From IMG/VR virus record IMGVR_UViG_2728369134_000004, positions 1-64,000 of that record: a DNA stretch of 64,000 bases; one strand, written 5' to 3'. Origin of the DNA: a virus (taxonomy: Duplodnaviria > Caudoviricetes). The translations under genes and the position numbers were made by a program. The notes beneath the pieces are model-generated. The model did no database searches. It had not been told where the DNA came from and saw only the letters and a list, made by a program, of their open reading frames with translations. Of this stretch, positions 1 to 64,000 are shown in pieces. How positions within the stretch are numbered: the first letter of the stretch is position 1; the number at the start of each line of letters is the position of its first letter.

Positions 1-288
1 TTATCTCCAACGCCACGCAATTGTTGTATCCTCCATATGAATAGCAGGTATATCAATCCCTAAATACCGCTGAGCATCCTCATCAAAAATAGACCAATTT
101 TCTTCATATAAAAATTCAGGGTCTATGCTTTCAAAATCAAATATACTATCTTCGTCTACCATCTCACGAAAATATTTTTGGAAAGGCTTACTATTCTCGA
201 ATAAACGAATTGTTCCATACATCCATGGCATGTCTCCAAAAACATCTTTAATTTCACCTATCTCCATATCCTTAAAATACAACTTCAT
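1..288 (-). CDS. Hypothetical protein, host chromosome downstream of gerE
   Basis: 95-aa ORF with RBS-like GAAGGTG; lies outside the att site. Confidence 0.6.
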   Translation of the reverse strand: MKLYFKDMEIGEIKDVFGDMPWMYGTIRLFENSKPFQKYFREMVDEDSIFDFESIDPEFLYEENWSIFDEDAQRYLGIDIPAIHMEDTTIAWRWR

Positions 289-407
289 ATTTGCACCTTC
301 TTATCCATGAATGACAAGGACACCTCATCATATGTTAAAATGGTTATTTTTAACACATCTTCTCCCTCACAGTCTGAGATACCTTTTTTAAGTTCAAAAT
401 ATAAACA

Positions 408-447
408 GAAAAATAGCCGACTCTCTTATAAAAGTCGGCTTTCTTTT
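408..447 (-). terminator. Rho-independent terminator after gerE (possibly bidirectional)
   Basis: Stem AGCCGACT(415-422)/AGTCGGCT(433-440) flanked by A and T tracts, directly after the gerE stop. Confidence 0.7.
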
Positions 448-529
448 TATAACTCGAGCTCTCCCATACGAAGAAGCTCAACAACTGCTTGTGAACGTCC
501 TTTAACCCCTAGCTTTTGCATTGCGTTTG
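447..529 (-). pseudogene. gerE: 3' half of gerE (LuxR-type late mother-cell regulator), split by the prophage
   Basis: Minus strand reads NAMQKLGVKGRSQAVVELLRMGELEL*, the GerE C-terminus; upstream, the expected ...RNHIS is replaced by phage DNA. Confidence 0.93.
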
Positions 530-549
530 TTATGCATAATTGTAGCTAG
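509..549. other. Prophage attachment junction (attL/attR) of the serine integrase
   Basis: TGCAT(517-521)/ATGCA(532-536) dyad centred on 526-527, where gerE homology ends; outer CTAGC/GCTAG motifs; 6 bp from the integrase stop. Confidence 0.8.
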
Positions 550-555
550 TAAAGA

Positions 556-2010
556 CTACATTTCTATCCTGTAGACGATTTTTATATCCCCGTTCTCAAA
601 TATCTCAATCCTATCTATAATCCGCTTAAACTCTTCGTACAAGTTCTTATTTTCGTCTAACAAAGCAAAAGCTTTTCTAAATTCATCTTGAGTTCGTTTA
701 ACTTCGTTCTTATCTTCCATCGATACAAATTGAACTTCTTTTTCTTTTATAATCTTTTCTAATTCGTTACGACGACTCAAAAATTCTTCTTTTTCAATAA
801 GTTCTTCCATATATAAATCAATCAGTTTTTTTCTTTTTTCTTCAATTCTCTGTATTTCTCTTTGTAATTTGTTTTTCTTATCTGCATTTGAAATTTCTTC
901 ATTCAAATTAAATTCCGTTTCTAACTGTTTTTCTTTTTCTTTCAAATTATCTAGTATAAACTCACGAAATTCACGATATTGAATTGGAGCGTGGCGTACA
1001 CATTCGTCTCTTCCGTATCGTTTATATCTAGAGCATTTTAAGTATCTCCATTCTTCCTTAGTTCCATCTTTCTTTTTCTTAGCACTATATATAACTTGCA
1101 TTGCTGAGCCACAATGCGCACAAAACATGATTCCTCGGAATTCATTCCATAATGCGGGCCTTCTCTTTTTAGCAGAACGTGGCTTATTTACTAATTCCCA
1201 CTGCTTCTCAGATACAATGGCCGGATGATGATTTTTAAATATTGTCCATTTTTCTTCAGGATTTTTTATTTGTTTCTTACGCCCTGAAATCTTTACTGTA
1301 GTGTACTGATTTAATATATAGTCACCTTTATAAATTGGATTCTTAATAATCCTTTGCACAGAAGACATTTGCCATTTACCGCCAGTTTTTGATGGAATGC
1401 CTCTTTCATTTAATATTTTTGCAATTCCTATATACCCAATTCCTTTTGAATACATATCATAGATTTCTCTAACAATCTCGGCTTCTTCCTCGTTAATTAT
1501 ATACTTCTTATCCCGATCAGAGTAACCAAAAGGCAAACGCCCACCTGTATGCTCGCCTCTCCTAACTTTAGCTGATAAAGCTGCCGATATAGATACGGAT
1601 AAAGTTTTCGGATATTGCGATGCGAACATAGCAAACATTTCAAACTTCATATCGTTTTTTCCTTCATAATGGCTATCGTATCCCTCTTCGATTGTGACTA
1701 ATCGAATTCCATTAGCGATAAGTATTTCTTTAATCTCTAGAGCATCTTTTAAATCACGTGCTAAACGATGAATTGATTTGAATAATACCATCTGTAATTC
1801 ACGTTTTTTCGCTTTCTCTAGTATAAGTTGCATTGCATGTCGTTCTAATAAAACCGTGCCTGTAATACCATCATCAAAATATATTGAGTTTTCATCCCAA
1901 TCATACCCATGCTGATCTAACCAATATCGACATACATCGATTTGATTTTCTACAGATGAGACTTGTTCGTCCCTGTCTGTAGATACCCGAACATAAACTG
2001 CATACTTCAA
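556..2010 (-). CDS. Large serine recombinase (phage integrase)
   Basis: YVRVST catalytic motif, recombinase domain (PFGY), CAHCG zinc ribbon, coiled coil; 484 aa. Confidence 0.95.
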   Translation of the reverse strand: MKYAVYVRVSTDRDEQVSSVENQIDVCRYWLDQHGYDWDENSIYFDDGITGTVLLERHAMQLILEKAKKRELQMVLFKSIHRLARDLKDALEIKEILIANGIRLVTIEEGYDSHYEGKNDMKFEMFAMFASQYPKTLSVSISAALSAKVRRGEHTGGRLPFGYSDRDKKYIINEEEAEIVREIYDMYSKGIGYIGIAKILNERGIPSKTGGKWQMSSVQRIIKNPIYKGDYILNQYTTVKISGRKKQIKNPEEKWTIFKNHHPAIVSEKQWELVNKPRSAKKRRPALWNEFRGIMFCAHCGSAMQVIYSAKKKKDGTKEEWRYLKCSRYKRYGRDECVRHAPIQYREFREFILDNLKEKEKQLETEFNLNEEISNADKKNKLQREIQRIEEKRKKLIDLYMEELIEKEEFLSRRNELEKIIKEKEVQFVSMEDKNEVKRTQDEFRKAFALLDENKNLYEEFKRIIDRIEIFENGDIKIVYRIEM

Positions 2011-2107
2011 TCAAATCACCATCTTTACTAGTTATAATTACTCATATCAATAAAATGTGAATGATTAAAGTATACAAACAAAATCTCATCCCTACAATCC
2101 TTTTTAC

Positions 2108-2971
2108 TTATTCTGTAAGCCAATCATATAAGGCGTCTCTACACTCTTTTCTTCTTTCCACTACAAATTTACTTTCAACAATCCTATAAAAATAACCTTC
2201 AAAAGTGCTTCTAATTTTATTTGCTTTTTCTGCGAAAACAGTTTCTTTGAATGCTTGGATGGCTTGATTTATCACTTGTTCAATAGGCTTGTCTATTTTT
2301 GAACGTTTATAAGCCATTAATACTCGATGATACAGTTTATAAATTTTATCTGCTGATTTGAAGAATGGAGCTACCTCATCTCTAAATTGGCTTGGTACAT
2401 TTTCTGGTGTAAAAGTTTCATCCAGATCCTCTAATTCGATTTCTTTAGATTCCCTTGCTGACGTTTCTTTTACGTTTAATTCGTTTTTTAATTCTTCTAG
2501 AGGGTGTGATTCAGAAAGTTTAGCTTCCTTGTCCGTTTTTGTATCTGAAACCTTTGATTCTGTAAGGTTTTCTTCATCTTGTCGCTGTGACATTTTCGGT
2601 AGGACATTCGGTGTGACACTATATTTTTTTAGAAGGACATAGACGTTATGTCCGTTCCCTCCACGTAATTTTCCTTCCGTTCGAATTGTTTTATGTCTAG
2701 TTACTACTTCAAAATCCTCTAATACTTTTAGTACCCTGCGAACAGTTCGATCACTTATATTTAATGCCTCCGCAATTGTCCCTACCTTCAAGAAAGAGAC
2801 ACCTGGGATTTTACAAGAGTGCCTTGCTAGAAATTTCAATACTTTTATTGCTGATTCGGATAATTCATGTGTATGTTTGTATAAAAAAGAACAAATCGCT
2901 TCATTCATCTCTTCTACTGATCGGAATGATTGTAATTTTTTATATTGCGTATAGTTTGCTGAGCTAAGCAT
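2108..2971 (-). CDS. HTH-domain (Rep-like) phage protein
   Basis: TIAEALNISDRTVRRVLKVLE winged HTH; conserved position next to the integrase in Wbeta-like phages. Confidence 0.75.
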   Translation of the reverse strand: MLSSANYTQYKKLQSFRSVEEMNEAICSFLYKHTHELSESAIKVLKFLARHSCKIPGVSFLKVGTIAEALNISDRTVRRVLKVLEDFEVVTRHKTIRTEGKLRGGNGHNVYVLLKKYSVTPNVLPKMSQRQDEENLTESKVSDTKTDKEAKLSESHPLEELKNELNVKETSARESKEIELEDLDETFTPENVPSQFRDEVAPFFKSADKIYKLYHRVLMAYKRSKIDKPIEQVINQAIQAFKETVFAEKANKIRSTFEGYFYRIVESKFVVERRKECRDALYDWLTE

Positions 2972-2983
2972 TTTCTCCCCTCC

Positions 2984-3103
2984 TTATATAAGAGCAATAA
3001 TCATATCGATTAAAAATAAAATCGTAGATATACTGAAGAAACCATAAAACCAAATGCAATCTGATTTACTTTCTAAACCAAAATAATCATTTACTCGATT
3101 CAT
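2984..3103 (-). CDS. 39-aa membrane peptide (DUF3961-like), not in ORF track
   Basis: MNRVNDYFGLESKSDCIWFYGFFSISTILFLIDMIIALI*, preceded by AGGAGG. Confidence 0.7.
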   Translation of the reverse strand: MNRVNDYFGLESKSDCIWFYGFFSISTILFLIDMIIALI

Positions 3104-3122
3104 AATTGTTCCTCCTTTTAAG

Positions 3123-3191
3123 TTCAACTAAATTAGTTCAACTATTTAAGTTGAATTATAACTCTCTAATTATTCAACGTCAATAGTTGAA
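3123..3191. promoter_or_regulatory. Three TTCAAC-N7-GTTGAA operator palindromes
   Basis: 3123-3141 (one mismatch), 3137-3155 and 3173-3191, between divergent genes. Confidence 0.65.
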
Positions 3192-3266
3192 CGAAAAAAG
3201 TTTTACTAATTTCGATTGATGTTGTAAAATGAGTACAAGATAACCAGTGCTGCGGAGGAGAATAAA

Positions 3267-3503
3267 ATGAAATTCACACTCGGAAATTCTTTAGATGAAT
3301 TGGGGATCACCAAAAATAAGTTATCTACAGAATCCCAAGTAAGATACAACACGATTAGTGATTTAGTGAATGGTAACGCTAATGCTGTTCGTTTTGATTC
3401 GCTTGAAGCTATCATTGATGCTTTAAATACCATTGCTGCAGAAAAAGGGATTAATAAAATTTACAAAATAGACGACGTAATACAATACATAAAAAAGAGC
3501 TAA
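3267..3503 (+). CDS. Cro/C1-type HTH regulator
   Basis: GITKNKLSTESQVRYNTISDLVNG HTH; GGAGG RBS. Confidence 0.85.
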   Translation: MKFTLGNSLDELGITKNKLSTESQVRYNTISDLVNGNANAVRFDSLEAIIDALNTIAAEKGINKIYKIDDVIQYIKKS

Positions 3504-3536
3504 TCATTCGAAAATGATCAGCTCTTTTTTTCATCA

Positions 3537-4169
3537 TTAAGTAGCAGCGATTACATATACTTTTACAAACACATTATATTTATTTGCCAGTTCTTCTAAT
3601 TTCTTTTCTCTATATTTTGTGATTGTAAAGAAATGAATAACTGGCACTTTCCCGTTATGCTTCTGTTTATAAATCTGCGTTAACTCCTCATATTTTTTTA
3701 ATTTTTCATCGTTTACTATCATTTTCTGAGTACGATCTATTTCTACAGCATGAAGTATTCTGTCCTCATCACGAAATTTCACATCTGGAATTATTTTTTT
3801 CTTTTTATTATCCTTTATATATTTAATTTCCGTTTCTACTTGCCAATCATCTGGACAATATAAATTTAACCAAGCTTCATTACGTAAAAGAGCGTGTGCA
3901 ACTTTACCATGATGTACAACTTTCCCTTCGCCAAACAACTTATGTCCTGATTGGTTTAAATAATATACATGCTCTTTATTGTAAACTACCTTACTTGTAT
4001 AAGTAGATAAATCTTTCATAATTCGATTTGCATTTCTTATTCCGCCCATTTCATGAACACTCATTAAATGCCTTCTCGTTGCAAACTGTAGCTTTCTAAT
4101 CGTCGCAAGTATCGCCATTTGGCGGTTGATTTGCATATGTGTTTGCATCCTCATGTTTCTCCACCTCAT
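3537..4169 (-). CDS. Replication-relaxation (Replic_Relax) family protein
   Basis: N-terminal wHTH plus PD-(D/E)xK-like IPD...AVEIDR; follows FtsK as in Wbeta-like phages. Confidence 0.8.
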   Translation of the reverse strand: MRWRNMRMQTHMQINRQMAILATIRKLQFATRRHLMSVHEMGGIRNANRIMKDLSTYTSKVVYNKEHVYYLNQSGHKLFGEGKVVHHGKVAHALLRNEAWLNLYCPDDWQVETEIKYIKDNKKKKIIPDVKFRDEDRILHAVEIDRTQKMIVNDEKLKKYEELTQIYKQKHNGKVPVIHFFTITKYREKKLEELANKYNVFVKVYVIAAT

Positions 4170-5385
4170 ATCCTTTTAAATGCTCCCACATCATCTCGTT
4201 ACTAATGTAAGGCACTTGTATTTCTGTAAGTCTATCGGTTTTGAAAATTGCGCGTCCGGGAATGCTTTCTATCGTTTCTAATCCTGCTTCATCTATAACA
4301 ACACTTGAAGCTGTTTGAGTCGGTAATCTAAAGCCTAATTTCGCATCACTATTTTGTTTCACTTGGCGCGGTAATGTATCCCCTGTCGGGTACTGTGTAC
4401 AAAAAATCAATCTAAACCCTAAAGCGCCCCCTATGCGTGCTATATGAGAGAGCATTTGTTGACATGCTCCCAATAACCTTTGTTGTTCTTTTTTCATACT
4501 TTTATCTGGGCAAAGTTCAGCACCTTCATCTACTATAATGAAATAGCGCTCTTTGATATTTGTTTCTACAACGTTTGTATAATGTCTATCTTTCATGTAT
4601 TTCATTTTCTCTTCCATCTTCTCAAGAATATTATTTAGTATCATAAAAGCTTCTGTGGGCTTTTCAGCAATAGAAACTATTTGTTTTAAATTCTTATACG
4701 GCCCAAACTCCAAACCACCTTTTAAATCAATAATGTATAAATTAATATGTTCTGGTTGTGCTGTAATAAGAGAGGTAACGACATTTTTCAAAAAGACTGT
4801 TTTCCCCATCCTCGTTAATCCACCTAACGTCATATGAGGCGTTTTATCAAAATCATGATAAATAAGTTTTTCTAAACTTTGGCCCATTGGAACACACCAG
4901 TTTCCTTCTGCCACCAAATCTTTAGACCATGACCATTTTTTCGGTATATCTCTATGAAACACACGAATATTTAACTTGTAATTATCATAATCAATTCGGA
5001 CAGGTTTACTTAGCCCTTCAGAGACAACATCCTCGACCTTCTGAATAATTTTACTTGGCATTCCTACAGGCAAACGATATATATAAGTTGTACTTCGATC
5101 ATCCTCTTTTTGTTCAAGAAAAACTGGATACTGTAATCTGTCCTCTCTGCGTATCGCAATTCCGCTTACTTCAAAAAAAACTTGTATTTTCTTTCGATCA
5201 CTCTCTCTTTCTTTGAACCTTTCGCCAAATATAGCGAAAATTAAACCTGCGAATGGTACTGATAATAACTCCAGCATAAAATCACTCCTTATATCCCTCT
5301 TATAGAGGGTATATATCCCTGTTTCAAGGAATACGTGCATACAAGCTAAACTCCTTATGGCATAAGGGATAAAAAGTTTCCACAT
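4096..5385 (-). CDS. FtsK/SpoIIIE family ATPase (true start probably ~5277, MLELL)
   Basis: Walker A GGLTRMGKT, Walker B IIVDE, TQYP motif, N-terminal TM segment. Confidence 0.9.
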   Translation of the reverse strand: MWKLFIPYAIRSLACMHVFLETGIYTLYKRDIRSDFMLELLSVPFAGLIFAIFGERFKERESDRKKIQVFFEVSGIAIRREDRLQYPVFLEQKEDDRSTTYIYRLPVGMPSKIIQKVEDVVSEGLSKPVRIDYDNYKLNIRVFHRDIPKKWSWSKDLVAEGNWCVPMGQSLEKLIYHDFDKTPHMTLGGLTRMGKTVFLKNVVTSLITAQPEHINLYIIDLKGGLEFGPYKNLKQIVSIAEKPTEAFMILNNILEKMEEKMKYMKDRHYTNVVETNIKERYFIIVDEGAELCPDKSMKKEQQRLLGACQQMLSHIARIGGALGFRLIFCTQYPTGDTLPRQVKQNSDAKLGFRLPTQTASSVVIDEAGLETIESIPGRAIFKTDRLTEIQVPYISNEMMWEHLKGYEVEKHEDANTYANQPPNGDTCDD

Positions 5386-5394
5386 CGTATTCCT

Positions 5395-5577
5395 TCATAG
5401 AAATAAAACGAGAACATAACGTAGAAGGTATAGGAACGAGCCTGTAAGTGTTGTGTACAAGGTGACACGTGGAAGCCAATGTGGAACACTTTTCCCCATT
5501 TTTTCTGCAACCTTCATCGTAATGACTGACAAGCCTGTCGCTGTCCAAATAATTACCGCTTCCCCTGCAAGTGTCAT
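5395..5577 (-). CDS. Small two-TM membrane protein of the FtsK operon
   Basis: 60 aa, hydrophobic, GGAGG RBS. Confidence 0.7.
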   Translation of the reverse strand: MTLAGEAVIIWTATGLSVITMKVAEKMGKSVPHWLPRVTLYTTLTGSFLYLLRYVLVLFL

Positions 5578-5579
5578 GA

Positions 5580-5882
5580 TTATTCCTCCTCTTCCTTTTC
5601 ACGAAAGGCAATACCTTTTCTTGTAAGAACCACATCATAACAATCCATTAAAATTTCCCAGTTTAAAATATCTTCTTCCTCACCATATAGATCTTCTTCT
5701 AATGCCTGCGACAAACTGAAATATCCTTTATATTCTTTTCGATCATAAACTTCATGATTTTTCATGTGATTTAGAATAGATTCTGTTTCTTTTGTAGACC
5801 TTGATTCGTTATACATTTGACGTAATTCTTTTGAAGGATGTAAATATGGAGTTGTGTTTAAATGATTATACTGCCAACGCAT
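5580..5882 (-). CDS. Hypothetical protein, first gene of the FtsK operon
   Basis: 100-aa ORF with RBS. Confidence 0.7.
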   Translation of the reverse strand: MRWQYNHLNTTPYLHPSKELRQMYNESRSTKETESILNHMKNHEVYDRKEYKGYFSLSQALEEDLYGEEEDILNWEILMDCYDVVLTRKGIAFREKEEEE

Positions 5883-6040
5883 ATAGACCTCTCCCCTTTT
5901 GTTGTCTCTTCTTCCTTGTAGCCTTCCAAGTGGAAGTAATATAGGTATATGAACTAGAAAACAAAAACTTGTTTGTCCAACAACAAAAAATCAAAAGGTT
6001 TTTCAAAAGATTGATTGAATGTTTTAAAGGGAGGGATTTT

Positions 6041-6235
6041 ATGGAGTGTAAATTAAAAATAATTTTAGCTGATAGAATGATTAAACAATCTGCATTAGCA
6101 AAAAGAGCTGGCATAACGGATCAAACATTAAGTATGATAGTTAGAGGGAAAAGCGAACCGACATTACGAGTTGCTATGCGTATAGCAAAAGCGCTTGATA
6201 TGAAGGTTGAGGATATATGGAAAGACATTGATTAA
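6041..6235 (+). CDS. XRE/Cro HTH regulator
   Basis: QSALAKRAGITDQTLSMIVRGKSEP; GGGAGG RBS before ATG 6041. Confidence 0.85.
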   Translation: MECKLKIILADRMIKQSALAKRAGITDQTLSMIVRGKSEPTLRVAMRIAKALDMKVEDIWKDID

Positions 6236-6290
6236 GTTTTCAACTTTTGCATTGTTCGGTATGATTTATTTAATTTAAGGAGGCTATTTT

Positions 6291-6617
6291 ATGGAGTTAC
6301 GTAAAACTGCTGACGGGGAAACCTTTATTATCGAATTACAAGAAAAGAAAAGTTCTGCCGGTAATCAATTAAAAAGATTTATATATTTCTCAATCGGCAT
6401 ATTCGGTCTACTTATCTCAGTAGCATTATTCTTTACTATCATCGGAATTTTACCTGCTATCGGTTTAGCGTTTTTCTCAGTTATTTTCATGTATAAAGCG
6501 ATGGGGAAACAACTTGTGAAATGTCCTAACTGTAGTAAAAAACAAACTGTTATACATAAAGCTGAAGCTTTTATTTGTCATAGATGTAATAAACGTACTT
6601 TGATTGAATGGAAATAA
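6291..6617 (+). CDS. Membrane protein with C-terminal zinc ribbon
   Basis: Two TM segments followed by CPNC...CHRC. Confidence 0.75.
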   Translation: MELRKTADGETFIIELQEKKSSAGNQLKRFIYFSIGIFGLLISVALFFTIIGILPAIGLAFFSVIFMYKAMGKQLVKCPNCSKKQTVIHKAEAFICHRCNKRTLIEWK

Positions 6618-6619
6618 TA

Positions 6620-6660
6620 AAAAAAGAGGGATTCCCAATAAGTTGGGAATCCCTCTTTTC
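6620..6660. terminator. Bidirectional terminator
   Basis: AAAAGAGGGATTCCCAA/TTGGGAATCCCTCTTTT perfect stem between convergent genes. Confidence 0.85.
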
Positions 6661-7714
6661 ACTTCACATACACATAGGCTTCATTTGCTGTAATATAGTA
6701 TGTCGTCCCTTTACTATTGTGCACTTTGTATTGTGAGGAACCATTTACCGTTACCGTTGCATCAATTGTAAAGCCTAATCCAGTATCTACAGTACCTGCG
6801 ACATACTTATCTTCCCACGATGGAGCGCTGTAAAATCTGAGATTATTCACTTTCGACACTACACGTTTTCCAGCAACTGAACTTACAGACTCTTTCTTTT
6901 CAAATCGGATATACGATGGATTATATTTTACCCACTGATCTCCACCTAAATTTAACCATCCGTCCTTTTCTCCCCAAACTTTATAAGCCTCTGGTTTATT
7001 TAATTGACGAATAACAGAATAGCTTGCATCTGGACCTTTGCGTAAATTTACACTATATCCTTCAATGTAAGCTACACCTTCTACATTGGCTGTTGGTTTT
7101 TCCGCTGGTTTAGAAGGCTGTTTAGGAATAGAAATATCTGTATTATTATAAGCACGTTTTACATCCGCTCGGAATTGCGCTTCAGATACACCGTGTTTTT
7201 TTAGATAATCCAGTGGATCAGTGTGAGTTGTTCCACCAAGATATTTCCTTACGTCATCATGTGTCCATAATCCTTTTTCTACTGAAAGTCCACGATCACG
7301 TAAAATTTTCGCTAGTAATTTTACATACTTGTCATAGCTTCGCTTAAACTTGCTATAATCTGAAGTCTCGCAAAGTTCAACATGTACAAAACGTGCGTTA
7401 GCAGCTGGCCCAGCGCCATACGCAATATAACGTGTATCTGCAATTTGAATGACTTCATCCCAATCAACTGCATAATGTACAAATGCATTTCTCCAAGTAC
7501 GTGTTTCATAACGTTGGATATTGATTGCTGGAGCTTCTGGAGTCGCTGTACTATGTGCAACTACACCTTCATACGCTCCTACTCCATTTCTATATCCCTG
7601 TTTCGGTAAATCAGGAATGATTAATATTCTGTCAGCAAAAGCACTTGTTGTAATGGATAACGCTAGAATAGCTGTAAGAACTATAGAAGAAATGTGTTTT
7701 AATGTCTTTTTCAT
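6659..7714 (-). CDS. Endolysin: N-acetylmuramoyl-L-alanine amidase (Amidase_2) with signal peptide and SH3-type binding domains
   Basis: AHSTA...FVHY...VELCE...HTDP; N-terminal MKK-hydrophobic-AFA. Confidence 0.92.
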   Translation of the reverse strand: MKKTLKHISSIVLTAILALSITTSAFADRILIIPDLPKQGYRNGVGAYEGVVAHSTATPEAPAINIQRYETRTWRNAFVHYAVDWDEVIQIADTRYIAYGAGPAANARFVHVELCETSDYSKFKRSYDKYVKLLAKILRDRGLSVEKGLWTHDDVRKYLGGTTHTDPLDYLKKHGVSEAQFRADVKRAYNNTDISIPKQPSKPAEKPTANVEGVAYIEGYSVNLRKGPDASYSVIRQLNKPEAYKVWGEKDGWLNLGGDQWVKYNPSYIRFEKKESVSSVAGKRVVSKVNNLRFYSAPSWEDKYVAGTVDTGLGFTIDATVTVNGSSQYKVHNSKGTTYYITANEAYVYVK

Positions 7715-7950
7715 TTTACATCAGCATCCTTTTTCATAATTTTTGTGTGGTCAAACAGTCCACTTGCTGACAGTCCGATGATGATTCCTTGAAATACATT
7801 TGTTTTGACATCTCCATCCAAAAATAAAACGCCTAGCACAATGCCAAGCGTTAAATTTAATAACGGAACATATTTTGTTTGTAATCCAACTGTTTTTACG
7901 ATTTGTGAAAGACCAACTACAATACCAATCATTACAGCTAAACTAACCAT
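7711..7950 (-). CDS. Holin
   Basis: ~79 aa (MVSLAVMIG...), three hydrophobic segments, GLSASGLFD motif, upstream of the lysin. Confidence 0.85.
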   Translation of the reverse strand: MVSLAVMIGIVVGLSQIVKTVGLQTKYVPLLNLTLGIVLGVLFLDGDVKTNVFQGIIIGLSASGLFDHTKIMKKDADVK

Positions 7951-8195
7951 TACATACCACCTCCTTTCATTAAGAAAGTGAGAATACCACCAATAATTCC
8001 ACCAACTATAAGTCGTAAAATCCAAGTAGTATTGGCGCTGATTTTATCTAACTGTTTGTTGATATTAATAATGTCTTTTTCGTTACCTGTTGTGCGTATT
8101 TCTAAGCTTTTCACTTCTAATCTTATTTCCTTAATTTCTTGCTTGATTTCTTGAACATCACTTCTTACTTCTTGTAATCCTTCCACTTTGATCAC
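7950..8195 (-). CDS. XhlA-like membrane protein
   Basis: Coiled coil plus C-terminal TM (WILRLIVGGIIG). Confidence 0.8.
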   Translation of the reverse strand: MIKVEGLQEVRSDVQEIKQEIKEIRLEVKSLEIRTTGNEKDIININKQLDKISANTTWILRLIVGGIIGGILTFLMKGGGM

Positions 8196-8224
8196 CTCTT
8201 TTTAGACAATAAAAAAAGACCAGC

Positions 8225-11200
8225 TTATGGCTGCTCTGTTTGCGTTGTATTTTCTGTTGTTGGTGTTTCATTCATCAATTTTCTTACCAATTCTTCTAGT
8301 GCCGCGATTCGATTATCTTGATCCACCTCCTTAAGTTTTTGCGCTTCAAGTTCTTGCCTTTGTACCTCAAGTTCCTGCTTCAACATACCGTGATCAAATC
8401 GAAGATTTTCAACTTTAAAGTCAACTTCTTGTATTGCTTGAATAGAAATTGCAACCGAGCTATAAAGTGTTACAGCGTCTTTCTCTGGTGTGGTGAATAC
8501 ATCGTCAGAGTCCTCCGCAATCATACCGTAATTAATTGGAAGTGTAATAGACTCCCCTGACTCAAAGCGTTCAACATCTCTTATAAAGTGATACTGTTTA
8601 ATGTTTACAGAGTTGATTTTATCTAAAGCGGAGAATGGAAGGTCTTCTATGTTCGTTTTAAGCGTACGAGAAGAACTAGGGATAAATTCTTGCGCCCACA
8701 TACGCCCTGTAGCAGATATATTTTCTTTAGCTCGCAGTGTTCTTAATTCTATATCTTTCCACCCTTGACCCATCATATCTTTAATCTGCAAGCCGTTGTT
8801 ATAACCTTGTACAAAACTTGATCTTATCATTGCATTACCCATGACTAAATCATGATCGGTGGCGCCGTTTATGAAATGTATTTTATAGTCACTGCCTTTT
8901 CTTTTGAAAGTAAACTGCCCCGAGTTATTTGTAAAAATATGCGGTTCAGTTGTAGTTACAGAGAAGTAACCATATCCTGGAGCCCATCCTTCAGATTCAA
9001 AAATAATATCATTCAAGTTTTTAAAACGAAATTGTCCATCTGAATATACGCTCAGATGTCCACCGTCATTCTGCATTTGAATATAATTTGACCATATATT
9101 ATTCCCTTCTGCATTTTCCCCTTTAGAAATCCCAAATTTTGCATACGCTTTAGAAGGTTGCTCAACACCATCTATTCGGGGTATCGCTTGATACATATAG
9201 AATGACCCTGTACCTCTATATTTAGTATTGTCAGAACCCAGAACGATGGACGGTTGAATACTTCCATCTGTCGTCTCCATAAATCCCATATAACCGCGAG
9301 GTTTGTTTGCATCAAAAATCTTAAAGTTTTGCTGGTTTATTTCAACAAATCTACTTCCAGTAGTTCTAAGTGTTACTCCTTCTAAAACTTGCCCTTTGAT
9401 ATGGTCTGCTGTAATAAAACCTCTTAGGTTAATCTTGTTCGCATTCAAAGTAATGTTTTCTTTACTCATATTGAATGCTGCGATTACATCATTTTCTTTT
9501 ACAGATATGCTAACACCCTTTTCAGTTAACTGAAGACGGGTTTCCATATCTCTTACATAAGAATCTTTTGCAAATTGCCCATCCGCTTGCGTCTTCGTAT
9601 ATACCTCTGTCTTTTTTGCTGCGGCATTGATACCCTGTTCATTGATAGTAAAACGGTTATCAATCAGAGTCATCTTCTGGTTAAATTGCTCAGTTGCAAG
9701 CTTATTAGCTAATTCATCTAATAAATCTTGTTTATTCTGATTAACTGTTTGCTTCAACTCAGGAATCTTAAACCCAGCGACATAATCCTCCACTTGTTTA
9801 AGCTCAACTTTACCTTCAAGTGCTTTTGCAGTATTTTCCCATCCAGCCTTTGCCTCTTGTAATTGTCTTCCTTGTTCTGTCTGCGTATTTTGTATTAAAG
9901 AGACATTTTGTTTAATAGCAGTTGCATCTTTTTCTACAGTAGCAACACGCTTATCAAATCCACTTTGATTATTTTCTACTTTTGTTATCGTTTCTTTGAT
10001 ACCATCTACACTTCTTGTAATTTCAGTGGTTTTCTTGGTGAATTCATCGGTTGTTACCTGTTCTTCAGGCGCTGGCGTCCAATCCTGTGGTTTATTCCCT
10101 TTATACAGGGCAACCCATTCTACAGTTGCCTTTGTAGTATTACTTGGATAGTTATATAAGCTTAACTTTCGTTCATTCCCACTTGTAGTTGCAACAGCTT
10201 TAAAGGTTACATACGTTATTCCATTCGCATAAACACTTGTTGCATATCCAACGTTATTCGAACCACCATTCTGCCAAATCCCAAATTTCTGACCTTGTGG
10301 GACACTCCCCTTAATTACAAAGGTATATTCCTCACCTGTAAAGAAATTTTCAGTTAGAGAATATTGATTGATTAGATAATCTGTTTTTTCATACTTAATA
10401 TTTGAATCTAATACAAGATTACGTCCTCCAGCTTTATCGTTATTAACCTTTGTTTCTACACTTGTCAACTTTTCGGTGATTTTCCCTGCTTGTTCTTTAA
10501 GTTCAGTTGTTGTTTGCTTTAGTTCACCTGTTGTTTGTTGCACGTCAGAAATAGTCTTTTTTGTGCCTTCCACAGTTTGCTCTACTGTATTTAATTTACT
10601 GCTTATTTCAGTATCTTTTTTCGTTAACGTTTCGATAGAAGTTTTAAATCCATTAGAATCCTGTTCAAACTGAGTTACTTTCTTGTCAATTTCACCTTGT
10701 TTGTTTTCGATATTAGAAATTGTACGACTGACACCCTGTAAACCTTCCTGTACTTGATTGAATTGTCCTGTAGCTTGATTCTGTGCTTCTTGAACCTTTT
10801 GATTTAATTCTGATTTTGTGGACTCAATATCTTTATTAACCTGCTCAAGTGTTTCTTTCTTAACTGATTCAACATCTGGTACAACCGATTCCCAAGCTGT
10901 ACCTGTCCATATTTTTAAAATGCCGGGCTTTCCGTTACTAATATCACGCCAAAGCGTTTTATTAGGTTTAAGACCTGTTGTCGGTGGATTCTTAGCTTCT
11001 ATAATTTCAACAGTATTATTTTTAATATTCTCTTGTACCTTTTCGGCAAGTGTTTTCGCTGCTTCTGATTCTTTCTTAGCGTTACTTGCTGTTTCATTGG
11101 CTTCTTTCACTAATTTATCTAGCTGATCCAACATTTCTTGTTTCTCACCGAATTTACTAAGGATTCGATTGTAAATCTTTCTTAGTTCCTCGTTTGGGTC

Positions 11201-12274
11201 TACTATCTCTCGATAATCCCCAAATTCGTATTTATCTTGTGCAGGATCAGTGAATGATTCGTCACCAGCAATAACACGAGCTTCAAGATATAGCTTAGGT
11301 ATGAAGCCTGTATCTTTGATTCGGATTGTATCGCCTTCATTGATTAGTTCATGTGCTAGTCCGAAAATGCGACCAATCGATTGTGCCTCTACTTCATACG
11401 AAATTGAAGAATTAATACGTTTTTTCAGTTCTATTTCCATTAATGTCATTAAACGTTGCGGAGTCATATTTAACTCTTCTGTTTCTGGCGTATAAAAACC
11501 AAACTTATGCTTACCACGTTCGTTCCATCGTTGAAATGCATCATTATCAACAATATACGGAAGTCCCCTGTTAATACCTTCAATGGTAATTACATTATCG
11601 CCTTCACCTTTTACAAATCCGACTAGTGCTGTACAAATATCTCTTGAATGTTCAATACGTGTAACACCTATCAAATCTTTCCCCAACTCTATTTCTTTAC
11701 CAGTATCTCGGCCACGCCTTTGAATCATATCAACATACCATCCAACTATTTGTGACCCTTGAACCTCAACGCGATATTGAATTTCTAATTTGAATAAAGA
11801 AGCTATTTTCTTTAAAAAAGTTAACGGATCCATAAATTCATCAATGGTCATAGTGTGAAAACCTGCATAATCTGTTTTTCCACGTTTCCATTTCATACCT
11901 ACAAGAGCCATATCAATGAATTCGTTTACTGTTTTACCTTCTATCCTTTGTGGTTTTATAATGCCTGATTTAGCAATTTGAACCCAAGCTCCTGAAGCAT
12001 ATGTGGTAATGGATCGTTTGTCTGAATTCTTCTCTGTTTCTGTAATGACATATGGTACAACTCTTCCATCGCGAACTTCTTTTAGAACAAGATTTTGTTG
12101 TTGTAGTGTAGCTGAATGAGTAGTTCCATCAAAAACAGTGAAATCCAGCATATCAACATTGTTTTTTAGTTCCCAACGCCTATTATCATCCCAATAGTCA
12201 TTTGGCTGAATAGCTGCAACGATTTGATCTGTTTTGAAATCCACAACATGCAAAATCCCGCTTGGTGTTCTCAT
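8225..12274 (-). CDS. Tail spike / Tal-RBP protein with C-terminal peptidase S74 chaperone
   Basis: 1349 aa; Tal-like N-terminus, long coiled coil, SSRTLKTNI chaperone start. Confidence 0.9.
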   Translation of the reverse strand: MRTPSGILHVVDFKTDQIVAAIQPNDYWDDNRRWELKNNVDMLDFTVFDGTTHSATLQQQNLVLKEVRDGRVVPYVITETEKNSDKRSITTYASGAWVQIAKSGIIKPQRIEGKTVNEFIDMALVGMKWKRGKTDYAGFHTMTIDEFMDPLTFLKKIASLFKLEIQYRVEVQGSQIVGWYVDMIQRRGRDTGKEIELGKDLIGVTRIEHSRDICTALVGFVKGEGDNVITIEGINRGLPYIVDNDAFQRWNERGKHKFGFYTPETEELNMTPQRLMTLMEIELKKRINSSISYEVEAQSIGRIFGLAHELINEGDTIRIKDTGFIPKLYLEARVIAGDESFTDPAQDKYEFGDYREIVDPNEELRKIYNRILSKFGEKQEMLDQLDKLVKEANETASNAKKESEAAKTLAEKVQENIKNNTVEIIEAKNPPTTGLKPNKTLWRDISNGKPGILKIWTGTAWESVVPDVESVKKETLEQVNKDIESTKSELNQKVQEAQNQATGQFNQVQEGLQGVSRTISNIENKQGEIDKKVTQFEQDSNGFKTSIETLTKKDTEISSKLNTVEQTVEGTKKTISDVQQTTGELKQTTTELKEQAGKITEKLTSVETKVNNDKAGGRNLVLDSNIKYEKTDYLINQYSLTENFFTGEEYTFVIKGSVPQGQKFGIWQNGGSNNVGYATSVYANGITYVTFKAVATTSGNERKLSLYNYPSNTTKATVEWVALYKGNKPQDWTPAPEEQVTTDEFTKKTTEITRSVDGIKETITKVENNQSGFDKRVATVEKDATAIKQNVSLIQNTQTEQGRQLQEAKAGWENTAKALEGKVELKQVEDYVAGFKIPELKQTVNQNKQDLLDELANKLATEQFNQKMTLIDNRFTINEQGINAAAKKTEVYTKTQADGQFAKDSYVRDMETRLQLTEKGVSISVKENDVIAAFNMSKENITLNANKINLRGFITADHIKGQVLEGVTLRTTGSRFVEINQQNFKIFDANKPRGYMGFMETTDGSIQPSIVLGSDNTKYRGTGSFYMYQAIPRIDGVEQPSKAYAKFGISKGENAEGNNIWSNYIQMQNDGGHLSVYSDGQFRFKNLNDIIFESEGWAPGYGYFSVTTTEPHIFTNNSGQFTFKRKGSDYKIHFINGATDHDLVMGNAMIRSSFVQGYNNGLQIKDMMGQGWKDIELRTLRAKENISATGRMWAQEFIPSSSRTLKTNIEDLPFSALDKINSVNIKQYHFIRDVERFESGESITLPINYGMIAEDSDDVFTTPEKDAVTLYSSVAISIQAIQEVDFKVENLRFDHGMLKQELEVQRQELEAQKLKEVDQDNRIAALEELVRKLMNETPTTENTTQTEQP

Positions 12275-13764
12275 CTGTATCTCTCCCTATAACTAACAGT
12301 CGCTTTAACATCTGGTGGCATTATATCAATACGATTCTCACCACGTATGATATTTGGAAAATTACTAAAAATGTCTTTTAAATTAATCGCATTTTTACCG
12401 TTAATGGTTACAAGACTTTTTTCTGTATCAATTATAATCTTGTCTCCCGTATCAAAAATGTAAGGCGGATTATTTTGAGTATTTAAATTCACTTTCCAAA
12501 ACTTTAAATCTGAAACGGTCATCGCTTCTACTGGCGGTACATCTTGCCATTGCATAATACTGATTTGAATTTGCGCCGCTTTTTCCATGTGATAGTTATT
12601 TTCATCCGTCCACCGCACAAATCGTTCAGAATCATCTTTTTCCGTCCCCGGGAGGAATTTCGAAATATACGCTTCCCATACATTTCCTGTTCTAGCTATC
12701 CACAATCGCCCTTGATACTGGTTCCAAGTGTTTGGATAATCTCCACTTTCATGAATTAAACTTCTTCTTCCTGGTTTATTATCATAACCGATCACCATTG
12801 TTCCGAAGTTTTGTTCAGCTTGCCAAAATACATCAGTCATAGCTATTTTCGAAAGCACTTTACTGTTTTCATCTAATATCGCTATTTCCACTCGACCCAT
12901 CTCATTGATACGTTTACTTTTACATGTAACATAAGCCTGCATAATAAAATCTTGCACTGGCCCATTAGGTATATTTTTTTTAACAGCTGCACCATTCCAT
13001 CCTTTTCCTGTCCCTGTACCATAATTAGAGCAATAAAATTGATAACCGTCTGATTTCATTTCACCGACTGGGTTGCCATCTTCCATTGAACTTACTTTAC
13101 TCCACCCAACAGTGGTAGTCATTTCATCCCATATCAGCCTTTGATTTCTCTCTACAGGTAGTTGCTCTGTTTTCAACGGATAACCGATTCTAAAATAATC
13201 ACGATTATACGGATACTCACCAAACCATACATCTAAAAATGTACTCGGTTTCTTGGCCTCAATCTCAATAATTGGAGGCGCTTCTACATTACCTTGATTG
13301 ACGAAAGAAGTAGTGATTTCAGTGGACCAGTTTTGAGTAAACGTATGAGTATTTTGTTTACCTAATTTATACGGCATTGGACAAACAAAAGTAATAACAC
13401 CTCTACCTCTATTGACTATTTCGTCCAAATCAACAGAACCATCAATTAATGCTAAATAAGTCCTGTCTAACTCATCATCAAAAATAAGTTCAGCTGGTTG
13501 CTCTGTATATAGCCAATCTGCTAAATCTTCTTTTATCTTTTGCAAATCCGCCATATCTTTTTTTGCTTTAATGACAAGAGGAACATCAATACGACGTTCC
13601 TCCGTTTCTGTATTAATAAAAAGAGCCCCTGCACGATGAGGGACTCTTACTAATTTTCTTTTAACTGGAGCCCATGAAGGACGTTTTCTTCCAACCAGCA
13701 TTTGAATATAATCTTTTCTAATATTATTAAAAGTAAAACTAAGTTTCCCCAACGTGCTCACCAC
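12271..13764 (-). CDS. Distal tail protein (Dit)
   Basis: SFTFNN... Sipho_tail-type sequence directly after the tape measure gene. Confidence 0.9.
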   Translation of the reverse strand: MVSTLGKLSFTFNNIRKDYIQMLVGRKRPSWAPVKRKLVRVPHRAGALFINTETEERRIDVPLVIKAKKDMADLQKIKEDLADWLYTEQPAELIFDDELDRTYLALIDGSVDLDEIVNRGRGVITFVCPMPYKLGKQNTHTFTQNWSTEITTSFVNQGNVEAPPIIEIEAKKPSTFLDVWFGEYPYNRDYFRIGYPLKTEQLPVERNQRLIWDEMTTTVGWSKVSSMEDGNPVGEMKSDGYQFYCSNYGTGTGKGWNGAAVKKNIPNGPVQDFIMQAYVTCKSKRINEMGRVEIAILDENSKVLSKIAMTDVFWQAEQNFGTMVIGYDNKPGRRSLIHESGDYPNTWNQYQGRLWIARTGNVWEAYISKFLPGTEKDDSERFVRWTDENNYHMEKAAQIQISIMQWQDVPPVEAMTVSDLKFWKVNLNTQNNPPYIFDTGDKIIIDTEKSLVTINGKNAINLKDIFSNFPNIIRGENRIDIMPPDVKATVSYRERYR

Positions 13765-13766
13765 CC

Positions 13767-16700
13767 TTAAAATTCCGCTCTTCTTTTTTGTTCACGATCT
13801 TGAAGTTTTGTAGTGTAGGTGTAACTTCCATTTGCAAGCTCTTTCCCATCTAAAACATTTGTCATATTTACAGTTAATTTCAGTTCTTGCTCTCCACCCG
13901 CTCTATCTGGGAATATAGTTTTAGCCATAGATTGGTTGTTATAAGCTAATTGCGGTTGCGTGTATCCGCTAAAATTGCCAAACGTATTTTGTGGGATACT
14001 ATATTGATTTGTTTGGAATCCAAAATCAAAAATAGATGGCATATTCCCCATCTGCTTCTTAACGGTTCCGACTACATTTTTCGCTGCATCAACAACAAAC
14101 CGTTTTCCTTTATCCATACCAACCCCAACACCTTCTGGAACTGCGCTACCGACTGGAATCATCACTTTAGACGGACTGTTAATTTCTAGTGCTCCAGAAA
14201 TAGTCTTTTTAATCTCTCCAGCAATGCTTTTCGCCTTACTATATAAACCACCTGTCGCATCATCCAACCCTCTTCCAAGACCTTCTATAATTGATTTACC
14301 AATGGAACGTAAATTTATAGAACTGAAAAATTTTTCAACTGTATTCCATTTTTCTTCGATACCGCTTTTCACTTCGTTCATCTTATCTTTTACCGCTTGG
14401 ACTTTTTCACCAAATTTTCTCGAAACTGTATTTTTTATTTCCTCTACCTTGTTACTTGCAGAGTTTTTCATATCTTCATATTTGTTGGTAACATCTGACC
14501 ACGTTTCTTTCATTTTTCGGACAACATCATCTTTCATAACTTGATATTTCGATTTTACTTGGCCCGTTTCCCAATCTACCTGATTTGCATGTTCACCAGC
14601 TTGCGCTTTTGCTTCACTCACAATTTCTCGATGTTTATCTTTTGCTGTAGAAACCGTGCTATTATATTGACGATTCGCTTCCGCAATAGCTGCATCCGCT
14701 TCTTCTTTATTAAGTGTTCCTGACTCATCTCGTAAACGTATAGCATACGCAATTTTATCATCACGAGTTTTCTTTGCATCTTCAATAACCTTATCTCTTG
14801 CTTTAGCACTATTTTCAACAACTTCGGCTGCTTGTCTAGCTGTAATTTCGCTAGCTTGCACCCGCATATTTTCATAAATAACTTTTTGCTCCATTTGATT
14901 TTTAGACATATGTTGGATAGCTGTTCTATCCATTTCATCTTGTAAAGCTTGTAAAGAAATTCTTTCAGATGTAGTAAATTCACGTTTTTCATTTGCTGCC
15001 GTTTGAATAATTTCTTTAATTTTATTTTCTTTTTCTTGCGTCTTTAACTTTTCTTGTTCGTAATGTTGATTCATTTGTTCAATCCGCTTATTTTCTTCTT
15101 CTGCAGTTAATACATAAGAATCCGCAAAAAACTTTTTAAGTCCTTCGACCTCTTTTTGTTGTCTTGCATTTGTTTTTTCTATAATCGTATTACCTAATTT
15201 GTCGTATTGACCAATCAACTTCTGCGACTGTTCTTCTGTTATTACTTCATGATTCAATCTAATTTCAGTTAACTTTTGTCTAATACCATCGGACAGTTTA
15301 AAATACTCGCCAAGAACCTTCTTTGTTGAGGAGCTTACTTTCCCTTCTGTATTTGTAGCAAAACGATCTACTGAAGCGATACTGTCTTCAGTTGCTTTTT
15401 GATATGCTTTATATGCAACTACTCCAGTTCCGATAAGAGCCGCTGCTATTAAACCAACAGGCCCAAGAAGTACTCCTAATGCACTTCCTAAAAATCCAAC
15501 CGCAGCACCAGCAAGACCTGCAGCGCCACCAGCAATTCCTAATGATGTTGCTAGCGCTCCAATCCCTGACATAACCATCCCGACTGCCGCTAAAACTACA
15601 CCGATTGCAGCGGCTACCGCTGTTAAAGCAAGAACAATACCACCTGTAATTGCTATTGCCTTTTGTACAGGAGCAGGTAAAGAGTTAAATCCATCAACAA
15701 GTTTTTGTAAACCCGCAACAAAAGCACTCACTACAGGAGCAAGTGCGTCACCAATTGTCTTTTTCATAGTAGAAAACGCTGAATCTAATAATGTAATTCG
15801 TCCTTGTAGAGTATCAATTTTAGTCGCTGCAACATCAGCAGCCGTAACTTTAGACATGGCATCCCACATCTCATTGACACCTTTTGCTCCTTCTTTAAAG
15901 AGAATAGTCGCACCACGTACCGCATCCGAACCAAATAATGTTTCTAAAGCCATGCTTCGTTGCTGGTCTGTCAAATCTTTCATTGATTCATGAAGTGTCC
16001 CTGAAATATTTTCTAGACTTTGAATATGCCCTTGTTGATCGTAGAATTTTGATGATAAGAAAGCTGAACTTGTTGCTAATTCACGAAATGTTGTATCACA
16101 TTTATCATTCCATTTCGTTACACCTTCTGTTTTCATTACATATTGTTCTAAAGCTACTTCTATATCCCCTACATTTCTGGAAGCTGGTTGAATACCGTTT
16201 TTAACTAAGAAATCAAAACCAGCCTGCGCATTATAAGTAATAAGTCCTAAATCTCTCATTTTGTTATATGCTTCTTTTGTTGAAGGATTTAAACGCATGA
16301 GCATTGTTTTTAAAGATGTTCCTGCATCTGATCCCTTTAGACCATTTTGAGCAAACACTGCCAGAGTCGTAGCTGTATCTTTAAACGTCATCCCTGCTCC
16401 TGCTGCTACTGCTGAAGATGCCGCTAAACCATATTTCAGTTCACGTACATCTGTAGCCGATGCGTTTGCTGCACCTGATAAAATGTTAGCCGCATCCGCT
16501 ACTGATAGATGGTCTGCTTTAAACGCATTTAAGGCTGTCGATGCAATTTCTGCCGCTTCACCTAAATCTAATTCTCCAGCAGTGGCTAGGTTCAGCGCAC
16601 CAGATAGACCCCCATTAATAATATCTGTTAAACTGACACCAGCTTTTATTAATTCTTCAATACCTTTTCCTGCTTCTACAGAAGAATATTTTGTTGTTTC

Positions 16701-17618
16701 ACCCATATTGACAGCTAATTCACTTAATTTCTTCATTTCTTCTCCAGTAGAACCAGATACTGCTTTAACATTAGCCATTTGCTGTTCAAAATTCATCGAT
16801 TCTGTAACTGCGGACTTTAAACCACGACCTATTGCATATGTCATTCCACCAAAAACAATACCAATTTGACTTCCTGCATTTTGCAAATGATTCCCCAGTG
16901 TTTCCATGCGATTCCCGAAATTCAGTAGTCGATTCCCTTGTTGCTCAAGTTCATGATTTGACTGACGTAATCCTTGTTCAAATCGATTTAATTCAGCAGT
17001 GGCCCTATGAATTTGTTCTGCGTAACGTTGCGCTGATTGACTCGCTTCTCCTTCCTCGGTTTTAGCGCGATTATAAGCTGACTGAAGCTCCCTAATTTTC
17101 TCTTTTTGCTTATCTACCATACGAGATAGAACATCAATTTTCGCTCGTGTCTGTTCAGTCGCATTGGTGTACCCATGCATCCCCGTTGTAACCGCTTGGA
17201 ATTCAGCTTGTAAAGATTTCAATGAATTATTTAATTTATCCATTGCTGTTTGTTGCGCCTGACGATTCACTTGTTTGAGTTCATTCTCAAATCGATTTAA
17301 ATCCGCAACAGCCTTATTAACTTGTGCAGCGTACCGCTGAGTTGCAGCATCATTTTCACCTAATTTAGCTTTGTTCTGATCATAAGCTTGACGTAATGCC
17401 TTAACTTTTTCTTTTTGGGCTTCAATGAGTCTGCTGAGCGTATTCAATTTTGCCTGTGTTTGCTGACTAGCGTTGGCAAAACCGCCCATCCCTGTGCTTA
17501 CAGATTTCAACTCATTCTGTAACGTCCTGACTGCACGCCCTGAATTTGAGATACCTTGTCGAAAGTTTACATTATCAAGGGAAAGTCTAACGACCAGATT
17601 ATTTATTTCGTTCGCCAT
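13767..17618 (-). CDS. Tape measure protein
   Basis: 1283 aa, TP901-type core, INSPSKVM C-terminal motif. Confidence 0.95.
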   Translation of the reverse strand: MANEINNLVVRLSLDNVNFRQGISNSGRAVRTLQNELKSVSTGMGGFANASQQTQAKLNTLSRLIEAQKEKVKALRQAYDQNKAKLGENDAATQRYAAQVNKAVADLNRFENELKQVNRQAQQTAMDKLNNSLKSLQAEFQAVTTGMHGYTNATEQTRAKIDVLSRMVDKQKEKIRELQSAYNRAKTEEGEASQSAQRYAEQIHRATAELNRFEQGLRQSNHELEQQGNRLLNFGNRMETLGNHLQNAGSQIGIVFGGMTYAIGRGLKSAVTESMNFEQQMANVKAVSGSTGEEMKKLSELAVNMGETTKYSSVEAGKGIEELIKAGVSLTDIINGGLSGALNLATAGELDLGEAAEIASTALNAFKADHLSVADAANILSGAANASATDVRELKYGLAASSAVAAGAGMTFKDTATTLAVFAQNGLKGSDAGTSLKTMLMRLNPSTKEAYNKMRDLGLITYNAQAGFDFLVKNGIQPASRNVGDIEVALEQYVMKTEGVTKWNDKCDTTFRELATSSAFLSSKFYDQQGHIQSLENISGTLHESMKDLTDQQRSMALETLFGSDAVRGATILFKEGAKGVNEMWDAMSKVTAADVAATKIDTLQGRITLLDSAFSTMKKTIGDALAPVVSAFVAGLQKLVDGFNSLPAPVQKAIAITGGIVLALTAVAAAIGVVLAAVGMVMSGIGALATSLGIAGGAAGLAGAAVGFLGSALGVLLGPVGLIAAALIGTGVVAYKAYQKATEDSIASVDRFATNTEGKVSSSTKKVLGEYFKLSDGIRQKLTEIRLNHEVITEEQSQKLIGQYDKLGNTIIEKTNARQQKEVEGLKKFFADSYVLTAEEENKRIEQMNQHYEQEKLKTQEKENKIKEIIQTAANEKREFTTSERISLQALQDEMDRTAIQHMSKNQMEQKVIYENMRVQASEITARQAAEVVENSAKARDKVIEDAKKTRDDKIAYAIRLRDESGTLNKEEADAAIAEANRQYNSTVSTAKDKHREIVSEAKAQAGEHANQVDWETGQVKSKYQVMKDDVVRKMKETWSDVTNKYEDMKNSASNKVEEIKNTVSRKFGEKVQAVKDKMNEVKSGIEEKWNTVEKFFSSINLRSIGKSIIEGLGRGLDDATGGLYSKAKSIAGEIKKTISGALEINSPSKVMIPVGSAVPEGVGVGMDKGKRFVVDAAKNVVGTVKKQMGNMPSIFDFGFQTNQYSIPQNTFGNFSGYTQPQLAYNNQSMAKTIFPDRAGGEQELKLTVNMTNVLDGKELANGSYTYTTKLQDREQKRRAEF

Positions 17619-17634
17619 AGTCTCACCTCCCTCG

Positions 17635-17829
17635 TTAAATAATGTTTTCAGCTGGCACTTCTACTTCATTTGAATTAGATCCTTCGTGATTTTCATTTCC
17701 GTTTTCATGCATTTTGCGATTAAGCCTCAAATAATGCCAAATATCCATCTCATTATCAATGTGATGGTGTTTGTACCCTTGTTGCAATAAAGAGAGGTAG
17801 AGTTCATCCATAAACTCGCCGAATGTCAA
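17635..17829 (-). CDS. Tail assembly chaperone, frameshifted extension (gpT-like)
   Basis: In the -1 frame relative to the upstream chaperone. Confidence 0.75.
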   Translation of the reverse strand: MTFGEFMDELYLSLLQQGYKHHHIDNEMDIWHYLRLNRKMHENGNENHEGSNSNEVEVPAENII

Positions 17830-17840
17830 CCCTCCTCCCT

Positions 17841-18158
17841 CTATACGTTTGGGTTTTCTACTCCATCAGCTACAGGATTAGCGCCCGCTGCTTCTACCGT
17901 TTCATTAACTAGAGCATTAATTACATCTGTTGTCGTTAGTAAAAATTTCCGAGCGTCTATACCGTCCCAATACTGATCTACTGTAAATTGTTCACCGTAA
18001 ACCTGTACAACATATTCCACCATCTTATCTAAATCGGAAGCTTCAGGATTATTTGGAATGTCTGCAAGTTCAGGAGCTCGGCGAATTAAACGAGCTGGGA
18101 TGAATGCTGGTAAGTTAAAAGTTTTTTCTTCGTTATTGATTCGTAAAGTTAATTTCAT
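17841..18158 (-). CDS. Tail assembly chaperone (gpG-like)
   Basis: Between major tail and tape measure genes; slippery CCCAAAC at its end. Confidence 0.85.
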   Translation of the reverse strand: MKLTLRINNEEKTFNLPAFIPARLIRRAPELADIPNNPEASDLDKMVEYVVQVYGEQFTVDQYWDGIDARKFLLTTTDVINALVNETVEAAGANPVADGVENPNV

Positions 18159-18205
18159 AATTTATTCCTCCTTAAATAATAAAAAGAGAGAGCATTTGCT
18201 CCCTC

Positions 18206-18814
18206 TTATTTTCCTGCTGGTGGTTGTGCGACTGGTTTTTCATATACTTTATTAAACCAATTATCTCCAACTGATTTTGTAAACGTTGGCTCATCTTCAT
18301 CCGCTGTAAATTTCGTTCTATCATCAAAATCACGTTCAATAAAGGAACCTTTCAATTTTGTTGTTTGGAAATTCGGTTTATCTTTTTTCGTTTCAGCCTC
18401 TTCTTCCTCTTGTGAAAGTTTCCCTTTTAATAACCAAACATATCGATACTTACCATTGGCTTTTAAGAATCGGAAACCAATAGCTAAATATGGTTTCTCA
18501 CCTTCACGTTTCTCATCTAAAACTCCATCTTTTACTTCTGGAAACCCTTCAATGTCAGCCTTTGTTGATAGAGAAATACTTCGAAGTTCGATTTCCACTT
18601 CAGTTTCACCATCAGATTCTGCAATCTCTGATTTTCTGTTATCGCTCCACATAACCTCAGAAGATACTTTTTTAGTTAATTTAACCTTTACTGCACCTTC
18701 CATTTTTTTAACCGTGCTGTAATCAACACCAGTTGCATCATCTTTTAATGACTTCGCATAAACTAGGTTATCTACACCGACAGTCGAACTAATTTTAATA
18801 ACTTCTCCAGCCAT
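18206..18814 (-). CDS. Major tail protein (phi13 family)
   Basis: GVDNLVYA...YRYVWLLKGK motifs. Confidence 0.9.
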   Translation of the reverse strand: MAGEVIKISSTVGVDNLVYAKSLKDDATGVDYSTVKKMEGAVKVKLTKKVSSEVMWSDNRKSEIAESDGETEVEIELRSISLSTKADIEGFPEVKDGVLDEKREGEKPYLAIGFRFLKANGKYRYVWLLKGKLSQEEEEAETKKDKPNFQTTKLKGSFIERDFDDRTKFTADEDEPTFTKSVGDNWFNKVYEKPVAQPPAGK

Positions 18815-19174
18815 CTATAACTCCACTCCTTTTGCGAATCGCATCGCGTAATGAAATATTTCTGTATCATCTTCATATAAATCAGCAATCGCATAACGTG
18901 AGAAGCCGATACTTTTCATGACTTCATTCACTTTTTGATGAATTGCTGTTGTACTACCCTTTGCCCAAACATCAATTTGAAACAAGACTTCACTTTCAAT
19001 TTCTCGATTATCTGCAAATCCATCTGGCCTATTATCTAATTCAAAATACGTAATTCGCGGAAACTCTTCTGCTTTCTTTGCTTTACGGTAATAAATTCTT
19101 TTTCCACCTAACAATGAAACAAGCTCTTGATTATTCTCAAGAGCTTGTAAAATATCAGGTCTTAGATTTATCAC
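18815..19174 (-). CDS. Tail terminator (DUF3168-like)
   Basis: FPRITY...FQIDVW; position. Confidence 0.8.
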   Translation of the reverse strand: MINLRPDILQALENNQELVSLLGGKRIYYRKAKKAEEFPRITYFELDNRPDGFADNREIESEVLFQIDVWAKGSTTAIHQKVNEVMKSIGFSRYAIADLYEDDTEIFHYAMRFAKGVEL

Positions 19175-19608
19175 AGGTTCAACCTCATTTCGTTCTTTAA
19201 AATATCTGTCATAGCACGTACAGCTTCCGCTTTTGAAGCATTAAAACCCGGCTCTATAAATGGATGTGCTGGCATTTTGGATGTACCCCACTCTAAAAAC
19301 TTTCCATAGAAATATGGAGAACGATCCGCTTTGTCTATTCCAATCTTAATCGTTTTCACACCATTTTCCATTCGTGCCTTCGTAACTCGTATATTATCAA
19401 GCAAATGTTGGCCCGTACGCCAAGGTTCACTTTTGGAAGGTTTCTTAGGACTTGAACTCCTCGGTTCACTTCTTTCTGCAATAGCTTTTCGAATTTGTTC
19501 ACCACCGGATGCAAGAGCTTTATCTTCAATTTCCTCTCCGCGTAACCCCATTTGATTTAATTCAGTAACTAAACGATCAAAACCTAACAAATCTACACCA
19601 TCAGCCAT
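19171..19608 (-). CDS. HK97 gp10-like tail completion protein
   Basis: FLEWGTSKMPAHPFIEP motif. Confidence 0.9.
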   Translation of the reverse strand: MADGVDLLGFDRLVTELNQMGLRGEEIEDKALASGGEQIRKAIAERSEPRSSSPKKPSKSEPWRTGQHLLDNIRVTKARMENGVKTIKIGIDKADRSPYFYGKFLEWGTSKMPAHPFIEPGFNASKAEAVRAMTDILKNEMRLNL

Positions 19609-19924
19609 TCATTTCACCACGCTTCCACATGATTAATAAAGTATGATCTTGAGTTGGAATAACGGAAACAATATCATAAATCACGTTTTTGTAATTAATT
19701 TTCATATCTGCACTTACATCATCCCGATTTCTGATTTCTGTTTCTCCTTGAACCTCACTATTAGCAGCCGCTGCCTCAAAGTATTTCCTTCCTTTTAAAT
19801 AAACGAAAGAGCCCCATACAGTAAAAGCATCTTTATAGCCATCTATTGGATCACCGTCAGGCCCTTTTGCATTTTCATCTTTTACTTGAAATGTAAGCCT
19901 TTTATCTAATTTTGCAGGATTCAT
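19601..19924 (-). CDS. Head closure protein
   Basis: MNPAKLDKRLTFQ SPP1 gp16-like start. Confidence 0.85.
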   Translation of the reverse strand: MNPAKLDKRLTFQVKDENAKGPDGDPIDGYKDAFTVWGSFVYLKGRKYFEAAAANSEVQGETEIRNRDDVSADMKINYKNVIYDIVSVIPTQDHTLLIMWKRGEMNG

Positions 19925-20211
19925 TTGCTTTCCTCCTGAGGTTCTGGAGCATATTGGAGCTGTAATATCATACTCTGAACAATAGTTCTGATTTTTTCAC
20001 TGGCTTTTTCCCCTACAAGCAATCGGTTTTCATACCAATCGGCAACCAAAAATAAACAAAGCAACTTAGCATCTTCATTTGTTTGAGTAAATGTTTTGCC
20101 AGTTGCTTTGTAAATATATAATTCAGCCGCTTTAATTAACATAGTGATAGTTTGGTCATCGTCCCCATCCACTCGAATCCATTCTTTAGCTTCTTCTAAG
20201 GTAACAAGCAT
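19921..20211 (-). CDS. Head-tail connector (gp6-like)
   Basis: TLEEAKEWIRVD...WYENR. Confidence 0.9.
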   Translation of the reverse strand: MLVTLEEAKEWIRVDGDDDQTITMLIKAAELYIYKATGKTFTQTNEDAKLLCLFLVADWYENRLLVGEKASEKIRTIVQSMILQLQYAPEPQEESK

Positions 20212-20228
20212 TCAAATGCCTCCCTAAC

Positions 20229-21407
20229 TTACCCTTGAGGTTGTTCAACAGGAGCGCTTAAATCGATTTCTCCGTAAACTGCTGCTTCGTTATCCCACAT
20301 TTGTACATCATCACGTTGAATTGCACGTAAGTCTAATGTATTACGAGTGAATGCTTTACCACCTACATCTGTAGAAGCAAGTTCCATATCTTCACGTTTA
20401 AATAAAACAATAGCTTCCTTTAAATCCCCAATAATAAGTGGAGCTTTTTTATTTGTAGTTCCCTTTGTTTTTAAAAAACGATTTGAAACAACAACAACTG
20501 GATTAGTACCAGCAAATAGTTTTTTGTTTTTTTGCGTTGGGTCTGACTGTAAAATATATTTTCCGTCTTTATCTTTTAATTTATCTAAGTAATTAAACCC
20601 ATCTTGATTTGTAAGTAAAATTGCATTGGGAGAAATCGCTGGGTCTAATTTAACATTTAATACATCTTTAATATCATCCAGAGATTTGATTGCTTGCTTT
20701 GTTAACTTTTCGATTACATTCAAGATTAACACATTACGTGTAACCTTAGATTTTTTACCTAGCCAGTTAATTACATACTTTAGGATGTTTTGGTCACTAT
20801 CTTGAAGCAATGAACGAGATAACGGTAAAATACCTGCTCTGTCCTTCACTGCATATTGTACATTTGAGAATTTCGGGTTATCAGTTTCTGGAATTTCGCC
20901 CATTTCAGTGATTTCAACAAACGGAATCATTTCTGAATTTTTCTCTAATACTCTTGATCCTGAACGTGTACGCACTGGCTCAACAGTTACATATTGCTCA
21001 AGTGCATCAAATGAACGAGCTAATTCATTGATTCGTGTTTGAATATCTTGAGGGATAACCAGCCCTCCATCTTCCCCAGTTAATCCAGACATTGCGCGTT
21101 TTTCTAAATCATCCTCAAGAAACTCACGTTCTTCAGCATTTAATGGTTTATTACGTAATGCTTTCATAAATACATCTCGGTATTCCATTTCACCATCTAC
21201 ATTACGTGTTTCAACTTCTCGGCCATTGTTTCGTTCTTCCGCTTCCGATTCATCCAATGAGCGTTGTAAATCAACTTTTTTCTGAAGTGATCGCACTTCT
21301 TCCATCATTTGTTCTGCTTCTGCCACTTTATCTTCTCTCATGAGAGAGCGTACTTCTTCCTTTTTCCCTTCTAATTTAGCTAATAATTCACGTAATTCTT
21401 TTGACAT
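20229..21407 (-). CDS. Major capsid protein, HK97 family
   Basis: Delta coiled-coil N-terminus, DGGLVIPQD motif. Confidence 0.95.
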   Translation of the reverse strand: MSKELRELLAKLEGKKEEVRSLMREDKVAEAEQMMEEVRSLQKKVDLQRSLDESEAEERNNGREVETRNVDGEMEYRDVFMKALRNKPLNAEEREFLEDDLEKRAMSGLTGEDGGLVIPQDIQTRINELARSFDALEQYVTVEPVRTRSGSRVLEKNSEMIPFVEITEMGEIPETDNPKFSNVQYAVKDRAGILPLSRSLLQDSDQNILKYVINWLGKKSKVTRNVLILNVIEKLTKQAIKSLDDIKDVLNVKLDPAISPNAILLTNQDGFNYLDKLKDKDGKYILQSDPTQKNKKLFAGTNPVVVVSNRFLKTKGTTNKKAPLIIGDLKEAIVLFKREDMELASTDVGGKAFTRNTLDLRAIQRDDVQMWDNEAAVYGEIDLSAPVEQPQG

Positions 21408-21445
21408 TCAAATCACTCCTTAAATTTATCAATAAAAAAAGAGCC

Positions 21446-22075
21446 TTATATAAGCTCTAGTTCGATTTGTAATTTTCTTTTCCTAAATTCATCAGCTACT
21501 CGCTTTTCTCCAGCTTTAAACTCATCCAATGAACGTACACTTACTTCATTCGTGGGATATGCCGGAAATGCAACCGGTGATATTTCATATAGTTCGGCAT
21601 TCAAAATCGAACGCTTATAAAGCTTTCCATTTTCACGTTCTTCCGATGACCATTTGTCTTTTGTAACTTTCATCCCAAAAGAAACTCCATCAACATCTCC
21701 ACGCTTAATCAATTCCCATGCGTCATTCCCGACAGTTGTATTAGGAATATCTAATTCAAACCGTAATTCTTTCTTGTCATTTTCGATTCGTAAAGTTTTA
21801 CTTTTTGTATTTCCTAATACTTGAGATGTGTCGTGAGACCATAAACCTACAACATCACGAACTTTTAAACTTTCATCAAAAGCCCCTTCAGCAATCTCTT
21901 CTACGAAAGAATCGCCCCACCAGTCACGCATTTCAGCACTTTCATTGTTATATTTTATCGATCCAGAAATTGTTCGTTTTCCATCGTCCTCATTAACTTC
22001 ACGGACTTCAATAGTCATTGGTAAAGCTCTAATTTCCTTCATTTCCTTCTTTGCTGACTTCTCCACTAGTATCAC
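21446..22075 (-). CDS. Prohead protease, HK97 family
   Basis: LWSHD, GVSFG, EISPVAFPAY motifs. Confidence 0.93.
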   Translation of the reverse strand: MILVEKSAKKEMKEIRALPMTIEVREVNEDDGKRTISGSIKYNNESAEMRDWWGDSFVEEIAEGAFDESLKVRDVVGLWSHDTSQVLGNTKSKTLRIENDKKELRFELDIPNTTVGNDAWELIKRGDVDGVSFGMKVTKDKWSSEERENGKLYKRSILNAELYEISPVAFPAYPTNEVSVRSLDEFKAGEKRVADEFRKRKLQIELELI

Positions 22076-23327
22076 CTCCCTTCAAATACGCTTGTCCAGC
22101 CATATCAATCGGTAGCATATTCCCATTAACAAGTAAGCGATCCCCACCAACTTCTGGTGGTAAATCTTCTTTACTTCTAGCCTCGTTAGGTTTGAGGAAA
22201 CCACCTTGAATACCTGTCCTATAAGCTTCATATCTCGTTTTAATATCCGCCCGTAGAATAGCATCTACATTGAATTTCGAATAAAAGCCTTTATCCAACT
22301 CACTGTCTAAAAATAGCTTATAAGTCATTTCTTGCTCATACATCGTTAAAGTAGCTTGCAATGTATCGGTATAAAATTGTTGTTGCTGCTGCTCAATATT
22401 ATTTAAAGTCGCTTTACTCAAATCGTTTAATTGATGCATTTTAATGCCGAATGCAGTAGCGATTTGCCTAATAGTAAGCTCAGTATTTTCAAGGAATTGA
22501 GCATCTGACATATTTAAGGATATAGGCTGAAATTGGTATCCTACTGGCATTAATGCAATACGATGACTATTTTGAAGACCGCTAGACATTGATTCAAAAT
22601 TTTCTCGGAAAACCTTTTTCGCATCTTCACTTAAATCACCGACATATTGAACTAATCCCTTTACCTGTAAGCCTTGTTTGTAAAAGTTATTTATGAATTT
22701 ATCAGCTGAAGCTGAATTTTCTAATGTTGACTTTAAATATTCCATTGTAGGAACACCAACAAGACCATCAAGAGTTATTCCGTTTTTAAAGTGCAGTATC
22801 TCTTCAGACTTTAACACTCTTTGCTGTCCATTCGTATTTACTACATACCACATTTTAGTTTTGGAATTTAATAAACCGACGTCATCAATGTACACCGTCA
22901 CTTTAGAAGCATCTATCGGCCATAACGCTTGAACTTTACCTTTTCTATCAAATTCTATGTTGGCGTAGCTATTGCCATATAAATTTTTTTGAGCTTCTAA
23001 TGCCCCAAAAAAATTCATGCTAGACATATACGGGTTAGGCCTTAGTCTCAATACATTGTTGAGATAATGCTTAGTCCCGCGTTGGATTCCATATTCATCT
23101 TCCTGATAAATTTTCAATGGTAACTTTGATACAGATTCAGATAGTATCTTGGTACAAGCAAAGACTGTAGCAACTTTTAAAGCATTTTTTCCTTTAACAC
23201 TAATATCACTTGGAGAAATCCCTAACCATTCTAATAATTTCTCATCGTCTTTATTTAACTCTATTACCTGCGACGTTTGACGTTTTTCAAAATTAAAGAA
23301 CTTTTTAACTGAATCCACTATTTTCAC
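22029..23327 (-). CDS. Portal protein, HK97 family
   Basis: LRPNPYM, ILHFK, PNEARSKEDLPP motifs. Confidence 0.95.
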   Translation of the reverse strand: MKIVDSVKKFFNFEKRQTSQVIELNKDDEKLLEWLGISPSDISVKGKNALKVATVFACTKILSESVSKLPLKIYQEDEYGIQRGTKHYLNNVLRLRPNPYMSSMNFFGALEAQKNLYGNSYANIEFDRKGKVQALWPIDASKVTVYIDDVGLLNSKTKMWYVVNTNGQQRVLKSEEILHFKNGITLDGLVGVPTMEYLKSTLENSASADKFINNFYKQGLQVKGLVQYVGDLSEDAKKVFRENFESMSSGLQNSHRIALMPVGYQFQPISLNMSDAQFLENTELTIRQIATAFGIKMHQLNDLSKATLNNIEQQQQQFYTDTLQATLTMYEQEMTYKLFLDSELDKGFYSKFNVDAILRADIKTRYEAYRTGIQGGFLKPNEARSKEDLPPEVGGDRLLVNGNMLPIDMAGQAYLKGGDTSGEVSKEGNEGN

Positions 23328-23342
23328 ATGTTCACCCCCTCC

Positions 23343-25040
23343 CTAGTTCCATAACTTGCCTAGAAAGTCTTTATTCGCAAATTCAGATACATCAAACCTG
23401 ACACTTGCTCCATACATAGCCCTAGCAAACGCATTTAATACCGCTGCTGCTGGATCAATACGATTTTTACTTATTTTTTTCGAAATCATAATGTTTTCCT
23501 GATCATCCATTTTAACAACAGCATTATTAAGCGCCCAAAAAAGGACTGGGTCTCCATTATGTTTAACTTTCTTTTCGTATACTTTTTCACGAAAAGTTTT
23601 AGTCGGAATGGATAAATTAGCAATCCTTTGAGGGATTTCTACACAAACAAATCCTTTATTCTCTAAATTTTGTGCTAGATGCAACGCATTCCATTTATCA
23701 TAATCAAACTCTTGGATTTCTTTATCTTTTGAAAAGTTTTCTATCCAAGACTCGACAATTGTATAATCAACCATTTCACCGGGCGTTAAAGTCAAATATC
23801 CTTGTTCGGCCCATAAATCATACCGCACCTTATCTATAGCCATTTTTTCTTTCAAACGTGCTTCAGGCATAAAAGAATGTTGTCCAACAATAAAATCACC
23901 TTCATCATCCATTCCAACCCAACCGACACTTGTTAAATCCGTTGTCATTGATAAGTCGCCACCTATCCAAAGAGTTGCACCTGAAAAATCAAGGTTATCT
24001 ACTTCACATTTTTGCCATTTTGACATATCCATGTATCCGTTGTCCTTTTTATCGACCCAGATATTCATGTTTTTCGTTAAAAAGGCCCTCATCTTCTCAG
24101 GTCTATCAAGAGCAACTTTCAAATCTGAACGTATGCCTTCCAAACCTTCTTCATATGTTGCTACGATTGGGTTTGCTTTTATCCAATTCGACTCATCTTT
24201 GATATCATCGTTCTTTTCCAATTCGCAGATCATAACGAAATAATCATCGTTTTCTACATTTTTTGACGGGTCTAAGATATCACTGACATACTCATACTCC
24301 CTATAACAAGGTCTTGATAAGTCGAAACCAGCTGTTGTTATGATAAACATTAACGGCTCTTTCCTTGCCACCATACCAGACGATAAAACGTCATAAATTT
24401 CATCAGTTTCATGTGCGTGATATTCATCGACAATTCCAAGAGACGGGTTTTTACCATCACCAGTTTTTCTAGCTTCTTTTGAAAGTGGGACTACCACTGA
24501 ACCATTCTTAAATATTTCAATGGTACTATAAGCTTCTTTCCATTTCCCTTCTAACAATTCACTAGAACTAATCCCTGTTTTTACAGCTTCATAAACTTCA
24601 GATGATTGGTCTCTTGTCCATCCGGCAATATAAGCACGTTGTTTTTCATCTCCAAGAAATGTACAAAAAGCTGCTACAATAGCAAGAAACTGAGATTTAG
24701 CATTTTTACGCGCTAACTGAATAAAAGCCTTTCTAAATCGCCTAGCTCCATTTATTTTCTTTTTGAATCCGAATATATTAGCCGCTAGAAACAATTGAAA
24801 ATCAGTTAATTCTACGGATTCACCTGCCAAAATCCCTTCAACATGCTTAAATTCCTTTGCAAACCAGTAAAAATCCTCCGCTATCTCTCCATCAAAATAA
24901 AAAGGACTGTCTTCACTTTGACACTCCTCATAATCCCTTATAAATCGTTCGATGGCCCAACGATGTTTTTTGCAACTATTTATTTTGCCACTTAAAATAT
25001 CCTCGCAATATGCAAAAACCCGTTCCATTATCCAGTTCAT
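23343..25040 (-). CDS. Terminase large subunit
   Basis: ARKNAKS Walker A, IVDEYH, ITTAG, GGDLS, RIDPAAA. Confidence 0.95.
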   Translation of the reverse strand: MNWIMERVFAYCEDILSGKINSCKKHRWAIERFIRDYEECQSEDSPFYFDGEIAEDFYWFAKEFKHVEGILAGESVELTDFQLFLAANIFGFKKKINGARRFRKAFIQLARKNAKSQFLAIVAAFCTFLGDEKQRAYIAGWTRDQSSEVYEAVKTGISSSELLEGKWKEAYSTIEIFKNGSVVVPLSKEARKTGDGKNPSLGIVDEYHAHETDEIYDVLSSGMVARKEPLMFIITTAGFDLSRPCYREYEYVSDILDPSKNVENDDYFVMICELEKNDDIKDESNWIKANPIVATYEEGLEGIRSDLKVALDRPEKMRAFLTKNMNIWVDKKDNGYMDMSKWQKCEVDNLDFSGATLWIGGDLSMTTDLTSVGWVGMDDEGDFIVGQHSFMPEARLKEKMAIDKVRYDLWAEQGYLTLTPGEMVDYTIVESWIENFSKDKEIQEFDYDKWNALHLAQNLENKGFVCVEIPQRIANLSIPTKTFREKVYEKKVKHNGDPVLFWALNNAVVKMDDQENIMISKKISKNRIDPAAAVLNAFARAMYGASVRFDVSEFANKDFLGKLWN

Positions 25041-25522
25041 ATACGATCACCAAAACGCTTTTGCGCTTCACTTTGCTTTTGTTGTGAAGTATCTGCTTCT
25101 GGAATAACTAATTTTAAGCGGGATGTAATGGTCAAACCCAAATCACTAGCTGAAGAACGGCATTCATTAAATAAAAGATTTTTACTTCTTTGCATTTGAG
25201 AATACAATTTAAAGTCATCTGAAGCTTTTGTTTTTCTTAGAAGACGAACCATTTTTATATATTGGTCTTTAGAATCAACGTACCTTGCTAAACTGTCAAC
25301 ATCTAAGTTGCTGAAAATTTTCAGCCTGACTAATTCAGCAGCTAAAGCATCGAATTCCTTTTTTTGTGCTGCGGTCAAATAAGAAGGAGCTTCAATTTTA
25401 TCAGTATGCCCTCGTAATGCTTCTTCTTGTTTTTCTCGTCTGTTTTTCTCACTTTTTGTAATGTGATTTGATCTACCTTTTCCCTGTATAACAGAGAGTG
25501 GTTGTTTATTTCTTCCAGCCAT
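25037..25522 (-). CDS. Terminase small subunit (P27 family)
   Basis: MAGR...APSYL...LGLTITSR. Confidence 0.9.
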   Translation of the reverse strand: MAGRNKQPLSVIQGKGRSNHITKSEKNRREKQEEALRGHTDKIEAPSYLTAAQKKEFDALAAELVRLKIFSNLDVDSLARYVDSKDQYIKMVRLLRKTKASDDFKLYSQMQRSKNLLFNECRSSASDLGLTITSRLKLVIPEADTSQQKQSEAQKRFGDRI

Positions 25523-25575
25523 GATTACACCCCCTTAAAAAAATATGCAAAAACGGATTTTTCTGCGAAGTTGGG

Positions 25576-25584
25576 GGGGCGGCG
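25576..25584 (-). other. Probable cos site CGCCGCCCC
   Basis: GC-rich 9-mer between HNH and terS, matching the 3' cohesive end I recall for Gamma/Wbeta phages. Confidence 0.75.
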
Positions 25585-25622
25585 GTACGGGAAGACCGTC
25601 CTGAATGTTTTTCGACCCACCC

Positions 25623-26006
25623 CTACCCGTACTTCTTTTTGTCTTCTGCTGTTTTCCTGTTGTGACATGGATTACAAAGTGATTGTAAGTTTTCTAATTT
25701 AAGTTTTAAACTTGGATCAACTTTTATTGGAATGATATGGTCAACCATATCTGCAACTTTAATCTTTCTATTGTTCTTACAGTGTAGGCACAAACCCTTA
25801 TCTCTCATTAGTGCCTGCTCTCTTAACCTTTCCCATGCCTTTGATTTATAGAAAGCCGTGCTCTCCTTGTCTCGTTTGAATCGGTCATAGTATCTATTCT
25901 TATCCTGCTGCGTTTCCTTTTCTTTGTACCTATGTTCATCACAATACCTTTCGCGTGTGAGATTATAACAATGGAATTCGCAGCACGGTCTAAGCGGCTT
26001 CCTCAT
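25623..26006 (-). CDS. HNH endonuclease (cos-associated)
   Basis: CLHC...DHIIP...NLQSLCNPCHNRKT. Confidence 0.93.
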   Translation of the reverse strand: MRKPLRPCCEFHCYNLTRERYCDEHRYKEKETQQDKNRYYDRFKRDKESTAFYKSKAWERLREQALMRDKGLCLHCKNNRKIKVADMVDHIIPIKVDPSLKLKLENLQSLCNPCHNRKTAEDKKKYG

Positions 26007-26074
26007 CTCTCCTCACTCCTTACCTTATCTCAACAAACAAGACGCTCCATAATTTACAGTAGCGCCTACAATAA

Positions 26075-26488
26075 TCAAATTTGATTTGAACATTTTATAT
26101 CTAATTTATTCGCTTGTAATTTAATGAAGTCTGCTGTCTGTTCAATTGTGGATTGAGTAATCGATTTTATATCGAAAGATACTTCAGCCATTTCAGTTTG
26201 GACTTTAAATTTATTCATCACCTTTTCCAACTTCTCCAACGCATCTGCACATTCATTAGCAGCTTCCGTTACTTCCTTGATCCCTTCTAATGCTTTTGTT
26301 GTATCTACACTAACTTGTATTGTTAGTTCACTATTCTTATTTTGATTTACTTGCTTCTCGACTGGATTATATGGTTTCTCTATTGTCGGGCCACCACATT
26401 TAACACAGTTCATTCCTTCTAAAAAATGACCGAACATTACTGTACGACATTCGTTATCTCTACATTCCAATTGCATTTTATATTTCAT
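26075..26488 (-). CDS. Hypothetical protein with N-terminal zinc ribbon
   Basis: CRDNEC...CVKCGGP. Confidence 0.7.
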   Translation of the reverse strand: MKYKMQLECRDNECRTVMFGHFLEGMNCVKCGGPTIEKPYNPVEKQVNQNKNSELTIQVSVDTTKALEGIKEVTEAANECADALEKLEKVMNKFKVQTEMAEVSFDIKSITQSTIEQTADFIKLQANKLDIKCSNQI

Positions 26489-26519
26489 TCTTCATCCTCC
26501 TCCAAAATAAAAAGCACCA

Positions 26520-26666
26520 TCACTTGGCGCTTTCTTTTTTCTTATTCACCTGTTGCAACGTCATTGGCCCGTTGCAATGAGGACATTTCCAACCGTCACG
26601 TATCTTATGAGAAGTCTCTTCAAATCCGCAGTTTCTATCTAAGCACCAATGTTTTGTTAATGGCAT
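26520..26666 (-). CDS. 48-aa zinc-ribbon protein, not in ORF track
   Basis: MPLTKHWCLDRNC...CPHCNGPM...; GAGGTG upstream. Confidence 0.65.
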   Translation of the reverse strand: MPLTKHWCLDRNCGFEETSHKIRDGWKCPHCNGPMTLQQVNKKKESAK

Positions 26667-26686
26667 TTTCAAACTCACTTCACCTC

Positions 26687-26941
26687 TCACTTTCCCCTTT
26701 CAAACCTCTTCCTTAATCGTTTCATTTCATCTTCTATAGCAAGATTCTTTTTATTAATCCGCTCATGACACTTTGCTATATCTGCTTGATACTTACGAAT
26801 CTTATCATTCACGTACGCAGCTACATGTTCATGATTACAATGAGGACAAATAAAGAAACACTTCTCAATACGATTATGAAGTTGTGTTACTTGCGGATGC
26901 ATGTCATAACTTTTATCACACTCAGAGCAATAAACTTGCAT
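26687..26941 (-). CDS. Zinc-finger phage protein
   Basis: CSEC...CPHC plus coiled coil. Confidence 0.7.
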   Translation of the reverse strand: MQVYCSECDKSYDMHPQVTQLHNRIEKCFFICPHCNHEHVAAYVNDKIRKYQADIAKCHERINKKNLAIEDEMKRLRKRFERGK

Positions 26942-26960
26942 TCCCTTTCACCTCATTGAT

Positions 26961-27152
26961 CTATTGATTCTTACTTAATGAATCAATTAATATCTCACGT
27001 GTTAATTCAAATGACTGCTCTTCGTTAAATCCCGCTTCTTTAAATTGCGTAAAGGCAGCAAACATCATTTTAGCGGCCAAAGCAAAATCTAACATAGCGT
27101 TTCCTACTTGTTCATTTTGCATATCGTTAACGATTTTATTAAATCCGTTCAT
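26961..27152 (-). CDS. Hypothetical phage protein
   Basis: 63-aa ORF with RBS. Confidence 0.65.
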   Translation of the reverse strand: MNGFNKIVNDMQNEQVGNAMLDFALAAKMMFAAFTQFKEAGFNEEQSFELTREILIDSLSKNQ

Positions 27153-27491
27153 TCAGTTATTCTCCTTTCCATATTCTTTTTTAAATTTCTTTAATGCACG
27201 TTTGAACTTCCAGATAAAATACTTATCTTTTAACCGCACAAAAAAAGAAGGACAAAACTGTTTGTAGTTTTCTTTATCCTTCTTCAATAATTCTTCTAAT
27301 GATGTCCTAATAAGATAGTCATTTGAGTATGGCATAAAAACATGTTTATACATTTTGTAGTGGGTGAAACGTCTTGCATCTAATCCTACATCTTCCCGAA
27401 CTTTAAGATACCTGACATATATTGATTCATCTATAGGGAGTAAACCAAGAGCAACGATTTTCTTTTTTAAATCGTCATTCATAATCCTCAC
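27153..27491 (-). CDS. Hypothetical phage protein
   Basis: 112-aa ORF, translationally coupled. Confidence 0.65.
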   Translation of the reverse strand: MRIMNDDLKKKIVALGLLPIDESIYVRYLKVREDVGLDARRFTHYKMYKHVFMPYSNDYLIRTSLEELLKKDKENYKQFCPSFFVRLKDKYFIWKFKRALKKFKKEYGKENN

Positions 27492-27709
27492 TCCTTACTC
27501 TCTAAAAACTCATCAATCGCTTTCCCTAGTAAACTAATCGTCGCTTCCCTACGTTCTTTGGGAGTTGTATTATCAAAGAGCTCATTATGGATGGCAGTTG
27601 CTTGCGCCAACTTCTGGGGATCAATATGTTCATTAACTATTTTCTCACCAAGCGTTGAAACACAATATGTCATTACAGCTGCTAGTTCTTGTTTAGATAA
27701 CTTCTTCAA
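27488..27709 (-). CDS. Hypothetical phage protein
   Basis: 73-aa ORF with RBS. Confidence 0.65.
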   Translation of the reverse strand: MKKLSKQELAAVMTYCVSTLGEKIVNEHIDPQKLAQATAIHNELFDNTTPKERREATISLLGKAIDEFLESKE

Positions 27710-27715
27710 TTCTAA

Positions 27716-27939
27716 TCACTCCTGTATCTTTTTCATTGTTTCTTCTGCTACCAATTCCATCACACCGTTATCGATTTTCTTTACTAAGTACTCGCCTTGT
27801 ATCCTAAATGTGGATACACCACTTTTACTTTATCGCCTTTTTGTATAGTAGTTTGACCTAGCGCATCTGCCTTCGTTTCTACCTGACGCACTTTCTGTTC
27901 TAGATATTCTAATCGCATTGACAACTCTTGAATGTCCAT
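27716..27939 (-). pseudogene. Probable frameshifted small phage gene
   Basis: MDIQELS...VYPHLG, then IQGEYL...KIQE* in another frame; span is 224 nt. Confidence 0.5.
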
Positions 27940-27971
27940 AGTTCATTTTCCTCCAAAATAAAAAGCACCTA

Positions 27972-28718
27972 TTACGAGTGCTTTAATGATTCGATATGTT
28001 TATTAACACGTTCATTCCCTAACTTCCAATACTCTTCATCCATTTCAAATCCAATGTAATTACGATTTGTATTGATACATGCTATAGCAGTCGTGAATGA
28101 CCCCATACAGTTATCTAAAACGATTTCGCCTTCTTTTGTATACGTCTTAATCAAGTACTCAAATAAAGCTACAGGCTTTTGTGTTGGATGAAATGTCTTG
28201 CTATCACGCGGAAAATCAATCACAGATTTTGGATAATTAGTGTATTTTTTAACATGTACTTTATTTAATGATTCATTGTTTCTTTTACCGAGTATCTTCA
28301 TTCTACGTATTTCTTTCTTTTGAATCGGTTTATCTAATAAAATTAAATCTTGCGGATAATATTTAGGCAGTTTTTTGTAGAATACTAATATGTTTTCATG
28401 ATTTTTGAGCGGCATTCTGTTTGCATTCGGAAAACCTGTTGTATGATTTCCCTTCTTCCAGATCCACTCATAACGAAACAATTTAATATTTGAGGCAATC
28501 AACTTAGTAGTGAAAGGTTGGCTTGCTGTTAAAAGGATGGCCCCATTATCTTTTATAATTCTTTCGTATTGTTCCCATAGCAAATCGAACGGAATAATAT
28601 TGTCCCATTTACATGCAGTAGTTCCATAAGGTAAATCACAAAGAATCATATCGATGGATTTATCTTCAATCATTTTCATACCTTCTAAACAATCCATATT
28701 AAGTACTTGATTCAGCAT
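27972..28718 (-). CDS. Orphan N4/N6 DNA methyltransferase (beta class)
   Basis: DLPY catalytic motif, HPTQKP, LDNCMGSFTT SAM-binding motif. Confidence 0.9.
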   Translation of the reverse strand: MLNQVLNMDCLEGMKMIEDKSIDMILCDLPYGTTACKWDNIIPFDLLWEQYERIIKDNGAILLTASQPFTTKLIASNIKLFRYEWIWKKGNHTTGFPNANRMPLKNHENILVFYKKLPKYYPQDLILLDKPIQKKEIRRMKILGKRNNESLNKVHVKKYTNYPKSVIDFPRDSKTFHPTQKPVALFEYLIKTYTKEGEIVLDNCMGSFTTAIACINTNRNYIGFEMDEEYWKLGNERVNKHIESLKHS

Positions 28719-28912
28719 ATGTTATCCCATCCATTTCTACAATTAGAGTATGTTGAACGTTGTTAATATCCTAAATTATTCTGGTATGCAACTTTTGAAA
28801 TCCATAAACTACAAAAAAAGAGCAACCGTGCACCAGTTGCCCTTCTGCTAAAATTGTATGCTATCAATATAAATCATTTTTTCAACCGTTTCGATTCATT
28901 TTAGGAGTGAAC

Positions 28913-29320
28913 CTAAATGATACCTTCACGCTCCACGAACTTAATCAGTCGAACAAGTTCAGCATGTTTCTTTTTGATATGACTAGAACTATAATTTACT
29001 ACCTCTGCTATTTCTTCTAACGTCATACCATCCACATATTTCAATTTGAGTATCTGATTTTCTAATCCTCTAAACTTACTAATTAACTTTTTTAATTTAT
29101 ACATATCGTTCATCTTATGTGCTAATTCATATTCAATCGCTTCAATACGGTTTTCAACTTTTGCACCTTCAGATTCTGCCGTTAAACGTACTTCTCTCAA
29201 ATCACCACTAACCCAGCGTCTTAATTCGGCTTTTGTTTTATCTAAGTTGTATTCCAGATAGGCTATGTCTTCTTCTAACTTTTGGTAATCTCTCAGCCAG
29301 TTAAACAAATGATGATTCAC
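28913..29320 (-). CDS. Late transcription activator (RinA/ArpU/sigma-70 region 4-like)
   Basis: LKYVDGMTLEEIAEVVNYSSSHI HTH; last early gene. Confidence 0.8.
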   Translation of the reverse strand: MNHHLFNWLRDYQKLEEDIAYLEYNLDKTKAELRRWVSGDLREVRLTAESEGAKVENRIEAIEYELAHKMNDMYKLKKLISKFRGLENQILKLKYVDGMTLEEIAEVVNYSSSHIKKKHAELVRLIKFVEREGII

Positions 29321-29480
29321 CTACTTTCATATTTCCAGATCAACAACCACATTTCCGATTGTCGATAGGTGTCAAAATGTCTTGTTGTTTATTCTTACAA
29401 CTTGTACATTTGTTTTGCTATAATGGATTTACATTGCCATCTGGAAAAGTGACTTGCCCCATCGAGTTGCTTTTCCTTTT

Positions 29481-29603
29481 TTATTTTATGATTCCTGATT
29501 TCACAAAAATATTTCTCCAAGCTGCAGCAGTCCGTTCTTTATCAATTTCCTTTTGACGATTCAAAATTGCTCTTTTTACATGTTTTTTCTTTCCAGTTCT
29601 CAT
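29481..29603 (-). CDS. 40-aa basic peptide (DUF3983-like), not in ORF track
   Basis: MRTGKKKH...AAAWRNIFVKSGIIK*, RBS GGGAG. Confidence 0.7.
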   Translation of the reverse strand: MRTGKKKHVKRAILNRQKEIDKERTAAAWRNIFVKSGIIK

Positions 29604-29756
29604 TTTTTATACTCCCTTTCTTAATAAATTCATTCTAATTTCCGCACAACACGTATAACAGGTTTGTACGCTCGAATAAGAGCTTTTTTATTAATAAGGT
29701 CTTATGATATTCAGTAGGTTGTTATCGTCTCACAATGAGCAATCTGAGGAGTTAAC

Positions 29757-29969
29757 TTATTCGAACTTTTGTTCTCCGCTAACATTTATCTCACTAACTT
29801 CATTTATAATGACTCCTTTGTCTACTAAATCATCCTCAGTTCTTTTTAAACGTTTGATTGTATTAATAACTTCTTCTGTTGACTCTGCTTCAACGACAGC
29901 TTCATACACTTTTAATTCTGTGAAAGTCACATTAAATGTTTTCATTCTTTCTACTCCCTTTCTATTCAA
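29757..29969 (-). CDS. Hypothetical protein (cassette gene)
   Basis: Probable start MKTFNV directly after the motif and RBS. Confidence 0.65.
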   Translation of the reverse strand: MNRKGVERMKTFNVTFTELKVYEAVVEAESTEEVINTIKRLKRTEDDLVDKGVIINEVSEINVSGEQKFE

Positions 29970-30049
29970 ATAGCGTTTTTGTTCAAAATAATACTCCTAT
30001 CCATTTGGACACATTTACCAGTATTTTTACCAAAAAATTCATGATATGG

Positions 30050-30122
30050 TTATTTAGTCGAGTACGTCATTACTTGACAATTACCCTTAGGAACTCCGCA
30101 GACAAACGGGGTTTCTTTTATT
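30050..30122 (+). ncRNA. Putative sRNA cassette 1
   Basis: Hairpin 30057-30078, then terminator stem 30089-30116 with T tract; no ORF with RBS. Confidence 0.4.
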
Positions 30123-30138
30123 TAAATAACGATTTTGT

Positions 30139-30369
30139 TTAATTTCTAACTTTTATCACATTAGTTTTAAATGCTTCACCCTTACGGTTAAAAGATACAA
30201 TATTCATACCATGATAATCTCTGTGCCACCGGAAAGTTGGATCTAATCTATTATTAAACTCTCCATCAAACTTTCGTATCGTTGAAATTTTGATATTCTT
30301 CATTCCCATAAAATTTTCTTCACCTATTTTTGTCATTTGTCTATTTCTTGTATGTCTCATCCGTTCCAT
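30139..30369 (-). CDS. Hypothetical basic protein (cassette gene)
   Basis: 76 aa, GGAGGGG RBS, stop abuts the motif. Confidence 0.6.
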   Translation of the reverse strand: MERMRHTRNRQMTKIGEENFMGMKNIKISTIRKFDGEFNNRLDPTFRWHRDYHGMNIVSFNRKGEAFKTNVIKVRN

Positions 30370-30439
30370 TCCCCTCCATATCTTTTATCACTAAATGTAA
30401 ATATTAAGTTGTAAATTTAATTTACTTAGTGCTATAATT

Positions 30440-30542
30440 CGAGAGATCGATAGTTACATTCACTGATCAACCTCATGTAATTTTAATAAAAGTTCTCGAG
30501 ATTCAGCCCCTAACAGCGCACCGTTAGGGGCTGAATTCTTTC
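30440..30542 (+). ncRNA. Putative sigma-A sRNA cassette 2
   Basis: TTGTAA-N18-TATAAT with extended TG (30409-30438); perfect 14-bp terminator stem 30501-30536. Confidence 0.55.
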
Positions 30543-30599
30543 CAAATAAAGATTTTATTGTACAACTACACATACCTAAACAACATGCATACATTATGG

Positions 30600-30660
30600 T
30601 GTGTATTCATTCAATATAAGTTTTGGTAAGAGAGTTCTTTGGCAAGAGCTCTCTATTTTT
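30600..30660 (+). ncRNA. Putative sRNA cassette 3
   Basis: CATACATTA (sigma-K/E-like -10) at 30588-30596; terminator 30629-30660. Confidence 0.4.
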
Positions 30661-30676
30661 AAAATAAGAATTTTGT

Positions 30677-31351
30677 TTAGTATTCTGTCGAAGCAATGAT
30701 ACATGGATTTGTAATATTATCCCGCTTTATTACCCATTCGAATGACCTTAAAACATACGTTTCTCCACCTCTATGAATTACTGGTTCGATTGTGGCTACT
30801 CGTTGTTCTTCGTCAGGTAATTCATCAATGCTGATATGCATTTTGTCTTTCAAACTAACTTCCCCAACAAAATATTCTTCAATTTCCTCCCAATCTATGA
30901 ATTCCTCATAAAAGTTTTTCGCTTCCTCTTCGTTCTTTGCAGCTACCCAATCGTAATCATTCATTTTAAAAACTTTCATCAGTAGCTCTGGATTCTCATA
31001 AACATTTCCTACGACTTCACATTCTTCTGAAACCCAATCAATGTCCTCGTCAATTGGGCTATCCCCTAAATAAAACGAACAATTGCCATACGTTACTTTC
31101 CAATGACTATAAGTGGTCGCGGTGTTTTCTGGTGTTTCATACAGTGTAGGTCCTTTTAAAATGTCACCTACATAAATTTCTTTGCCGTTTTTATCCTTTA
31201 TTCCCGTGTATGGTAACAATGGAGAATAATATTGATCTTCTTTCCCGCCATTCTTCAAAGTGTCTTTTAAGCTATCAAAGTTCAAAATTTCTTCCCAGCT
31301 GTACATGATTCGATTTTCTTTACCATATATCCGATATTTAATTTCATTCAT
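30677..31351 (-). CDS. YopX family protein with an extra C-terminal domain
   Basis: IKYRIY...YTGIKDKNGKEIYVGDIL...EVVGNVYENPELL. Confidence 0.85.
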   Translation of the reverse strand: MNEIKYRIYGKENRIMYSWEEILNFDSLKDTLKNGGKEDQYYSPLLPYTGIKDKNGKEIYVGDILKGPTLYETPENTATTYSHWKVTYGNCSFYLGDSPIDEDIDWVSEECEVVGNVYENPELLMKVFKMNDYDWVAAKNEEEAKNFYEEFIDWEEIEEYFVGEVSLKDKMHISIDELPDEEQRVATIEPVIHRGGETYVLRSFEWVIKRDNITNPCIIASTEY

Positions 31352-31378
31352 ATCTCATTCTCCTTTTCTGCCAAATAA

Positions 31379-31924
31379 CTATTTTGTACTAATTGACTCC
31401 CAATCAAATGTTTCTAATATATTCAGTAATCGTTCCACTTTTGGTGCTCGCCATGCCGTCATAGCGTAAGTATGAGCTTTTGAAGTATAGTGGTAGTTAT
31501 TTAGTTTAAGATGATTTTTTGCTTCTTCTTTTGTTAAAAACATTGTGTCAGGAACAATGAAACCTTCTTCTTTCATAAAAGCTGTATCAAAGTAACCATC
31601 ATTATTTAAATTACTTTCTACATACTCCCATAAATCATCGAACCTCTCGCTTTCATCATAAATAAGCACCCTTAATTCCTGATCTTCATCAATCTCTTCA
31701 CTGTAATATTCCTCCAAGAACTCTTTCAAATCACTGAACTTATGAAAAGTAACAAGATCACCATCATTAAAGAATCGTTCCTCTTCACCGCTGTCGTATT
31801 TCTCATTTGCTGGAACCATTCTATAATCCTTAATAACCCAAAACCGTGGCGATGCATTTCCGTCAGTTTCCTGTGTAGTTAATTCTTGTTGCAATTCCTT
31901 TAAAAATTGAATATCCTTGTTCAT
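31379..31924 (-). CDS. Hypothetical phage protein (cassette gene)
   Basis: 181-aa ORF bounded by motifs. Confidence 0.75.
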   Translation of the reverse strand: MNKDIQFLKELQQELTTQETDGNASPRFWVIKDYRMVPANEKYDSGEEERFFNDGDLVTFHKFSDLKEFLEEYYSEEIDEDQELRVLIYDESERFDDLWEYVESNLNNDGYFDTAFMKEEGFIVPDTMFLTKEEAKNHLKLNNYHYTSKAHTYAMTAWRAPKVERLLNILETFDWESISTK

Positions 31925-31974
31925 TTCCCCGTTCCCCTTTACGAATAATCTTTTTTTACATTACACATACTATC

Positions 31975-32080
31975 TACAAGTCAACTTCCCATGACTACAC
32001 TCTTTCAAAACGGAGCTTGTTCCTCCGTACTGTTTTGGATCGCGGCAGGTAACTTAGTCACTTACCTGCCATTTTCTATT
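31975..32080 (+). ncRNA. Putative sigma-G-dependent sRNA cassette 4
   Basis: GAATA-N18-CATACTA (31943-31972); hairpin carrying TTCCTCC; terminator GGCAGGTAA/TTACCTGCC 32044-32070. Confidence 0.55.
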
Positions 32081-32096
32081 CAAATAACGCTTTTGT

Positions 32097-32486
32097 TTAG
32101 TTTTCAATTAGCACTAACAAGTCATAATTTGATTCAATAAATTCCATGCATAATTTTCTGTTTACGTCGTTTCCTAAACGTTCATAAATCAATAGCATTT
32201 CATGTTTTGTAAAGCTTGTCCCTAATAACTGGTTAAAGCTTTTTAAGATTTTTCTAGATTTATAATCACTCAAACTTTTACTAATTGGTCTTGATAACCA
32301 AGCAAACATCTTACATATAAAATCCATATGATTTTCTACATCTTCTAATCTGAAATAAAGGTTGCTTCTAGGGTCGAATATCAATTCGTTACTACTATTT
32401 ACAAAAGCCTTCGGGAAAAATCCCTGTGTCTTTTTTACTAAGCTTTGTACTTCTTCATTCATTTCTCGTTCCCCATTTCTGTACAA
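32097..32486 (-). CDS. Hypothetical phage protein (cassette gene)
   Basis: ~121-129 aa ORF bounded by motifs. Confidence 0.75.
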   Translation of the reverse strand: MYRNGEREMNEEVQSLVKKTQGFFPKAFVNSSNELIFDPRSNLYFRLEDVENHMDFICKMFAWLSRPISKSLSDYKSRKILKSFNQLLGTSFTKHEMLLIYERLGNDVNRKLCMEFIESNYDLLVLIEN

Positions 32487-32501
32487 AATTCAAATTTTGT
32501 C

Positions 32502-32984
32502 TTACTTTACGCCCGTACTTCCAAATCCACCTGTCCCACGATCACTACGTGATAGCTCGTCTACCTCAACAAAATTAGCTGTTTCGACTGGCGCTATGAC
32601 ACCTTGGGCGATGCGATCTCCCTTTTTAACCACATATGTCACACTCTTGAATATTTCATGTTCATCATTGATACCTAATGTAATTGAATTACCTGGATAT
32701 GATATATTGCTGACTATAACTCCTACCTCACCTCTAAAACCGCTATCCGCCGTACCGAGCACTACTCTAAGAAACGTTTTACGTGAAATTCCGCTTCTTG
32801 GTCTCACCTGAAGTTCAAATCCTGGTGGTATTTCGAATGCCAATCCTGTAGGGATTACTTTCGTTTGCCCTGGCTCAATAATTGTGCCTTCCGCTGCTAC
32901 AAGATCAAAACCGCTATCTCCTGGCTTCGCATACTTAGGCAAATCCACATCTTTCACTCGCTTAATCTTCACTCGTAAATTCAT
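32502..32984 (-). CDS. dut: Trimeric dUTPase
   Basis: SGFDL, RPRSG, GTADSGFRGE, RIAQ, RGTGGFGSTG motifs. Confidence 0.95.
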   Translation of the reverse strand: MNLRVKIKRVKDVDLPKYAKPGDSGFDLVAAEGTIIEPGQTKVIPTGLAFEIPPGFELQVRPRSGISRKTFLRVVLGTADSGFRGEVGVIVSNISYPGNSITLGINDEHEIFKSVTYVVKKGDRIAQGVIAPVETANFVEVDELSRSDRGTGGFGSTGVK

Positions 32985-32988
32985 TCCA

Positions 32989-33165
32989 TTACGCCCCTTT
33001 TAATGAACTTTCAATTCGTTGCTTACGTGTAAGTAAATCTTCTAAATTACCTTCTGTTTTCTTTTTCTCAAGCCCTAACATATTTAAATGTAGTTTCATG
33101 TTGCTTATATCTGAATTAACACTTTCTAATTCTGACTCCAGTTGAACCCTTGTTTCTTTCTTCAT
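32989..33165 (-). CDS. 58-aa coiled-coil protein, not in ORF track
   Basis: MKKETRVQLESELE...; GGAGG RBS. Confidence 0.6.
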   Translation of the reverse strand: MKKETRVQLESELESVNSDISNMKLHLNMLGLEKKKTEGNLEDLLTRKQRIESSLKGA

Positions 33166-33175
33166 GCAATCCCTC

Positions 33176-33430
33176 CTACAGTCCTAAATGCTCCATGATC
33201 TTACCGATGTTCTCATCGAAACCAATGTATGGTTTCCCCTCGATAATAAACGTTGGTAATGAACTAGATTTATATACAGCTTGTAATACATGCAGGTTGT
33301 TTTTGTCCTCATCCACATTTCTTTCAATCAATTCCACTTCATGTCCTATCGGTAGGTTGTTCAACATTTCTTTTGCTCTTTTGCATTTCGGACAAGAATT
33401 TCCAGTGTATATAATGATCTTAGTTGCCAT
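33176..33430 (-). CDS. Glutaredoxin/NrdH-like redoxin
   Basis: YTGNSCPKC, SLPTFII, IGFD. Confidence 0.88.
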   Translation of the reverse strand: MATKIIIYTGNSCPKCKRAKEMLNNLPIGHEVELIERNVDEDKNNLHVLQAVYKSSSLPTFIIEGKPYIGFDENIGKIMEHLGL

Positions 33431-33496
33431 TCTCTTCAGTCTCCTTCACTTCTGCTAATAATTGAGTAATTTCAAACGTGCCATGCTCTGTATATT

Positions 33497-33700
33497 TCAT
33501 TGTTCTTCCTCCCTGTGATCTGCTAAAATATCCTCTAATGTGATTGCCGTATTTTCTAATGTGTGCCACTGTCCTTTATGAAATCCCGATAATCCTAAAT
33601 CCCCACTATCAAAAGCTTTGTCAGCTTCTTTTCTGCTCTCTACTGCCGATTCACGTAATCCTCTTATAAGCTCTTCAATCGCTTCTCTCATTTTCTCCAT
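33497..33700 (-). CDS. Hypothetical phage protein
   Basis: 67-aa ORF. Confidence 0.6.
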   Translation of the reverse strand: MEKMREAIEELIRGLRESAVESRKEADKAFDSGDLGLSGFHKGQWHTLENTAITLEDILADHREEEQ

Positions 33701-33815
33701 CTCCTTTTAGTAGCCCCGCCAGTTCCTCGCAACTCCCTTCAAACAAGTCGCGCCCATCCGGTAGCTTGTATATGTGATTATCGATTAATTTGTTGATTAA
33801 AACGTCTTGCTCCAT
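33675..33815 (-). CDS. FbpA-like 46-aa protein, not in ORF track
   Basis: LINKLIDNHIYKLPDGRDLFEGSCEEL; GGAGG RBS. Confidence 0.6.
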   Translation of the reverse strand: MEQDVLINKLIDNHIYKLPDGRDLFEGSCEELAGLLKGDGENERSD

Positions 33816-33823
33816 GTTGCCTC

Positions 33824-34513
33824 CTAGCTGATTTGTTTCTTTTTGTATTTCCTTGGTGGTTTTGTTGCTGCCTCGTACGGATCCATCTTCCTTTTTACCC
33901 TTTGATAAAACGCTTTACTATTAATTCCGTTCGCTTCTGCTAAAGGAATGTATCTCTCAAACCCCTTTGGCTTTGTCGCTGCTTCGTATGGTGTCATTCC
34001 TTCTTTTCGGCGGCGATAGTATGTCGAATCGCTTATCCCATTACTTCTGGCTAATTTCAGCATTTTCACATTCTTTTCTTTCCCTTCATAACTCGTACCA
34101 ACTGGTGAAGTAATTGCGCGTTCCATCGTCCATCCATGACGTAATCTTTGGTCAAGCAACTTTTCACTCACTCCAATTGAAACAGCTTGTTTAATTTCCT
34201 CTTTGGATGGTTTTTGATAGTTTATTTTTCGATATACAGTCGCTGGGATTGTTGCTGCCTCTTCTGGTGTCCATTTCCGACGTTTCCCATATAGAATCCT
34301 CGATCTGAATGTTTTGTAATCAATTCCATTCTTCTTTGCTAACTCAACGTACTTTCGATACTTTCTTGCGAATTCGCCACTCAATGGTTCTGTAATTGCC
34401 TGCTCAACTGTTTTCTTTCCTTTTTTAATTCGTTGATTTACAGTCTGCCTACTAATACCATTCTGTTCCGCTATTTTATATTGCACTTCCGTTGGTTTCT
34501 CCTTACTTTCCAT
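33824..34513 (-). CDS. Repeat protein, 5 HTH-like units (PVL ORF50/SA1788-like repeat)
   Basis: A..NGI...T...R...W....A.T.P repeats. Confidence 0.75.
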   Translation of the reverse strand: MESKEKPTEVQYKIAEQNGISRQTVNQRIKKGKKTVEQAITEPLSGEFARKYRKYVELAKKNGIDYKTFRSRILYGKRRKWTPEEAATIPATVYRKINYQKPSKEEIKQAVSIGVSEKLLDQRLRHGWTMERAITSPVGTSYEGKEKNVKMLKLARSNGISDSTYYRRRKEGMTPYEAATKPKGFERYIPLAEANGINSKAFYQRVKRKMDPYEAATKPPRKYKKKQIS

Positions 34514-34883
34514 TCCTTGTCACCTTCTTTTTCCTTACCCTTGACGATATTTCTGCTGCTTCTTTTTTAGTCAATCTTGGGACTGTCGCAGCTTCAATTG
34601 GTTCCCAAAAAGATTCTTTAATACGTTGGCGAAATAACCGATATCCAATTCCGTTTTCCACCGCTATTGCTAGTTCTTTCTTGTACTTTTTCGTAAATGA
34701 TTCATTCACAGGTCGTGTGATAGCTTTTAATATGTTCCAACCTCGTATAATCCTCTGATCTACGTTGCATTTGCTAATACCATTGTTCTTAGCAATTTCA
34801 TATTGTTCCCAAGTTGGAACTGGAAGGTAATTATTCTCCGTGCTTGCATATTCTTCTTCGGCATACCACCGATCTAAATCCAT
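34503..34883 (-). CDS. Repeat protein, 2 HTH-like units
   Basis: Same repeat. Confidence 0.75.
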   Translation of the reverse strand: MDLDRWYAEEEYASTENNYLPVPTWEQYEIAKNNGISKCNVDQRIIRGWNILKAITRPVNESFTKKYKKELAIAVENGIGYRLFRQRIKESFWEPIEAATVPRLTKKEAAEISSRVRKKKVTRNGK

Positions 34884-34885
34884 TT

Positions 34886-35347
34886 TCAGATTGCCTCCTT
34901 CTTAGCTCTATGTTTAATATTAGGCGGAGTCGTTATAGCGCGTTCTATCTCCCATTTAAGTACAAAGACTCTAGTTCTTACTGTTCGTTTTCCAATGCCG
35001 TTATTTAGTGCTATGCGGTATTGTGACGGCGTTATGATATCTGTTTTGGAGTGTGCTCTTTTCGTGCATTCTATTGGCGATAAAACTGGCGTCGTTGCCG
35101 CATCATCAGGATTCCAGTTGTAACGTTTAATCCTGGAGAAGAACGTATCATATGAGATACCATTTTGTTGTGCCAATTCCCATTGTTTTGCATACAGTTT
35201 TTTTAAACTAACGAATAAAGGCTTACTAATTGCGTCCTTTACAGTCCAACCATAAACATTAATCCGCTGATCTACCGTACACTTCTTTATTCCGTTACGT
35301 TTTGCGATTTCATATTCTTCCCAAGTAGGAACAGGACTATATTCCAT
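34886..35347 (-). CDS. Repeat protein, 3 HTH-like units
   Basis: Same repeat. Confidence 0.75.
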   Translation of the reverse strand: MEYSPVPTWEEYEIAKRNGIKKCTVDQRINVYGWTVKDAISKPLFVSLKKLYAKQWELAQQNGISYDTFFSRIKRYNWNPDDAATTPVLSPIECTKRAHSKTDIITPSQYRIALNNGIGKRTVRTRVFVLKWEIERAITTPPNIKHRAKKEAI

Positions 35348-35372
35348 AAAGTTTCACCTTCCTCACTTTAAA

Positions 35373-35798
35373 TTAGTTACAACAACGTCTCCCGGTTTCT
35401 ATTGGCGGAACAGTAGCTGCCAATTCTATATCCCACTTATAATTACGTATCCGTGAGTGAAATGTTTGATAGTTAATTCCATTTGCTTCAGCTAACTTAG
35501 CCATTTCTTTAATAAATTCAGATGGCTTTTTAACTGGTTTCGTGGCTGCTTCTTCTGGAGTAAACCCTAAATTAATTCGGCTATAAAATGTGTTGGGATT
35601 CATTCCGTTTTTCACTGCGATTTCTAGCCAGATTTCAGATTGGCTTTTTTTAGAAGCGCGTTTCTTTCCTGGTGGGGTTGTTACGGCCTCTACAACATCC
35701 CAAGCGCAGTTGTAAACACGATTTCTTAAAGTATTCTTATTTATTCCGTTTTCTTCAGCTCGTTGATAATCAGATTGACTTAAAATCCCCTTTTTCAT
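35373..35798 (-). CDS. Repeat protein, 3 HTH-like units
   Basis: Same repeat. Confidence 0.75.
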   Translation of the reverse strand: MKKGILSQSDYQRAEENGINKNTLRNRVYNCAWDVVEAVTTPPGKKRASKKSQSEIWLEIAVKNGMNPNTFYSRINLGFTPEEAATKPVKKPSEFIKEMAKLAEANGINYQTFHSRIRNYKWDIELAATVPPIETGRRCCN

Positions 35799-35808
35799 TG
35801 CAATCCCC

Positions 35809-36090
35809 CTAATCTAAATTCATAATCTCTGCTAAAGCCCTTGCGCTTACAACAGTTTTTATAATTTGTATTCTTCCGTGCTTTGCTATGGCATCGCTCT
35901 TCGCATCATCTTCACTTTTCACTTCAAACCAATCAATTTTCTGCTTATCCTCCTGATCATAGAAGTGAACTTCATACGTAGGCGTTATATCGTTATGGCT
36001 GTTATTATGTAGGAACTTTTCTGAAGTACTAGTGGCTGCATAATCAAAAGTTCCTATGACATCCTCAAACGAAAGTTGACCGCTTTTCAC
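35809..36090 (-). CDS. Hypothetical phage protein
   Basis: 93-aa ORF in the early operon. Confidence 0.65.
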   Translation of the reverse strand: MKSGQLSFEDVIGTFDYAATSTSEKFLHNNSHNDITPTYEVHFYDQEDKQKIDWFEVKSEDDAKSDAIAKHGRIQIIKTVVSARALAEIMNLD

Positions 36091-36287
36091 GATGCAATCC
36101 CTGATTTCTCTTCCTGCTGCATACGATGGATTTCCATTATCCTCGCTATAACGGCATGACGCTTTCTATCCACTTCCTCAGGCGTCTGGTTCGCAGCCTG
36201 GCAAACGCATGGCCCGAATTGATACATACCCATTCCAGTTCCGTTTTGAATTACTCCAGTACCATTACACGCGCACATAATCGTCAT
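36087..36287 (-). CDS. Small Cys-rich phage protein
   Basis: CACNGTG...PCVC. Confidence 0.65.
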   Translation of the reverse strand: MTIMCACNGTGVIQNGTGMGMYQFGPCVCQAANQTPEEVDRKRHAVIARIMEIHRMQQEEKSGIAS

Positions 36288-36738
36288 CCTTTCTTATTAC
36301 AACTTCAATTCCCCGTTCTGATATTTGGGCTATTGCAAAGGCCATGTTATTTTGACCTGATATTTGTAAGCGTAGTTTGTTGAAGATGTATAGTAATTCT
36401 TTGTATGAAAATTCAATCTTTTTACCTGTTGGCTGTCGCAGTAATTGCCCTTCCTTTTTTTCAAACACATCGATTTTTATACCATTCTTATCTTCCTCTA
36501 TTTGCTGTTGTACTTCCCGTATACTCTTGCGGTACCCATAACGCTTGCCAACCTCTTTTATTAGGTCAAACAACGTTTTCATTTCAATCCTTTTAACAGT
36601 TGGATCTCCATAGCAAATTGAGCAAGCTGTCATTTCCTTCTCTTCAATACGTACCTCGTGTATATCGATGTTATCAATTGCTGCACCGCATATATCGCAA
36701 TATGGTTTAGATGGAGCTTGTACATCGTCAAATAACAT
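36265..36738 (-). CDS. Zinc-finger phage protein
   Basis: CDICG...CSIC. Confidence 0.7.
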   Translation of the reverse strand: MLFDDVQAPSKPYCDICGAAIDNIDIHEVRIEEKEMTACSICYGDPTVKRIEMKTLFDLIKEVGKRYGYRKSIREVQQQIEEDKNGIKIDVFEKKEGQLLRQPTGKKIEFSYKELLYIFNKLRLQISGQNNMAFAIAQISERGIEVVIRKDDDYVRV

Positions 36739-36753
36739 TTTCCTTCTCCCCTT

Positions 36754-37581
36754 TTACGCTTCTTTGAATCTTTGAAGACGTTGCTTAGCAATCTCTCTTC
36801 TGTAGCTTTCTGCTTTATTTTCAACCGTGAGGCTTGTTTCAACCATTCGATCATAGGAACGCTTTCCTACTTGGTTCTGTAGTTCTTTAGGTTGAAGATT
36901 ACTTGTATATAAGGTAGGAAGCTCTTTTCTATATCGGCCATCTATAATATTGAACAATTTCTCTTCTACCCATTCCGTAGTCTTTTCTGCTCCAATATCA
37001 TCTAATATAAGTAAGTCGCATTCTAAAAGTGCTCTCATAATTTGTGTTTCATTTTCTTTGTTTTCACTGTTAAACGTACTACGAATGCGTTGCAATAACT
37101 CCGGAACGCTTTGAAATACAACGATATATCCTTTTTTCGAAAGTTCATTTACAATTGCTGCAGCTAGGTGAGTTTTACCGTTCCCAGGATCTCCCCAAAT
37201 CATTAATGATTCGCCATTCCATTCTTTAAATGTTTTTACATACTTCATCGCTATTTTGTAAGCAGTCTCGGATCCATTTCTATCTAGAAAGGATTCAAAA
37301 GTACTTTTCGAGAATCTTTCTCCTAAATTACTGATACTAAACAACTTTTCTATTTCTCGTTTCTTAGCAAAGTTTTGAGCTTCACGTATTTTTGCTTCTT
37401 CACGTTCCACAACACATTCACAAGTAGGAAGGATTTTATTTTTAATACGTAGTTGTGGCACTTCAACAGTTATTGCTGCAATGTATTTATTGCAATGCTC
37501 ACATGTATATCCTTCTGTTTCTTCATTACAAGCCGATGTATTCACTATCCGAGTCATTACTCTTCCGATCGATTCCGACAC
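36754..37581 (-). CDS. DnaC/IstB-like helicase loader ATPase
   Basis: GDPGNGKT, LILDDIG, YTSN. Confidence 0.92.
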   Translation of the reverse strand: MSESIGRVMTRIVNTSACNEETEGYTCEHCNKYIAAITVEVPQLRIKNKILPTCECVVEREEAKIREAQNFAKKREIEKLFSISNLGERFSKSTFESFLDRNGSETAYKIAMKYVKTFKEWNGESLMIWGDPGNGKTHLAAAIVNELSKKGYIVVFQSVPELLQRIRSTFNSENKENETQIMRALLECDLLILDDIGAEKTTEWVEEKLFNIIDGRYRKELPTLYTSNLQPKELQNQVGKRSYDRMVETSLTVENKAESYRREIAKQRLQRFKEA

Positions 37582-38263
37582 GTTTATTCGCTCCTTTATT
37601 TCGTTGATATTCAGATTCTAAAGCTTCCACATCATTTAAATTCTTAATGTTTTTGTTAGACCACTGTTTTAAGATACCCTCAGCATAATTCCATTTAGCT
37701 TGTTTTTTTAATGCACGTTCCATAGCAGCTATAACCAGTTCTTCGCTTGTATCTTTAATCCACTGTTCTATGCTATCTGCCATGAATGGATTTAAAATTC
37801 CAATGTTACTTTCATAGAATGAGAATGGATTCTTATTACTATTACTTTTTGTTAAATTAGTATTGTTAAGATTAGTATTGTTAGTGTTTCCCTCAGACAC
37901 TACCCCTAGTTTCTGTGAGACACTACCATGGTTTCCCTCAGACACTACTAGTTTCTGTGAGACACTAGGGGTAGGAAGAACATAATAGATATTTGATAAG
38001 TTATTACCTTGGTCATCTTTCCTATTAACCTTTTGGATGTATCCTTTTTCCTCTAAGGATTTAATACATTCTATTATTTTCTTTCTTCCACACCCAACTT
38101 TCTCAGTTAAAGTCGTCAAGGAAGGGAATGCTGATTGTGTATCACGATTCGCGTACCTGACAACAACTGCGTATGTTTTAAATTCATAAACATTTAAATC
38201 ACAATTATCAATTGCATCATTTTCTAGGATGAAAAAACCACGTCTTTTATCAATAAAATTCAT
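37526..38263 (-). CDS. Phage replication initiator (HTH plus DnaD domain)
   Basis: FPSLTTL wHTH; YAEGILKQW DnaD motif; internal iterons. Confidence 0.9.
   Translation of the reverse strand: MNFIDKRRGFFILENDAIDNCDLNVYEFKTYAVVVRYANRDTQSAFPSLTTLTEKVGCGRKKIIECIKSLEEKGYIQKVNRKDDQGNNLSNIYYVLPTPSVSQKLVVSEGNHGSVSQKLGVVSEGNTNNTNLNNTNLTKSNSNKNPFSFYESNIGILNPFMADSIEQWIKDTSEELVIAAMERALKKQAKWNYAEGILKQWSNKNIKNLNDVEALESEYQRNKGANKRVGIDRKSNDSDSEYIGL
37886..37967. repeat. Replication origin iterons
   Basis: GTTTCCCTCAGACACTAC x2 and CTAGTTTCTGTGAGACACTA x2, alternating, next to an AT-rich tract. Confidence 0.8.
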
Positions 38264-38521
38264 TCAATCCACCTTCTTTATCATCAAAAACGAATACTCT
38301 GTTTCAATTTCGTATCCAGATAGTTTGTACTTTCCTTTTCCAAAGTTTTTGTTCATATCATATTTATAATCTTTCCAAATACTTTTACGAACTTGGTATG
38401 GCCTTACATGATCGTAACCACGTTTTTCTAAATCACGAACTCTCCTTAATAACTTCCCTAAATGTGGGCCTTTCAAATGTATAGGTTTATTAACCTCATC
38501 GTTCCAAGCCATTTCATACAC
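38264..38521 (-). CDS. Hypothetical phage protein
   Basis: 85-aa ORF. Confidence 0.65.
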   Translation of the reverse strand: MYEMAWNDEVNKPIHLKGPHLGKLLRRVRDLEKRGYDHVRPYQVRKSIWKDYKYDMNKNFGKGKYKLSGYEIETEYSFLMIKKVD

Positions 38522-38690
38522 TCTCCCTTTGGCATACCGCTATATCACCTTGAATTTCAATTATTTTGTATCCTGGATAGCGGTCATGAGTAATGTACTT
38601 AATCGCCCTCAATTTCGCTTCTTTTTCGTTTTTCACGCCCTCCCATACCCATGAAGGAAGGACGACTTTCGATTGATTTTTATCTAACAT
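38514..38690 (-). CDS. 58-aa protein, not in ORF track
   Basis: MLDKNQSKVVLPSWVW...RYPGYKII; AAGGAG RBS. Confidence 0.65.
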   Translation of the reverse strand: MLDKNQSKVVLPSWVWEGVKNEKEAKLRAIKYITHDRYPGYKIIEIQGDIAVCQRESV

Positions 38691-38706
38691 AGGCTTTCAC
38701 TCCTTA

Positions 38707-38805
38707 TTTACTTAGAAGAAACGACTGTGATATAATAGAGGTACATAATAATCTGTTGTTTCTCAAACCATTCGATTAGGCGTAGTCGAATGGTTTTTAT
38801 TTTGT
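38707..38805 (+). ncRNA. Putative antisense sRNA with sigma-A promoter and terminator
   Basis: TG-A-TATAAT at 38728-38736; stem 38765-38796 with T tract. Confidence 0.45.
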
Positions 38806-38895
38806 TTTGATGCTGTACGCATCATCATGACCAGAAACGAGGTGGAGGGGAAAGGGTGTCCGCTCCTGATCATGATGACAAGCACAACGCTTGTC

Positions 38896-39033
38896 CTATT
38901 TAGCTAGAGTGATAAACTCCTTATGCATTTCCCAAATCTTATATGCACTTCTATGTAACCCTTTATCTTTTAAATCACGTATCATTTTGATGATGTTTGC
39001 TTTCTCTTCTTTGTCCCGCTGCTGTCTATCCAT
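38896..39033 (-). CDS. 45-aa protein, not in ORF track
   Basis: MDRQQRDKEEK...; coupled to the upstream stop. Confidence 0.55.
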   Translation of the reverse strand: MDRQQRDKEEKANIIKMIRDLKDKGLHRSAYKIWEMHKEFITLAK

Positions 39034-39149
39034 CACTTTTCATCCTTCATAAACCTTTTATCTATCCAATCCATCAGACGAATGAATCCTGCGGTCAAAA
39101 TGACAATTACCAGTATCATAAAATGTGAGAATGTGCTTTCTTCCATCAT
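39033..39149 (-). CDS. 38-aa single-TM peptide, not in ORF track
   Basis: MMEESTFSHFMILVIVILTAGFIRL...; GGAGG RBS. Confidence 0.55.
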   Translation of the reverse strand: MMEESTFSHFMILVIVILTAGFIRLMDWIDKRFMKDEK

Positions 39150-39161
39150 TTACATTGCCTC

Positions 39162-39803
39162 CTAGTCAATAATTTTTAAGTATCTTGGTCTAGGTTGTTT
39201 AACTACCGATGTTTGTCCTGTCTCGTTATCTATTAGTATTTTTTTGTTACCAGTTTCGCACATAGTGTAGGTTTTCAGATCAGGGAAGACTTCTTCCGTA
39301 AGTCCCTTACCTGTTTCTTTTCTTTTAATTTCGCTCATGGTTGTGAATGAAGTGACGCAAAATTCAAAGATGTCATTCCAATCATGGTAATTAAACAAGA
39401 ACTCCGAAACAGATTCTCCGATTTTGGTGTCTATACCAATCTCGTTTATAGCCTCCATTGTGGAGTAATAATCCTTAATGCCAAACTTCTTACCCTTATA
39501 CTCTTTTGATATCGGGAATATAGTCATAAATTCTCTTGGCGTTAACTCACCTATAACTTCTTTTATCCAACTAATAAGCTGAAATTTAGCTATCAATCCT
39601 TCATATGAATTTATATCTTTTAATTGGTTAACAAACTTAATTCCGTAGTACACTATTTTTCGAATCGTATCTTTATCACACGCCCCTGTTTCAGCGATTT
39701 GTTGAGTTCTGTCATTAGTTACTTTAGTGAAAACTCTGCTATAAATAGCGCAGTAATCAATTTCTTTCTTTTTAATTCCAGCTATAACTCGAAATTTTCC
39801 CAT
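39162..39803 (-). CDS. Hypothetical phage protein
   Basis: 213-aa ORF. Confidence 0.75.
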   Translation of the reverse strand: MGKFRVIAGIKKKEIDYCAIYSRVFTKVTNDRTQQIAETGACDKDTIRKIVYYGIKFVNQLKDINSYEGLIAKFQLISWIKEVIGELTPREFMTIFPISKEYKGKKFGIKDYYSTMEAINEIGIDTKIGESVSEFLFNYHDWNDIFEFCVTSFTTMSEIKRKETGKGLTEEVFPDLKTYTMCETGNKKILIDNETGQTSVVKQPRPRYLKIID

Positions 39804-39837
39804 GCTACTTCCACCCCCTCTTACATAATTTGTAGAT

Positions 39838-40413
39838 TTACTTACCTCCTTTTTGTGTAAAATTATTTAATTTTTTCCATGTGAGTTCTTTAAGGAGCTG
39901 TTTGTGTTTTTTTACTAAGCAGTTCGGTATATCGTCAATGGATTTCAACCCTAATTGCTGTTTTAAGTAGGACGTTATTTGTCTCATAACTTTAGTTGTG
40001 TCTTTCTTAATTAAGTCTCGAACAGCTTGTTCTAAGTCATTTTTCGAGCCTTCCATCGCTTCGAATGTGAGTTGTACTTTGTTTCCTACAAATTGTTGCG
40101 CTTTTCGATGACGATCTTTTTGCAAATCATCACGGATTATTTTTGAAGCTACATTTGATAACTGCGCCTTTGTTAGTCTTTCGTCAAAACTCCCTACAGT
40201 TTGGTCTAGCGTTTCGACTTTTTCTGTGTGCATATCAACTGCCTCGCCAAGCTTCCCTACATCTTGACCTACTTCTTCTAACATGTTGCTTTGACTCGCG
40301 AATTGCGTTTGTACCAACGCAAATAACTTTTCAATCATTGCATCGTTGCTTCTCTTAATAACTAAATCCCCTGATTCGTTAAGCGTGATTGGTAATTGTC
40401 TAATTGGATCCAT
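39838..40413 (-). CDS. Coiled-coil phage protein
   Basis: 191-aa ORF. Confidence 0.75.
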   Translation of the reverse strand: MDPIRQLPITLNESGDLVIKRSNDAMIEKLFALVQTQFASQSNMLEEVGQDVGKLGEAVDMHTEKVETLDQTVGSFDERLTKAQLSNVASKIIRDDLQKDRHRKAQQFVGNKVQLTFEAMEGSKNDLEQAVRDLIKKDTTKVMRQITSYLKQQLGLKSIDDIPNCLVKKHKQLLKELTWKKLNNFTQKGGK

Positions 40414-40427
40414 TTTTATTCCTCCAG

Positions 40428-41351
40428 TTAATTAATTTTTCTGCCTGTTTGAGCGATTTTTAAATCATTTATGAACTCTTGAAAGGCTTGAATACGCGAA
40501 TTAAGTAAATCTTTAGTAGCATCACTCGAATTCGCTATTGAACCCCTCATAAGAGAAGAAACCACTGCATCTTTTAAGAACTTGTCCATGTATGCAATAA
40601 GGTTATGAACGTTCTTATTGGAAATATAATTCATTGACTTTTCTTCTTTTTCCATGTCGTTTGCATCTTTAGATAATGCATCAGCTTTTTGTTTGTAGAA
40701 ATCAGCGTTGTCTTTATACTCTTGATTCTCTTCTTTTAACCTTTCAATCTCGTTAAGAAGGTCATCCGGAACAACTGGTACTTCTTTTACTATCTCTTTT
40801 TCAACAACTTGAGGTTCTTGATTATGTACGTTTTCTAGTTGTTTCATTGCGACTTGCTCTGATTTTCTTGCTTGTTCTAATTCCCTTTGTGATTCTTGTA
40901 TTTTGTGCTCTGCTTGTTCTAAGAGCTTGTCCTTTTCTTTAAGGGACTTTTTCACTTCCCGAAGCTCACGAACCGTCATTTCATCGACTGTTTTTTGTTC
41001 CCCTGTTGATGGAATGGTATGTGGTTGTTCGATGAATTGTTGGCGATCTATTTCTTGTGGAAGTGATAACATTTCAAAAATTTTATTTGGCGCTAAATTC
41101 CACGACGTCGTGGAATTTTCGAATTGTTCGTAAGCGCGCATGAATCTCCTTGCTTGTTCTTGCGAAAAATCCAGTTGATTCTCGCACCATCTACCAAATT
41201 CACCATGCATCAAATCATTTTCTTTCGCATGTTTTAATCGCTTTCCAATTTCAAATATCGACTGTCCTGCAATTTGTTGATAGCTTTTTATTTCTGCTGT
41301 AATGACGTTGATGTCGTTTGATAAGTTCATCACTTCATTCATTCGTTTCAC
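40428..41351 (-). CDS. DUF3102-domain protein
   Basis: [13 protein letters not shown]...HGEFGRW...MTVRELRE. Confidence 0.85.
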
Positions 41352-41386
41352 CTACTTTCTCGTTTAAAACTTGTAATTGATCCATT

Positions 41387-41626
41387 TTATTTCCCCTCCG
41401 TTCTTGATGTTGTCATTTCGACAACATTTTGAGCAAAAAAAAGTTCATCTATTGATACTCCAAGTGCATTTGCTAGGGTAGGTATCTTTTCAGCATCTAA
41501 TCTTCTCTTTCCGTTTTCTATGAAAGAAATAGCTGAAGCGTGGCTGAAGTCAAGCTTCTTAGCTAATTTTTCTTGAGTAATATTCTTTTGCTTGCGAATA
41601 TCTCGAACTCTGCTTCCGAAAGTCAT
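41387..41626 (-). CDS. Cro-like XRE regulator
   Basis: TQEKLAKKL...ISFIENGKR; first lytic gene. Confidence 0.9.
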   Translation of the reverse strand: MTFGSRVRDIRKQKNITQEKLAKKLDFSHASAISFIENGKRRLDAEKIPTLANALGVSIDELFFAQNVVEMTTSRTEGK

Positions 41627-41765
41627 ATCCGCTTCACCTCCTGTCGTTGTCGTTTTGACAACTTCTTGATTTCATTATAGGTTGTCATTTCGTAAATGTA
41701 AACCCCGTTTTGTCATTTTGTTAAAAATATTTTTACAGATAGTGAAAAGTTGTCAAAAAGTATAT
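41407..41765. promoter_or_regulatory. Switch operators GTTGTC-N5-GACAAC
   Basis: Perfect copies 41409-25 and 41646-62; degenerate copies 41681-97, 41709-25, 41749-65. Confidence 0.75.
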
Positions 41766-41853
41766 ATACTGTAATTAAAGAACAATGCTTTGCAATGCAA
41801 AACATTGCAAACTACACAATGGGATCTTATTTATAAAGGGGAATAATAAAATT

Positions 41854-42198
41854 ATGAACTTAAACGAAAGATTGAAAGCGTGTCGCGAAAAGAAAGGTTA
41901 CACACAGACTTTCATCTCAGAAAAATTAGACGTGAACAAAGCCACTTTATCTAGTTACGAATCAGGAAGACGTAAACCTGACTACGAGACATTAACTAAA
42001 CTAGCAGACATATACGAGGTTTCAGTTGATTACTTATTAGGAAGATCAATACATCAAAAATTAACAGTAAAAGAAACAGAAGAGATCAGTAAAGAGACTA
42101 ACGAATGGATGAAACTAATCAACCAACTATCAGAGGACAACAAAGAGTTATTTAAATCAACAATTCAAAGCTTTATATCTAAAAATAAAACTCCGTGA
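41854..42198 (+). CDS. CI-like XRE repressor (AimC-type, no peptidase domain)
   Basis: LKACREKKGYTQ...YESGRRKPD...VDYLLG; divergent from cro. Confidence 0.9.
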   Translation: MNLNERLKACREKKGYTQTFISEKLDVNKATLSSYESGRRKPDYETLTKLADIYEVSVDYLLGRSIHQKLTVKETEEISKETNEWMKLINQLSEDNKELFKSTIQSFISKNKTP

Positions 42199-42228
42199 GA
42201 CTAATAATTGTCTACGGAGTTTTATTTT
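42182..42228. terminator. Bidirectional terminator between cI and the aimX-like ORF
   Basis: AAAATAAAACTCCGT...ACGGAGTTTTATTTT. Confidence 0.8.
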
Positions 42229-42334
42229 ACTTTTTTTCTGTATTTGATAATTCTAGTAGCATTTCACGTAGATGATCAATGTTTACCCCTTCTGTCTTCT
42301 CCATTAATAATAATTCAGATACTAAATTCTCCAT
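42227..42334 (-). CDS. aimX: 35-aa AimX-like peptide, not in ORF track
   Basis: MENLVSELLLMEKTEGVNIDHLREMLLELSNTEKK*, AGGGGG RBS; downstream of aimP, convergent on cI. Confidence 0.6.
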   Translation of the reverse strand: MENLVSELLLMEKTEGVNIDHLREMLLELSNTEKK

Positions 42335-42436
42335 AATACGTTGTCCCCCTCGAAATGTTTATGTATCAGCTTTTATAAGACTGTTTTGGAAAGCATTTGA
42401 CCACATGGTCGATTCGCTTCCATTCCCCTTAAATTA

Positions 42437-42471
42437 GAAATGACACTATCAACAATTGATAGTGTCATTTC
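42437..42471. terminator. Perfect 16-bp hairpin after aimP
   Basis: GAAATGACACTATCAA-CAA-TTGATAGTGTCATTTC. Confidence 0.7.
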
Positions 42472-42507
42472 CTTTATCTATTAAATTCCCGTTGTGTTGC
42501 GACAGAA

Positions 42508-42660
42508 TCAGCCGCCTGTCCCACCGGGATCAGCTTCCATATATAGTACAGGTTGTTCTGATTTAGCAACCTGTTGTGTTTCTTCTGTTTTTACTGCTGT
42601 AAAAGAAAAACAAGCTACAGCGGCAATCGCTAAAATCGATTTAATGACCTTTAATTTCAA
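42508..42660 (-). CDS. aimP: Arbitrium pre-peptide AimP (50 aa), not in ORF track
   Basis: MKLKVIKSILAIAAVACFSFTA signal peptide ...VLYMEADPGGTGG*; TTG start, AAGGTGG RBS. Confidence 0.88.
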   Translation of the reverse strand: MKLKVIKSILAIAAVACFSFTAVKTEETQQVAKSEQPVLYMEADPGGTGG

Positions 42661-42694
42661 TCATTTCACCACCTTTATGTATGCCTTCATTATA

Positions 42695-43834
42695 TCATTT
42701 CAAAGCCATTTTAGGTAGGGAAATATAGAAAAAATCACCTGTTTTTTCAAAATCTGCTATGGCCTCTTCAAAGAATGTTTTATCTCCTGTAGCAAGACCT
42801 TTGTAGTATTTTTGGAAAGGAGAAAGACTGCCATATTTCTTTTCTAACCCCTCTAAAATAATAATCGCCTCTTTCTCTCTGCCTATTTTTGCGTATAAAT
42901 GTGCTTTTTCAGCTAAACTCGACGGGTTTATTTTATCAAGATTCTTTTCATGAACTATATTAAGAAAATCAAGCGTGTTTTTTATAAACCCTTTACGATT
43001 AAGAAGTTTTTTATTTGTAATGATTGGAAGAGTGGCGAAAGATTGTTCTAAAAAATAATGTGCCTTTTCATAATCCATCATATGCGTTTCGGCCAATGTA
43101 CAATAAGCTAATGATTTCATACAATCATAAGGATTAGTTTCATCGTTTATAATTTCGAAACATAATTTCCTCGCAGTCTCTAAATCATTTCCTCTTTGTG
43201 CACTCATTGACTCCATTTCTTTTATTCGTAATGAATATGATTTTCTAATGGTATCTTTACTAACATCATCAATCATTGGTTTCAATTGATTTGTATATTG
43301 TGAAACCATTCGATAGTCGCCAAAATTTAGTTGAGCATATATAAACGCAAACCCTGATAATATTTTAGCTTCGTTGTTAGATGTTTTAAAAGAATTCCTC
43401 ATCTTGTCCGTCTCCACAAAAAAGTCATTATTAGATATCCTTCCAGACAGTCGCAGAGCAAGTAAATCATAAATAGATGCTATTTTCTTATTTATTCTTG
43501 CGTTTTTCGTAGTTTTATCTGAGTTTATTATTTTAGCGGTCAATTGTTTTTGTAATCCGTATTCGCCATACATATTCAAAACTTCCATGGCTACCCGTTC
43601 ATTAACTGGCGTTAATTGTTCGAACATTTTTTTGACGCATTCTCTTCTATAGTTGATGTTATTCGGTTTATGCAACCTCAATGATTCTACAAAGTGCATA
43701 AAGTCAAATTCACTAGTCGCTTTAAAATAACTGTTCACAGTTGTGTGACTAACATCGAATCGTTTAGCTAATTTACGATTCGTGTACCCGTTACTCTTTA
43801 AATCCTCATGCATGTTACTTAATAAACTCTGCAT
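42695..43834 (-). CDS. aimR: Arbitrium receptor AimR (HTH plus TPR)
   Basis: ~379 aa; N-terminal HTH, TPR-like helices, C-terminal FEKTGDFFY; followed by aimP. Confidence 0.9.
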   Translation of the reverse strand: MQSLLSNMHEDLKSNGYTNRKLAKRFDVSHTTVNSYFKATSEFDFMHFVESLRLHKPNNINYRRECVKKMFEQLTPVNERVAMEVLNMYGEYGLQKQLTAKIINSDKTTKNARINKKIASIYDLLALRLSGRISNNDFFVETDKMRNSFKTSNNEAKILSGFAFIYAQLNFGDYRMVSQYTNQLKPMIDDVSKDTIRKSYSLRIKEMESMSAQRGNDLETARKLCFEIINDETNPYDCMKSLAYCTLAETHMMDYEKAHYFLEQSFATLPIITNKKLLNRKGFIKNTLDFLNIVHEKNLDKINPSSLAEKAHLYAKIGREKEAIIILEGLEKKYGSLSPFQKYYKGLATGDKTFFEEAIADFEKTGDFFYISLPKMALK

Positions 43835-43934
43835 TATTTGTCCTCCTCGTGGACAAAAAGACACGTAAACCCCATTTTCTTACATAAAAGGAAAACGTGT
43901 CACTCTCACTCTAAGTTGTGTTATAATATGTATG

Positions 43935-44025
43935 TACAAGATCCGCGACAATGTTCCCTAGTGTGGTTAGGGGGCAGTGTAAGAGTGTTACCAGCACTAC
44001 TTACACCGTGGGTCTTTTTTCACGT
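43935..44025 (+). ncRNA. Structured RNA antisense to the aimR leader
   Basis: TG-T-TATAAT 43919-27; closing stem 43938-47/44007-16 with two inner hairpins; G-U pairs work on the + strand. Confidence 0.45.
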
Positions 44026-44210
44026 CCGTTTATTTTATTTGTTTTCATAATATCACATTTTTGGCAAATTTCAGTCATGCAGTTATCAGACAATTATTGA
44101 GAAAATTAAGAAATCCCTTATTATCAAGGTTTCTCAAGCGATACAAAAATAAAATATGCAATTATGCATGGAACGCTTGAAGACCTCACATGCATATATT
44201 ACCATAAAAT

Positions 44211-44224
44211 CGAACTTTTGTTCT
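44211..44224. promoter_or_regulatory. LexA/DinR SOS box
   Basis: CGAAC-TTTT-GTTCT, next to a minus-strand TG-G-TAATAT -10 upstream of aimR. Confidence 0.7.
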
Positions 44225-44363
44225 AAGTATTTTTATCATGATTCAAAATTAATCTTTTTAAAATTAAAATGTTTTATAATTAATCGTTTTATCCAAATAT
44301 ATACCATTTACTTTGCTCGTTCGCTTATAATTGTCACAGATAAAAAAGGGCGGTGAATAGTCA

Positions 44364-44681
44364 TTGCTTAGCGAACGACTTATATACTTTCGAAAGAAAA
44401 ACAAACTTACTCAAAATGATGTTGCTCACCATCTTAATGTTGTTCGTTCAACATATACCAATTGGGAAGCGGGAAGATCTGAACCTGACGTTTCTACTCT
44501 AATCAAGATTGCTGATCTATATAACATTAGTCTGGACAATCTGGTCGGCAGAGAATACCGGATACCACCACAAGTCGAGGTCATATTAGATCAAATTTCT
44601 AAACTAGACACAGAACCACAAAAGAAAGCACTAAACCTCTTAGTGGAATATACATACTTGGTGAAAAAGTATTTTATGTAG
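44364..44681 (+). CDS. XRE family HTH regulator
   Basis: LTQNDVA...WEAGRSEPD...LDNLVG. Confidence 0.88.
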   Translation: MLSERLIYFRKKNKLTQNDVAHHLNVVRSTYTNWEAGRSEPDVSTLIKIADLYNISLDNLVGREYRIPPQVEVILDQISKLDTEPQKKALNLLVEYTYLVKKYFM

Positions 44682-45001
44682 GTCTCACACTCCTTATTTT
44701 AACGTATAAACACCTTTAAACATCAAGGTAATATGAATCCTCTATTGAAGATTCTAAAACAAAATACGGAGCGTTGCAGCGCTCAATATTTCAAATTAAA
44801 GATATTGTATTTGAATCCATAGTAAAAGAAATCATTTCCAAAATAAAGAGGTAAAATTTTACATAATTTTACCATATTAACCAATGAGGGCTTCGGCTCT
44901 CTTTTTTATTTTCTTTCGACAAAATATGACAATATTCGAATTGATTGTTTGCTATGATAGGCTCGGAAATCTTACATTTTACATAACTGGAGGAAACAAA
45001 A

Positions 45002-45613
45002 ATGAAAAAACCGTTCTACAAAAAATGGTGGTTCTGGGTTATCGTTGTTATCGTAGTACTCGGAGCTTATGGTAATAGCAGCAAGGATACAGAAGATACT
45101 AAAACAGCTTCTACTGAACCAAAACAAGAGGCTAAACAGGAAACGAAAAAGGATGAGCCTAAGAAAGACGAAGCTAAAAAAGAGGAACCAAAGAAAGAAG
45201 AACCTAAAAAGGAACTTTCTAAAGAGGGCGAGTCTTCTAAAGTTAAAATCGCTGTAGGTTCTGTTGAATCAACAGATTCAGTAGGTGGTCAATACTTAAG
45301 CGAAAAAGCGCAAGGTGTGTTTAAAATCGTTGAGGTTTCTATCACTAACAACCAAAAAGACGCTATCACTGTCGATGCTAACAGCTTCAAATTAGTTGAT
45401 AATCAAGATCGTGAATTCAAATACTCTACACAAGCTCAAACTGCTTTTGATGTAGGTAACGGCGGTAAATCTGATTTCTTCTTAAAACAACTTAACCCTG
45501 GACTAACTCAAACAGGAAAAATCATTTTTGATGTTCCTGCTGACGCACAAGGCTTAGTTTTAAAAGCTCGCGGCGGTATGATGGGTAAAGAAATTAAATT
45601 AAAAGTAGAATAG
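45002..45613 (+). CDS. DUF4352 membrane-anchored surface protein (possible superinfection exclusion)
   Basis: KKPFYKKWWFW anchor, K/E/P linker, FKLVD...LNPG...FDVP Ig-like domain. Confidence 0.85.
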   Translation: MKKPFYKKWWFWVIVVIVVLGAYGNSSKDTEDTKTASTEPKQEAKQETKKDEPKKDEAKKEEPKKEEPKKELSKEGESSKVKIAVGSVESTDSVGGQYLSEKAQGVFKIVEVSITNNQKDAITVDANSFKLVDNQDREFKYSTQAQTAFDVGNGGKSDFFLKQLNPGLTQTGKIIFDVPADAQGLVLKARGGMMGKEIKLKVE

Positions 45614-45794
45614 TTGAAGGCACTCGAAAGAGTGCTTTTCTTTTTTCTCAATCTTCTAACATTCTATAATGTGATATAATGATATTGGATGAGAATCCAA
45701 CACTCATATTATTAAAATTAAAGTGGTTATCAAGTCGGAGGAAGGCACCTTTGGGTGTCTTTTCTTTATACAAAAAAACACGTCAAATTAACTT

Positions 45795-46323
45795 TTAAAC
45801 GTGTTTTTCGGTGAAATGATATTTAATATAATCTATCCCTAGACTAACTAACGGAATAATTATTGCTAAACTTAACGCATAAACCATCGTTTTTATACCT
45901 GTATAGGGGTACCGCCAGCATTTCGGAAAAAAACCACGTTAAGAATTTTTCGGTTAATGTTCCCCTGATTTAAGGACAATACAAGGGGAGAAAGAAACAT
46001 CTATGCTGAAAAGTGTAACGTATACTTTTGGAAAAGGTTTATGGCAATCATTTTGGTAATTACTTTTGGTAAAAGACTACCTCTTTGCTATCAAGAACCT
46101 TAACCAAGATTGAATAAATTACAAAAATTATGGTTTTTGGTAACTAAAGTTTTCCTTAACGCTGTTAAAAGTACTCGTTTTTATGTTGAAATTTGCTTAA
46201 CGTGGTTTTTTTCCGTTTTGCGGTCTGTACCCCTGTATAACCTAGAAATTTATCCGCTATAACTAACGCTAAAACAAATAATATTGTTGATTTTATAAAT
46301 AGTTTAAGAAGATCAATTTTCAT
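45795..46323 (-). pseudogene. 64-aa two-TM protein gene disrupted by the MITE
   Basis: Removing 45906-46233 and one TGTATA copy restores MKIDLL...GYTGIKTMVYALSLAIIIP...EKHV*. Confidence 0.8.
45906..46233. mobile_element. 328-bp non-autonomous Tn3-family (Tn4430-like) MITE
   Basis: 38-bp terminal IRs GGGGTAC...CGGAAAAAAACCACGTTAAG at 45906-43 and 46196-233; TGTATA direct repeats at 45900-05 and 46234-39. Confidence 0.92.
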
Positions 46324-46476
46324 ATTAGTTCCTCCTTCATATCTCATTAGAAATGCAAAACTTTTCAAATGAGTGTATAATATACATTAGACAGAGGCAC
46401 AATTGCAAGAGAACAGAGTGGTTGAGACACCCTGTTCTATGTAATACTCACTTATTAGTGAGTGAACGGAACATAA

Positions 46477-46662
46477 CTAAAAGTAAAAAGTAACTATCTT
46501 TAGCACTCTTAGCCACTCTACAGCTACGTTCATAGCTTGAGTGGCTTTTACATATGTAAAAATAGATAAATTCCGCGTTTTTTGTTCTATATATTCAACG
46601 AAAGGTTCAATGAAGTACCTTTCCATGAAAAACAATAATACAGCCCCTATCAATTCTTTCAC
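46477..46662 (-). CDS. Small hydrophobic protein
   Basis: GTG start after AGGAGGTG; hairpins on both sides. Confidence 0.55.
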   Translation of the reverse strand: MKELIGAVLLFFMERYFIEPFVEYIEQKTRNLSIFTYVKATQAMNVAVEWLRVLKIVTFYF

Positions 46663-46885
46663 ATGTATCACCTCCTTCTAATAAGAACTAAAAATCAACA
46701 GCAATTGCTGATAAAAGATTGCTTGATTTTAGTTAACTTACCAGAGGTAGGTTGACAATCCCACTCATTTAACTAACATTACTGGAATAATATAGCATGT
46801 ATTTGCAAATTTGCACATATCAGAATTTTGAGTCAAAATTAATTTTAAAGCATCTCAACTTTATACATTAAACATTACGAATCAC

Positions 46886-47149
46886 TTAGATACCGCTTCT
46901 CGTTTTTTTTGATAAATGATTTTTCACAGATTCTTTAGCTGTCTTTAAATCGATTTTCTCATTTGGAATAACATCCATGACATTTGATTTAAACAAGAAA
47001 TGTTGTTTCTCTTCAGTTTCTACATAAATCATGTACTTATCTCTACCAACTACCTTACCCTTCAAAGGCTTTCCATTACTTAATACAAATGTACATGGCA
47101 TTTCATAATGTTCTAAATACATTAAAATACTATCAAAAAACATATGCAT
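46886..47149 (-). CDS. Hfq-like Sm-fold RNA chaperone
   Basis: CTFVLSNGKPLKGKVVGRDKYMIYV...QHFLFKSNVMDV aligns by eye to Hfq Sm1/Sm2. Confidence 0.75.
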   Translation of the reverse strand: MHMFFDSILMYLEHYEMPCTFVLSNGKPLKGKVVGRDKYMIYVETEEKQHFLFKSNVMDVIPNEKIDLKTAKESVKNHLSKKTRSGI

Positions 47150-47389
47150 ATACTTCATCCCCCTTTGAAACAAGTATAACAAGAAAAATTAGATAATAAT
47201 ATTAACCATTTAAGCACTTAACAACTTAATAATTTCACGTACTATATCCGATTGATAAAACCAAATTCAGCAGTAAGGCCTATTCTACCATCCCCATACA
47301 TAATAAAAACCCCCTAAATAGGAGGTTTAGGAATAACAAAGTACTAGGGTGCATATAACTTTGCTTTAAAGGGACAGGGATGTCCGCTT

Positions 47390-48703
47390 TTATATTTCTT
47401 TTCTTAGACGACGTAAATGCCTTTCCGAAATGCCCATTTCTGCTGCTACGGACTTCCATTTTGGCTTTGGATTTTCTGCGATCAATTCTTTTAATTTAGC
47501 TAGCTGATTATCAGTTTGTCTTGCAGTTTTCTCTTTATGTTCTTCTAAGCTAACAGAACCACGGGTTTTTCGCTTTCTTAGCTTGTCCCTGTGTTTACTT
47601 TCCTCTGAATCAATTAATGTATCCATCAATTCAAGTTCTTCTTTTGTTAATTTTATGTCTAATTTTCTAAAAATCGTCTCTGTTTTCATTGGTTTAATTA
47701 AATTTGACGCTAATCCTCGCATCGTAAACCCATTTTCCGCAAACGCATCGAAAAACTTTATAGCATCTCTATACGCATCTTTCGCTGTTCTTTCTACTTC
47801 TTTTTTCGTTTGCGGTTCTTTAAATTTATCATTTATCTGAAATGTCATTTCTAACGTCGCTATTTGGTTTTTAACGATCAAAGCTGTCGTGAAGGCGTAA
47901 ATGTATGTCATGTCGTGTCTATGCTCTATTTCGCCATTTCTGAGCGCCACAATCTTCTCTAAATCAGATTTCCTTTTTGTATTTAAACTATAAAGGTTCA
48001 TTACCCCTTTTTGAGAAGGTAGTGTTGAAATTGACCCTTTTTTACGTGTAGCAGTTCGTTTCGGTTGTCTCTTCTTTTCTAAAGGTGGTACATAATCATA
48101 TAACTCTTGTAGATCGTGTTCGCGTCTTGTCCAAATTTCAAGTTCTATTTGCTTTCCAGTTTTGCTATGCGTTGTATATGGCATGCGCAGGACCCTTGAA
48201 AGGTCGCTACATGATCCGTCTGCACCTAATGGCATCAACATTTTTATAAAATGGTTTGTTATGTATTGAGATAAAAATGCCATTTGTGGAGCTGCGCCAC
48301 CTTGTACAGTGTAAATCAGTTGCATTCCTCGACCATACATAACTAAATTAGGACAAGGGAGCATCCCTTCTGCAATGAAATCTTGTAAGTTTTGAATCAC
48401 GTATTCTTTTGAAATATCCAACTTGTAAAAATCTAAATCTACGCCGATATTCCGTATTTGTTTTAAATCTGTCGCTTTCCTACTTCCAAATACAAAGCTA
48501 TTCAATGACAGATAAAAGTCCTTATTTGAAGGATTAGACATATTTGAAAGAGTTTTAATGTCATTTGTGCCTATCCATAATTGTTTCTTCTCGCTACCGC
48601 TTAAATCTAAAACGGCTATATACCCACTCTTTTTATGTTCTGACAAGTAGCATTCATGCCACTCATCAATAAACGATTCCTGGTGTTGCCTTATAGCTAA
48701 CAC
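47390..48703 (-). CDS. Plasmid-type replication initiator (primase-like N-terminus, C-terminal HTH)
   Basis: YLSLNSF, GVDLDF, GRGMQL, SRVLRMP; C-terminal VAAEMGISERHLRRL; divergent from parM. Confidence 0.75.
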   Translation of the reverse strand: MLAIRQHQESFIDEWHECYLSEHKKSGYIAVLDLSGSEKKQLWIGTNDIKTLSNMSNPSNKDFYLSLNSFVFGSRKATDLKQIRNIGVDLDFYKLDISKEYVIQNLQDFIAEGMLPCPNLVMYGRGMQLIYTVQGGAAPQMAFLSQYITNHFIKMLMPLGADGSCSDLSRVLRMPYTTHSKTGKQIELEIWTRREHDLQELYDYVPPLEKKRQPKRTATRKKGSISTLPSQKGVMNLYSLNTKRKSDLEKIVALRNGEIEHRHDMTYIYAFTTALIVKNQIATLEMTFQINDKFKEPQTKKEVERTAKDAYRDAIKFFDAFAENGFTMRGLASNLIKPMKTETIFRKLDIKLTKEELELMDTLIDSEESKHRDKLRKRKTRGSVSLEEHKEKTARQTDNQLAKLKELIAENPKPKWKSVAAEMGISERHLRRLRKEI

Positions 48704-48755
48704 AAATAGACCTCCTTTTGAGAATAAAAGGAAGTCACACAAGGATATAAAAGTA

Positions 48756-48890
48756 TTTACCTTATTGATTAAATTTGATATCATAGAGACATAAATTAAT
48801 TAACAACAGGGTATACACCTTGTGTAACTTATCAGAGAGTCTTAAATCCAAAGTTTGGTCGCGGAGGATTTAGGGCTCTTTCTCATTTAT
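48756..48890 (+). ncRNA. Putative rep countertranscript (copy-control RNA)
   Basis: TTTACC-N17-TATCAT promoter 48756-84; hairpins 48806-23 and 48835-80 with T tract. Confidence 0.5.
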
Positions 48891-49110
48891 TCGATTAATT
48901 TCTACATCAATTGTAATACAAGTTTCATATAGTTACAAGAAGCAGGAAGATAAGCGTGAAGCTTGTCTTCTTTTTTTATTGTTGATAAAACCTTTAGGGA
49001 GGATTGACGAATCTTAGGGAGGACAAGCCTATGTCTTCCCTACCTCGCAACATTCATTTTTATTAATATTGCGAAGCCTTTGCGATGCCCTATAACCTTG
49101 CAAACTAATA

Positions 49111-49208
49111 ATCAATGATTAACCAATAATAAATTTAGCGTTTTTGGTATATTTCATTGAATTTAAACGTAAGTATCTGTTAGAATCAAAAATATCAATG
49201 ATTAACCA
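49111..49208. repeat. ATCAATGATTAACCA direct repeats (candidate parC / ParR operator)
   Basis: Exact 15-mers at 49111-25 and 49194-208 upstream of parM. Confidence 0.6.
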
Positions 49209-49231
49209 TTGGTTTTGAAAGGGGAATATAT

Positions 49232-50263
49232 ATGCTATTAGGAAATCCGTATGCGATTGACTTAGGAAATGGTTTTACAAAGCGTGCTTCAAAGAAAAAC
49301 AAATCACTAGAGGCTGATGTTATTACAGAATTATCGGTGTTAGCGCCTGTTGATGACTACTACAACGAAGCTAGTTTCACAAAAATTGAATTAACGAACA
49401 CCGACTTCCCTTACTACATAGGAGAAGAAGCTAGAAAATCAAAACTTCCATTAATTCGCGCGCTTGGCGAGAACAAAGCAAAACGTTATGAGGATCCAAC
49501 GTTTAAGAAACAGCTATTCGGATTCATTGCAAAAGACTTTAAGAAGAACGTTACTATTCCGTTACTTGTTACCGGTCTTCCAGTATCTCACTTCGGTAAT
49601 CAACGCGAATCAATCCGTAAGGTCGCTATGGAAGAAACAGCAGTAAAAGTAAACGGTGAATTAATCACAGTTAAAGTAAAAGAGTGTTTAGTAATCCCAC
49701 AACCAGTAGGAACACAATATTACCTGGTTAAAAAAGAAATTATTAATAAAGAAGATCGTATCCTTATCATTGATGGTGGATTCGGTACATTCGATGTTAC
49801 TGATATGTCTGGTAATGCTGTTATCGACCGTTTAGGAACTGAATTAGGTTGCGAGAAAGCATTCATGGCTATTGAGCAAATCGTACGCGATAACATTGGC
49901 GAAACACCTGATTTAAGCGTTTCTAACATGCACTATATCCTTGAAAATGGCTATAAGTACAATGGCTCTCTATACGACTTATACACTCATAAAGATGTAG
50001 CTGAGAAAGTTGATGAAGAATTACAACGTCATTTCGATGCAGCATTACGTGAAGTTTCTCAAAAGTTTAACTTAGCTGTATACGATAAAATTGTATGGAC
50101 TGGCGGAATGGCTGCGCTTCACAAAAAGCGTATCGAGAAGAAAAAAGAGCAATTCCCAACATTTGCTGTTCTAGAAAATGGTCAAGAAGCTAACCTATTA
50201 GGATACTACTATTTAGGATGTGATGTTTTTGACAAACTTACAAAAGAAAAAACTGCAAATTGA
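49232..50263 (+). CDS. parM: ParM/StbA actin-like partition ATPase
   Basis: IDLGNGFTK, IIDGGFGTFD, TGGMA actin motifs. Confidence 0.9.
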   Translation: MLLGNPYAIDLGNGFTKRASKKNKSLEADVITELSVLAPVDDYYNEASFTKIELTNTDFPYYIGEEARKSKLPLIRALGENKAKRYEDPTFKKQLFGFIAKDFKKNVTIPLLVTGLPVSHFGNQRESIRKVAMEETAVKVNGELITVKVKECLVIPQPVGTQYYLVKKEIINKEDRILIIDGGFGTFDVTDMSGNAVIDRLGTELGCEKAFMAIEQIVRDNIGETPDLSVSNMHYILENGYKYNGSLYDLYTHKDVAEKVDEELQRHFDAALREVSQKFNLAVYDKIVWTGGMAALHKKRIEKKKEQFPTFAVLENGQEANLLGYYYLGCDVFDKLTKEKTAN

Positions 50264-50549
50264 GCTTAACCCTAACAACGATAAGGTTCTTTACAACTTT
50301 GTAACTCGTTTAGAGGAACAAGGAAAAGGACAAAAAGGTTACGTAAATAAACAAATTAAAAAGCGATTAGAAATGTACCAGGTACTTGCAGAAGTTGCTG
50401 GTGAAGAAGATCCGCTTCAATTAGTTAAAAAGCTACTAATCAATATAAATACTCATGGCATACAGAATGATGCGGGAGAAGATGAGAAACCTTCTGAAGA
50501 AGCTGTCGATAATGCTATGGAGTTAATTAATGGTTTCAACGATTGGTAA
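50220..50549 (+). CDS. Putative ParR adaptor
   Basis: Small, overlaps the parM stop, acidic C-terminal tail. Confidence 0.65.
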   Translation: MMFLTNLQKKKLQIELNPNNDKVLYNFVTRLEEQGKGQKGYVNKQIKKRLEMYQVLAEVAGEEDPLQLVKKLLININTHGIQNDAGEDEKPSEEAVDNAMELINGFNDW

Positions 50550-50659
50550 TAACTATCTAACAAAAATATAAGATACCTCCTCTCTTTTCTCAAAAACAGC
50601 AGGAATGATAGCATGTTGGAACTATGACCCTGTGTTAACAGAGAGGGAGGAGGTTAATT

Positions 50660-51058
50660 TTGAAAGGGGAGAGCATCATGAGCAACGTTAACCCTATGTT
50701 TGAACCTCGAAAACAATCTACTACAATAACAAACCAACAACCTCGTAAAATTCGTTCTGATAAAAAGAAAGATGTAAAAATCCCCGTAAATGAAATACAA
50801 AGACAACTAATAAGATCCTCAGCATTCCAAGAAGGAATAACCACTACACAATATATGTCCAAATTAATCACAGAACACCTTAGGATTGATTATATAAATG
50901 AGATACATGCATATGACTATAAAGATACCAAAAAGTACATTCATGCGAAATTGGAGCAGGAAACGCATTCTAAGCTTGTCCGATTGGCAATTGAATGGGG
51001 AGTTTCGCAAAGAGCTGCAGCAACACGTATTTTATGCTTTGCATTACGCACTATGTGA
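50660..51058 (+). CDS. Ribbon-helix-helix-like protein
   Basis: KKDVKIPV...; tandem RHH-like halves. Confidence 0.6.
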   Translation: MKGESIMSNVNPMFEPRKQSTTITNQQPRKIRSDKKKDVKIPVNEIQRQLIRSSAFQEGITTTQYMSKLITEHLRIDYINEIHAYDYKDTKKYIHAKLEQETHSKLVRLAIEWGVSQRAAATRILCFALRTM

Positions 51059-51600
51059 GAGGTGACAGCATGTATAGTAAATACGATGTAATGACAAAAG
51101 AAATTCAACTTATGAGTGCTAATAATTGGTGGGAACGAACTAAAATTGAATGGAAATTAAAAGAGAAGTACCGTTTTGAAGTGAAGATGCTCAAAATTTA
51201 CTTATTCCGTATGAATATTATTATCGAAGATATGGAAGAGGAAGAATATGAGTGTAATGCTAGTGATCTAGCTGAAATACTAGTCGAAGACTTTCTTGAA
51301 CATATAAGGTCCAAGAATAGTATGGAGCAGCTGTATCAAATTCTAGAGAGTAAGAAGCACTATACTGATTATGAATTAGAATTTAATGAAAACGATGAAC
51401 GATATGGAACGATTGATGTGAAAATTGATAGAAGGACATTGAGAAGGATTGAAGTGTTTTTCTCGGATATGGCTCACACCTTCCCTATGCACGGATATAC
51501 GGCTGATAAACTGATTAATATTCTGATGTGTGATTACATGAAGTACTATGCAGAAGAACCAGGAAAGAAGCTCTCTTTATTGAAAAGACGTTTTTCGTAA
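50995..51600 (+). CDS. Hypothetical protein (probable start 51070)
   Basis: GAGGTG RBS before MYSKY. Confidence 0.65.
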   Translation: MGSFAKSCSNTYFMLCITHYVRGDSMYSKYDVMTKEIQLMSANNWWERTKIEWKLKEKYRFEVKMLKIYLFRMNIIIEDMEEEEYECNASDLAEILVEDFLEHIRSKNSMEQLYQILESKKHYTDYELEFNENDERYGTIDVKIDRRTLRRIEVFFSDMAHTFPMHGYTADKLINILMCDYMKYYAEEPGKKLSLLKRRFS

Positions 51601-51697
51601 AAAATTGTCGACCATGCACCATTTTTAGGCCCCTATTTTTAGGGGTTTATTTTTTGTGCATTTAGGAAAGTACTGTAGATAACAATTTTCATAGGGA

Positions 51698-51931
51698 GTG
51701 AGAATGATGTGGAGGTTTCGTTCTAAGAGAACGCCACTAGGAAGGTTTTTAGATAAACATAGAATTGAGCAGGAATGGTTAGTGAGGAAATCAGGTTTAG
51801 GACGAAACACTGTAGGAGATTTAGCGAATAATCCGGACAGATCACCCACACGAAAAACAATGCAGAAGATATTGAAGGTATTGAGGGAATTTGATTCAAG
51901 GGTTAAAGCTGATGATTTTTGGGATATGTAA
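51698..51931 (+). CDS. Cro/C1-type HTH protein
   Basis: QEWLVRKSGLGRNTVGDLA. Confidence 0.8.
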   Translation: MRMMWRFRSKRTPLGRFLDKHRIEQEWLVRKSGLGRNTVGDLANNPDRSPTRKTMQKILKVLREFDSRVKADDFWDM

Positions 51932-51970
51932 AATAAGCCGCCCGACAGGACGGCTCTTTTCTCGCTCAAA

Positions 51971-52756
51971 CTATTCTTTTGTATAGAAGTATTTAAGTCC
52001 TTTCGCATCTAACCATGCTGTTGCTCGATCTAGTTCATTCCCTTGGCGAAATGCTGTTTCAAATCTAACTAATCCTTGTTTATCTCCATATGAGATAATA
52101 CGAGATTCATAACCTAGGGCATCCATCATTCCTAACATCTCAGGTACTAACGCTGTACCAAACTCATACGTAACAACTTTGCTAAATTTATTCACTGTAA
52201 TCTCCACCTCTCTGTTATTTGTACTTGATTGAATTGTTTTGCCAACAATAACCTCAGCTACCGCTTTAGCTGCCTTGTCAAAGTTAGCACGGTATTTTTG
52301 CATATCTGTTTCATTATCAATAAAGCAGATTTCTGGAAGTAGTCCGGTCTTCGTTTTATTAATCCAACCTAATTCTGTTGAAAACTTAATTCCTCTATCT
52401 CTTAATCCAAATGCATCGGCCATCGCTTTTGAAATTTTAGCTGCTAATTCTCTATTACCGTATGAAGGATGTAACCACACTTCACAACCTGTACCGCCTG
52501 GAGTGGCATTTAAATGGAACTGTAAATCTACATCACTATCTTTAACTCGTAAGTGGTTATTTGCTGCATTATTCCAAACATCGTATTTTGTCGTTCCTAC
52601 TTCGTCAGAACAGTTCACATAATCCCATCCTGCTGATTGTACATATTTAGCAACTGCGTCAAGAAACCTTCTATCCTCCACATGTTCTTTCCCATAAGCG
52701 CTATTTGCACCTTGTACGATACTATTGTGACCACCTGATCCTGCGAAACAACCCAT
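51971..52756 (-). CDS. Endolysin, Amidase_3 plus cell-wall binding domain
   Basis: GGH...KE...FHLNA...PEICFIDN. Confidence 0.9.
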   Translation of the reverse strand: MGCFAGSGGHNSIVQGANSAYGKEHVEDRRFLDAVAKYVQSAGWDYVNCSDEVGTTKYDVWNNAANNHLRVKDSDVDLQFHLNATPGGTGCEVWLHPSYGNRELAAKISKAMADAFGLRDRGIKFSTELGWINKTKTGLLPEICFIDNETDMQKYRANFDKAAKAVAEVIVGKTIQSSTNNREVEITVNKFSKVVTYEFGTALVPEMLGMMDALGYESRIISYGDKQGLVRFETAFRQGNELDRATAWLDAKGLKYFYTKE

Positions 52757-52772
52757 TATTCAACATCTCCTT

Positions 52773-53021
52773 TTAGTGTAAGTTATTTTTTTGTAATACA
52801 TCTTTTTGTTGTAATCCTTTATTGCTTAAATAGTTATTCTTCCATGCCATATATAGAGTGAAAGCTCCTGTAATTACTGCCACTAAATCGTTTGTAATTT
52901 TGTCATCAATCGTTTGGTACCCAATAAGATTCAAAACACTGTTAATCACAGCGATTACTAATACGACATAACGACTAATTGAAGCTGCATCAAAGTTTTT
53001 CATAACCTCACCTCCTTTCAA
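52773..53021 (-). CDS. Holin, SPP1 family
   Basis: ISRYVVLVIAVIN...AWKNN. Confidence 0.9.
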   Translation of the reverse strand: MKGGEVMKNFDAASISRYVVLVIAVINSVLNLIGYQTIDDKITNDLVAVITGAFTLYMAWKNNYLSNKGLQQKDVLQKNNLH

Positions 53022-53045
53022 TAAAAAAAGTGACCGTATATACGA

Positions 53046-53285
53046 TCACTTCCCTGCGAATTTAAAAAGAGCCATTATCCCACCAGTGATAATAGCTCCA
53101 ACTACTGTAGTACCAATCCAAAATACGAATTTATCTAATCGATCAATCCTCAAATGAGCACTTTTCGCTGACTGCTGCGCTTCAATTGCAACATCCTTAA
53201 CGTTACCAAGCGTATCTAACTTTGTTTCCACCCTTGTTAATCCAACTAATAATTCCTTAAAGTCATCATGTTTTTGTTCTGGCAT
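53046..53285 (-). CDS. XhlA-like membrane protein
   Basis: LTRVETKLD...AHLRIDRL plus TM. Confidence 0.8.
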   Translation of the reverse strand: MPEQKHDDFKELLVGLTRVETKLDTLGNVKDVAIEAQQSAKSAHLRIDRLDKFVFWIGTTVVGAIITGGIMALFKFAGK

Positions 53286-53300
53286 TTATTAAGCCTCCTT

Positions 53301-54269
53301 TTAAGCTGCAAAGCAACTTGGATCCATTCCGAAAATATCTGCAATATCTTCCTCACTCCTATCTTTTAAATAGGATTGTGTTGTCGAAATATCCGAATGA
53401 TTTGCAAGTGATTTTAATTTTTCGAGTGGTACACCTTGCACTTTTAAATTATCTAATCTGCTATGACGAAAACAGTGAGGATTCATTTTATATTCCTTAC
53501 CTTCTTTTTCGTATAACATCTTAGAAAATATCTTGCACCAGTAATTAAATGCGCTCTTATTTAAAAGTTTTCGTTCACCATTCTTATAAACTCGTACGAA
53601 CAAATCTGGAATAGCATCTTTACCGCGCTGTTCTATATATAAACGAATACATTTCTGTACTCGGGGATTATAATACAATCTGAATTTCTTACCTCGCTTA
53701 CCACGTACTACATTCGTAAAATAACGTTCTGTTAGTTCTTCTTTTTGAACTTGGTAAACTTCATTCTTCCTTGCTGCACTGTAGTAAGAAAGCGCTAAAT
53801 AGGTTGCTAACATATATTTCTCTTGTTTAAGTAATTCATCGATTAACCACTCAATTTGTTCTTCAGTTATAAAAGTGATTTCTCTGACTGGATTCTTAGG
53901 TAATCCGCGGACCCGTGAACCTACATTAAATTCATACTCATAGTCATCATCGTCCGCACAAAATTCAAGTGCTGAACGCAATGCACTCATTAATCCATTC
54001 ACACGTGCATTAGACATTCCCAGCTCTTGAAAAATAATAGATAAGTTTCGAATATCTTTACGTGTTAATTCAGTTAGATTTTTATTTTCGAAGTGTTCAT
54101 GTATTAGAAACAAAATAATTCGTAAATCCCAATTGTATTGTTTTAAAGTGCTTGCCGCTTTCCCTTGTGCTTTCTTTTCGATTAGAAAATCTTTGACTAG
54201 GTTTTTGTTTTCTTGGCTAACATGCTTTTCATAAATTGCTTGGTCTACTATTCGTTTCACAATGATCAT
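53301..54269 (-). CDS. Tyrosine recombinase (Xer-like)
   Basis: SAARKNE, GKRGK, PHCFRHS, NHSDISTTQSY; catalytic set intact. Confidence 0.93.
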   Translation of the reverse strand: MIIVKRIVDQAIYEKHVSQENKNLVKDFLIEKKAQGKAASTLKQYNWDLRIILFLIHEHFENKNLTELTRKDIRNLSIIFQELGMSNARVNGLMSALRSALEFCADDDDYEYEFNVGSRVRGLPKNPVREITFITEEQIEWLIDELLKQEKYMLATYLALSYYSAARKNEVYQVQKEELTERYFTNVVRGKRGKKFRLYYNPRVQKCIRLYIEQRGKDAIPDLFVRVYKNGERKLLNKSAFNYWCKIFSKMLYEKEGKEYKMNPHCFRHSRLDNLKVQGVPLEKLKSLANHSDISTTQSYLKDRSEEDIADIFGMDPSCFAA

Positions 54270-54363
54270 CTCCTCAAAATAAAAAGAGAAGCGAAATCGC
54301 TCCTCTTGATCTATGAATTGAATTTTTACTCAAAGCCGTATTTTGTTCAAAATAAAAAGCCCA

Positions 54364-54510
54364 CTATTGTGTGCTATCGGTAATTAAATCTGCTCTTCCA
54401 TTGTCAGTTAGGTATTTATCAATTCGTTCTTTATATACCTTCATTTTTACAATGATAAATGCATACGTAAAAACTTCATCGATTACTCGTTGTGCCATAT
54501 ACTCTGCCAC
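54364..54510 (-). CDS. 48-aa tail-associated peptide, not in ORF track
   Basis: MAEYMAQRVIDE...; AGGAG RBS. Confidence 0.6.
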   Translation of the reverse strand: MAEYMAQRVIDEVFTYAFIIVKMKVYKERIDKYLTDNGRADLITDSTQ

Positions 54511-54527
54511 TTTGCATCTACTCCTTT

Positions 54528-55034
54528 CTATTGAATACCTGCAATAATCATTTCATCCATTGCTTTCTGCATTAGTTCCATTTGCTTTTTAAGTATTTCT
54601 AACTCTGACGGTTCTTCAGGTTGCGGTTCAACAGGTTCTGGCTCAACTGTTTTAACCCATTTACCATCCTTGAATACAGGCTCGTAACCTAACCAAGGGC
54701 AAACTTCTAAAGTACAGTTTTCAGGAATGTCAGGCTCATAACCAATTACAACATCCTCCTCGTATGGCACTTGGATAGTTTCATACTCTACATTTGACAT
54801 TACACAGTCAGGACACTCGTACTTACTAATTGGTCCTGCTTCGTCCTCTTGATCCGGCTCATAAGTACCATCCTCAATTGACTGGTGAAGTTCACATAAT
54901 TTCTCTTCTGTGACAACTTCTTTTTGTTCTTCTCTGTAGAAAGTCTGTTTTTCGTAAATTGGTTTTTCATCAATAGGAATCATTTCAGTGAACTTCCCGT
55001 TTTCGTCATAACAATAACCGTAATATTTAGCCAT
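54528..55034 (-). CDS. Tail fibre-associated/assembly protein
   Basis: YCYDENGKF...IPENCT...PVFKDGKW; follows BppU. Confidence 0.7.
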   Translation of the reverse strand: MAKYYGYCYDENGKFTEMIPIDEKPIYEKQTFYREEQKEVVTEEKLCELHQSIEDGTYEPDQEDEAGPISKYECPDCVMSNVEYETIQVPYEEDVVIGYEPDIPENCTLEVCPWLGYEPVFKDGKWVKTVEPEPVEPQPEEPSELEILKKQMELMQKAMDEMIIAGIQ

Positions 55035-55046
55035 TTGGTTTCCTCC

Positions 55047-56318
55047 TTAATCTGCTACGTAAGTGAACGCTATATTAAAACGTTTGCCTTTTGAAGTATT
55101 ATCAGCAAAGTGTACTTCACCGTTGTATCTAAACATAATACGTGATGGTATTCCGTCTGTTGATACACCTGTAAAGTTTATAGTGTCTGTTGGTCTCATT
55201 CCCTCAGGAAGTGTTGTTATAATCGGGTCTGTTGAATCTGCGTTTCTAATTGCGTCCAACCAAACTGTTACTGTATTACCTCTGCGGGTTACTATCTGCG
55301 GATTAGCACTCCCTGGCGTAGCATTAGCCGTTAAAGTTAATGTAGCTTTGCCGTCTTTCTCTTTAGTAGCGATCTCCCTTGAAGTAGCCTCTCCTTCTTT
55401 TCGTAAAAAAGCCTTACCTGTAGGAGTGCTAATCATGAAACCATAATCAGTTGTATTCCCTGCGTTATATAGCAGTCTTACCTTTTTAGAACCATCTGCA
55501 ACAATTAAATCGACTGAAGGAATTCCCTTTTGGATTTCAAGATTTCCTGTCATAGTATCTCCGGTTTTCTTTACAAGATTGGAATCTCCCAAGACATTGA
55601 CTGTAGCCCCACTCCCTAAACGAACTTCTTTCGTTGCAGGTCTGTACTCGAAAGGAATTACATTCTGAGGGGCATCCCATAACACAAAGTAATTTGAACC
55701 GTTTAGCCCCATTCGGATTGCTTCAGAGTTTTCTAAATCCCATGAGATGCTTCTCCACCCTGCCCCACTTGCTGGAGACTTGTCTATGCGGATATTACCT
55801 GTCATCGTTCCGCCCGTTTTCGGTAACGCTCCCTTTGCTAATTCCCCAGCTGCAATAGTCCCGTTAATATCTACACCTTCAAGTTTCTTACCTGCTTCAA
55901 TTGCTTTTTGAATAATTGTAAATTCATTTGTGGACTCAACTGCTTCATCGCTTGCCAACGAATCATTTACTACAAAAAAGAACTTTTGTGTATCAATGAT
56001 TCTATCCTCTTCCTCAATATGGATCTGTGCAATTACATTACCAACTGAAGTCAAAGTTTGAGTCTTTAATACAATTTGATATTTTCCCTTCATTGCATTA
56101 ATCGGTTGGCAATCGTTTTGGAATACACGAGTTCCATCCGGCTTTTTAAATGACATTCGTACCGATTTCGCTTGGCTTAAATCAAGCTCCGCACCTTTAT
56201 TTGTTATTGTTACTAATAATTTAGCGGAGTTTCTATCATTTTGAGAAAAGCGATTGGAACAAGTTGTTGATGTATCATGTACTAAATCTACGTTAATTTC
56301 ATAGGTCTTAAATGTCAT
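55047..56318 (-). CDS. BppU-family baseplate/tail fibre (RBP)
   Basis: RFSQNDRNSAKL BppU N-terminus; two KTGxTMTGN fibre repeats; LPEGMRP head. Confidence 0.88.
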   Translation of the reverse strand: MTFKTYEINVDLVHDTSTTCSNRFSQNDRNSAKLLVTITNKGAELDLSQAKSVRMSFKKPDGTRVFQNDCQPINAMKGKYQIVLKTQTLTSVGNVIAQIHIEEEDRIIDTQKFFFVVNDSLASDEAVESTNEFTIIQKAIEAGKKLEGVDINGTIAAGELAKGALPKTGGTMTGNIRIDKSPASGAGWRSISWDLENSEAIRMGLNGSNYFVLWDAPQNVIPFEYRPATKEVRLGSGATVNVLGDSNLVKKTGDTMTGNLEIQKGIPSVDLIVADGSKKVRLLYNAGNTTDYGFMISTPTGKAFLRKEGEATSREIATKEKDGKATLTLTANATPGSANPQIVTRRGNTVTVWLDAIRNADSTDPIITTLPEGMRPTDTINFTGVSTDGIPSRIMFRYNGEVHFADNTSKGKRFNIAFTYVAD

Positions 56319-56373
56319 AGAATCACTCCTTTATGCAAAATAAAAAAGACCAGCCGTTGCTGCTCCATCTGTT

Positions 56374-58836
56374 TTAACTAATTAATTTTTGAACTAATTT
56401 TTCTAGGGCTTCCACACGTGTATTCATACTTTCCATATCAGCTTGATGGCTTTCTTTTAATGCTTGGATTTCTGCATCATGCTTTTGATCTAATTCTTGA
56501 ACGGCTGCCGTAAGTATTGATAATGTGGCATAATCTTTTATTCCATCCTTCTCGGGCGTTGTAAATATATCATCCGTTTCTTCAGCAATTAAACCGTAAT
56601 ACGTTTCGATATCAGCTGTTGTGTAAGGTTCTACGCGGTCTGCCGGTTTATTCATTCGCATTTGGTACAGATCATACATATCCTTTTTCAGAACATATTT
56701 TTTCACTTTCAATCCTCTTATTTTTTCAAGTGGAGAAAATGGAAGGTCATGTATAGATGCTTTAATTTTTTCTGTCGATCTGTTTATATGCTCTATGGCA
56801 TAAGAATTTTGTTCTGCCCACAAGTTTGTATCTGAACGAATTCCCCCATGTGCGGTTATCTCAGATACTTCTAGCCCTCGAAATTCATTACCGAATACAT
56901 TTTTTATTTGCAGTAATTTATCGTATCCCTTTGCTGTGGACGAACGTATCATGTGATTTCCACCCAAAGTTAGATCATTATCGCCGCTATTATTACGCTG
57001 CACTTCTACAACGGTTTTGCCTGCATGGTTCATAGAAACACCATGTTCACCATCTACAACAAGAGAACCCTTAGAATTAAGCCACATACTTGTTTGTGCT
57101 GTGATGCCTATGTTCCCTTGTGCTGTTAAGCGGATATTACTTTCAGCACCATTTAAATCTATAAAACGTAAATAAAGTCCACCGCCATCCTTATAAATGG
57201 TACCGACATTCCGCCCAGTCCCATCCCCCTGACCGAATGTAATGTAAGGATTAAAAGTGCTACTGTTGTATTCATTCTCAAACCCCATTATCATTTTAGG
57301 GACACCCTGATTAACAAACTTCAACACTTGATTCTGCATATGAATATGTTCTTTAGTGTTACTAGTTTTGATGGTCATACCTTCAAGTAATCCTGCAATT
57401 AACCATTCGGCTTTTACTTTACCAACCAGATCAATAAGTTCTGAATTTATAAGTACACTTTGCGGAGTTATATTTAATTCGGAAGCAATATCGCCTTTCC
57501 CGACTTTTGCCTTTATTTCTCTCGCGTTAACATCTAATGTGGATGATAATTTTTCCATCTTCTGATTGACAGCTTGGGCATTTAAACGTATTGATTCATC
57601 TGTTTGCTCAAGACTTGTCTTCATAGCAATTAATCTTTCATTAAAACCACTTGAAGTATCTTCTACCTGCTTTTCTAGTAGCTTCAACGCTTCGTTGCTT
57701 GCTTTATCCCATAGGGAATTTCGAATCTTATTGTATAGCTTGAGCATTTCTTCTCTTGTATCGATGACCTCTATATAATCACCAAACACATATTTATTTT
57801 CAGACGGATTCGTAAATGATTCATCACCAGCGATAGCGCGAGCGATTAGATACAATTCCGGTGTAAACCCTGTATCTTTAATCCTTATAATGTCACCTTC
57901 TGCAACTTCCTCGTGTGATAATCCAAATATCTTATCAAGTGCAATTGCATCGACTTCATATTGAACAGTCGAATTCATCCGTTTTTTAAATTCAATTTTC
58001 ATCAGTGCCATTAATCGCTCTGGTGTCATGTTTTGATCTTCTGTTTCAGGTGTATAAAAACCAAATTTATGCTGACCGTTTTCATTCCAACGCTGAAAGG
58101 CTGAACTATCGACAATATAAGGGAGACCATTATTAATACTCTCCACCGTTATTAATTTGTCATTTTCCCCTCTTACAAATCCAACTAATGCCGTACAAAT
58201 GTTACTCGAGTTTTCTCTGCGGACAATGCCTTTTAAATCTTTACCTAAAGTTACCTCTTTACCAGTGTCTTTTCCCTGTCTTTGCACCATATCTACATAA
58301 CGGCCAACAATTCGAGAACCGATAACTTCAACTCGAAATACAATTTCCAAATCAAAAAGAGCAGCAATGTCCTTTAGAAATTTTAACGGATCAATAAACT
58401 CATCGATTGTCATGGTATGAAAACCAGAATACTCAATAAATCCTATTTCATACTTCGTTCCAGCTAAGGCAATAGAAGTTAATTCGCGTGCCGTTTTCGA
58501 TTCGAATCGTTGCGGTTTAATAACCCCTGCCTTTTTTAATAAAACCCATTCTGCAGAAGCATATACCGTAAGGGAACGGCCATCTGAACTTTTAGCTGTA
58601 TCATCGATTACATACGGGACTATACGCCCGCCACTAACTTCTTTTAGCACTAAATTTTGTTGCATTAATGTTGCTGCTTGTTCAGTTCCATCGAAAACAG
58701 TGAAATCAAGTATATCTACATTGTTCTTAATTTCCCAATGACGTTTATCGTCCCAATAATCACTTGATTGGAGAGCAGATATAATTTCACCTGATTGGAA
58801 ATCTGCAATATGAAGCGTTCCGCTAGGCTTTCTCAT
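56374..58836 (-). CDS. Tail spike/Tal protein with S74-like chaperone
   Basis: N-terminus clearly homologous to 8225-12274. Confidence 0.9.
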   Translation of the reverse strand: MRKPSGTLHIADFQSGEIISALQSSDYWDDKRHWEIKNNVDILDFTVFDGTEQAATLMQQNLVLKEVSGGRIVPYVIDDTAKSSDGRSLTVYASAEWVLLKKAGVIKPQRFESKTARELTSIALAGTKYEIGFIEYSGFHTMTIDEFIDPLKFLKDIAALFDLEIVFRVEVIGSRIVGRYVDMVQRQGKDTGKEVTLGKDLKGIVRRENSSNICTALVGFVRGENDKLITVESINNGLPYIVDSSAFQRWNENGQHKFGFYTPETEDQNMTPERLMALMKIEFKKRMNSTVQYEVDAIALDKIFGLSHEEVAEGDIIRIKDTGFTPELYLIARAIAGDESFTNPSENKYVFGDYIEVIDTREEMLKLYNKIRNSLWDKASNEALKLLEKQVEDTSSGFNERLIAMKTSLEQTDESIRLNAQAVNQKMEKLSSTLDVNAREIKAKVGKGDIASELNITPQSVLINSELIDLVGKVKAEWLIAGLLEGMTIKTSNTKEHIHMQNQVLKFVNQGVPKMIMGFENEYNSSTFNPYITFGQGDGTGRNVGTIYKDGGGLYLRFIDLNGAESNIRLTAQGNIGITAQTSMWLNSKGSLVVDGEHGVSMNHAGKTVVEVQRNNSGDNDLTLGGNHMIRSSTAKGYDKLLQIKNVFGNEFRGLEVSEITAHGGIRSDTNLWAEQNSYAIEHINRSTEKIKASIHDLPFSPLEKIRGLKVKKYVLKKDMYDLYQMRMNKPADRVEPYTTADIETYYGLIAEETDDIFTTPEKDGIKDYATLSILTAAVQELDQKHDAEIQALKESHQADMESMNTRVEALEKLVQKLIS

Positions 58837-60320
58837 AGATATCTCTCCCTAAACGATACTGTCGCTTTCACATCAGGTGGTGATATATCAATTCTGTTAT
58901 ATCCCTTTATAATTGTCGGAAATTCACTGAAAATATCCTTTATATTTATAGCGTTCTTACCATTGATTGTAACGAGACTTCTTTCCGTATCAATGACAAT
59001 TTTGTCGCCAACATCATAGATAAATGACCTTGCGTTCTCATCAACCTTATTTACTTTCCAAATTTTCAAATCATCAATTTGCATGATATCAACTGGTGTG
59101 CAGTTATCCCATTTACAAATCGCAATCATAACTTGCGCAATTTTTCGGTTTGTCATCGGTGTATTATCTACATCATGCCATTGTTCGACTAGAGAAGCAT
59201 CATCTGTTTCGGTACCATCTTTAAATTTAGCTACATAAACAGACCATTGTTTCCCTCTTCTAGCAATGCGTAAGCGACCTCGGAACTTATTAAACGTAGT
59301 CGTGTACCCTCCGCTTGTATCTACTAATTTCTTAATACTATTAGGCGTTCCGCTGTTCCCAACTCTCATATAAGCTTTTGTAATTTCAGCATTATCGTAT
59401 AGATCGTTCATATTGATACGTGCTACTATATTGCTTGCATCGTCTAGTAGAAGAACTTCAACACGTCCCATTTCACCAACGTTTTTTGACTGTAAAGTCA
59501 TCCTTGCTTCCATCTCAAAATCTTGTAATGGTCCACCCGGAATGTTTTTCTTAGCTATTGCGCCATAGAACCCTTTATCTTGTCCGAAGTTTTCACAATA
59601 CAGCGCGTGGCCGTCTCTTGATTTGAAACTACCTGTACCCTTCATTTCTTCAACTTGCCCAGTAACAGGAGTCCAACCTATAGGTGAACCCATTTCATCC
59701 CACATCACACGTTCGCGCGCTTGTACTGGTGTTTCCTCTACAGTTCGCGGATAACCCAGACGGAAATAATCGCGATTATTCGGATATTCTCCAAACCAAA
59801 CATCTAAAAACGTTGATGGCTTTTTAACCTCAATTTCAATTATTGGCGGAGCTTCTACGCTTCCCTGATTCGTTAAGTATGCTGTTGTTTCAGTAGACCA
59901 ACTTTGAACAAATTCGCTTTTTTTAGTTGCTCCTAATTTATAAGGCATCGGACAAATAAATGTAAGAGTTCCTTTCCCTCTAAACACCAACTCATCAAGG
60001 TCAACACTTCCATCTAATACTGCTAAATATGTTCTATCCGGTTCATCATCAAAAACTAATTCACACGGTTGATCTGTCATTAGCCAATTTGCTAAATCTT
60101 CTTTGATTTTTTGTAAATCACTCTGATTCTTCGCTTTAATAACAAAAGGAACATCAATTTGACGTTCCTCTGTTACTGTATTTAATAAATATCCCCCTGG
60201 TCGATGAGGTACCTTTAACAATTCTCTCCGAACAGGAGCTAACACTGGACGATTAAAACCCATCAATAAATAAATATAATCTTTACGAATATTATTAAAT
60301 GTAAAACTTGAATTACCCAG
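58833..60320 (-). CDS. Distal tail protein (Dit), probable CTG start
   Basis: Homologous to 12271-13764; in-frame LGNSSFTFNNIRKDY upstream of the ORF-track start. Confidence 0.88.
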   Translation of the reverse strand: MGNSSFTFNNIRKDYIYLLMGFNRPVLAPVRRELLKVPHRPGGYLLNTVTEERQIDVPFVIKAKNQSDLQKIKEDLANWLMTDQPCELVFDDEPDRTYLAVLDGSVDLDELVFRGKGTLTFICPMPYKLGATKKSEFVQSWSTETTAYLTNQGSVEAPPIIEIEVKKPSTFLDVWFGEYPNNRDYFRLGYPRTVEETPVQARERVMWDEMGSPIGWTPVTGQVEEMKGTGSFKSRDGHALYCENFGQDKGFYGAIAKKNIPGGPLQDFEMEARMTLQSKNVGEMGRVEVLLLDDASNIVARINMNDLYDNAEITKAYMRVGNSGTPNSIKKLVDTSGGYTTTFNKFRGRLRIARRGKQWSVYVAKFKDGTETDDASLVEQWHDVDNTPMTNRKIAQVMIAICKWDNCTPVDIMQIDDLKIWKVNKVDENARSFIYDVGDKIVIDTERSLVTINGKNAINIKDIFSEFPTIIKGYNRIDISPPDVKATVSFRERYL

Positions 60321-60337
60321 TATGTGTACCCCCTCTC

Positions 60338-63300
60338 TTAAGAAAACTTAGCCAACCTAATAGCATTTCGATCATTAATATCTTTTATATCTGTAGCTAA
60401 CAATTCACCAACGACTTTCTTGTCCATAATTAAATAAGTGGGAGAATTATTCCCACTTAATGAATCGTTATTTAAGATCCTACTAGCACTGTTATCTCTT
60501 TCTGGAGAACCACCGCTACTACTCTTTACATTTGCAACTGCATTAATATCTGGAAGGTCTAACAACTCATTCATTAATCCACTCACTTTTGGAAAAGCTA
60601 GTTTTATACTATCGGAGATTGGACCGCCAAAGTCTAAATGATCCAAATCACTTAATGGTCCTGTTTTTGCAGGAGAAAACGGTAGGAAATCACGTACTTT
60701 CCCTGCGATATCAGACATTGTACCTAAAACACTATCTTTCATACTAATTAAACCTTTTTTAAGCATTTCCATTAAGCCCTTACCTGCATTGAAGAATGTA
60801 TCTTTGGCATTATTTAGTTGATCAGTCATACTCTTTATTACGTTATTTTTAATTGTACTTCCTAGCTCTCCTACTAGAGAGATAATACCCTTGATAAGTT
60901 CAGCGAGAATTCTCATACCAGCATTCCAAATTTTAGGTAAATTAGCAATTAAAACCCTTGCTATTTCAACAATAAGTTTTAGCGCTGTATCTAATAATTG
61001 AGGGAGAATCTGAATAATCCCCCTAATCAATTCTTGTAGAATTTTCATCCCAGCAGCCCAAATTTTAGGCATATTTTGCATCAGAATGTTAACCAGTTGA
61101 ACAATCAATTGAATCCCCATTTCGATCAATTGAGGGAGAATTTTTAAAATCCCTTCGATTAGCGCTGTCAAAATTTTCATCCCTGCATCGATTATTTTCG
61201 GAAGATTCTGAATTAACATCTCGCAAACTTTAGTTATCAGCATTACGGCTGTTTGGATCAAATTTGGTAAAATCTTTAAAATTCCATCTATTAAAGCCAT
61301 TAGAATTTTTATTCCCGCCTCAATGATTTGGGGTAGTAAAACTGCTATCGCATTCGCTAACGTGGTTATCATTTGCAAAGCCGCGTTTATAATTTGAGGC
61401 AAATTTTGTATAATCCCGTCGATTATCGCCATCAAAATTTTGATTCCTGCATCTAAAATTAAAGGTAATAAAGTTCCAATTGTGTTAACGAGAGAATTCA
61501 CCAATTCAACGGATACTTGCACGAGCGTAGTCACCACAACAGGCAAAACTTGCACAACTCCATTTATTAAAAATGTCAATATTTTGATACCTTGCTCTAG
61601 GAATTGCGGCAGGTAAGTTGTAAGAATCGTTACGATTCCAGTAATCATGTTTGTTATTGTCGTAGTTAAAAGTGGTAACATCAAATTGATACCGTTCACG
61701 ATTGTAGGAAGGAAATGGGATGCCGTAATTAGTAATGCAGGTAACCCGCCGAGTAGCATTCCTATCAGTGTAGGCATGATTGTCATGAAGATTTGTCCGA
61801 GTTGAGAGGTATCTCCACCTAGAGCCAATTTAACAGCCTCTACTAAACTAGAAATAGCTGTTTTGATAGTTAGAATTGCATTACCTATTAGAACACCTGC
61901 CGTTTGAAATCCTACAGGCATAAGATTTAACCAACCATTCATTAAACTTCCTGTAGATACGACAGAAAGAATATATCTTCCGAAATTTAAGAATGTATAT
62001 CCTACTTGATCAAGCGGACCAAATAATGATGTAAATGACTCTGACATTGTTGCAATAACATTTCCTACTGCCATAGCTGCATTCTGCCAACTGACAGGAA
62101 GATGAGTAATCCAATCATTCAGGCTATCTCCATCTAAAGCAGCAAAGTAAAAATACTTCCCTAAAGCTACAATTGATTGTCCAAATGAGTTAACTGCCAA
62201 CACGGCTGGAGCGATTGAATTCGCTAATCCTTGTACACTTGGCGGTAAAGCATTTAACGCGTCAGAAAAGATATTTCCTGTTAGGGCCACATTTATTAAA
62301 TAGCTACCTAACTGCGTCAAATCTTTCCCTAATTGCATTGTAGCACCGAATAATGAAATAATATGACCTCTTATCGTCGATACAGCTTGTCCAGTAGCCA
62401 TTACAGCACCTTGCCAAGATTCAGGTAGATGCGTAATCCAATCGTTGAGATGATCGCCATCTAAAGCTGTGTAGTAAAGATATTTCCCCAAACTAGCCAT
62501 ATTGGAACCGAACTCTAAAGATTTCTTACCTGCTGTAGCAAATCCCGTTTGCAGGGCTTTTATGCTATTCTGAACCATATCTGATTTGTAAGCACTTTGG
62601 ATTAATTCAGATGTATTTTTAACAAGCGCACTCCCGAAATCTTTAATACTTTTAATAGTCCCGTCTACAAATCCCTTGAATTTCTCATTCGTTTTATAAA
62701 AATGGGTGAATCCTACCGTTAACCCTGCTATAGCTGCCGCTAATATCCATACAGGAGTTGACATTGTAGCGAACGCAGTCACTACCGGCATTATAATAGG
62801 CCGTAATGCGAATAGAATCGCTCTCAATCCTCTGAAATATCCAACACCGAGTGCTAAAGGTAACATAAGTGCCATTAATGCAGGGACTAGCATAATAGTA
62901 CCTTGAATAAATTTTGCCATGACAGGGTGCGCTTCATTGAATGCTATAGTTAATTCTGCTAGTTTCGTAACAAAGTTGAAGATAGGAATTGCAACAGCAG
63001 CGAAAGCTTGTCTCATTGGTTCTAGAGCCTTTGTTAGTTTCTCCATCATCTCATTAAACGCTTCTGCGTATTTAGGGTTCATTTCCATGTTAGCTTTGTG
63101 TAAAGCTCCATACATGAATAGAACAGACATCCCGACACCAATCGCAACGAAAGGCATCCCCATCATAACAGTATTAAGCCTCATCGCTTCATCCGTTAGG
63201 GTTTTCATGCTCGCTTGTGGTCCGTGTAATTCAAGAGCGATCTGAGCGGCAGAACCACTACGAGCCACCCTATCCAAACTATCTACTAAAGCCAGAGCAG

Positions 63301-63904
63301 GTCTAGCAGTATTGTATAACGGATTTTTCATTTGATCCAAGTTCTTAGTTGTTTTAGATGCTGCAGAAGACATCGCATTCATAGCCCCGATAGTTTGAAG
63401 CATTCCCATCATCGCTAGTCTATTCGCGTTAATTTGCGCGTCTTGCGAGGCTTTCATTGCCTTTCCTATATCGTTAGCTTGATTTATGAATGCTTGGTTT
63501 GTACCTTGAAAGTCCTTTGAAGCCTGAGCCATTTGATAAAATCCATAAGTCGCTTTGATTTGGTCTTCTTTAAAAGGAATCATAGCCATTTTCTGAGCGT
63601 GGAATCCTTGTCTCATTTCTTCCATCATGCCCCTAGCTTCAGCAGACATATAACGATATGAACTGCCAATGTCACCCATAAGACCGCCTATCTCGTTTCC
63701 ATAAGCGCGGCGGTACTGTCTAGCATAATATTCCGAGTCGCCAACCATTCCTTGCATCCCTCGGCCCATTTCGTTACGCATCCCTTGAGCTGTTCGACCC
63801 ATGTTATTTCCAATACGATTTAATTCAGCATTAACACGTTGTACATCCCTACGAATGTTACTCGTTTCAAGACGGGTATCTATATTAACGCGACCATCAG
63901 CCAT
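60338..63904 (-). CDS. Tape measure protein 2
   Basis: 1188 aa, amphipathic repeats, FSPAKTGPL motif. Confidence 0.92.
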   Translation of the reverse strand: MADGRVNIDTRLETSNIRRDVQRVNAELNRIGNNMGRTAQGMRNEMGRGMQGMVGDSEYYARQYRRAYGNEIGGLMGDIGSSYRYMSAEARGMMEEMRQGFHAQKMAMIPFKEDQIKATYGFYQMAQASKDFQGTNQAFINQANDIGKAMKASQDAQINANRLAMMGMLQTIGAMNAMSSAASKTTKNLDQMKNPLYNTARPALALVDSLDRVARSGSAAQIALELHGPQASMKTLTDEAMRLNTVMMGMPFVAIGVGMSVLFMYGALHKANMEMNPKYAEAFNEMMEKLTKALEPMRQAFAAVAIPIFNFVTKLAELTIAFNEAHPVMAKFIQGTIMLVPALMALMLPLALGVGYFRGLRAILFALRPIIMPVVTAFATMSTPVWILAAAIAGLTVGFTHFYKTNEKFKGFVDGTIKSIKDFGSALVKNTSELIQSAYKSDMVQNSIKALQTGFATAGKKSLEFGSNMASLGKYLYYTALDGDHLNDWITHLPESWQGAVMATGQAVSTIRGHIISLFGATMQLGKDLTQLGSYLINVALTGNIFSDALNALPPSVQGLANSIAPAVLAVNSFGQSIVALGKYFYFAALDGDSLNDWITHLPVSWQNAAMAVGNVIATMSESFTSLFGPLDQVGYTFLNFGRYILSVVSTGSLMNGWLNLMPVGFQTAGVLIGNAILTIKTAISSLVEAVKLALGGDTSQLGQIFMTIMPTLIGMLLGGLPALLITASHFLPTIVNGINLMLPLLTTTITNMITGIVTILTTYLPQFLEQGIKILTFLINGVVQVLPVVVTTLVQVSVELVNSLVNTIGTLLPLILDAGIKILMAIIDGIIQNLPQIINAALQMITTLANAIAVLLPQIIEAGIKILMALIDGILKILPNLIQTAVMLITKVCEMLIQNLPKIIDAGMKILTALIEGILKILPQLIEMGIQLIVQLVNILMQNMPKIWAAGMKILQELIRGIIQILPQLLDTALKLIVEIARVLIANLPKIWNAGMRILAELIKGIISLVGELGSTIKNNVIKSMTDQLNNAKDTFFNAGKGLMEMLKKGLISMKDSVLGTMSDIAGKVRDFLPFSPAKTGPLSDLDHLDFGGPISDSIKLAFPKVSGLMNELLDLPDINAVANVKSSSGGSPERDNSASRILNNDSLSGNNSPTYLIMDKKVVGELLATDIKDINDRNAIRLAKFS

Positions 63905-64000
63905 ACTGTTCCACCTGCCTTTTTTGCGCCTCTAATCGTTTCAGATACGCTTTGTACTCCATTTCCTCCCTAATCGCTTTGGCTTCCGGCAATTCGTAAC
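63897..64000 (-). CDS. Partial tail assembly chaperone (gp15-like), truncated by the window edge
   Basis: ...YELPEAKAIREEMEYKAYLKRLEAQKRQVEQYG* overlapping the tape measure start. Confidence 0.55.
   Translation of the reverse strand, partial: YELPEAKAIREEMEYKAYLKRLEAQKRQVEQYG

What the first reader, a model, noticed from the sequence alone, without database searches (positions are those of the whole stretch)
29967..32501. Integron-like cassette array: eight 17-bp sites each delimit a gene or sRNA unit
Seen, minus strand, in transcription order: GACAAAATTTGAATTTT, AACAAAAGCGTTATTTG, TAAAAAAAGATTATTCG, TACAAAATAGTTATTTG, AACAAAATTCTTATTTT, AATAAAATCTTTATTTG, AACAAAATCGTTATTTA, AACAAAAACGCTATTTG. 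All have the same orientation and length. Five touch or overlap the stop codon of the preceding gene. Four are followed directly by an RBS and four by the terminator of a non-coding unit. The intervals hold: 129-aa gene | sRNA | 181-aa gene | YopX | sRNA | sRNA plus 76-aa gene | sRNA, with a 70-aa gene after the last site. The core is CAAA-N7-TTTG, and the first site, after dUTPase, sits in the palindrome ACAAAATT-nn-AATTTTGT. Known: tyrosine recombinase core sites are short inverted arms around a 6-8 bp spacer, and integrons stack cassettes at such sites. Inference: a phage system that captures and shuffles gene cassettes, which I do not recognise as described. Alternatives are an RNA processing/antitermination signal or a protein-binding site. 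Caveat: the motif is AT-rich in an AT-rich genome, so the positional regularity is the main evidence.
Basis: partly seen in the sequence, partly recalled or inferred. Interest (0 to 1): 0.9.

Follow-up and report, generated by a model that had tools for sequence, protein, structure and literature searches.

The report
Conserved linker motif between swappable phage genes
A short, conserved 17-base signal sits at the boundaries of a run of small accessory genes in Bacillus cereus-group phages, and related phages differ by whole units swapped exactly at these signals, but nothing shows an integron-like enzyme doing the swapping.

Summary
The motif is real. Six minus-strand copies of AACAAAA-N3-TTATTTG lie in 29967-32097 (0.32 expected; 0 of 100 shuffles reach 6).

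Ordered arrays of the same motif occur in 31 loci from B. cereus-group phages and prophages. They are always on the sense strand and sit in one 2-3 kb accessory region. The central triplets run GCG-TAG-TTC-TCT-TCG-ACG in 23 of 31 arrays.

Between sites lie 128 units in 87 unrelated families. Blocks 99.7-100% identical to the window start and stop inside the sites.

The cassette-like modularity is therefore supported. The integron reading is not:
- the sites are too short for folded attC sites;
- slot order is conserved;
- no recombinase is adjacent, and none is shared by six array-bearing phages.

A control also weakens any special recombination role. Gene boundaries without the motif, upstream of dut, collect homology breakpoints about as often.

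Best reading: a conserved intercistronic linker, probably an expression signal, at which co-linear phages exchange modules by short-homology recombination. It resembles T4 PeSLs and mycobacteriophage SAS. Thirty of 89 sites abut an antisense-oriented terminator, which suggests reverse-oriented self-contained units.

The parts
32502..32984 (-). dUTPase gene; left anchor of the array
   Evidence: Pfam dUTPase E 1.3e-25, phrog_135
32485..32501 (-). A degenerate, distinct 'slot 0' linker inside the palindrome ACAAAATTTGAATTTTGT, touching the dut stop codon.
   Evidence: PWM below 9 bits. The same element follows other dut alleles in L132 and L135, with different genes after it. Megablast hits H28-H30 cover only this element.
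32097..32486 (-). 129-aa gene (phrog_7711, function unknown); sense unit
32081..32097 (-). Linker site with central triplet GCG (0 mismatches); its first base is the last base of the stop codon
   Evidence: It is the first site in 23 of 31 arrays.
31959..32080 (.). Non-coding unit with two hairpins. One (32010-32028) was scored as a +-strand terminator; the second was read by eye.
   Evidence: and the sequence. The unit is 93-96% identical in L003, L006 and L132, with different genes after it.
31942..31958 (-).
   Evidence: PWM below 9 bits. Homology blocks end 26-46 nt past its first base. Contigs of an RNA run diverge at 31958.
31379..31924 (-). 181-aa gene (phrog_3205, function unknown); sense unit
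31372..31388 (-). Linker site with central triplet TAG; here the triplet is the stop codon of the 181-aa gene
   Evidence: A 99.76%-identical block shared with L003 starts at motif position +1.
30677..31351 (-). 224-aa YopX-domain gene; sense unit
   Evidence: Pfam YopX E 3.9e-17
30661..30677 (-). Linker site with central triplet TTC
   Evidence: Blocks 99.7-99.8% identical with L005 and L129 start 4 nt before it.
30560..30660 (.). Non-coding unit whose hairpin 30629-30654 reads as a +-strand intrinsic terminator
   Evidence: family F1, present in 7 arrays
30543..30559 (-). Linker site with central triplet TCT
   Evidence: A 100%-identical 436-nt block shared with phage LY4 starts at motif position 0.
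30370..30542 (+). Non-coding unit with a +-strand promoter-like site (30409-30438, 10 of 12 matches, TG-extended) and a strong hairpin at about 30500-30535. Candidate reverse-oriented small RNA gene.
   Evidence: for the promoter-like site. The hairpin was read and was not scored by the scan. Not tested by expression data.
30139..30369 (-). 76-aa gene (phrog_2487, function unknown)
30123..30139 (-). Linker site with central triplet TCG
   Evidence: Blocks shared with L003, L129 and L149 end at motif position +15 to +18.
29984..30122 (.). Non-coding unit whose hairpin 30089-30116 reads as a +-strand intrinsic terminator
   Evidence: family F2, present in 6 arrays
29967..29983 (-). Linker site with central triplet ACG; last site of the array
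   Evidence: It is the last site in 27 of 31 arrays.
29757..29969 (-). 70-aa gene (phrog_1235, function unknown) after the last site
28913..29320 (-). Late-gene activator candidate (Sigma70_r4 domain, phrog_36); right anchor of the region

Best explanation
The region is an ordered array of conserved intercistronic linkers in the accessory-gene region of a temperate Bacillus cereus-group siphophage. The region runs between dut and the late activator. The linker is AACAAAA-N3-TTATTTG on the sense strand, starting at the stop codon of the upstream gene.

Shown:
- The motif is non-random and confined to this region.
- It is conserved across several phage genera and prophages.
- Each position in the array has its own central triplet, in a conserved order.
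- The stretches between sites are interchangeable, mostly unrelated units.
- Blocks of near-identity between phages begin and end inside the sites.

The units are of two kinds. Some are promoterless sense ORFs preceded by a strong Shine-Dalgarno sequence. Others carry an antisense-oriented terminator abutting the site, which suggests they are self-contained and reverse-oriented.

Inferred:
- Exchange happens by ordinary recombination between co-linear phage or prophage genomes, across the 17-30 nt of shared linker and Shine-Dalgarno sequence. Selection then keeps gene-boundary joints. No dedicated integrase is involved.
- The two 7-nt arms stay constant across all slots because they carry a cis-acting expression signal on the early polycistronic transcript or its DNA. 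Candidates are an intercistronic translation, pausing or processing signal, or a protein-binding site.
- The slot-specific triplets keep exchanges in register.
For: Non-randomness: 6 matches with at most 1 mismatch against 0.32 expected, and 0 of 100 shuffles reach 6.

Confinement: in five complete phage records of 39-61 kb, 24 of 25 matches with at most 1 mismatch lie in one 2-3 kb array, all on the forward strand.

Spread: arrays were found in 31 loci, including Cecivirus, Hubeivirus and Wbetavirus phages, phBC6A51/52 and prophages of B. thuringiensis, B. dicomae, B. pfraonensis, B. arachidis and B. fungorum.

Order: 23 of 31 arrays keep the order GCG-TAG-TTC-TCT-TCG-ACG. GCG is first in 23 and ACG last in 27.

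Units: 128 units fall in 87 families. The GCG-TAG slot holds 14 families and the TAG-TTC slot 13.

Breakpoints:
- 87 of 182 HSP starts and 50 of 220 HSP ends lie in the motif +/-10 nt, which is 6.6% of the sequence. Starts pile up at -13 to +1 and ends at +15 to +16.
- Blocks 99.7-100% identical to the window are bounded by sites.
- Independent contigs from two RNA runs diverge at 29963, 30124/30127, 31958 and 32096/32107.

Position on the transcript: the stop codon ends at motif position -1, 0 or +1 in 39 of the 65 sites with a detected upstream ORF. In 49 of 90 sites an SD and start codon follow 7-68 nt downstream (47 of them at 7-23 nt), with a mode of 20-21 nt.

Arms versus centre: in the logo of 89 sites the arms carry 1.2-1.7 bits per position, apart from the first and last base (0.6-0.9), and the first central position 0.3 bits.
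Against: A control region without the motif, upstream of dut in 11 loci, also concentrates breakpoints at gene boundaries. There 55 of 214 starts and 76 of 225 ends fall in equivalent windows covering 7.5% of the sequence. Pooled, that is 30%, against 34% at the motif. So the motif is not shown to recombine better than any other gene boundary.

Six of 18 multi-member unit families occur between different triplet pairs. In those cases the joints fall within a 7-nt arm plus the Shine-Dalgarno region. That is very short for homologous recombination.

No expression signal was demonstrated:
- the motif holds no sigma-70-like promoter (flanks);
- it matches no Rfam family;
- it has no stable fold by sequence;
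- the raw RNA reads tried held none of this sequence.

The sites were collected with a PWM, which inflates the apparent conservation of the arms.
Confidence: 0.55

Rival explanations
1. The motif is purely a regulatory signal, and the coincidence with breakpoints is incidental. It would be a cis-acting element of this operon segment. Options are a protein-binding roadblock or regulator site ahead of the late activator (stoperator-like), an RNA processing or stability site, or a pause site. The mosaic joints fall there only because selection keeps joints at any gene boundary.
For: - Gene boundaries without the motif collect breakpoints at a similar rate.
- The motif is restricted to the 2-3 kb upstream of the late-activator region.
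- The strand is strictly the sense strand, and the site sits at stop codons.
- The two 7-nt arms lie one helical turn apart, around a variable centre.
- The right arm TTATTT fits the TTNTTT NusG-dependent pause consensus of B. subtilis. That consensus is recalled from memory and comes from no call.
Against: - No cognate protein was found. The cI/cro operators are GACAA/TTGTC-type repeats, and no PWM hit of 9 bits or more lies in 41626-41785.
- phrog_1065 HTH paralogs occur in loci with and without arrays.
- This reading does not explain why each slot keeps its own triplet in a conserved order across phages whose flanking units are unrelated.
- 30 of 89 sites are followed by an antisense terminator rather than by a sense gene.
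Confidence: 0.25
2. A dedicated motif-directed cassette-exchange system. A host or phage enzyme would recognise the arms and exchange strands at the sites. The different central triplets would act like heterospecific spacers, so that only equivalent slots recombine, as in recombinase-mediated cassette exchange.
For: - A 436-nt unit is 100% identical between the window and phage LY4. It is bounded by motif position 0 of one site and +15 of the next, with unrelated DNA outside.
- Some units sit between different triplet pairs, with joints mapping inside a 7-nt arm.
- The arms are conserved and the centre is slot-specific.
Against: - No recombinase is adjacent. The only Phage_integrase ORF in the window is more than 21 kb away.
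- ORF families found in all six array-bearing phages are two tail-protein families, one 73-aa protein of unknown function (phrog_2395) and one family of short ORFs scattered on both strands that I did not examine and take to be spurious. None is a recognisable recombinase.
- A 3-nt centre and non-palindromic 7-nt arms do not fit known tyrosine recombinase core sites, which have a 6-8 bp spacer. That figure is textbook knowledge and was not tested here.
- Breakpoints are equally common at boundaries without the motif.
- No circles or excision products could be looked for.
Confidence: 0.1
3. A chance pattern in AT-rich intergenic DNA.
For: The motif is A/T-rich in a genome of 32-38% GC. With 2 mismatches allowed, 4 further matches occur elsewhere in the window, and the total of 10 is reached by 1 of 100 shuffles.
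Against: 0 of 100 shuffles reach 6 matches with at most 1 mismatch. The same ordered array recurs in 31 loci.

Of 120 viral contigs picked up by a single exact match (1.06 Mb), only 4 carried 3 or more PWM hits. In all four the sites lie on one strand with GCG/ACG-type triplets, like the Bacillus arrays.
Confidence: 0.01

Closest known systems
PeSL (promoter-early stem-loop) mobile regulatory cassettes of T4-type phages (PMC2839356: abstract and section 13 read; PMC4122927: search listing and start of abstract only)
   Same: Both are repeated short intergenic motifs concentrated in the hyperplastic accessory region. They run from the upstream stop codon to the Shine-Dalgarno sequence of mostly ORFan genes. 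Insertions, deletions and replacements between related phages have their ends at the motifs.
   Different: PeSLs are composites of a sigma-70 promoter and a terminator stem-loop, and both activities were shown. The Bacillus 17-mer holds no promoter-like hexamers and no stem-loop of its own. Nearby hairpins point the opposite way. The Bacillus sites carry slot-specific centres in a conserved order. Mini-circles were not testable here.
Start-associated sequences (SAS/ESAS) of Cluster K mycobacteriophages (PMC3203893: passages read)
   Same: Both are short asymmetric repeats, almost all in one orientation, restricted to the non-structural part of the genome. They sit at gene starts, sometimes overlap the upstream stop codon, are linked to genes of different families, and have no known function.
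   Different: The SAS contains the Shine-Dalgarno core and lies 3-7 bp from the start codon. The Bacillus motif lies upstream of the Shine-Dalgarno sequence, mostly 7-23 nt from the start, and a third of the sites have no downstream sense gene. SAS sites were not described as ordered slots or as mosaic joints in the passages I read.
Boundary or linker sequences at module junctions of lambdoid phages
   Same: Short conserved sequences between otherwise unrelated alleles, proposed to guide homologous exchange while keeping gene order.
   Different: Here one consensus is reused at six or more consecutive junctions, with a position-specific centre. That regularity is, to my recollection, not described for lambdoid phages.
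Stoperators of Cluster A mycobacteriophages (PMC9283540: search listing and start of abstract only; the rest recalled)
   Same: Asymmetric 13-17 bp sites in short intergenic spaces near stop codons, oriented with transcription.
   Different: Stoperators are bound by the immunity repressor, match the operator at the early promoter, and are spread over the whole genome. Here the cI/cro operators are unrelated and the sites are confined to 2-3 kb.
Integron attC/attI cassette arrays
   Same: Tandem promoterless genes in one orientation, separated by a recurring site that touches the stop codon.
   Different: No adjacent integrase, no folded attC-type palindromes of 57-141 nt, and conserved rather than shuffled order. 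Some units are reverse-oriented with their own terminator.

Membership tests
Integron | intI tyrosine recombinase gene next to the array, with attI and Pc | tested here: not met
   The ORFs flanking the array are dut, small unknown genes, a Sigma70_r4 activator and a DNA methylase. The only Phage_integrase ORF is 53301-54269. No recombinase family is shared by six array-bearing phages.
Integron | attC sites: imperfect palindromes of about 57-141 nt that fold as single strands | tested here: not met
   The sites are 17 nt and the best inverted arms are CAAA/TTTG, 4 bp. The size range is recalled.
Integron | Cassettes inserted at attI, so that order varies freely | tested here: not met
   23 of 31 arrays keep the same order of site types.
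PeSL-type mobile regulatory cassette | Repeated intergenic motif concentrated in the hyperplastic region, with indel and replacement ends at the motif | tested here: met
   The control shows that motif-less boundaries behave similarly.
PeSL-type mobile regulatory cassette | Motif contains a sigma-70-type early promoter | tested here: not met
   No promoter-like site overlaps the six strong sites on the gene strand. The logo shows no conserved -35 upstream.
PeSL-type mobile regulatory cassette | Motif contains a terminator or attenuator stem-loop for the sense transcript | tested here: not met
   A sense-oriented terminator-like hairpin lies within 70 nt in 2 of 89 sites, and an antisense-oriented one in 30 of 89.
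PeSL-type mobile regulatory cassette | Mini-circles formed by exchange between neighbouring motifs | not testable with these tools
   Raw reads of the two runs tried held none of this sequence, and only one lay was allowed.
SAS (Cluster K mycobacteriophages) | Asymmetric repeat in one orientation, in the non-structural region, upstream of genes of different families | tested here: met
SAS (Cluster K mycobacteriophages) | Repeat occupies the ribosome-binding site, 3-7 bp from the start codon | tested here: not met
   The motif ends mostly 7-23 nt (mode 20-21) before the start codon and lies upstream of the Shine-Dalgarno sequence. 41 of 90 sites have no such start.
Stoperator | Same sequence as the repressor operator at the early lytic promoter | tested here: not met
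   No PWM hit of 9 bits or more lies in 41626-41785. The operator-like repeats there are TTGTCATTT / GACAAC.
Stoperator | Bound by the immunity repressor, blocking elongation | not testable with these tools
   Needs binding and transcription assays.
Boundary or linker sequences (modular theory) | Short conserved sequence shared by otherwise unrelated alleles at a module junction, with order preserved | tested here: met

The most novel reading that the evidence does not exclude
The array is a natural cassette-exchange device. A still unidentified host or phage factor recognises AACAAAA-N3-TTATTTG and promotes strand exchange at it. The slot-specific central triplets work like heterospecific spacers, so that accessory genes and reverse-oriented small-RNA or protein units are swapped slot for slot between co-infecting phages without scrambling or deleting the array.
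Probability: 0.1. Interest if true: 0.9.

Novelty: new variant of a known kind. Interest (0 to 1): 0.55.

Why it matters
The motif gives a precise sequence-level rule for where the hypervariable accessory region of B. cereus-group temperate phages is cut and re-joined.

It marks true gene boundaries for dozens of tiny ORFs. It also flags non-coding units that may be reverse-oriented small-RNA genes.

It defines ordered slots in which at least 87 unrelated unit families were seen in 31 arrays. That makes the region a ready hunting ground for host-takeover, anti-defence or lysogenic-conversion functions.

It offers a tractable system to test whether short conserved linkers really drive phage mosaicism, or whether selection at gene boundaries alone does.

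If a dedicated mechanism were found, it would be a new kind of site-directed gene exchange.

Tried and rejected
- **Exact-pattern scans of public collections.** The scan of viral contigs and an extended pattern on genome contigs gave mostly single chance hits. Only loci with several PWM hits were kept. L257 (Flavobacterium, 2 hits) entered by mistake and was dropped. L213 (2 hits) was kept.
- **Genome relatives.** I used related loci and handles instead.
- **Rfam at E up to 1.** Only a spurious U4 match at 18.6 bits against a gathering score of 46.
- **RNA evidence.** Two raw-read runs held no read of this stretch. Two contig runs hold mosaic relatives but give no strand or transcript ends. 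Depth there is not a measure of expression.
- **Candidate cognate proteins.**
  - Four tandem phrog_1065 HTH paralogs occur in loci with and without arrays.
  - The small integrase next to ArpU is absent from the window and not annotated there in J5a.
  - The 73-aa phrog_2395 protein is shared by six array-bearing phages, but its presence in array-less relatives could not be judged because the loci were too short.
  - NCBIfam and Pfam gave nothing for the unknown early proteins at 39162-41351.
- **Promoter reading of the motif.** Rejected.
- **RNA hairpin reading.** Rejected by sequence: the stem would be 4 A-U-rich pairs, and variants are not compensatory.
- **Resemblances to ComK, CodY, cre and SpoIIID boxes.** Considered from memory and dropped as poor fits. 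Not tested.
- **Earlier findings of this scan.** Nothing.
- **Literature.** Searches and term searches in two phage-genome papers (PMC8878798; PMC5590980) found no description of this motif. Their supplementary tables were not seen and could hold notes on repeats.


Full report
**What the window is.**
The record is a single 79,309-bp virus contig, and the window is its first 64 kb. Genes around the finding run on the minus strand. In order they are:
- an AimR-like regulator, and cI- and cro-like HTH genes (41.4-43.9 kb);
- DnaD- and DnaC-like replication genes;
- four tandem paralogs of an HTH family (phrog_1065, 33824-35798);
- a glutaredoxin-like gene;
- dUTPase (32502-32984);
- the region in question;
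- a Sigma70_r4 late-activator candidate (28913-29320);
- a DNA methylase, an HNH gene and the small and large terminase subunits.

**Check of the observation.**
Six match AACAAAANNNTTATTTG with at most one mismatch. They are the only such matches in 64 kb, against 0.32 expected, and 0 of 100 dinucleotide-preserving shuffles reach 6.

A PWM built from them finds nothing above 15.1 bits elsewhere in the 79-kb record, while the six score 18.9-24.6 (circular for the six).

Site 1 is a different element, the palindrome ACAAAATTTGAATTTTGT. It recurs after other dut alleles, with different genes behind it. Site 3 is a decayed copy.

The statements about stop codons and ribosome-binding sites hold.

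The four hairpins need a correction. They are preceded by A-runs and read as intrinsic terminators on the opposite strand. The scan lists three of them on the + strand, at 30089-30116, 30629-30654 and 32010-32028.

**The motif elsewhere.**
I found same-strand arrays in these places:
- six GenBank phages of three genera (PfNC7401, A16R4, 11143, PfEFR-4, MY192, J5a);
- LY4, phBC6A51 and phBC6A52;
- 11 of the 21 viral contigs that encode a related dUTPase, each with two or more sites; seven of the other ten had no site at 15 bits or more;
- 4 of 120 viral contigs picked up by one exact match;
- genome contigs labelled B. thuringiensis, B. dicomae, B. pfraonensis, B. arachidis, B. fungorum, B. proteolyticus and 'Paenibacillus sp. 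102'.

In five complete phage records, 24 of 25 matches with at most one mismatch lie in one 2-3 kb stretch, all on the forward strand. phBC6A51 has a different replication module (DNA polymerase I) and no dut annotated in the stretch fetched, yet it carries a seven-site array. The array therefore behaves as a module of its own.

**Anatomy.**
I examined about 90 distinct site contexts.
- The last base of the upstream stop codon lies at motif position -1, 0 or +1 in 39 of the 65 sites with a detected upstream ORF.
- 49 of 90 sites are followed by a Shine-Dalgarno sequence and a start codon, 47 of them 7-23 nt downstream, with a mode of 20-21 nt.
- 30 of 89 sites are followed within 70 nt by an antisense-oriented terminator-like hairpin. 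Only 2 of 89 have a sense-oriented one. Upstream of the sites the counts are 1 and 1.
- In phBC6A52 a motif site and its antisense-oriented hairpin lie next to the 3' end of one of two reverse-strand collagen-repeat genes in the array region.

I read the units as being of two kinds. One kind is promoterless sense ORFs fed by the early transcript. The other is reverse-oriented, self-contained units whose terminator abuts the site. A sense-oriented terminator would cut off the late activator, which may be why such units point backwards (inference).

In the logo the arms carry 1.2-1.7 bits per position, apart from the first and last base (0.6-0.9). The first central position carries 0.3 bits. Weaker conservation extends into the last codons upstream (AAAAYTA) and into an extended Shine-Dalgarno region downstream. 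PWM selection inflates the values for the arms.

**Slots.**
The central triplet depends on position in the array. Of 31 arrays, 23 keep the order GCG-TAG-TTC-TCT-TCG-ACG. GCG is first in 23 and ACG last in 27. Of 159 sites, 137 carry one of the six triplets. Some loci are near-duplicates of each other, so these counts are not independent.

Between the sites lie 128 units in 87 sequence families. There are 14 families in the GCG-TAG slot and 13 in the TAG-TTC slot. Six of the 18 multi-member families occur between different triplet pairs. PfEFR-4 and LY4 carry internal repeats of the TTC...TCG series, as an unequal exchange would produce.

**Breakpoints.**
In an all-against-all BLAST of 22 arrays, 87 of 182 distinct HSP starts and 50 of 220 ends fall in the motif +/-10 nt. 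That window is 6.6% of the sequence. Starts pile up at -13 to +1 and ends at +15 to +16.

Against the window itself the blocks are bounded as follows:

| Partner | Block length | Identity | Starts at | Ends at |
|---|---|---|---|---|
| phage 11143 (L003) | 1264 nt | 99.76% | TAG site, position +1 | TCG site, position +15 |
| MY192 (L005) | 714 nt | 99.7% | 4 nt before the TTC site | ACG site, position +15 |
| LY4 (L149) | 436 nt | 100% | TCT site, position 0 | TCG site, position +15 |

Outside the LY4 block no other part of the array matches LY4.

Contigs of two RNA-library runs hold mosaic relatives. They diverge from the window at 29963, 30124/30127, 31958 and 32096/32107. They also diverge at 30005 and 30366, which are not sites. 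Only 12 loose ends were listed, and 173 more were not shown.

**The control that limits the claim.**
The motif-free region upstream of dut in 11 loci also concentrates breakpoints at gene boundaries. There 55 of 214 HSP starts and 76 of 225 ends lie in equivalent 37-nt windows at stop codons, which cover 7.5% of the sequence.

Pooled, that is 30%, against 34% at the motif. Joints at gene boundaries are thus general in these phages. The data show that exchanges go through the sites. They do not show that the sites raise the rate of exchange.

**Against an integron.**
- The sites are 17 nt with at most 4-bp inverted arms.
- The order of site types is conserved.
- No recombinase flanks the array.
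- The small integrase next to ArpU in some relatives is absent from the window and is not annotated there in J5a.
- Only four ORF families occur in all six array-bearing phages: two tail-protein families, a 73-aa protein of unknown function, and a family of short ORFs scattered on both strands that I did not examine and take to be spurious.

**Against a stoperator.**
The cI/cro intergenic operators are TTGTCATTT / GACAAC repeats and are unrelated to the motif.

**Against a promoter or structured RNA.**

**Most likely mechanism.**
Shown:
- a conserved, strand-specific, position-specific linker at the boundaries of interchangeable units;
- exchange joints that lie inside it.

Inferred:
- Exchange is by single crossovers between co-linear phage or prophage genomes, across the 17-30 nt shared by equivalent slots. 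Two such events in succession leave one unit in a foreign context.
- The differing triplets cut the identity between non-equivalent slots to 7 nt, which keeps exchanges in register.
- The arms are held constant by a cis-acting role in expressing this operon segment. I cannot say which role. The options are an intercistronic translation or pausing signal, a processing site or a protein-binding site.

I give this composite reading 0.55, a purely regulatory element with incidental joints 0.25, and a dedicated motif-directed exchange system 0.10.

**Novelty.**
The closest known things are:
- T4-type PeSLs (PMC2839356, abstract and section 13 read);
- Cluster K SAS/ESAS (PMC3203893, passages read);
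- lambdoid boundary sequences (recalled);
- stoperators (PMC9283540, listing only).

This motif differs from each of them. It has no promoter or stem-loop of its own. It lies upstream of the Shine-Dalgarno sequence. It is reused at six or more consecutive junctions with an ordered, slot-specific centre. It often abuts antisense terminators.

My searches and term searches in two papers on these phages found no description of it. Supplementary files were not seen.

I rate it a new variant of a known kind, with interest 0.55.

Noticed in passing
window 33824-35798 (-): Four tandem paralogs (229, 126, 153 and 141 aa) of phrog_1065. They have an N-terminal HTH and weak PVL_ORF50 / 'HNH endonuclease' phrog similarity, and sit just upstream of dut. 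Homologs occur in related loci with and without motif arrays.
   Followed up: partly
window 30370-30542 (+): A +-strand promoter-like site (TTGTAA-18-TATAAT with TG, 30409-30438) lies about 60 nt before a strong hairpin and T-run that end at the TCT site. This would be a reverse-oriented small RNA of about 95 nt. The unit is conserved in at least seven other loci.
   Followed up: partly
L150 (phBC6A52) 1284-4331: Two reverse-strand collagen-triple-helix-repeat genes sit in the region of the motif array. A motif site with an antisense-oriented hairpin lies next to the 3' end of one of them.
   Followed up: partly
L001 4681, L004 6639, L132 11224: A perfect 11-4-11 palindrome, ACATACAAAATTAACATTTTGTATGT, lies about 1.3 kb downstream of the arrays and ahead of the ArpU region in three phages. 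It shares the CAAAAT/ATTTTG half-sites with site 1. It is absent from the window's 24-36 kb stretch.
   Followed up: no
window 27488-27709 (-): A 73-aa ORF (phrog_2395, no Pfam match) is the only small unknown protein family found in all six array-bearing phages compared. It lies in the late region after the activator.
   Followed up: partly
window 42695-43864 (-): An AimR-like regulator (Pfam AimR, E 1.8e-43) lies next to the cI/cro-like genes, which suggests an arbitrium-type lysis-lysogeny switch.
   Followed up: no
window 51971-54269 (-): A PlyG-type amidase with a cell-wall-binding domain (51971-52756) lies directly downstream of the tyrosine integrase (53301-54269). This order is unusual for one prophage, so the contig may hold parts of two elements.
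   Followed up: no
window 29443-29476 (+): A further antisense-oriented terminator-like hairpin (14 pairs plus a T-run) lies between the 70-aa gene and the late activator, outside the motif array.
   Followed up: no
L173 75-362: A Pseudolactococcus hodotermopsidis contig holds three exact matches to the extended pattern, spaced 132 nt apart. It looks like an unrelated tandem repeat.
   Followed up: no
L127 10276-10330 compared with window 30089-30122: One relative lacks exactly the roughly 35 nt that hold the hairpin after the TCG site. This is a clean deletion of the antisense terminator.
   Followed up: no
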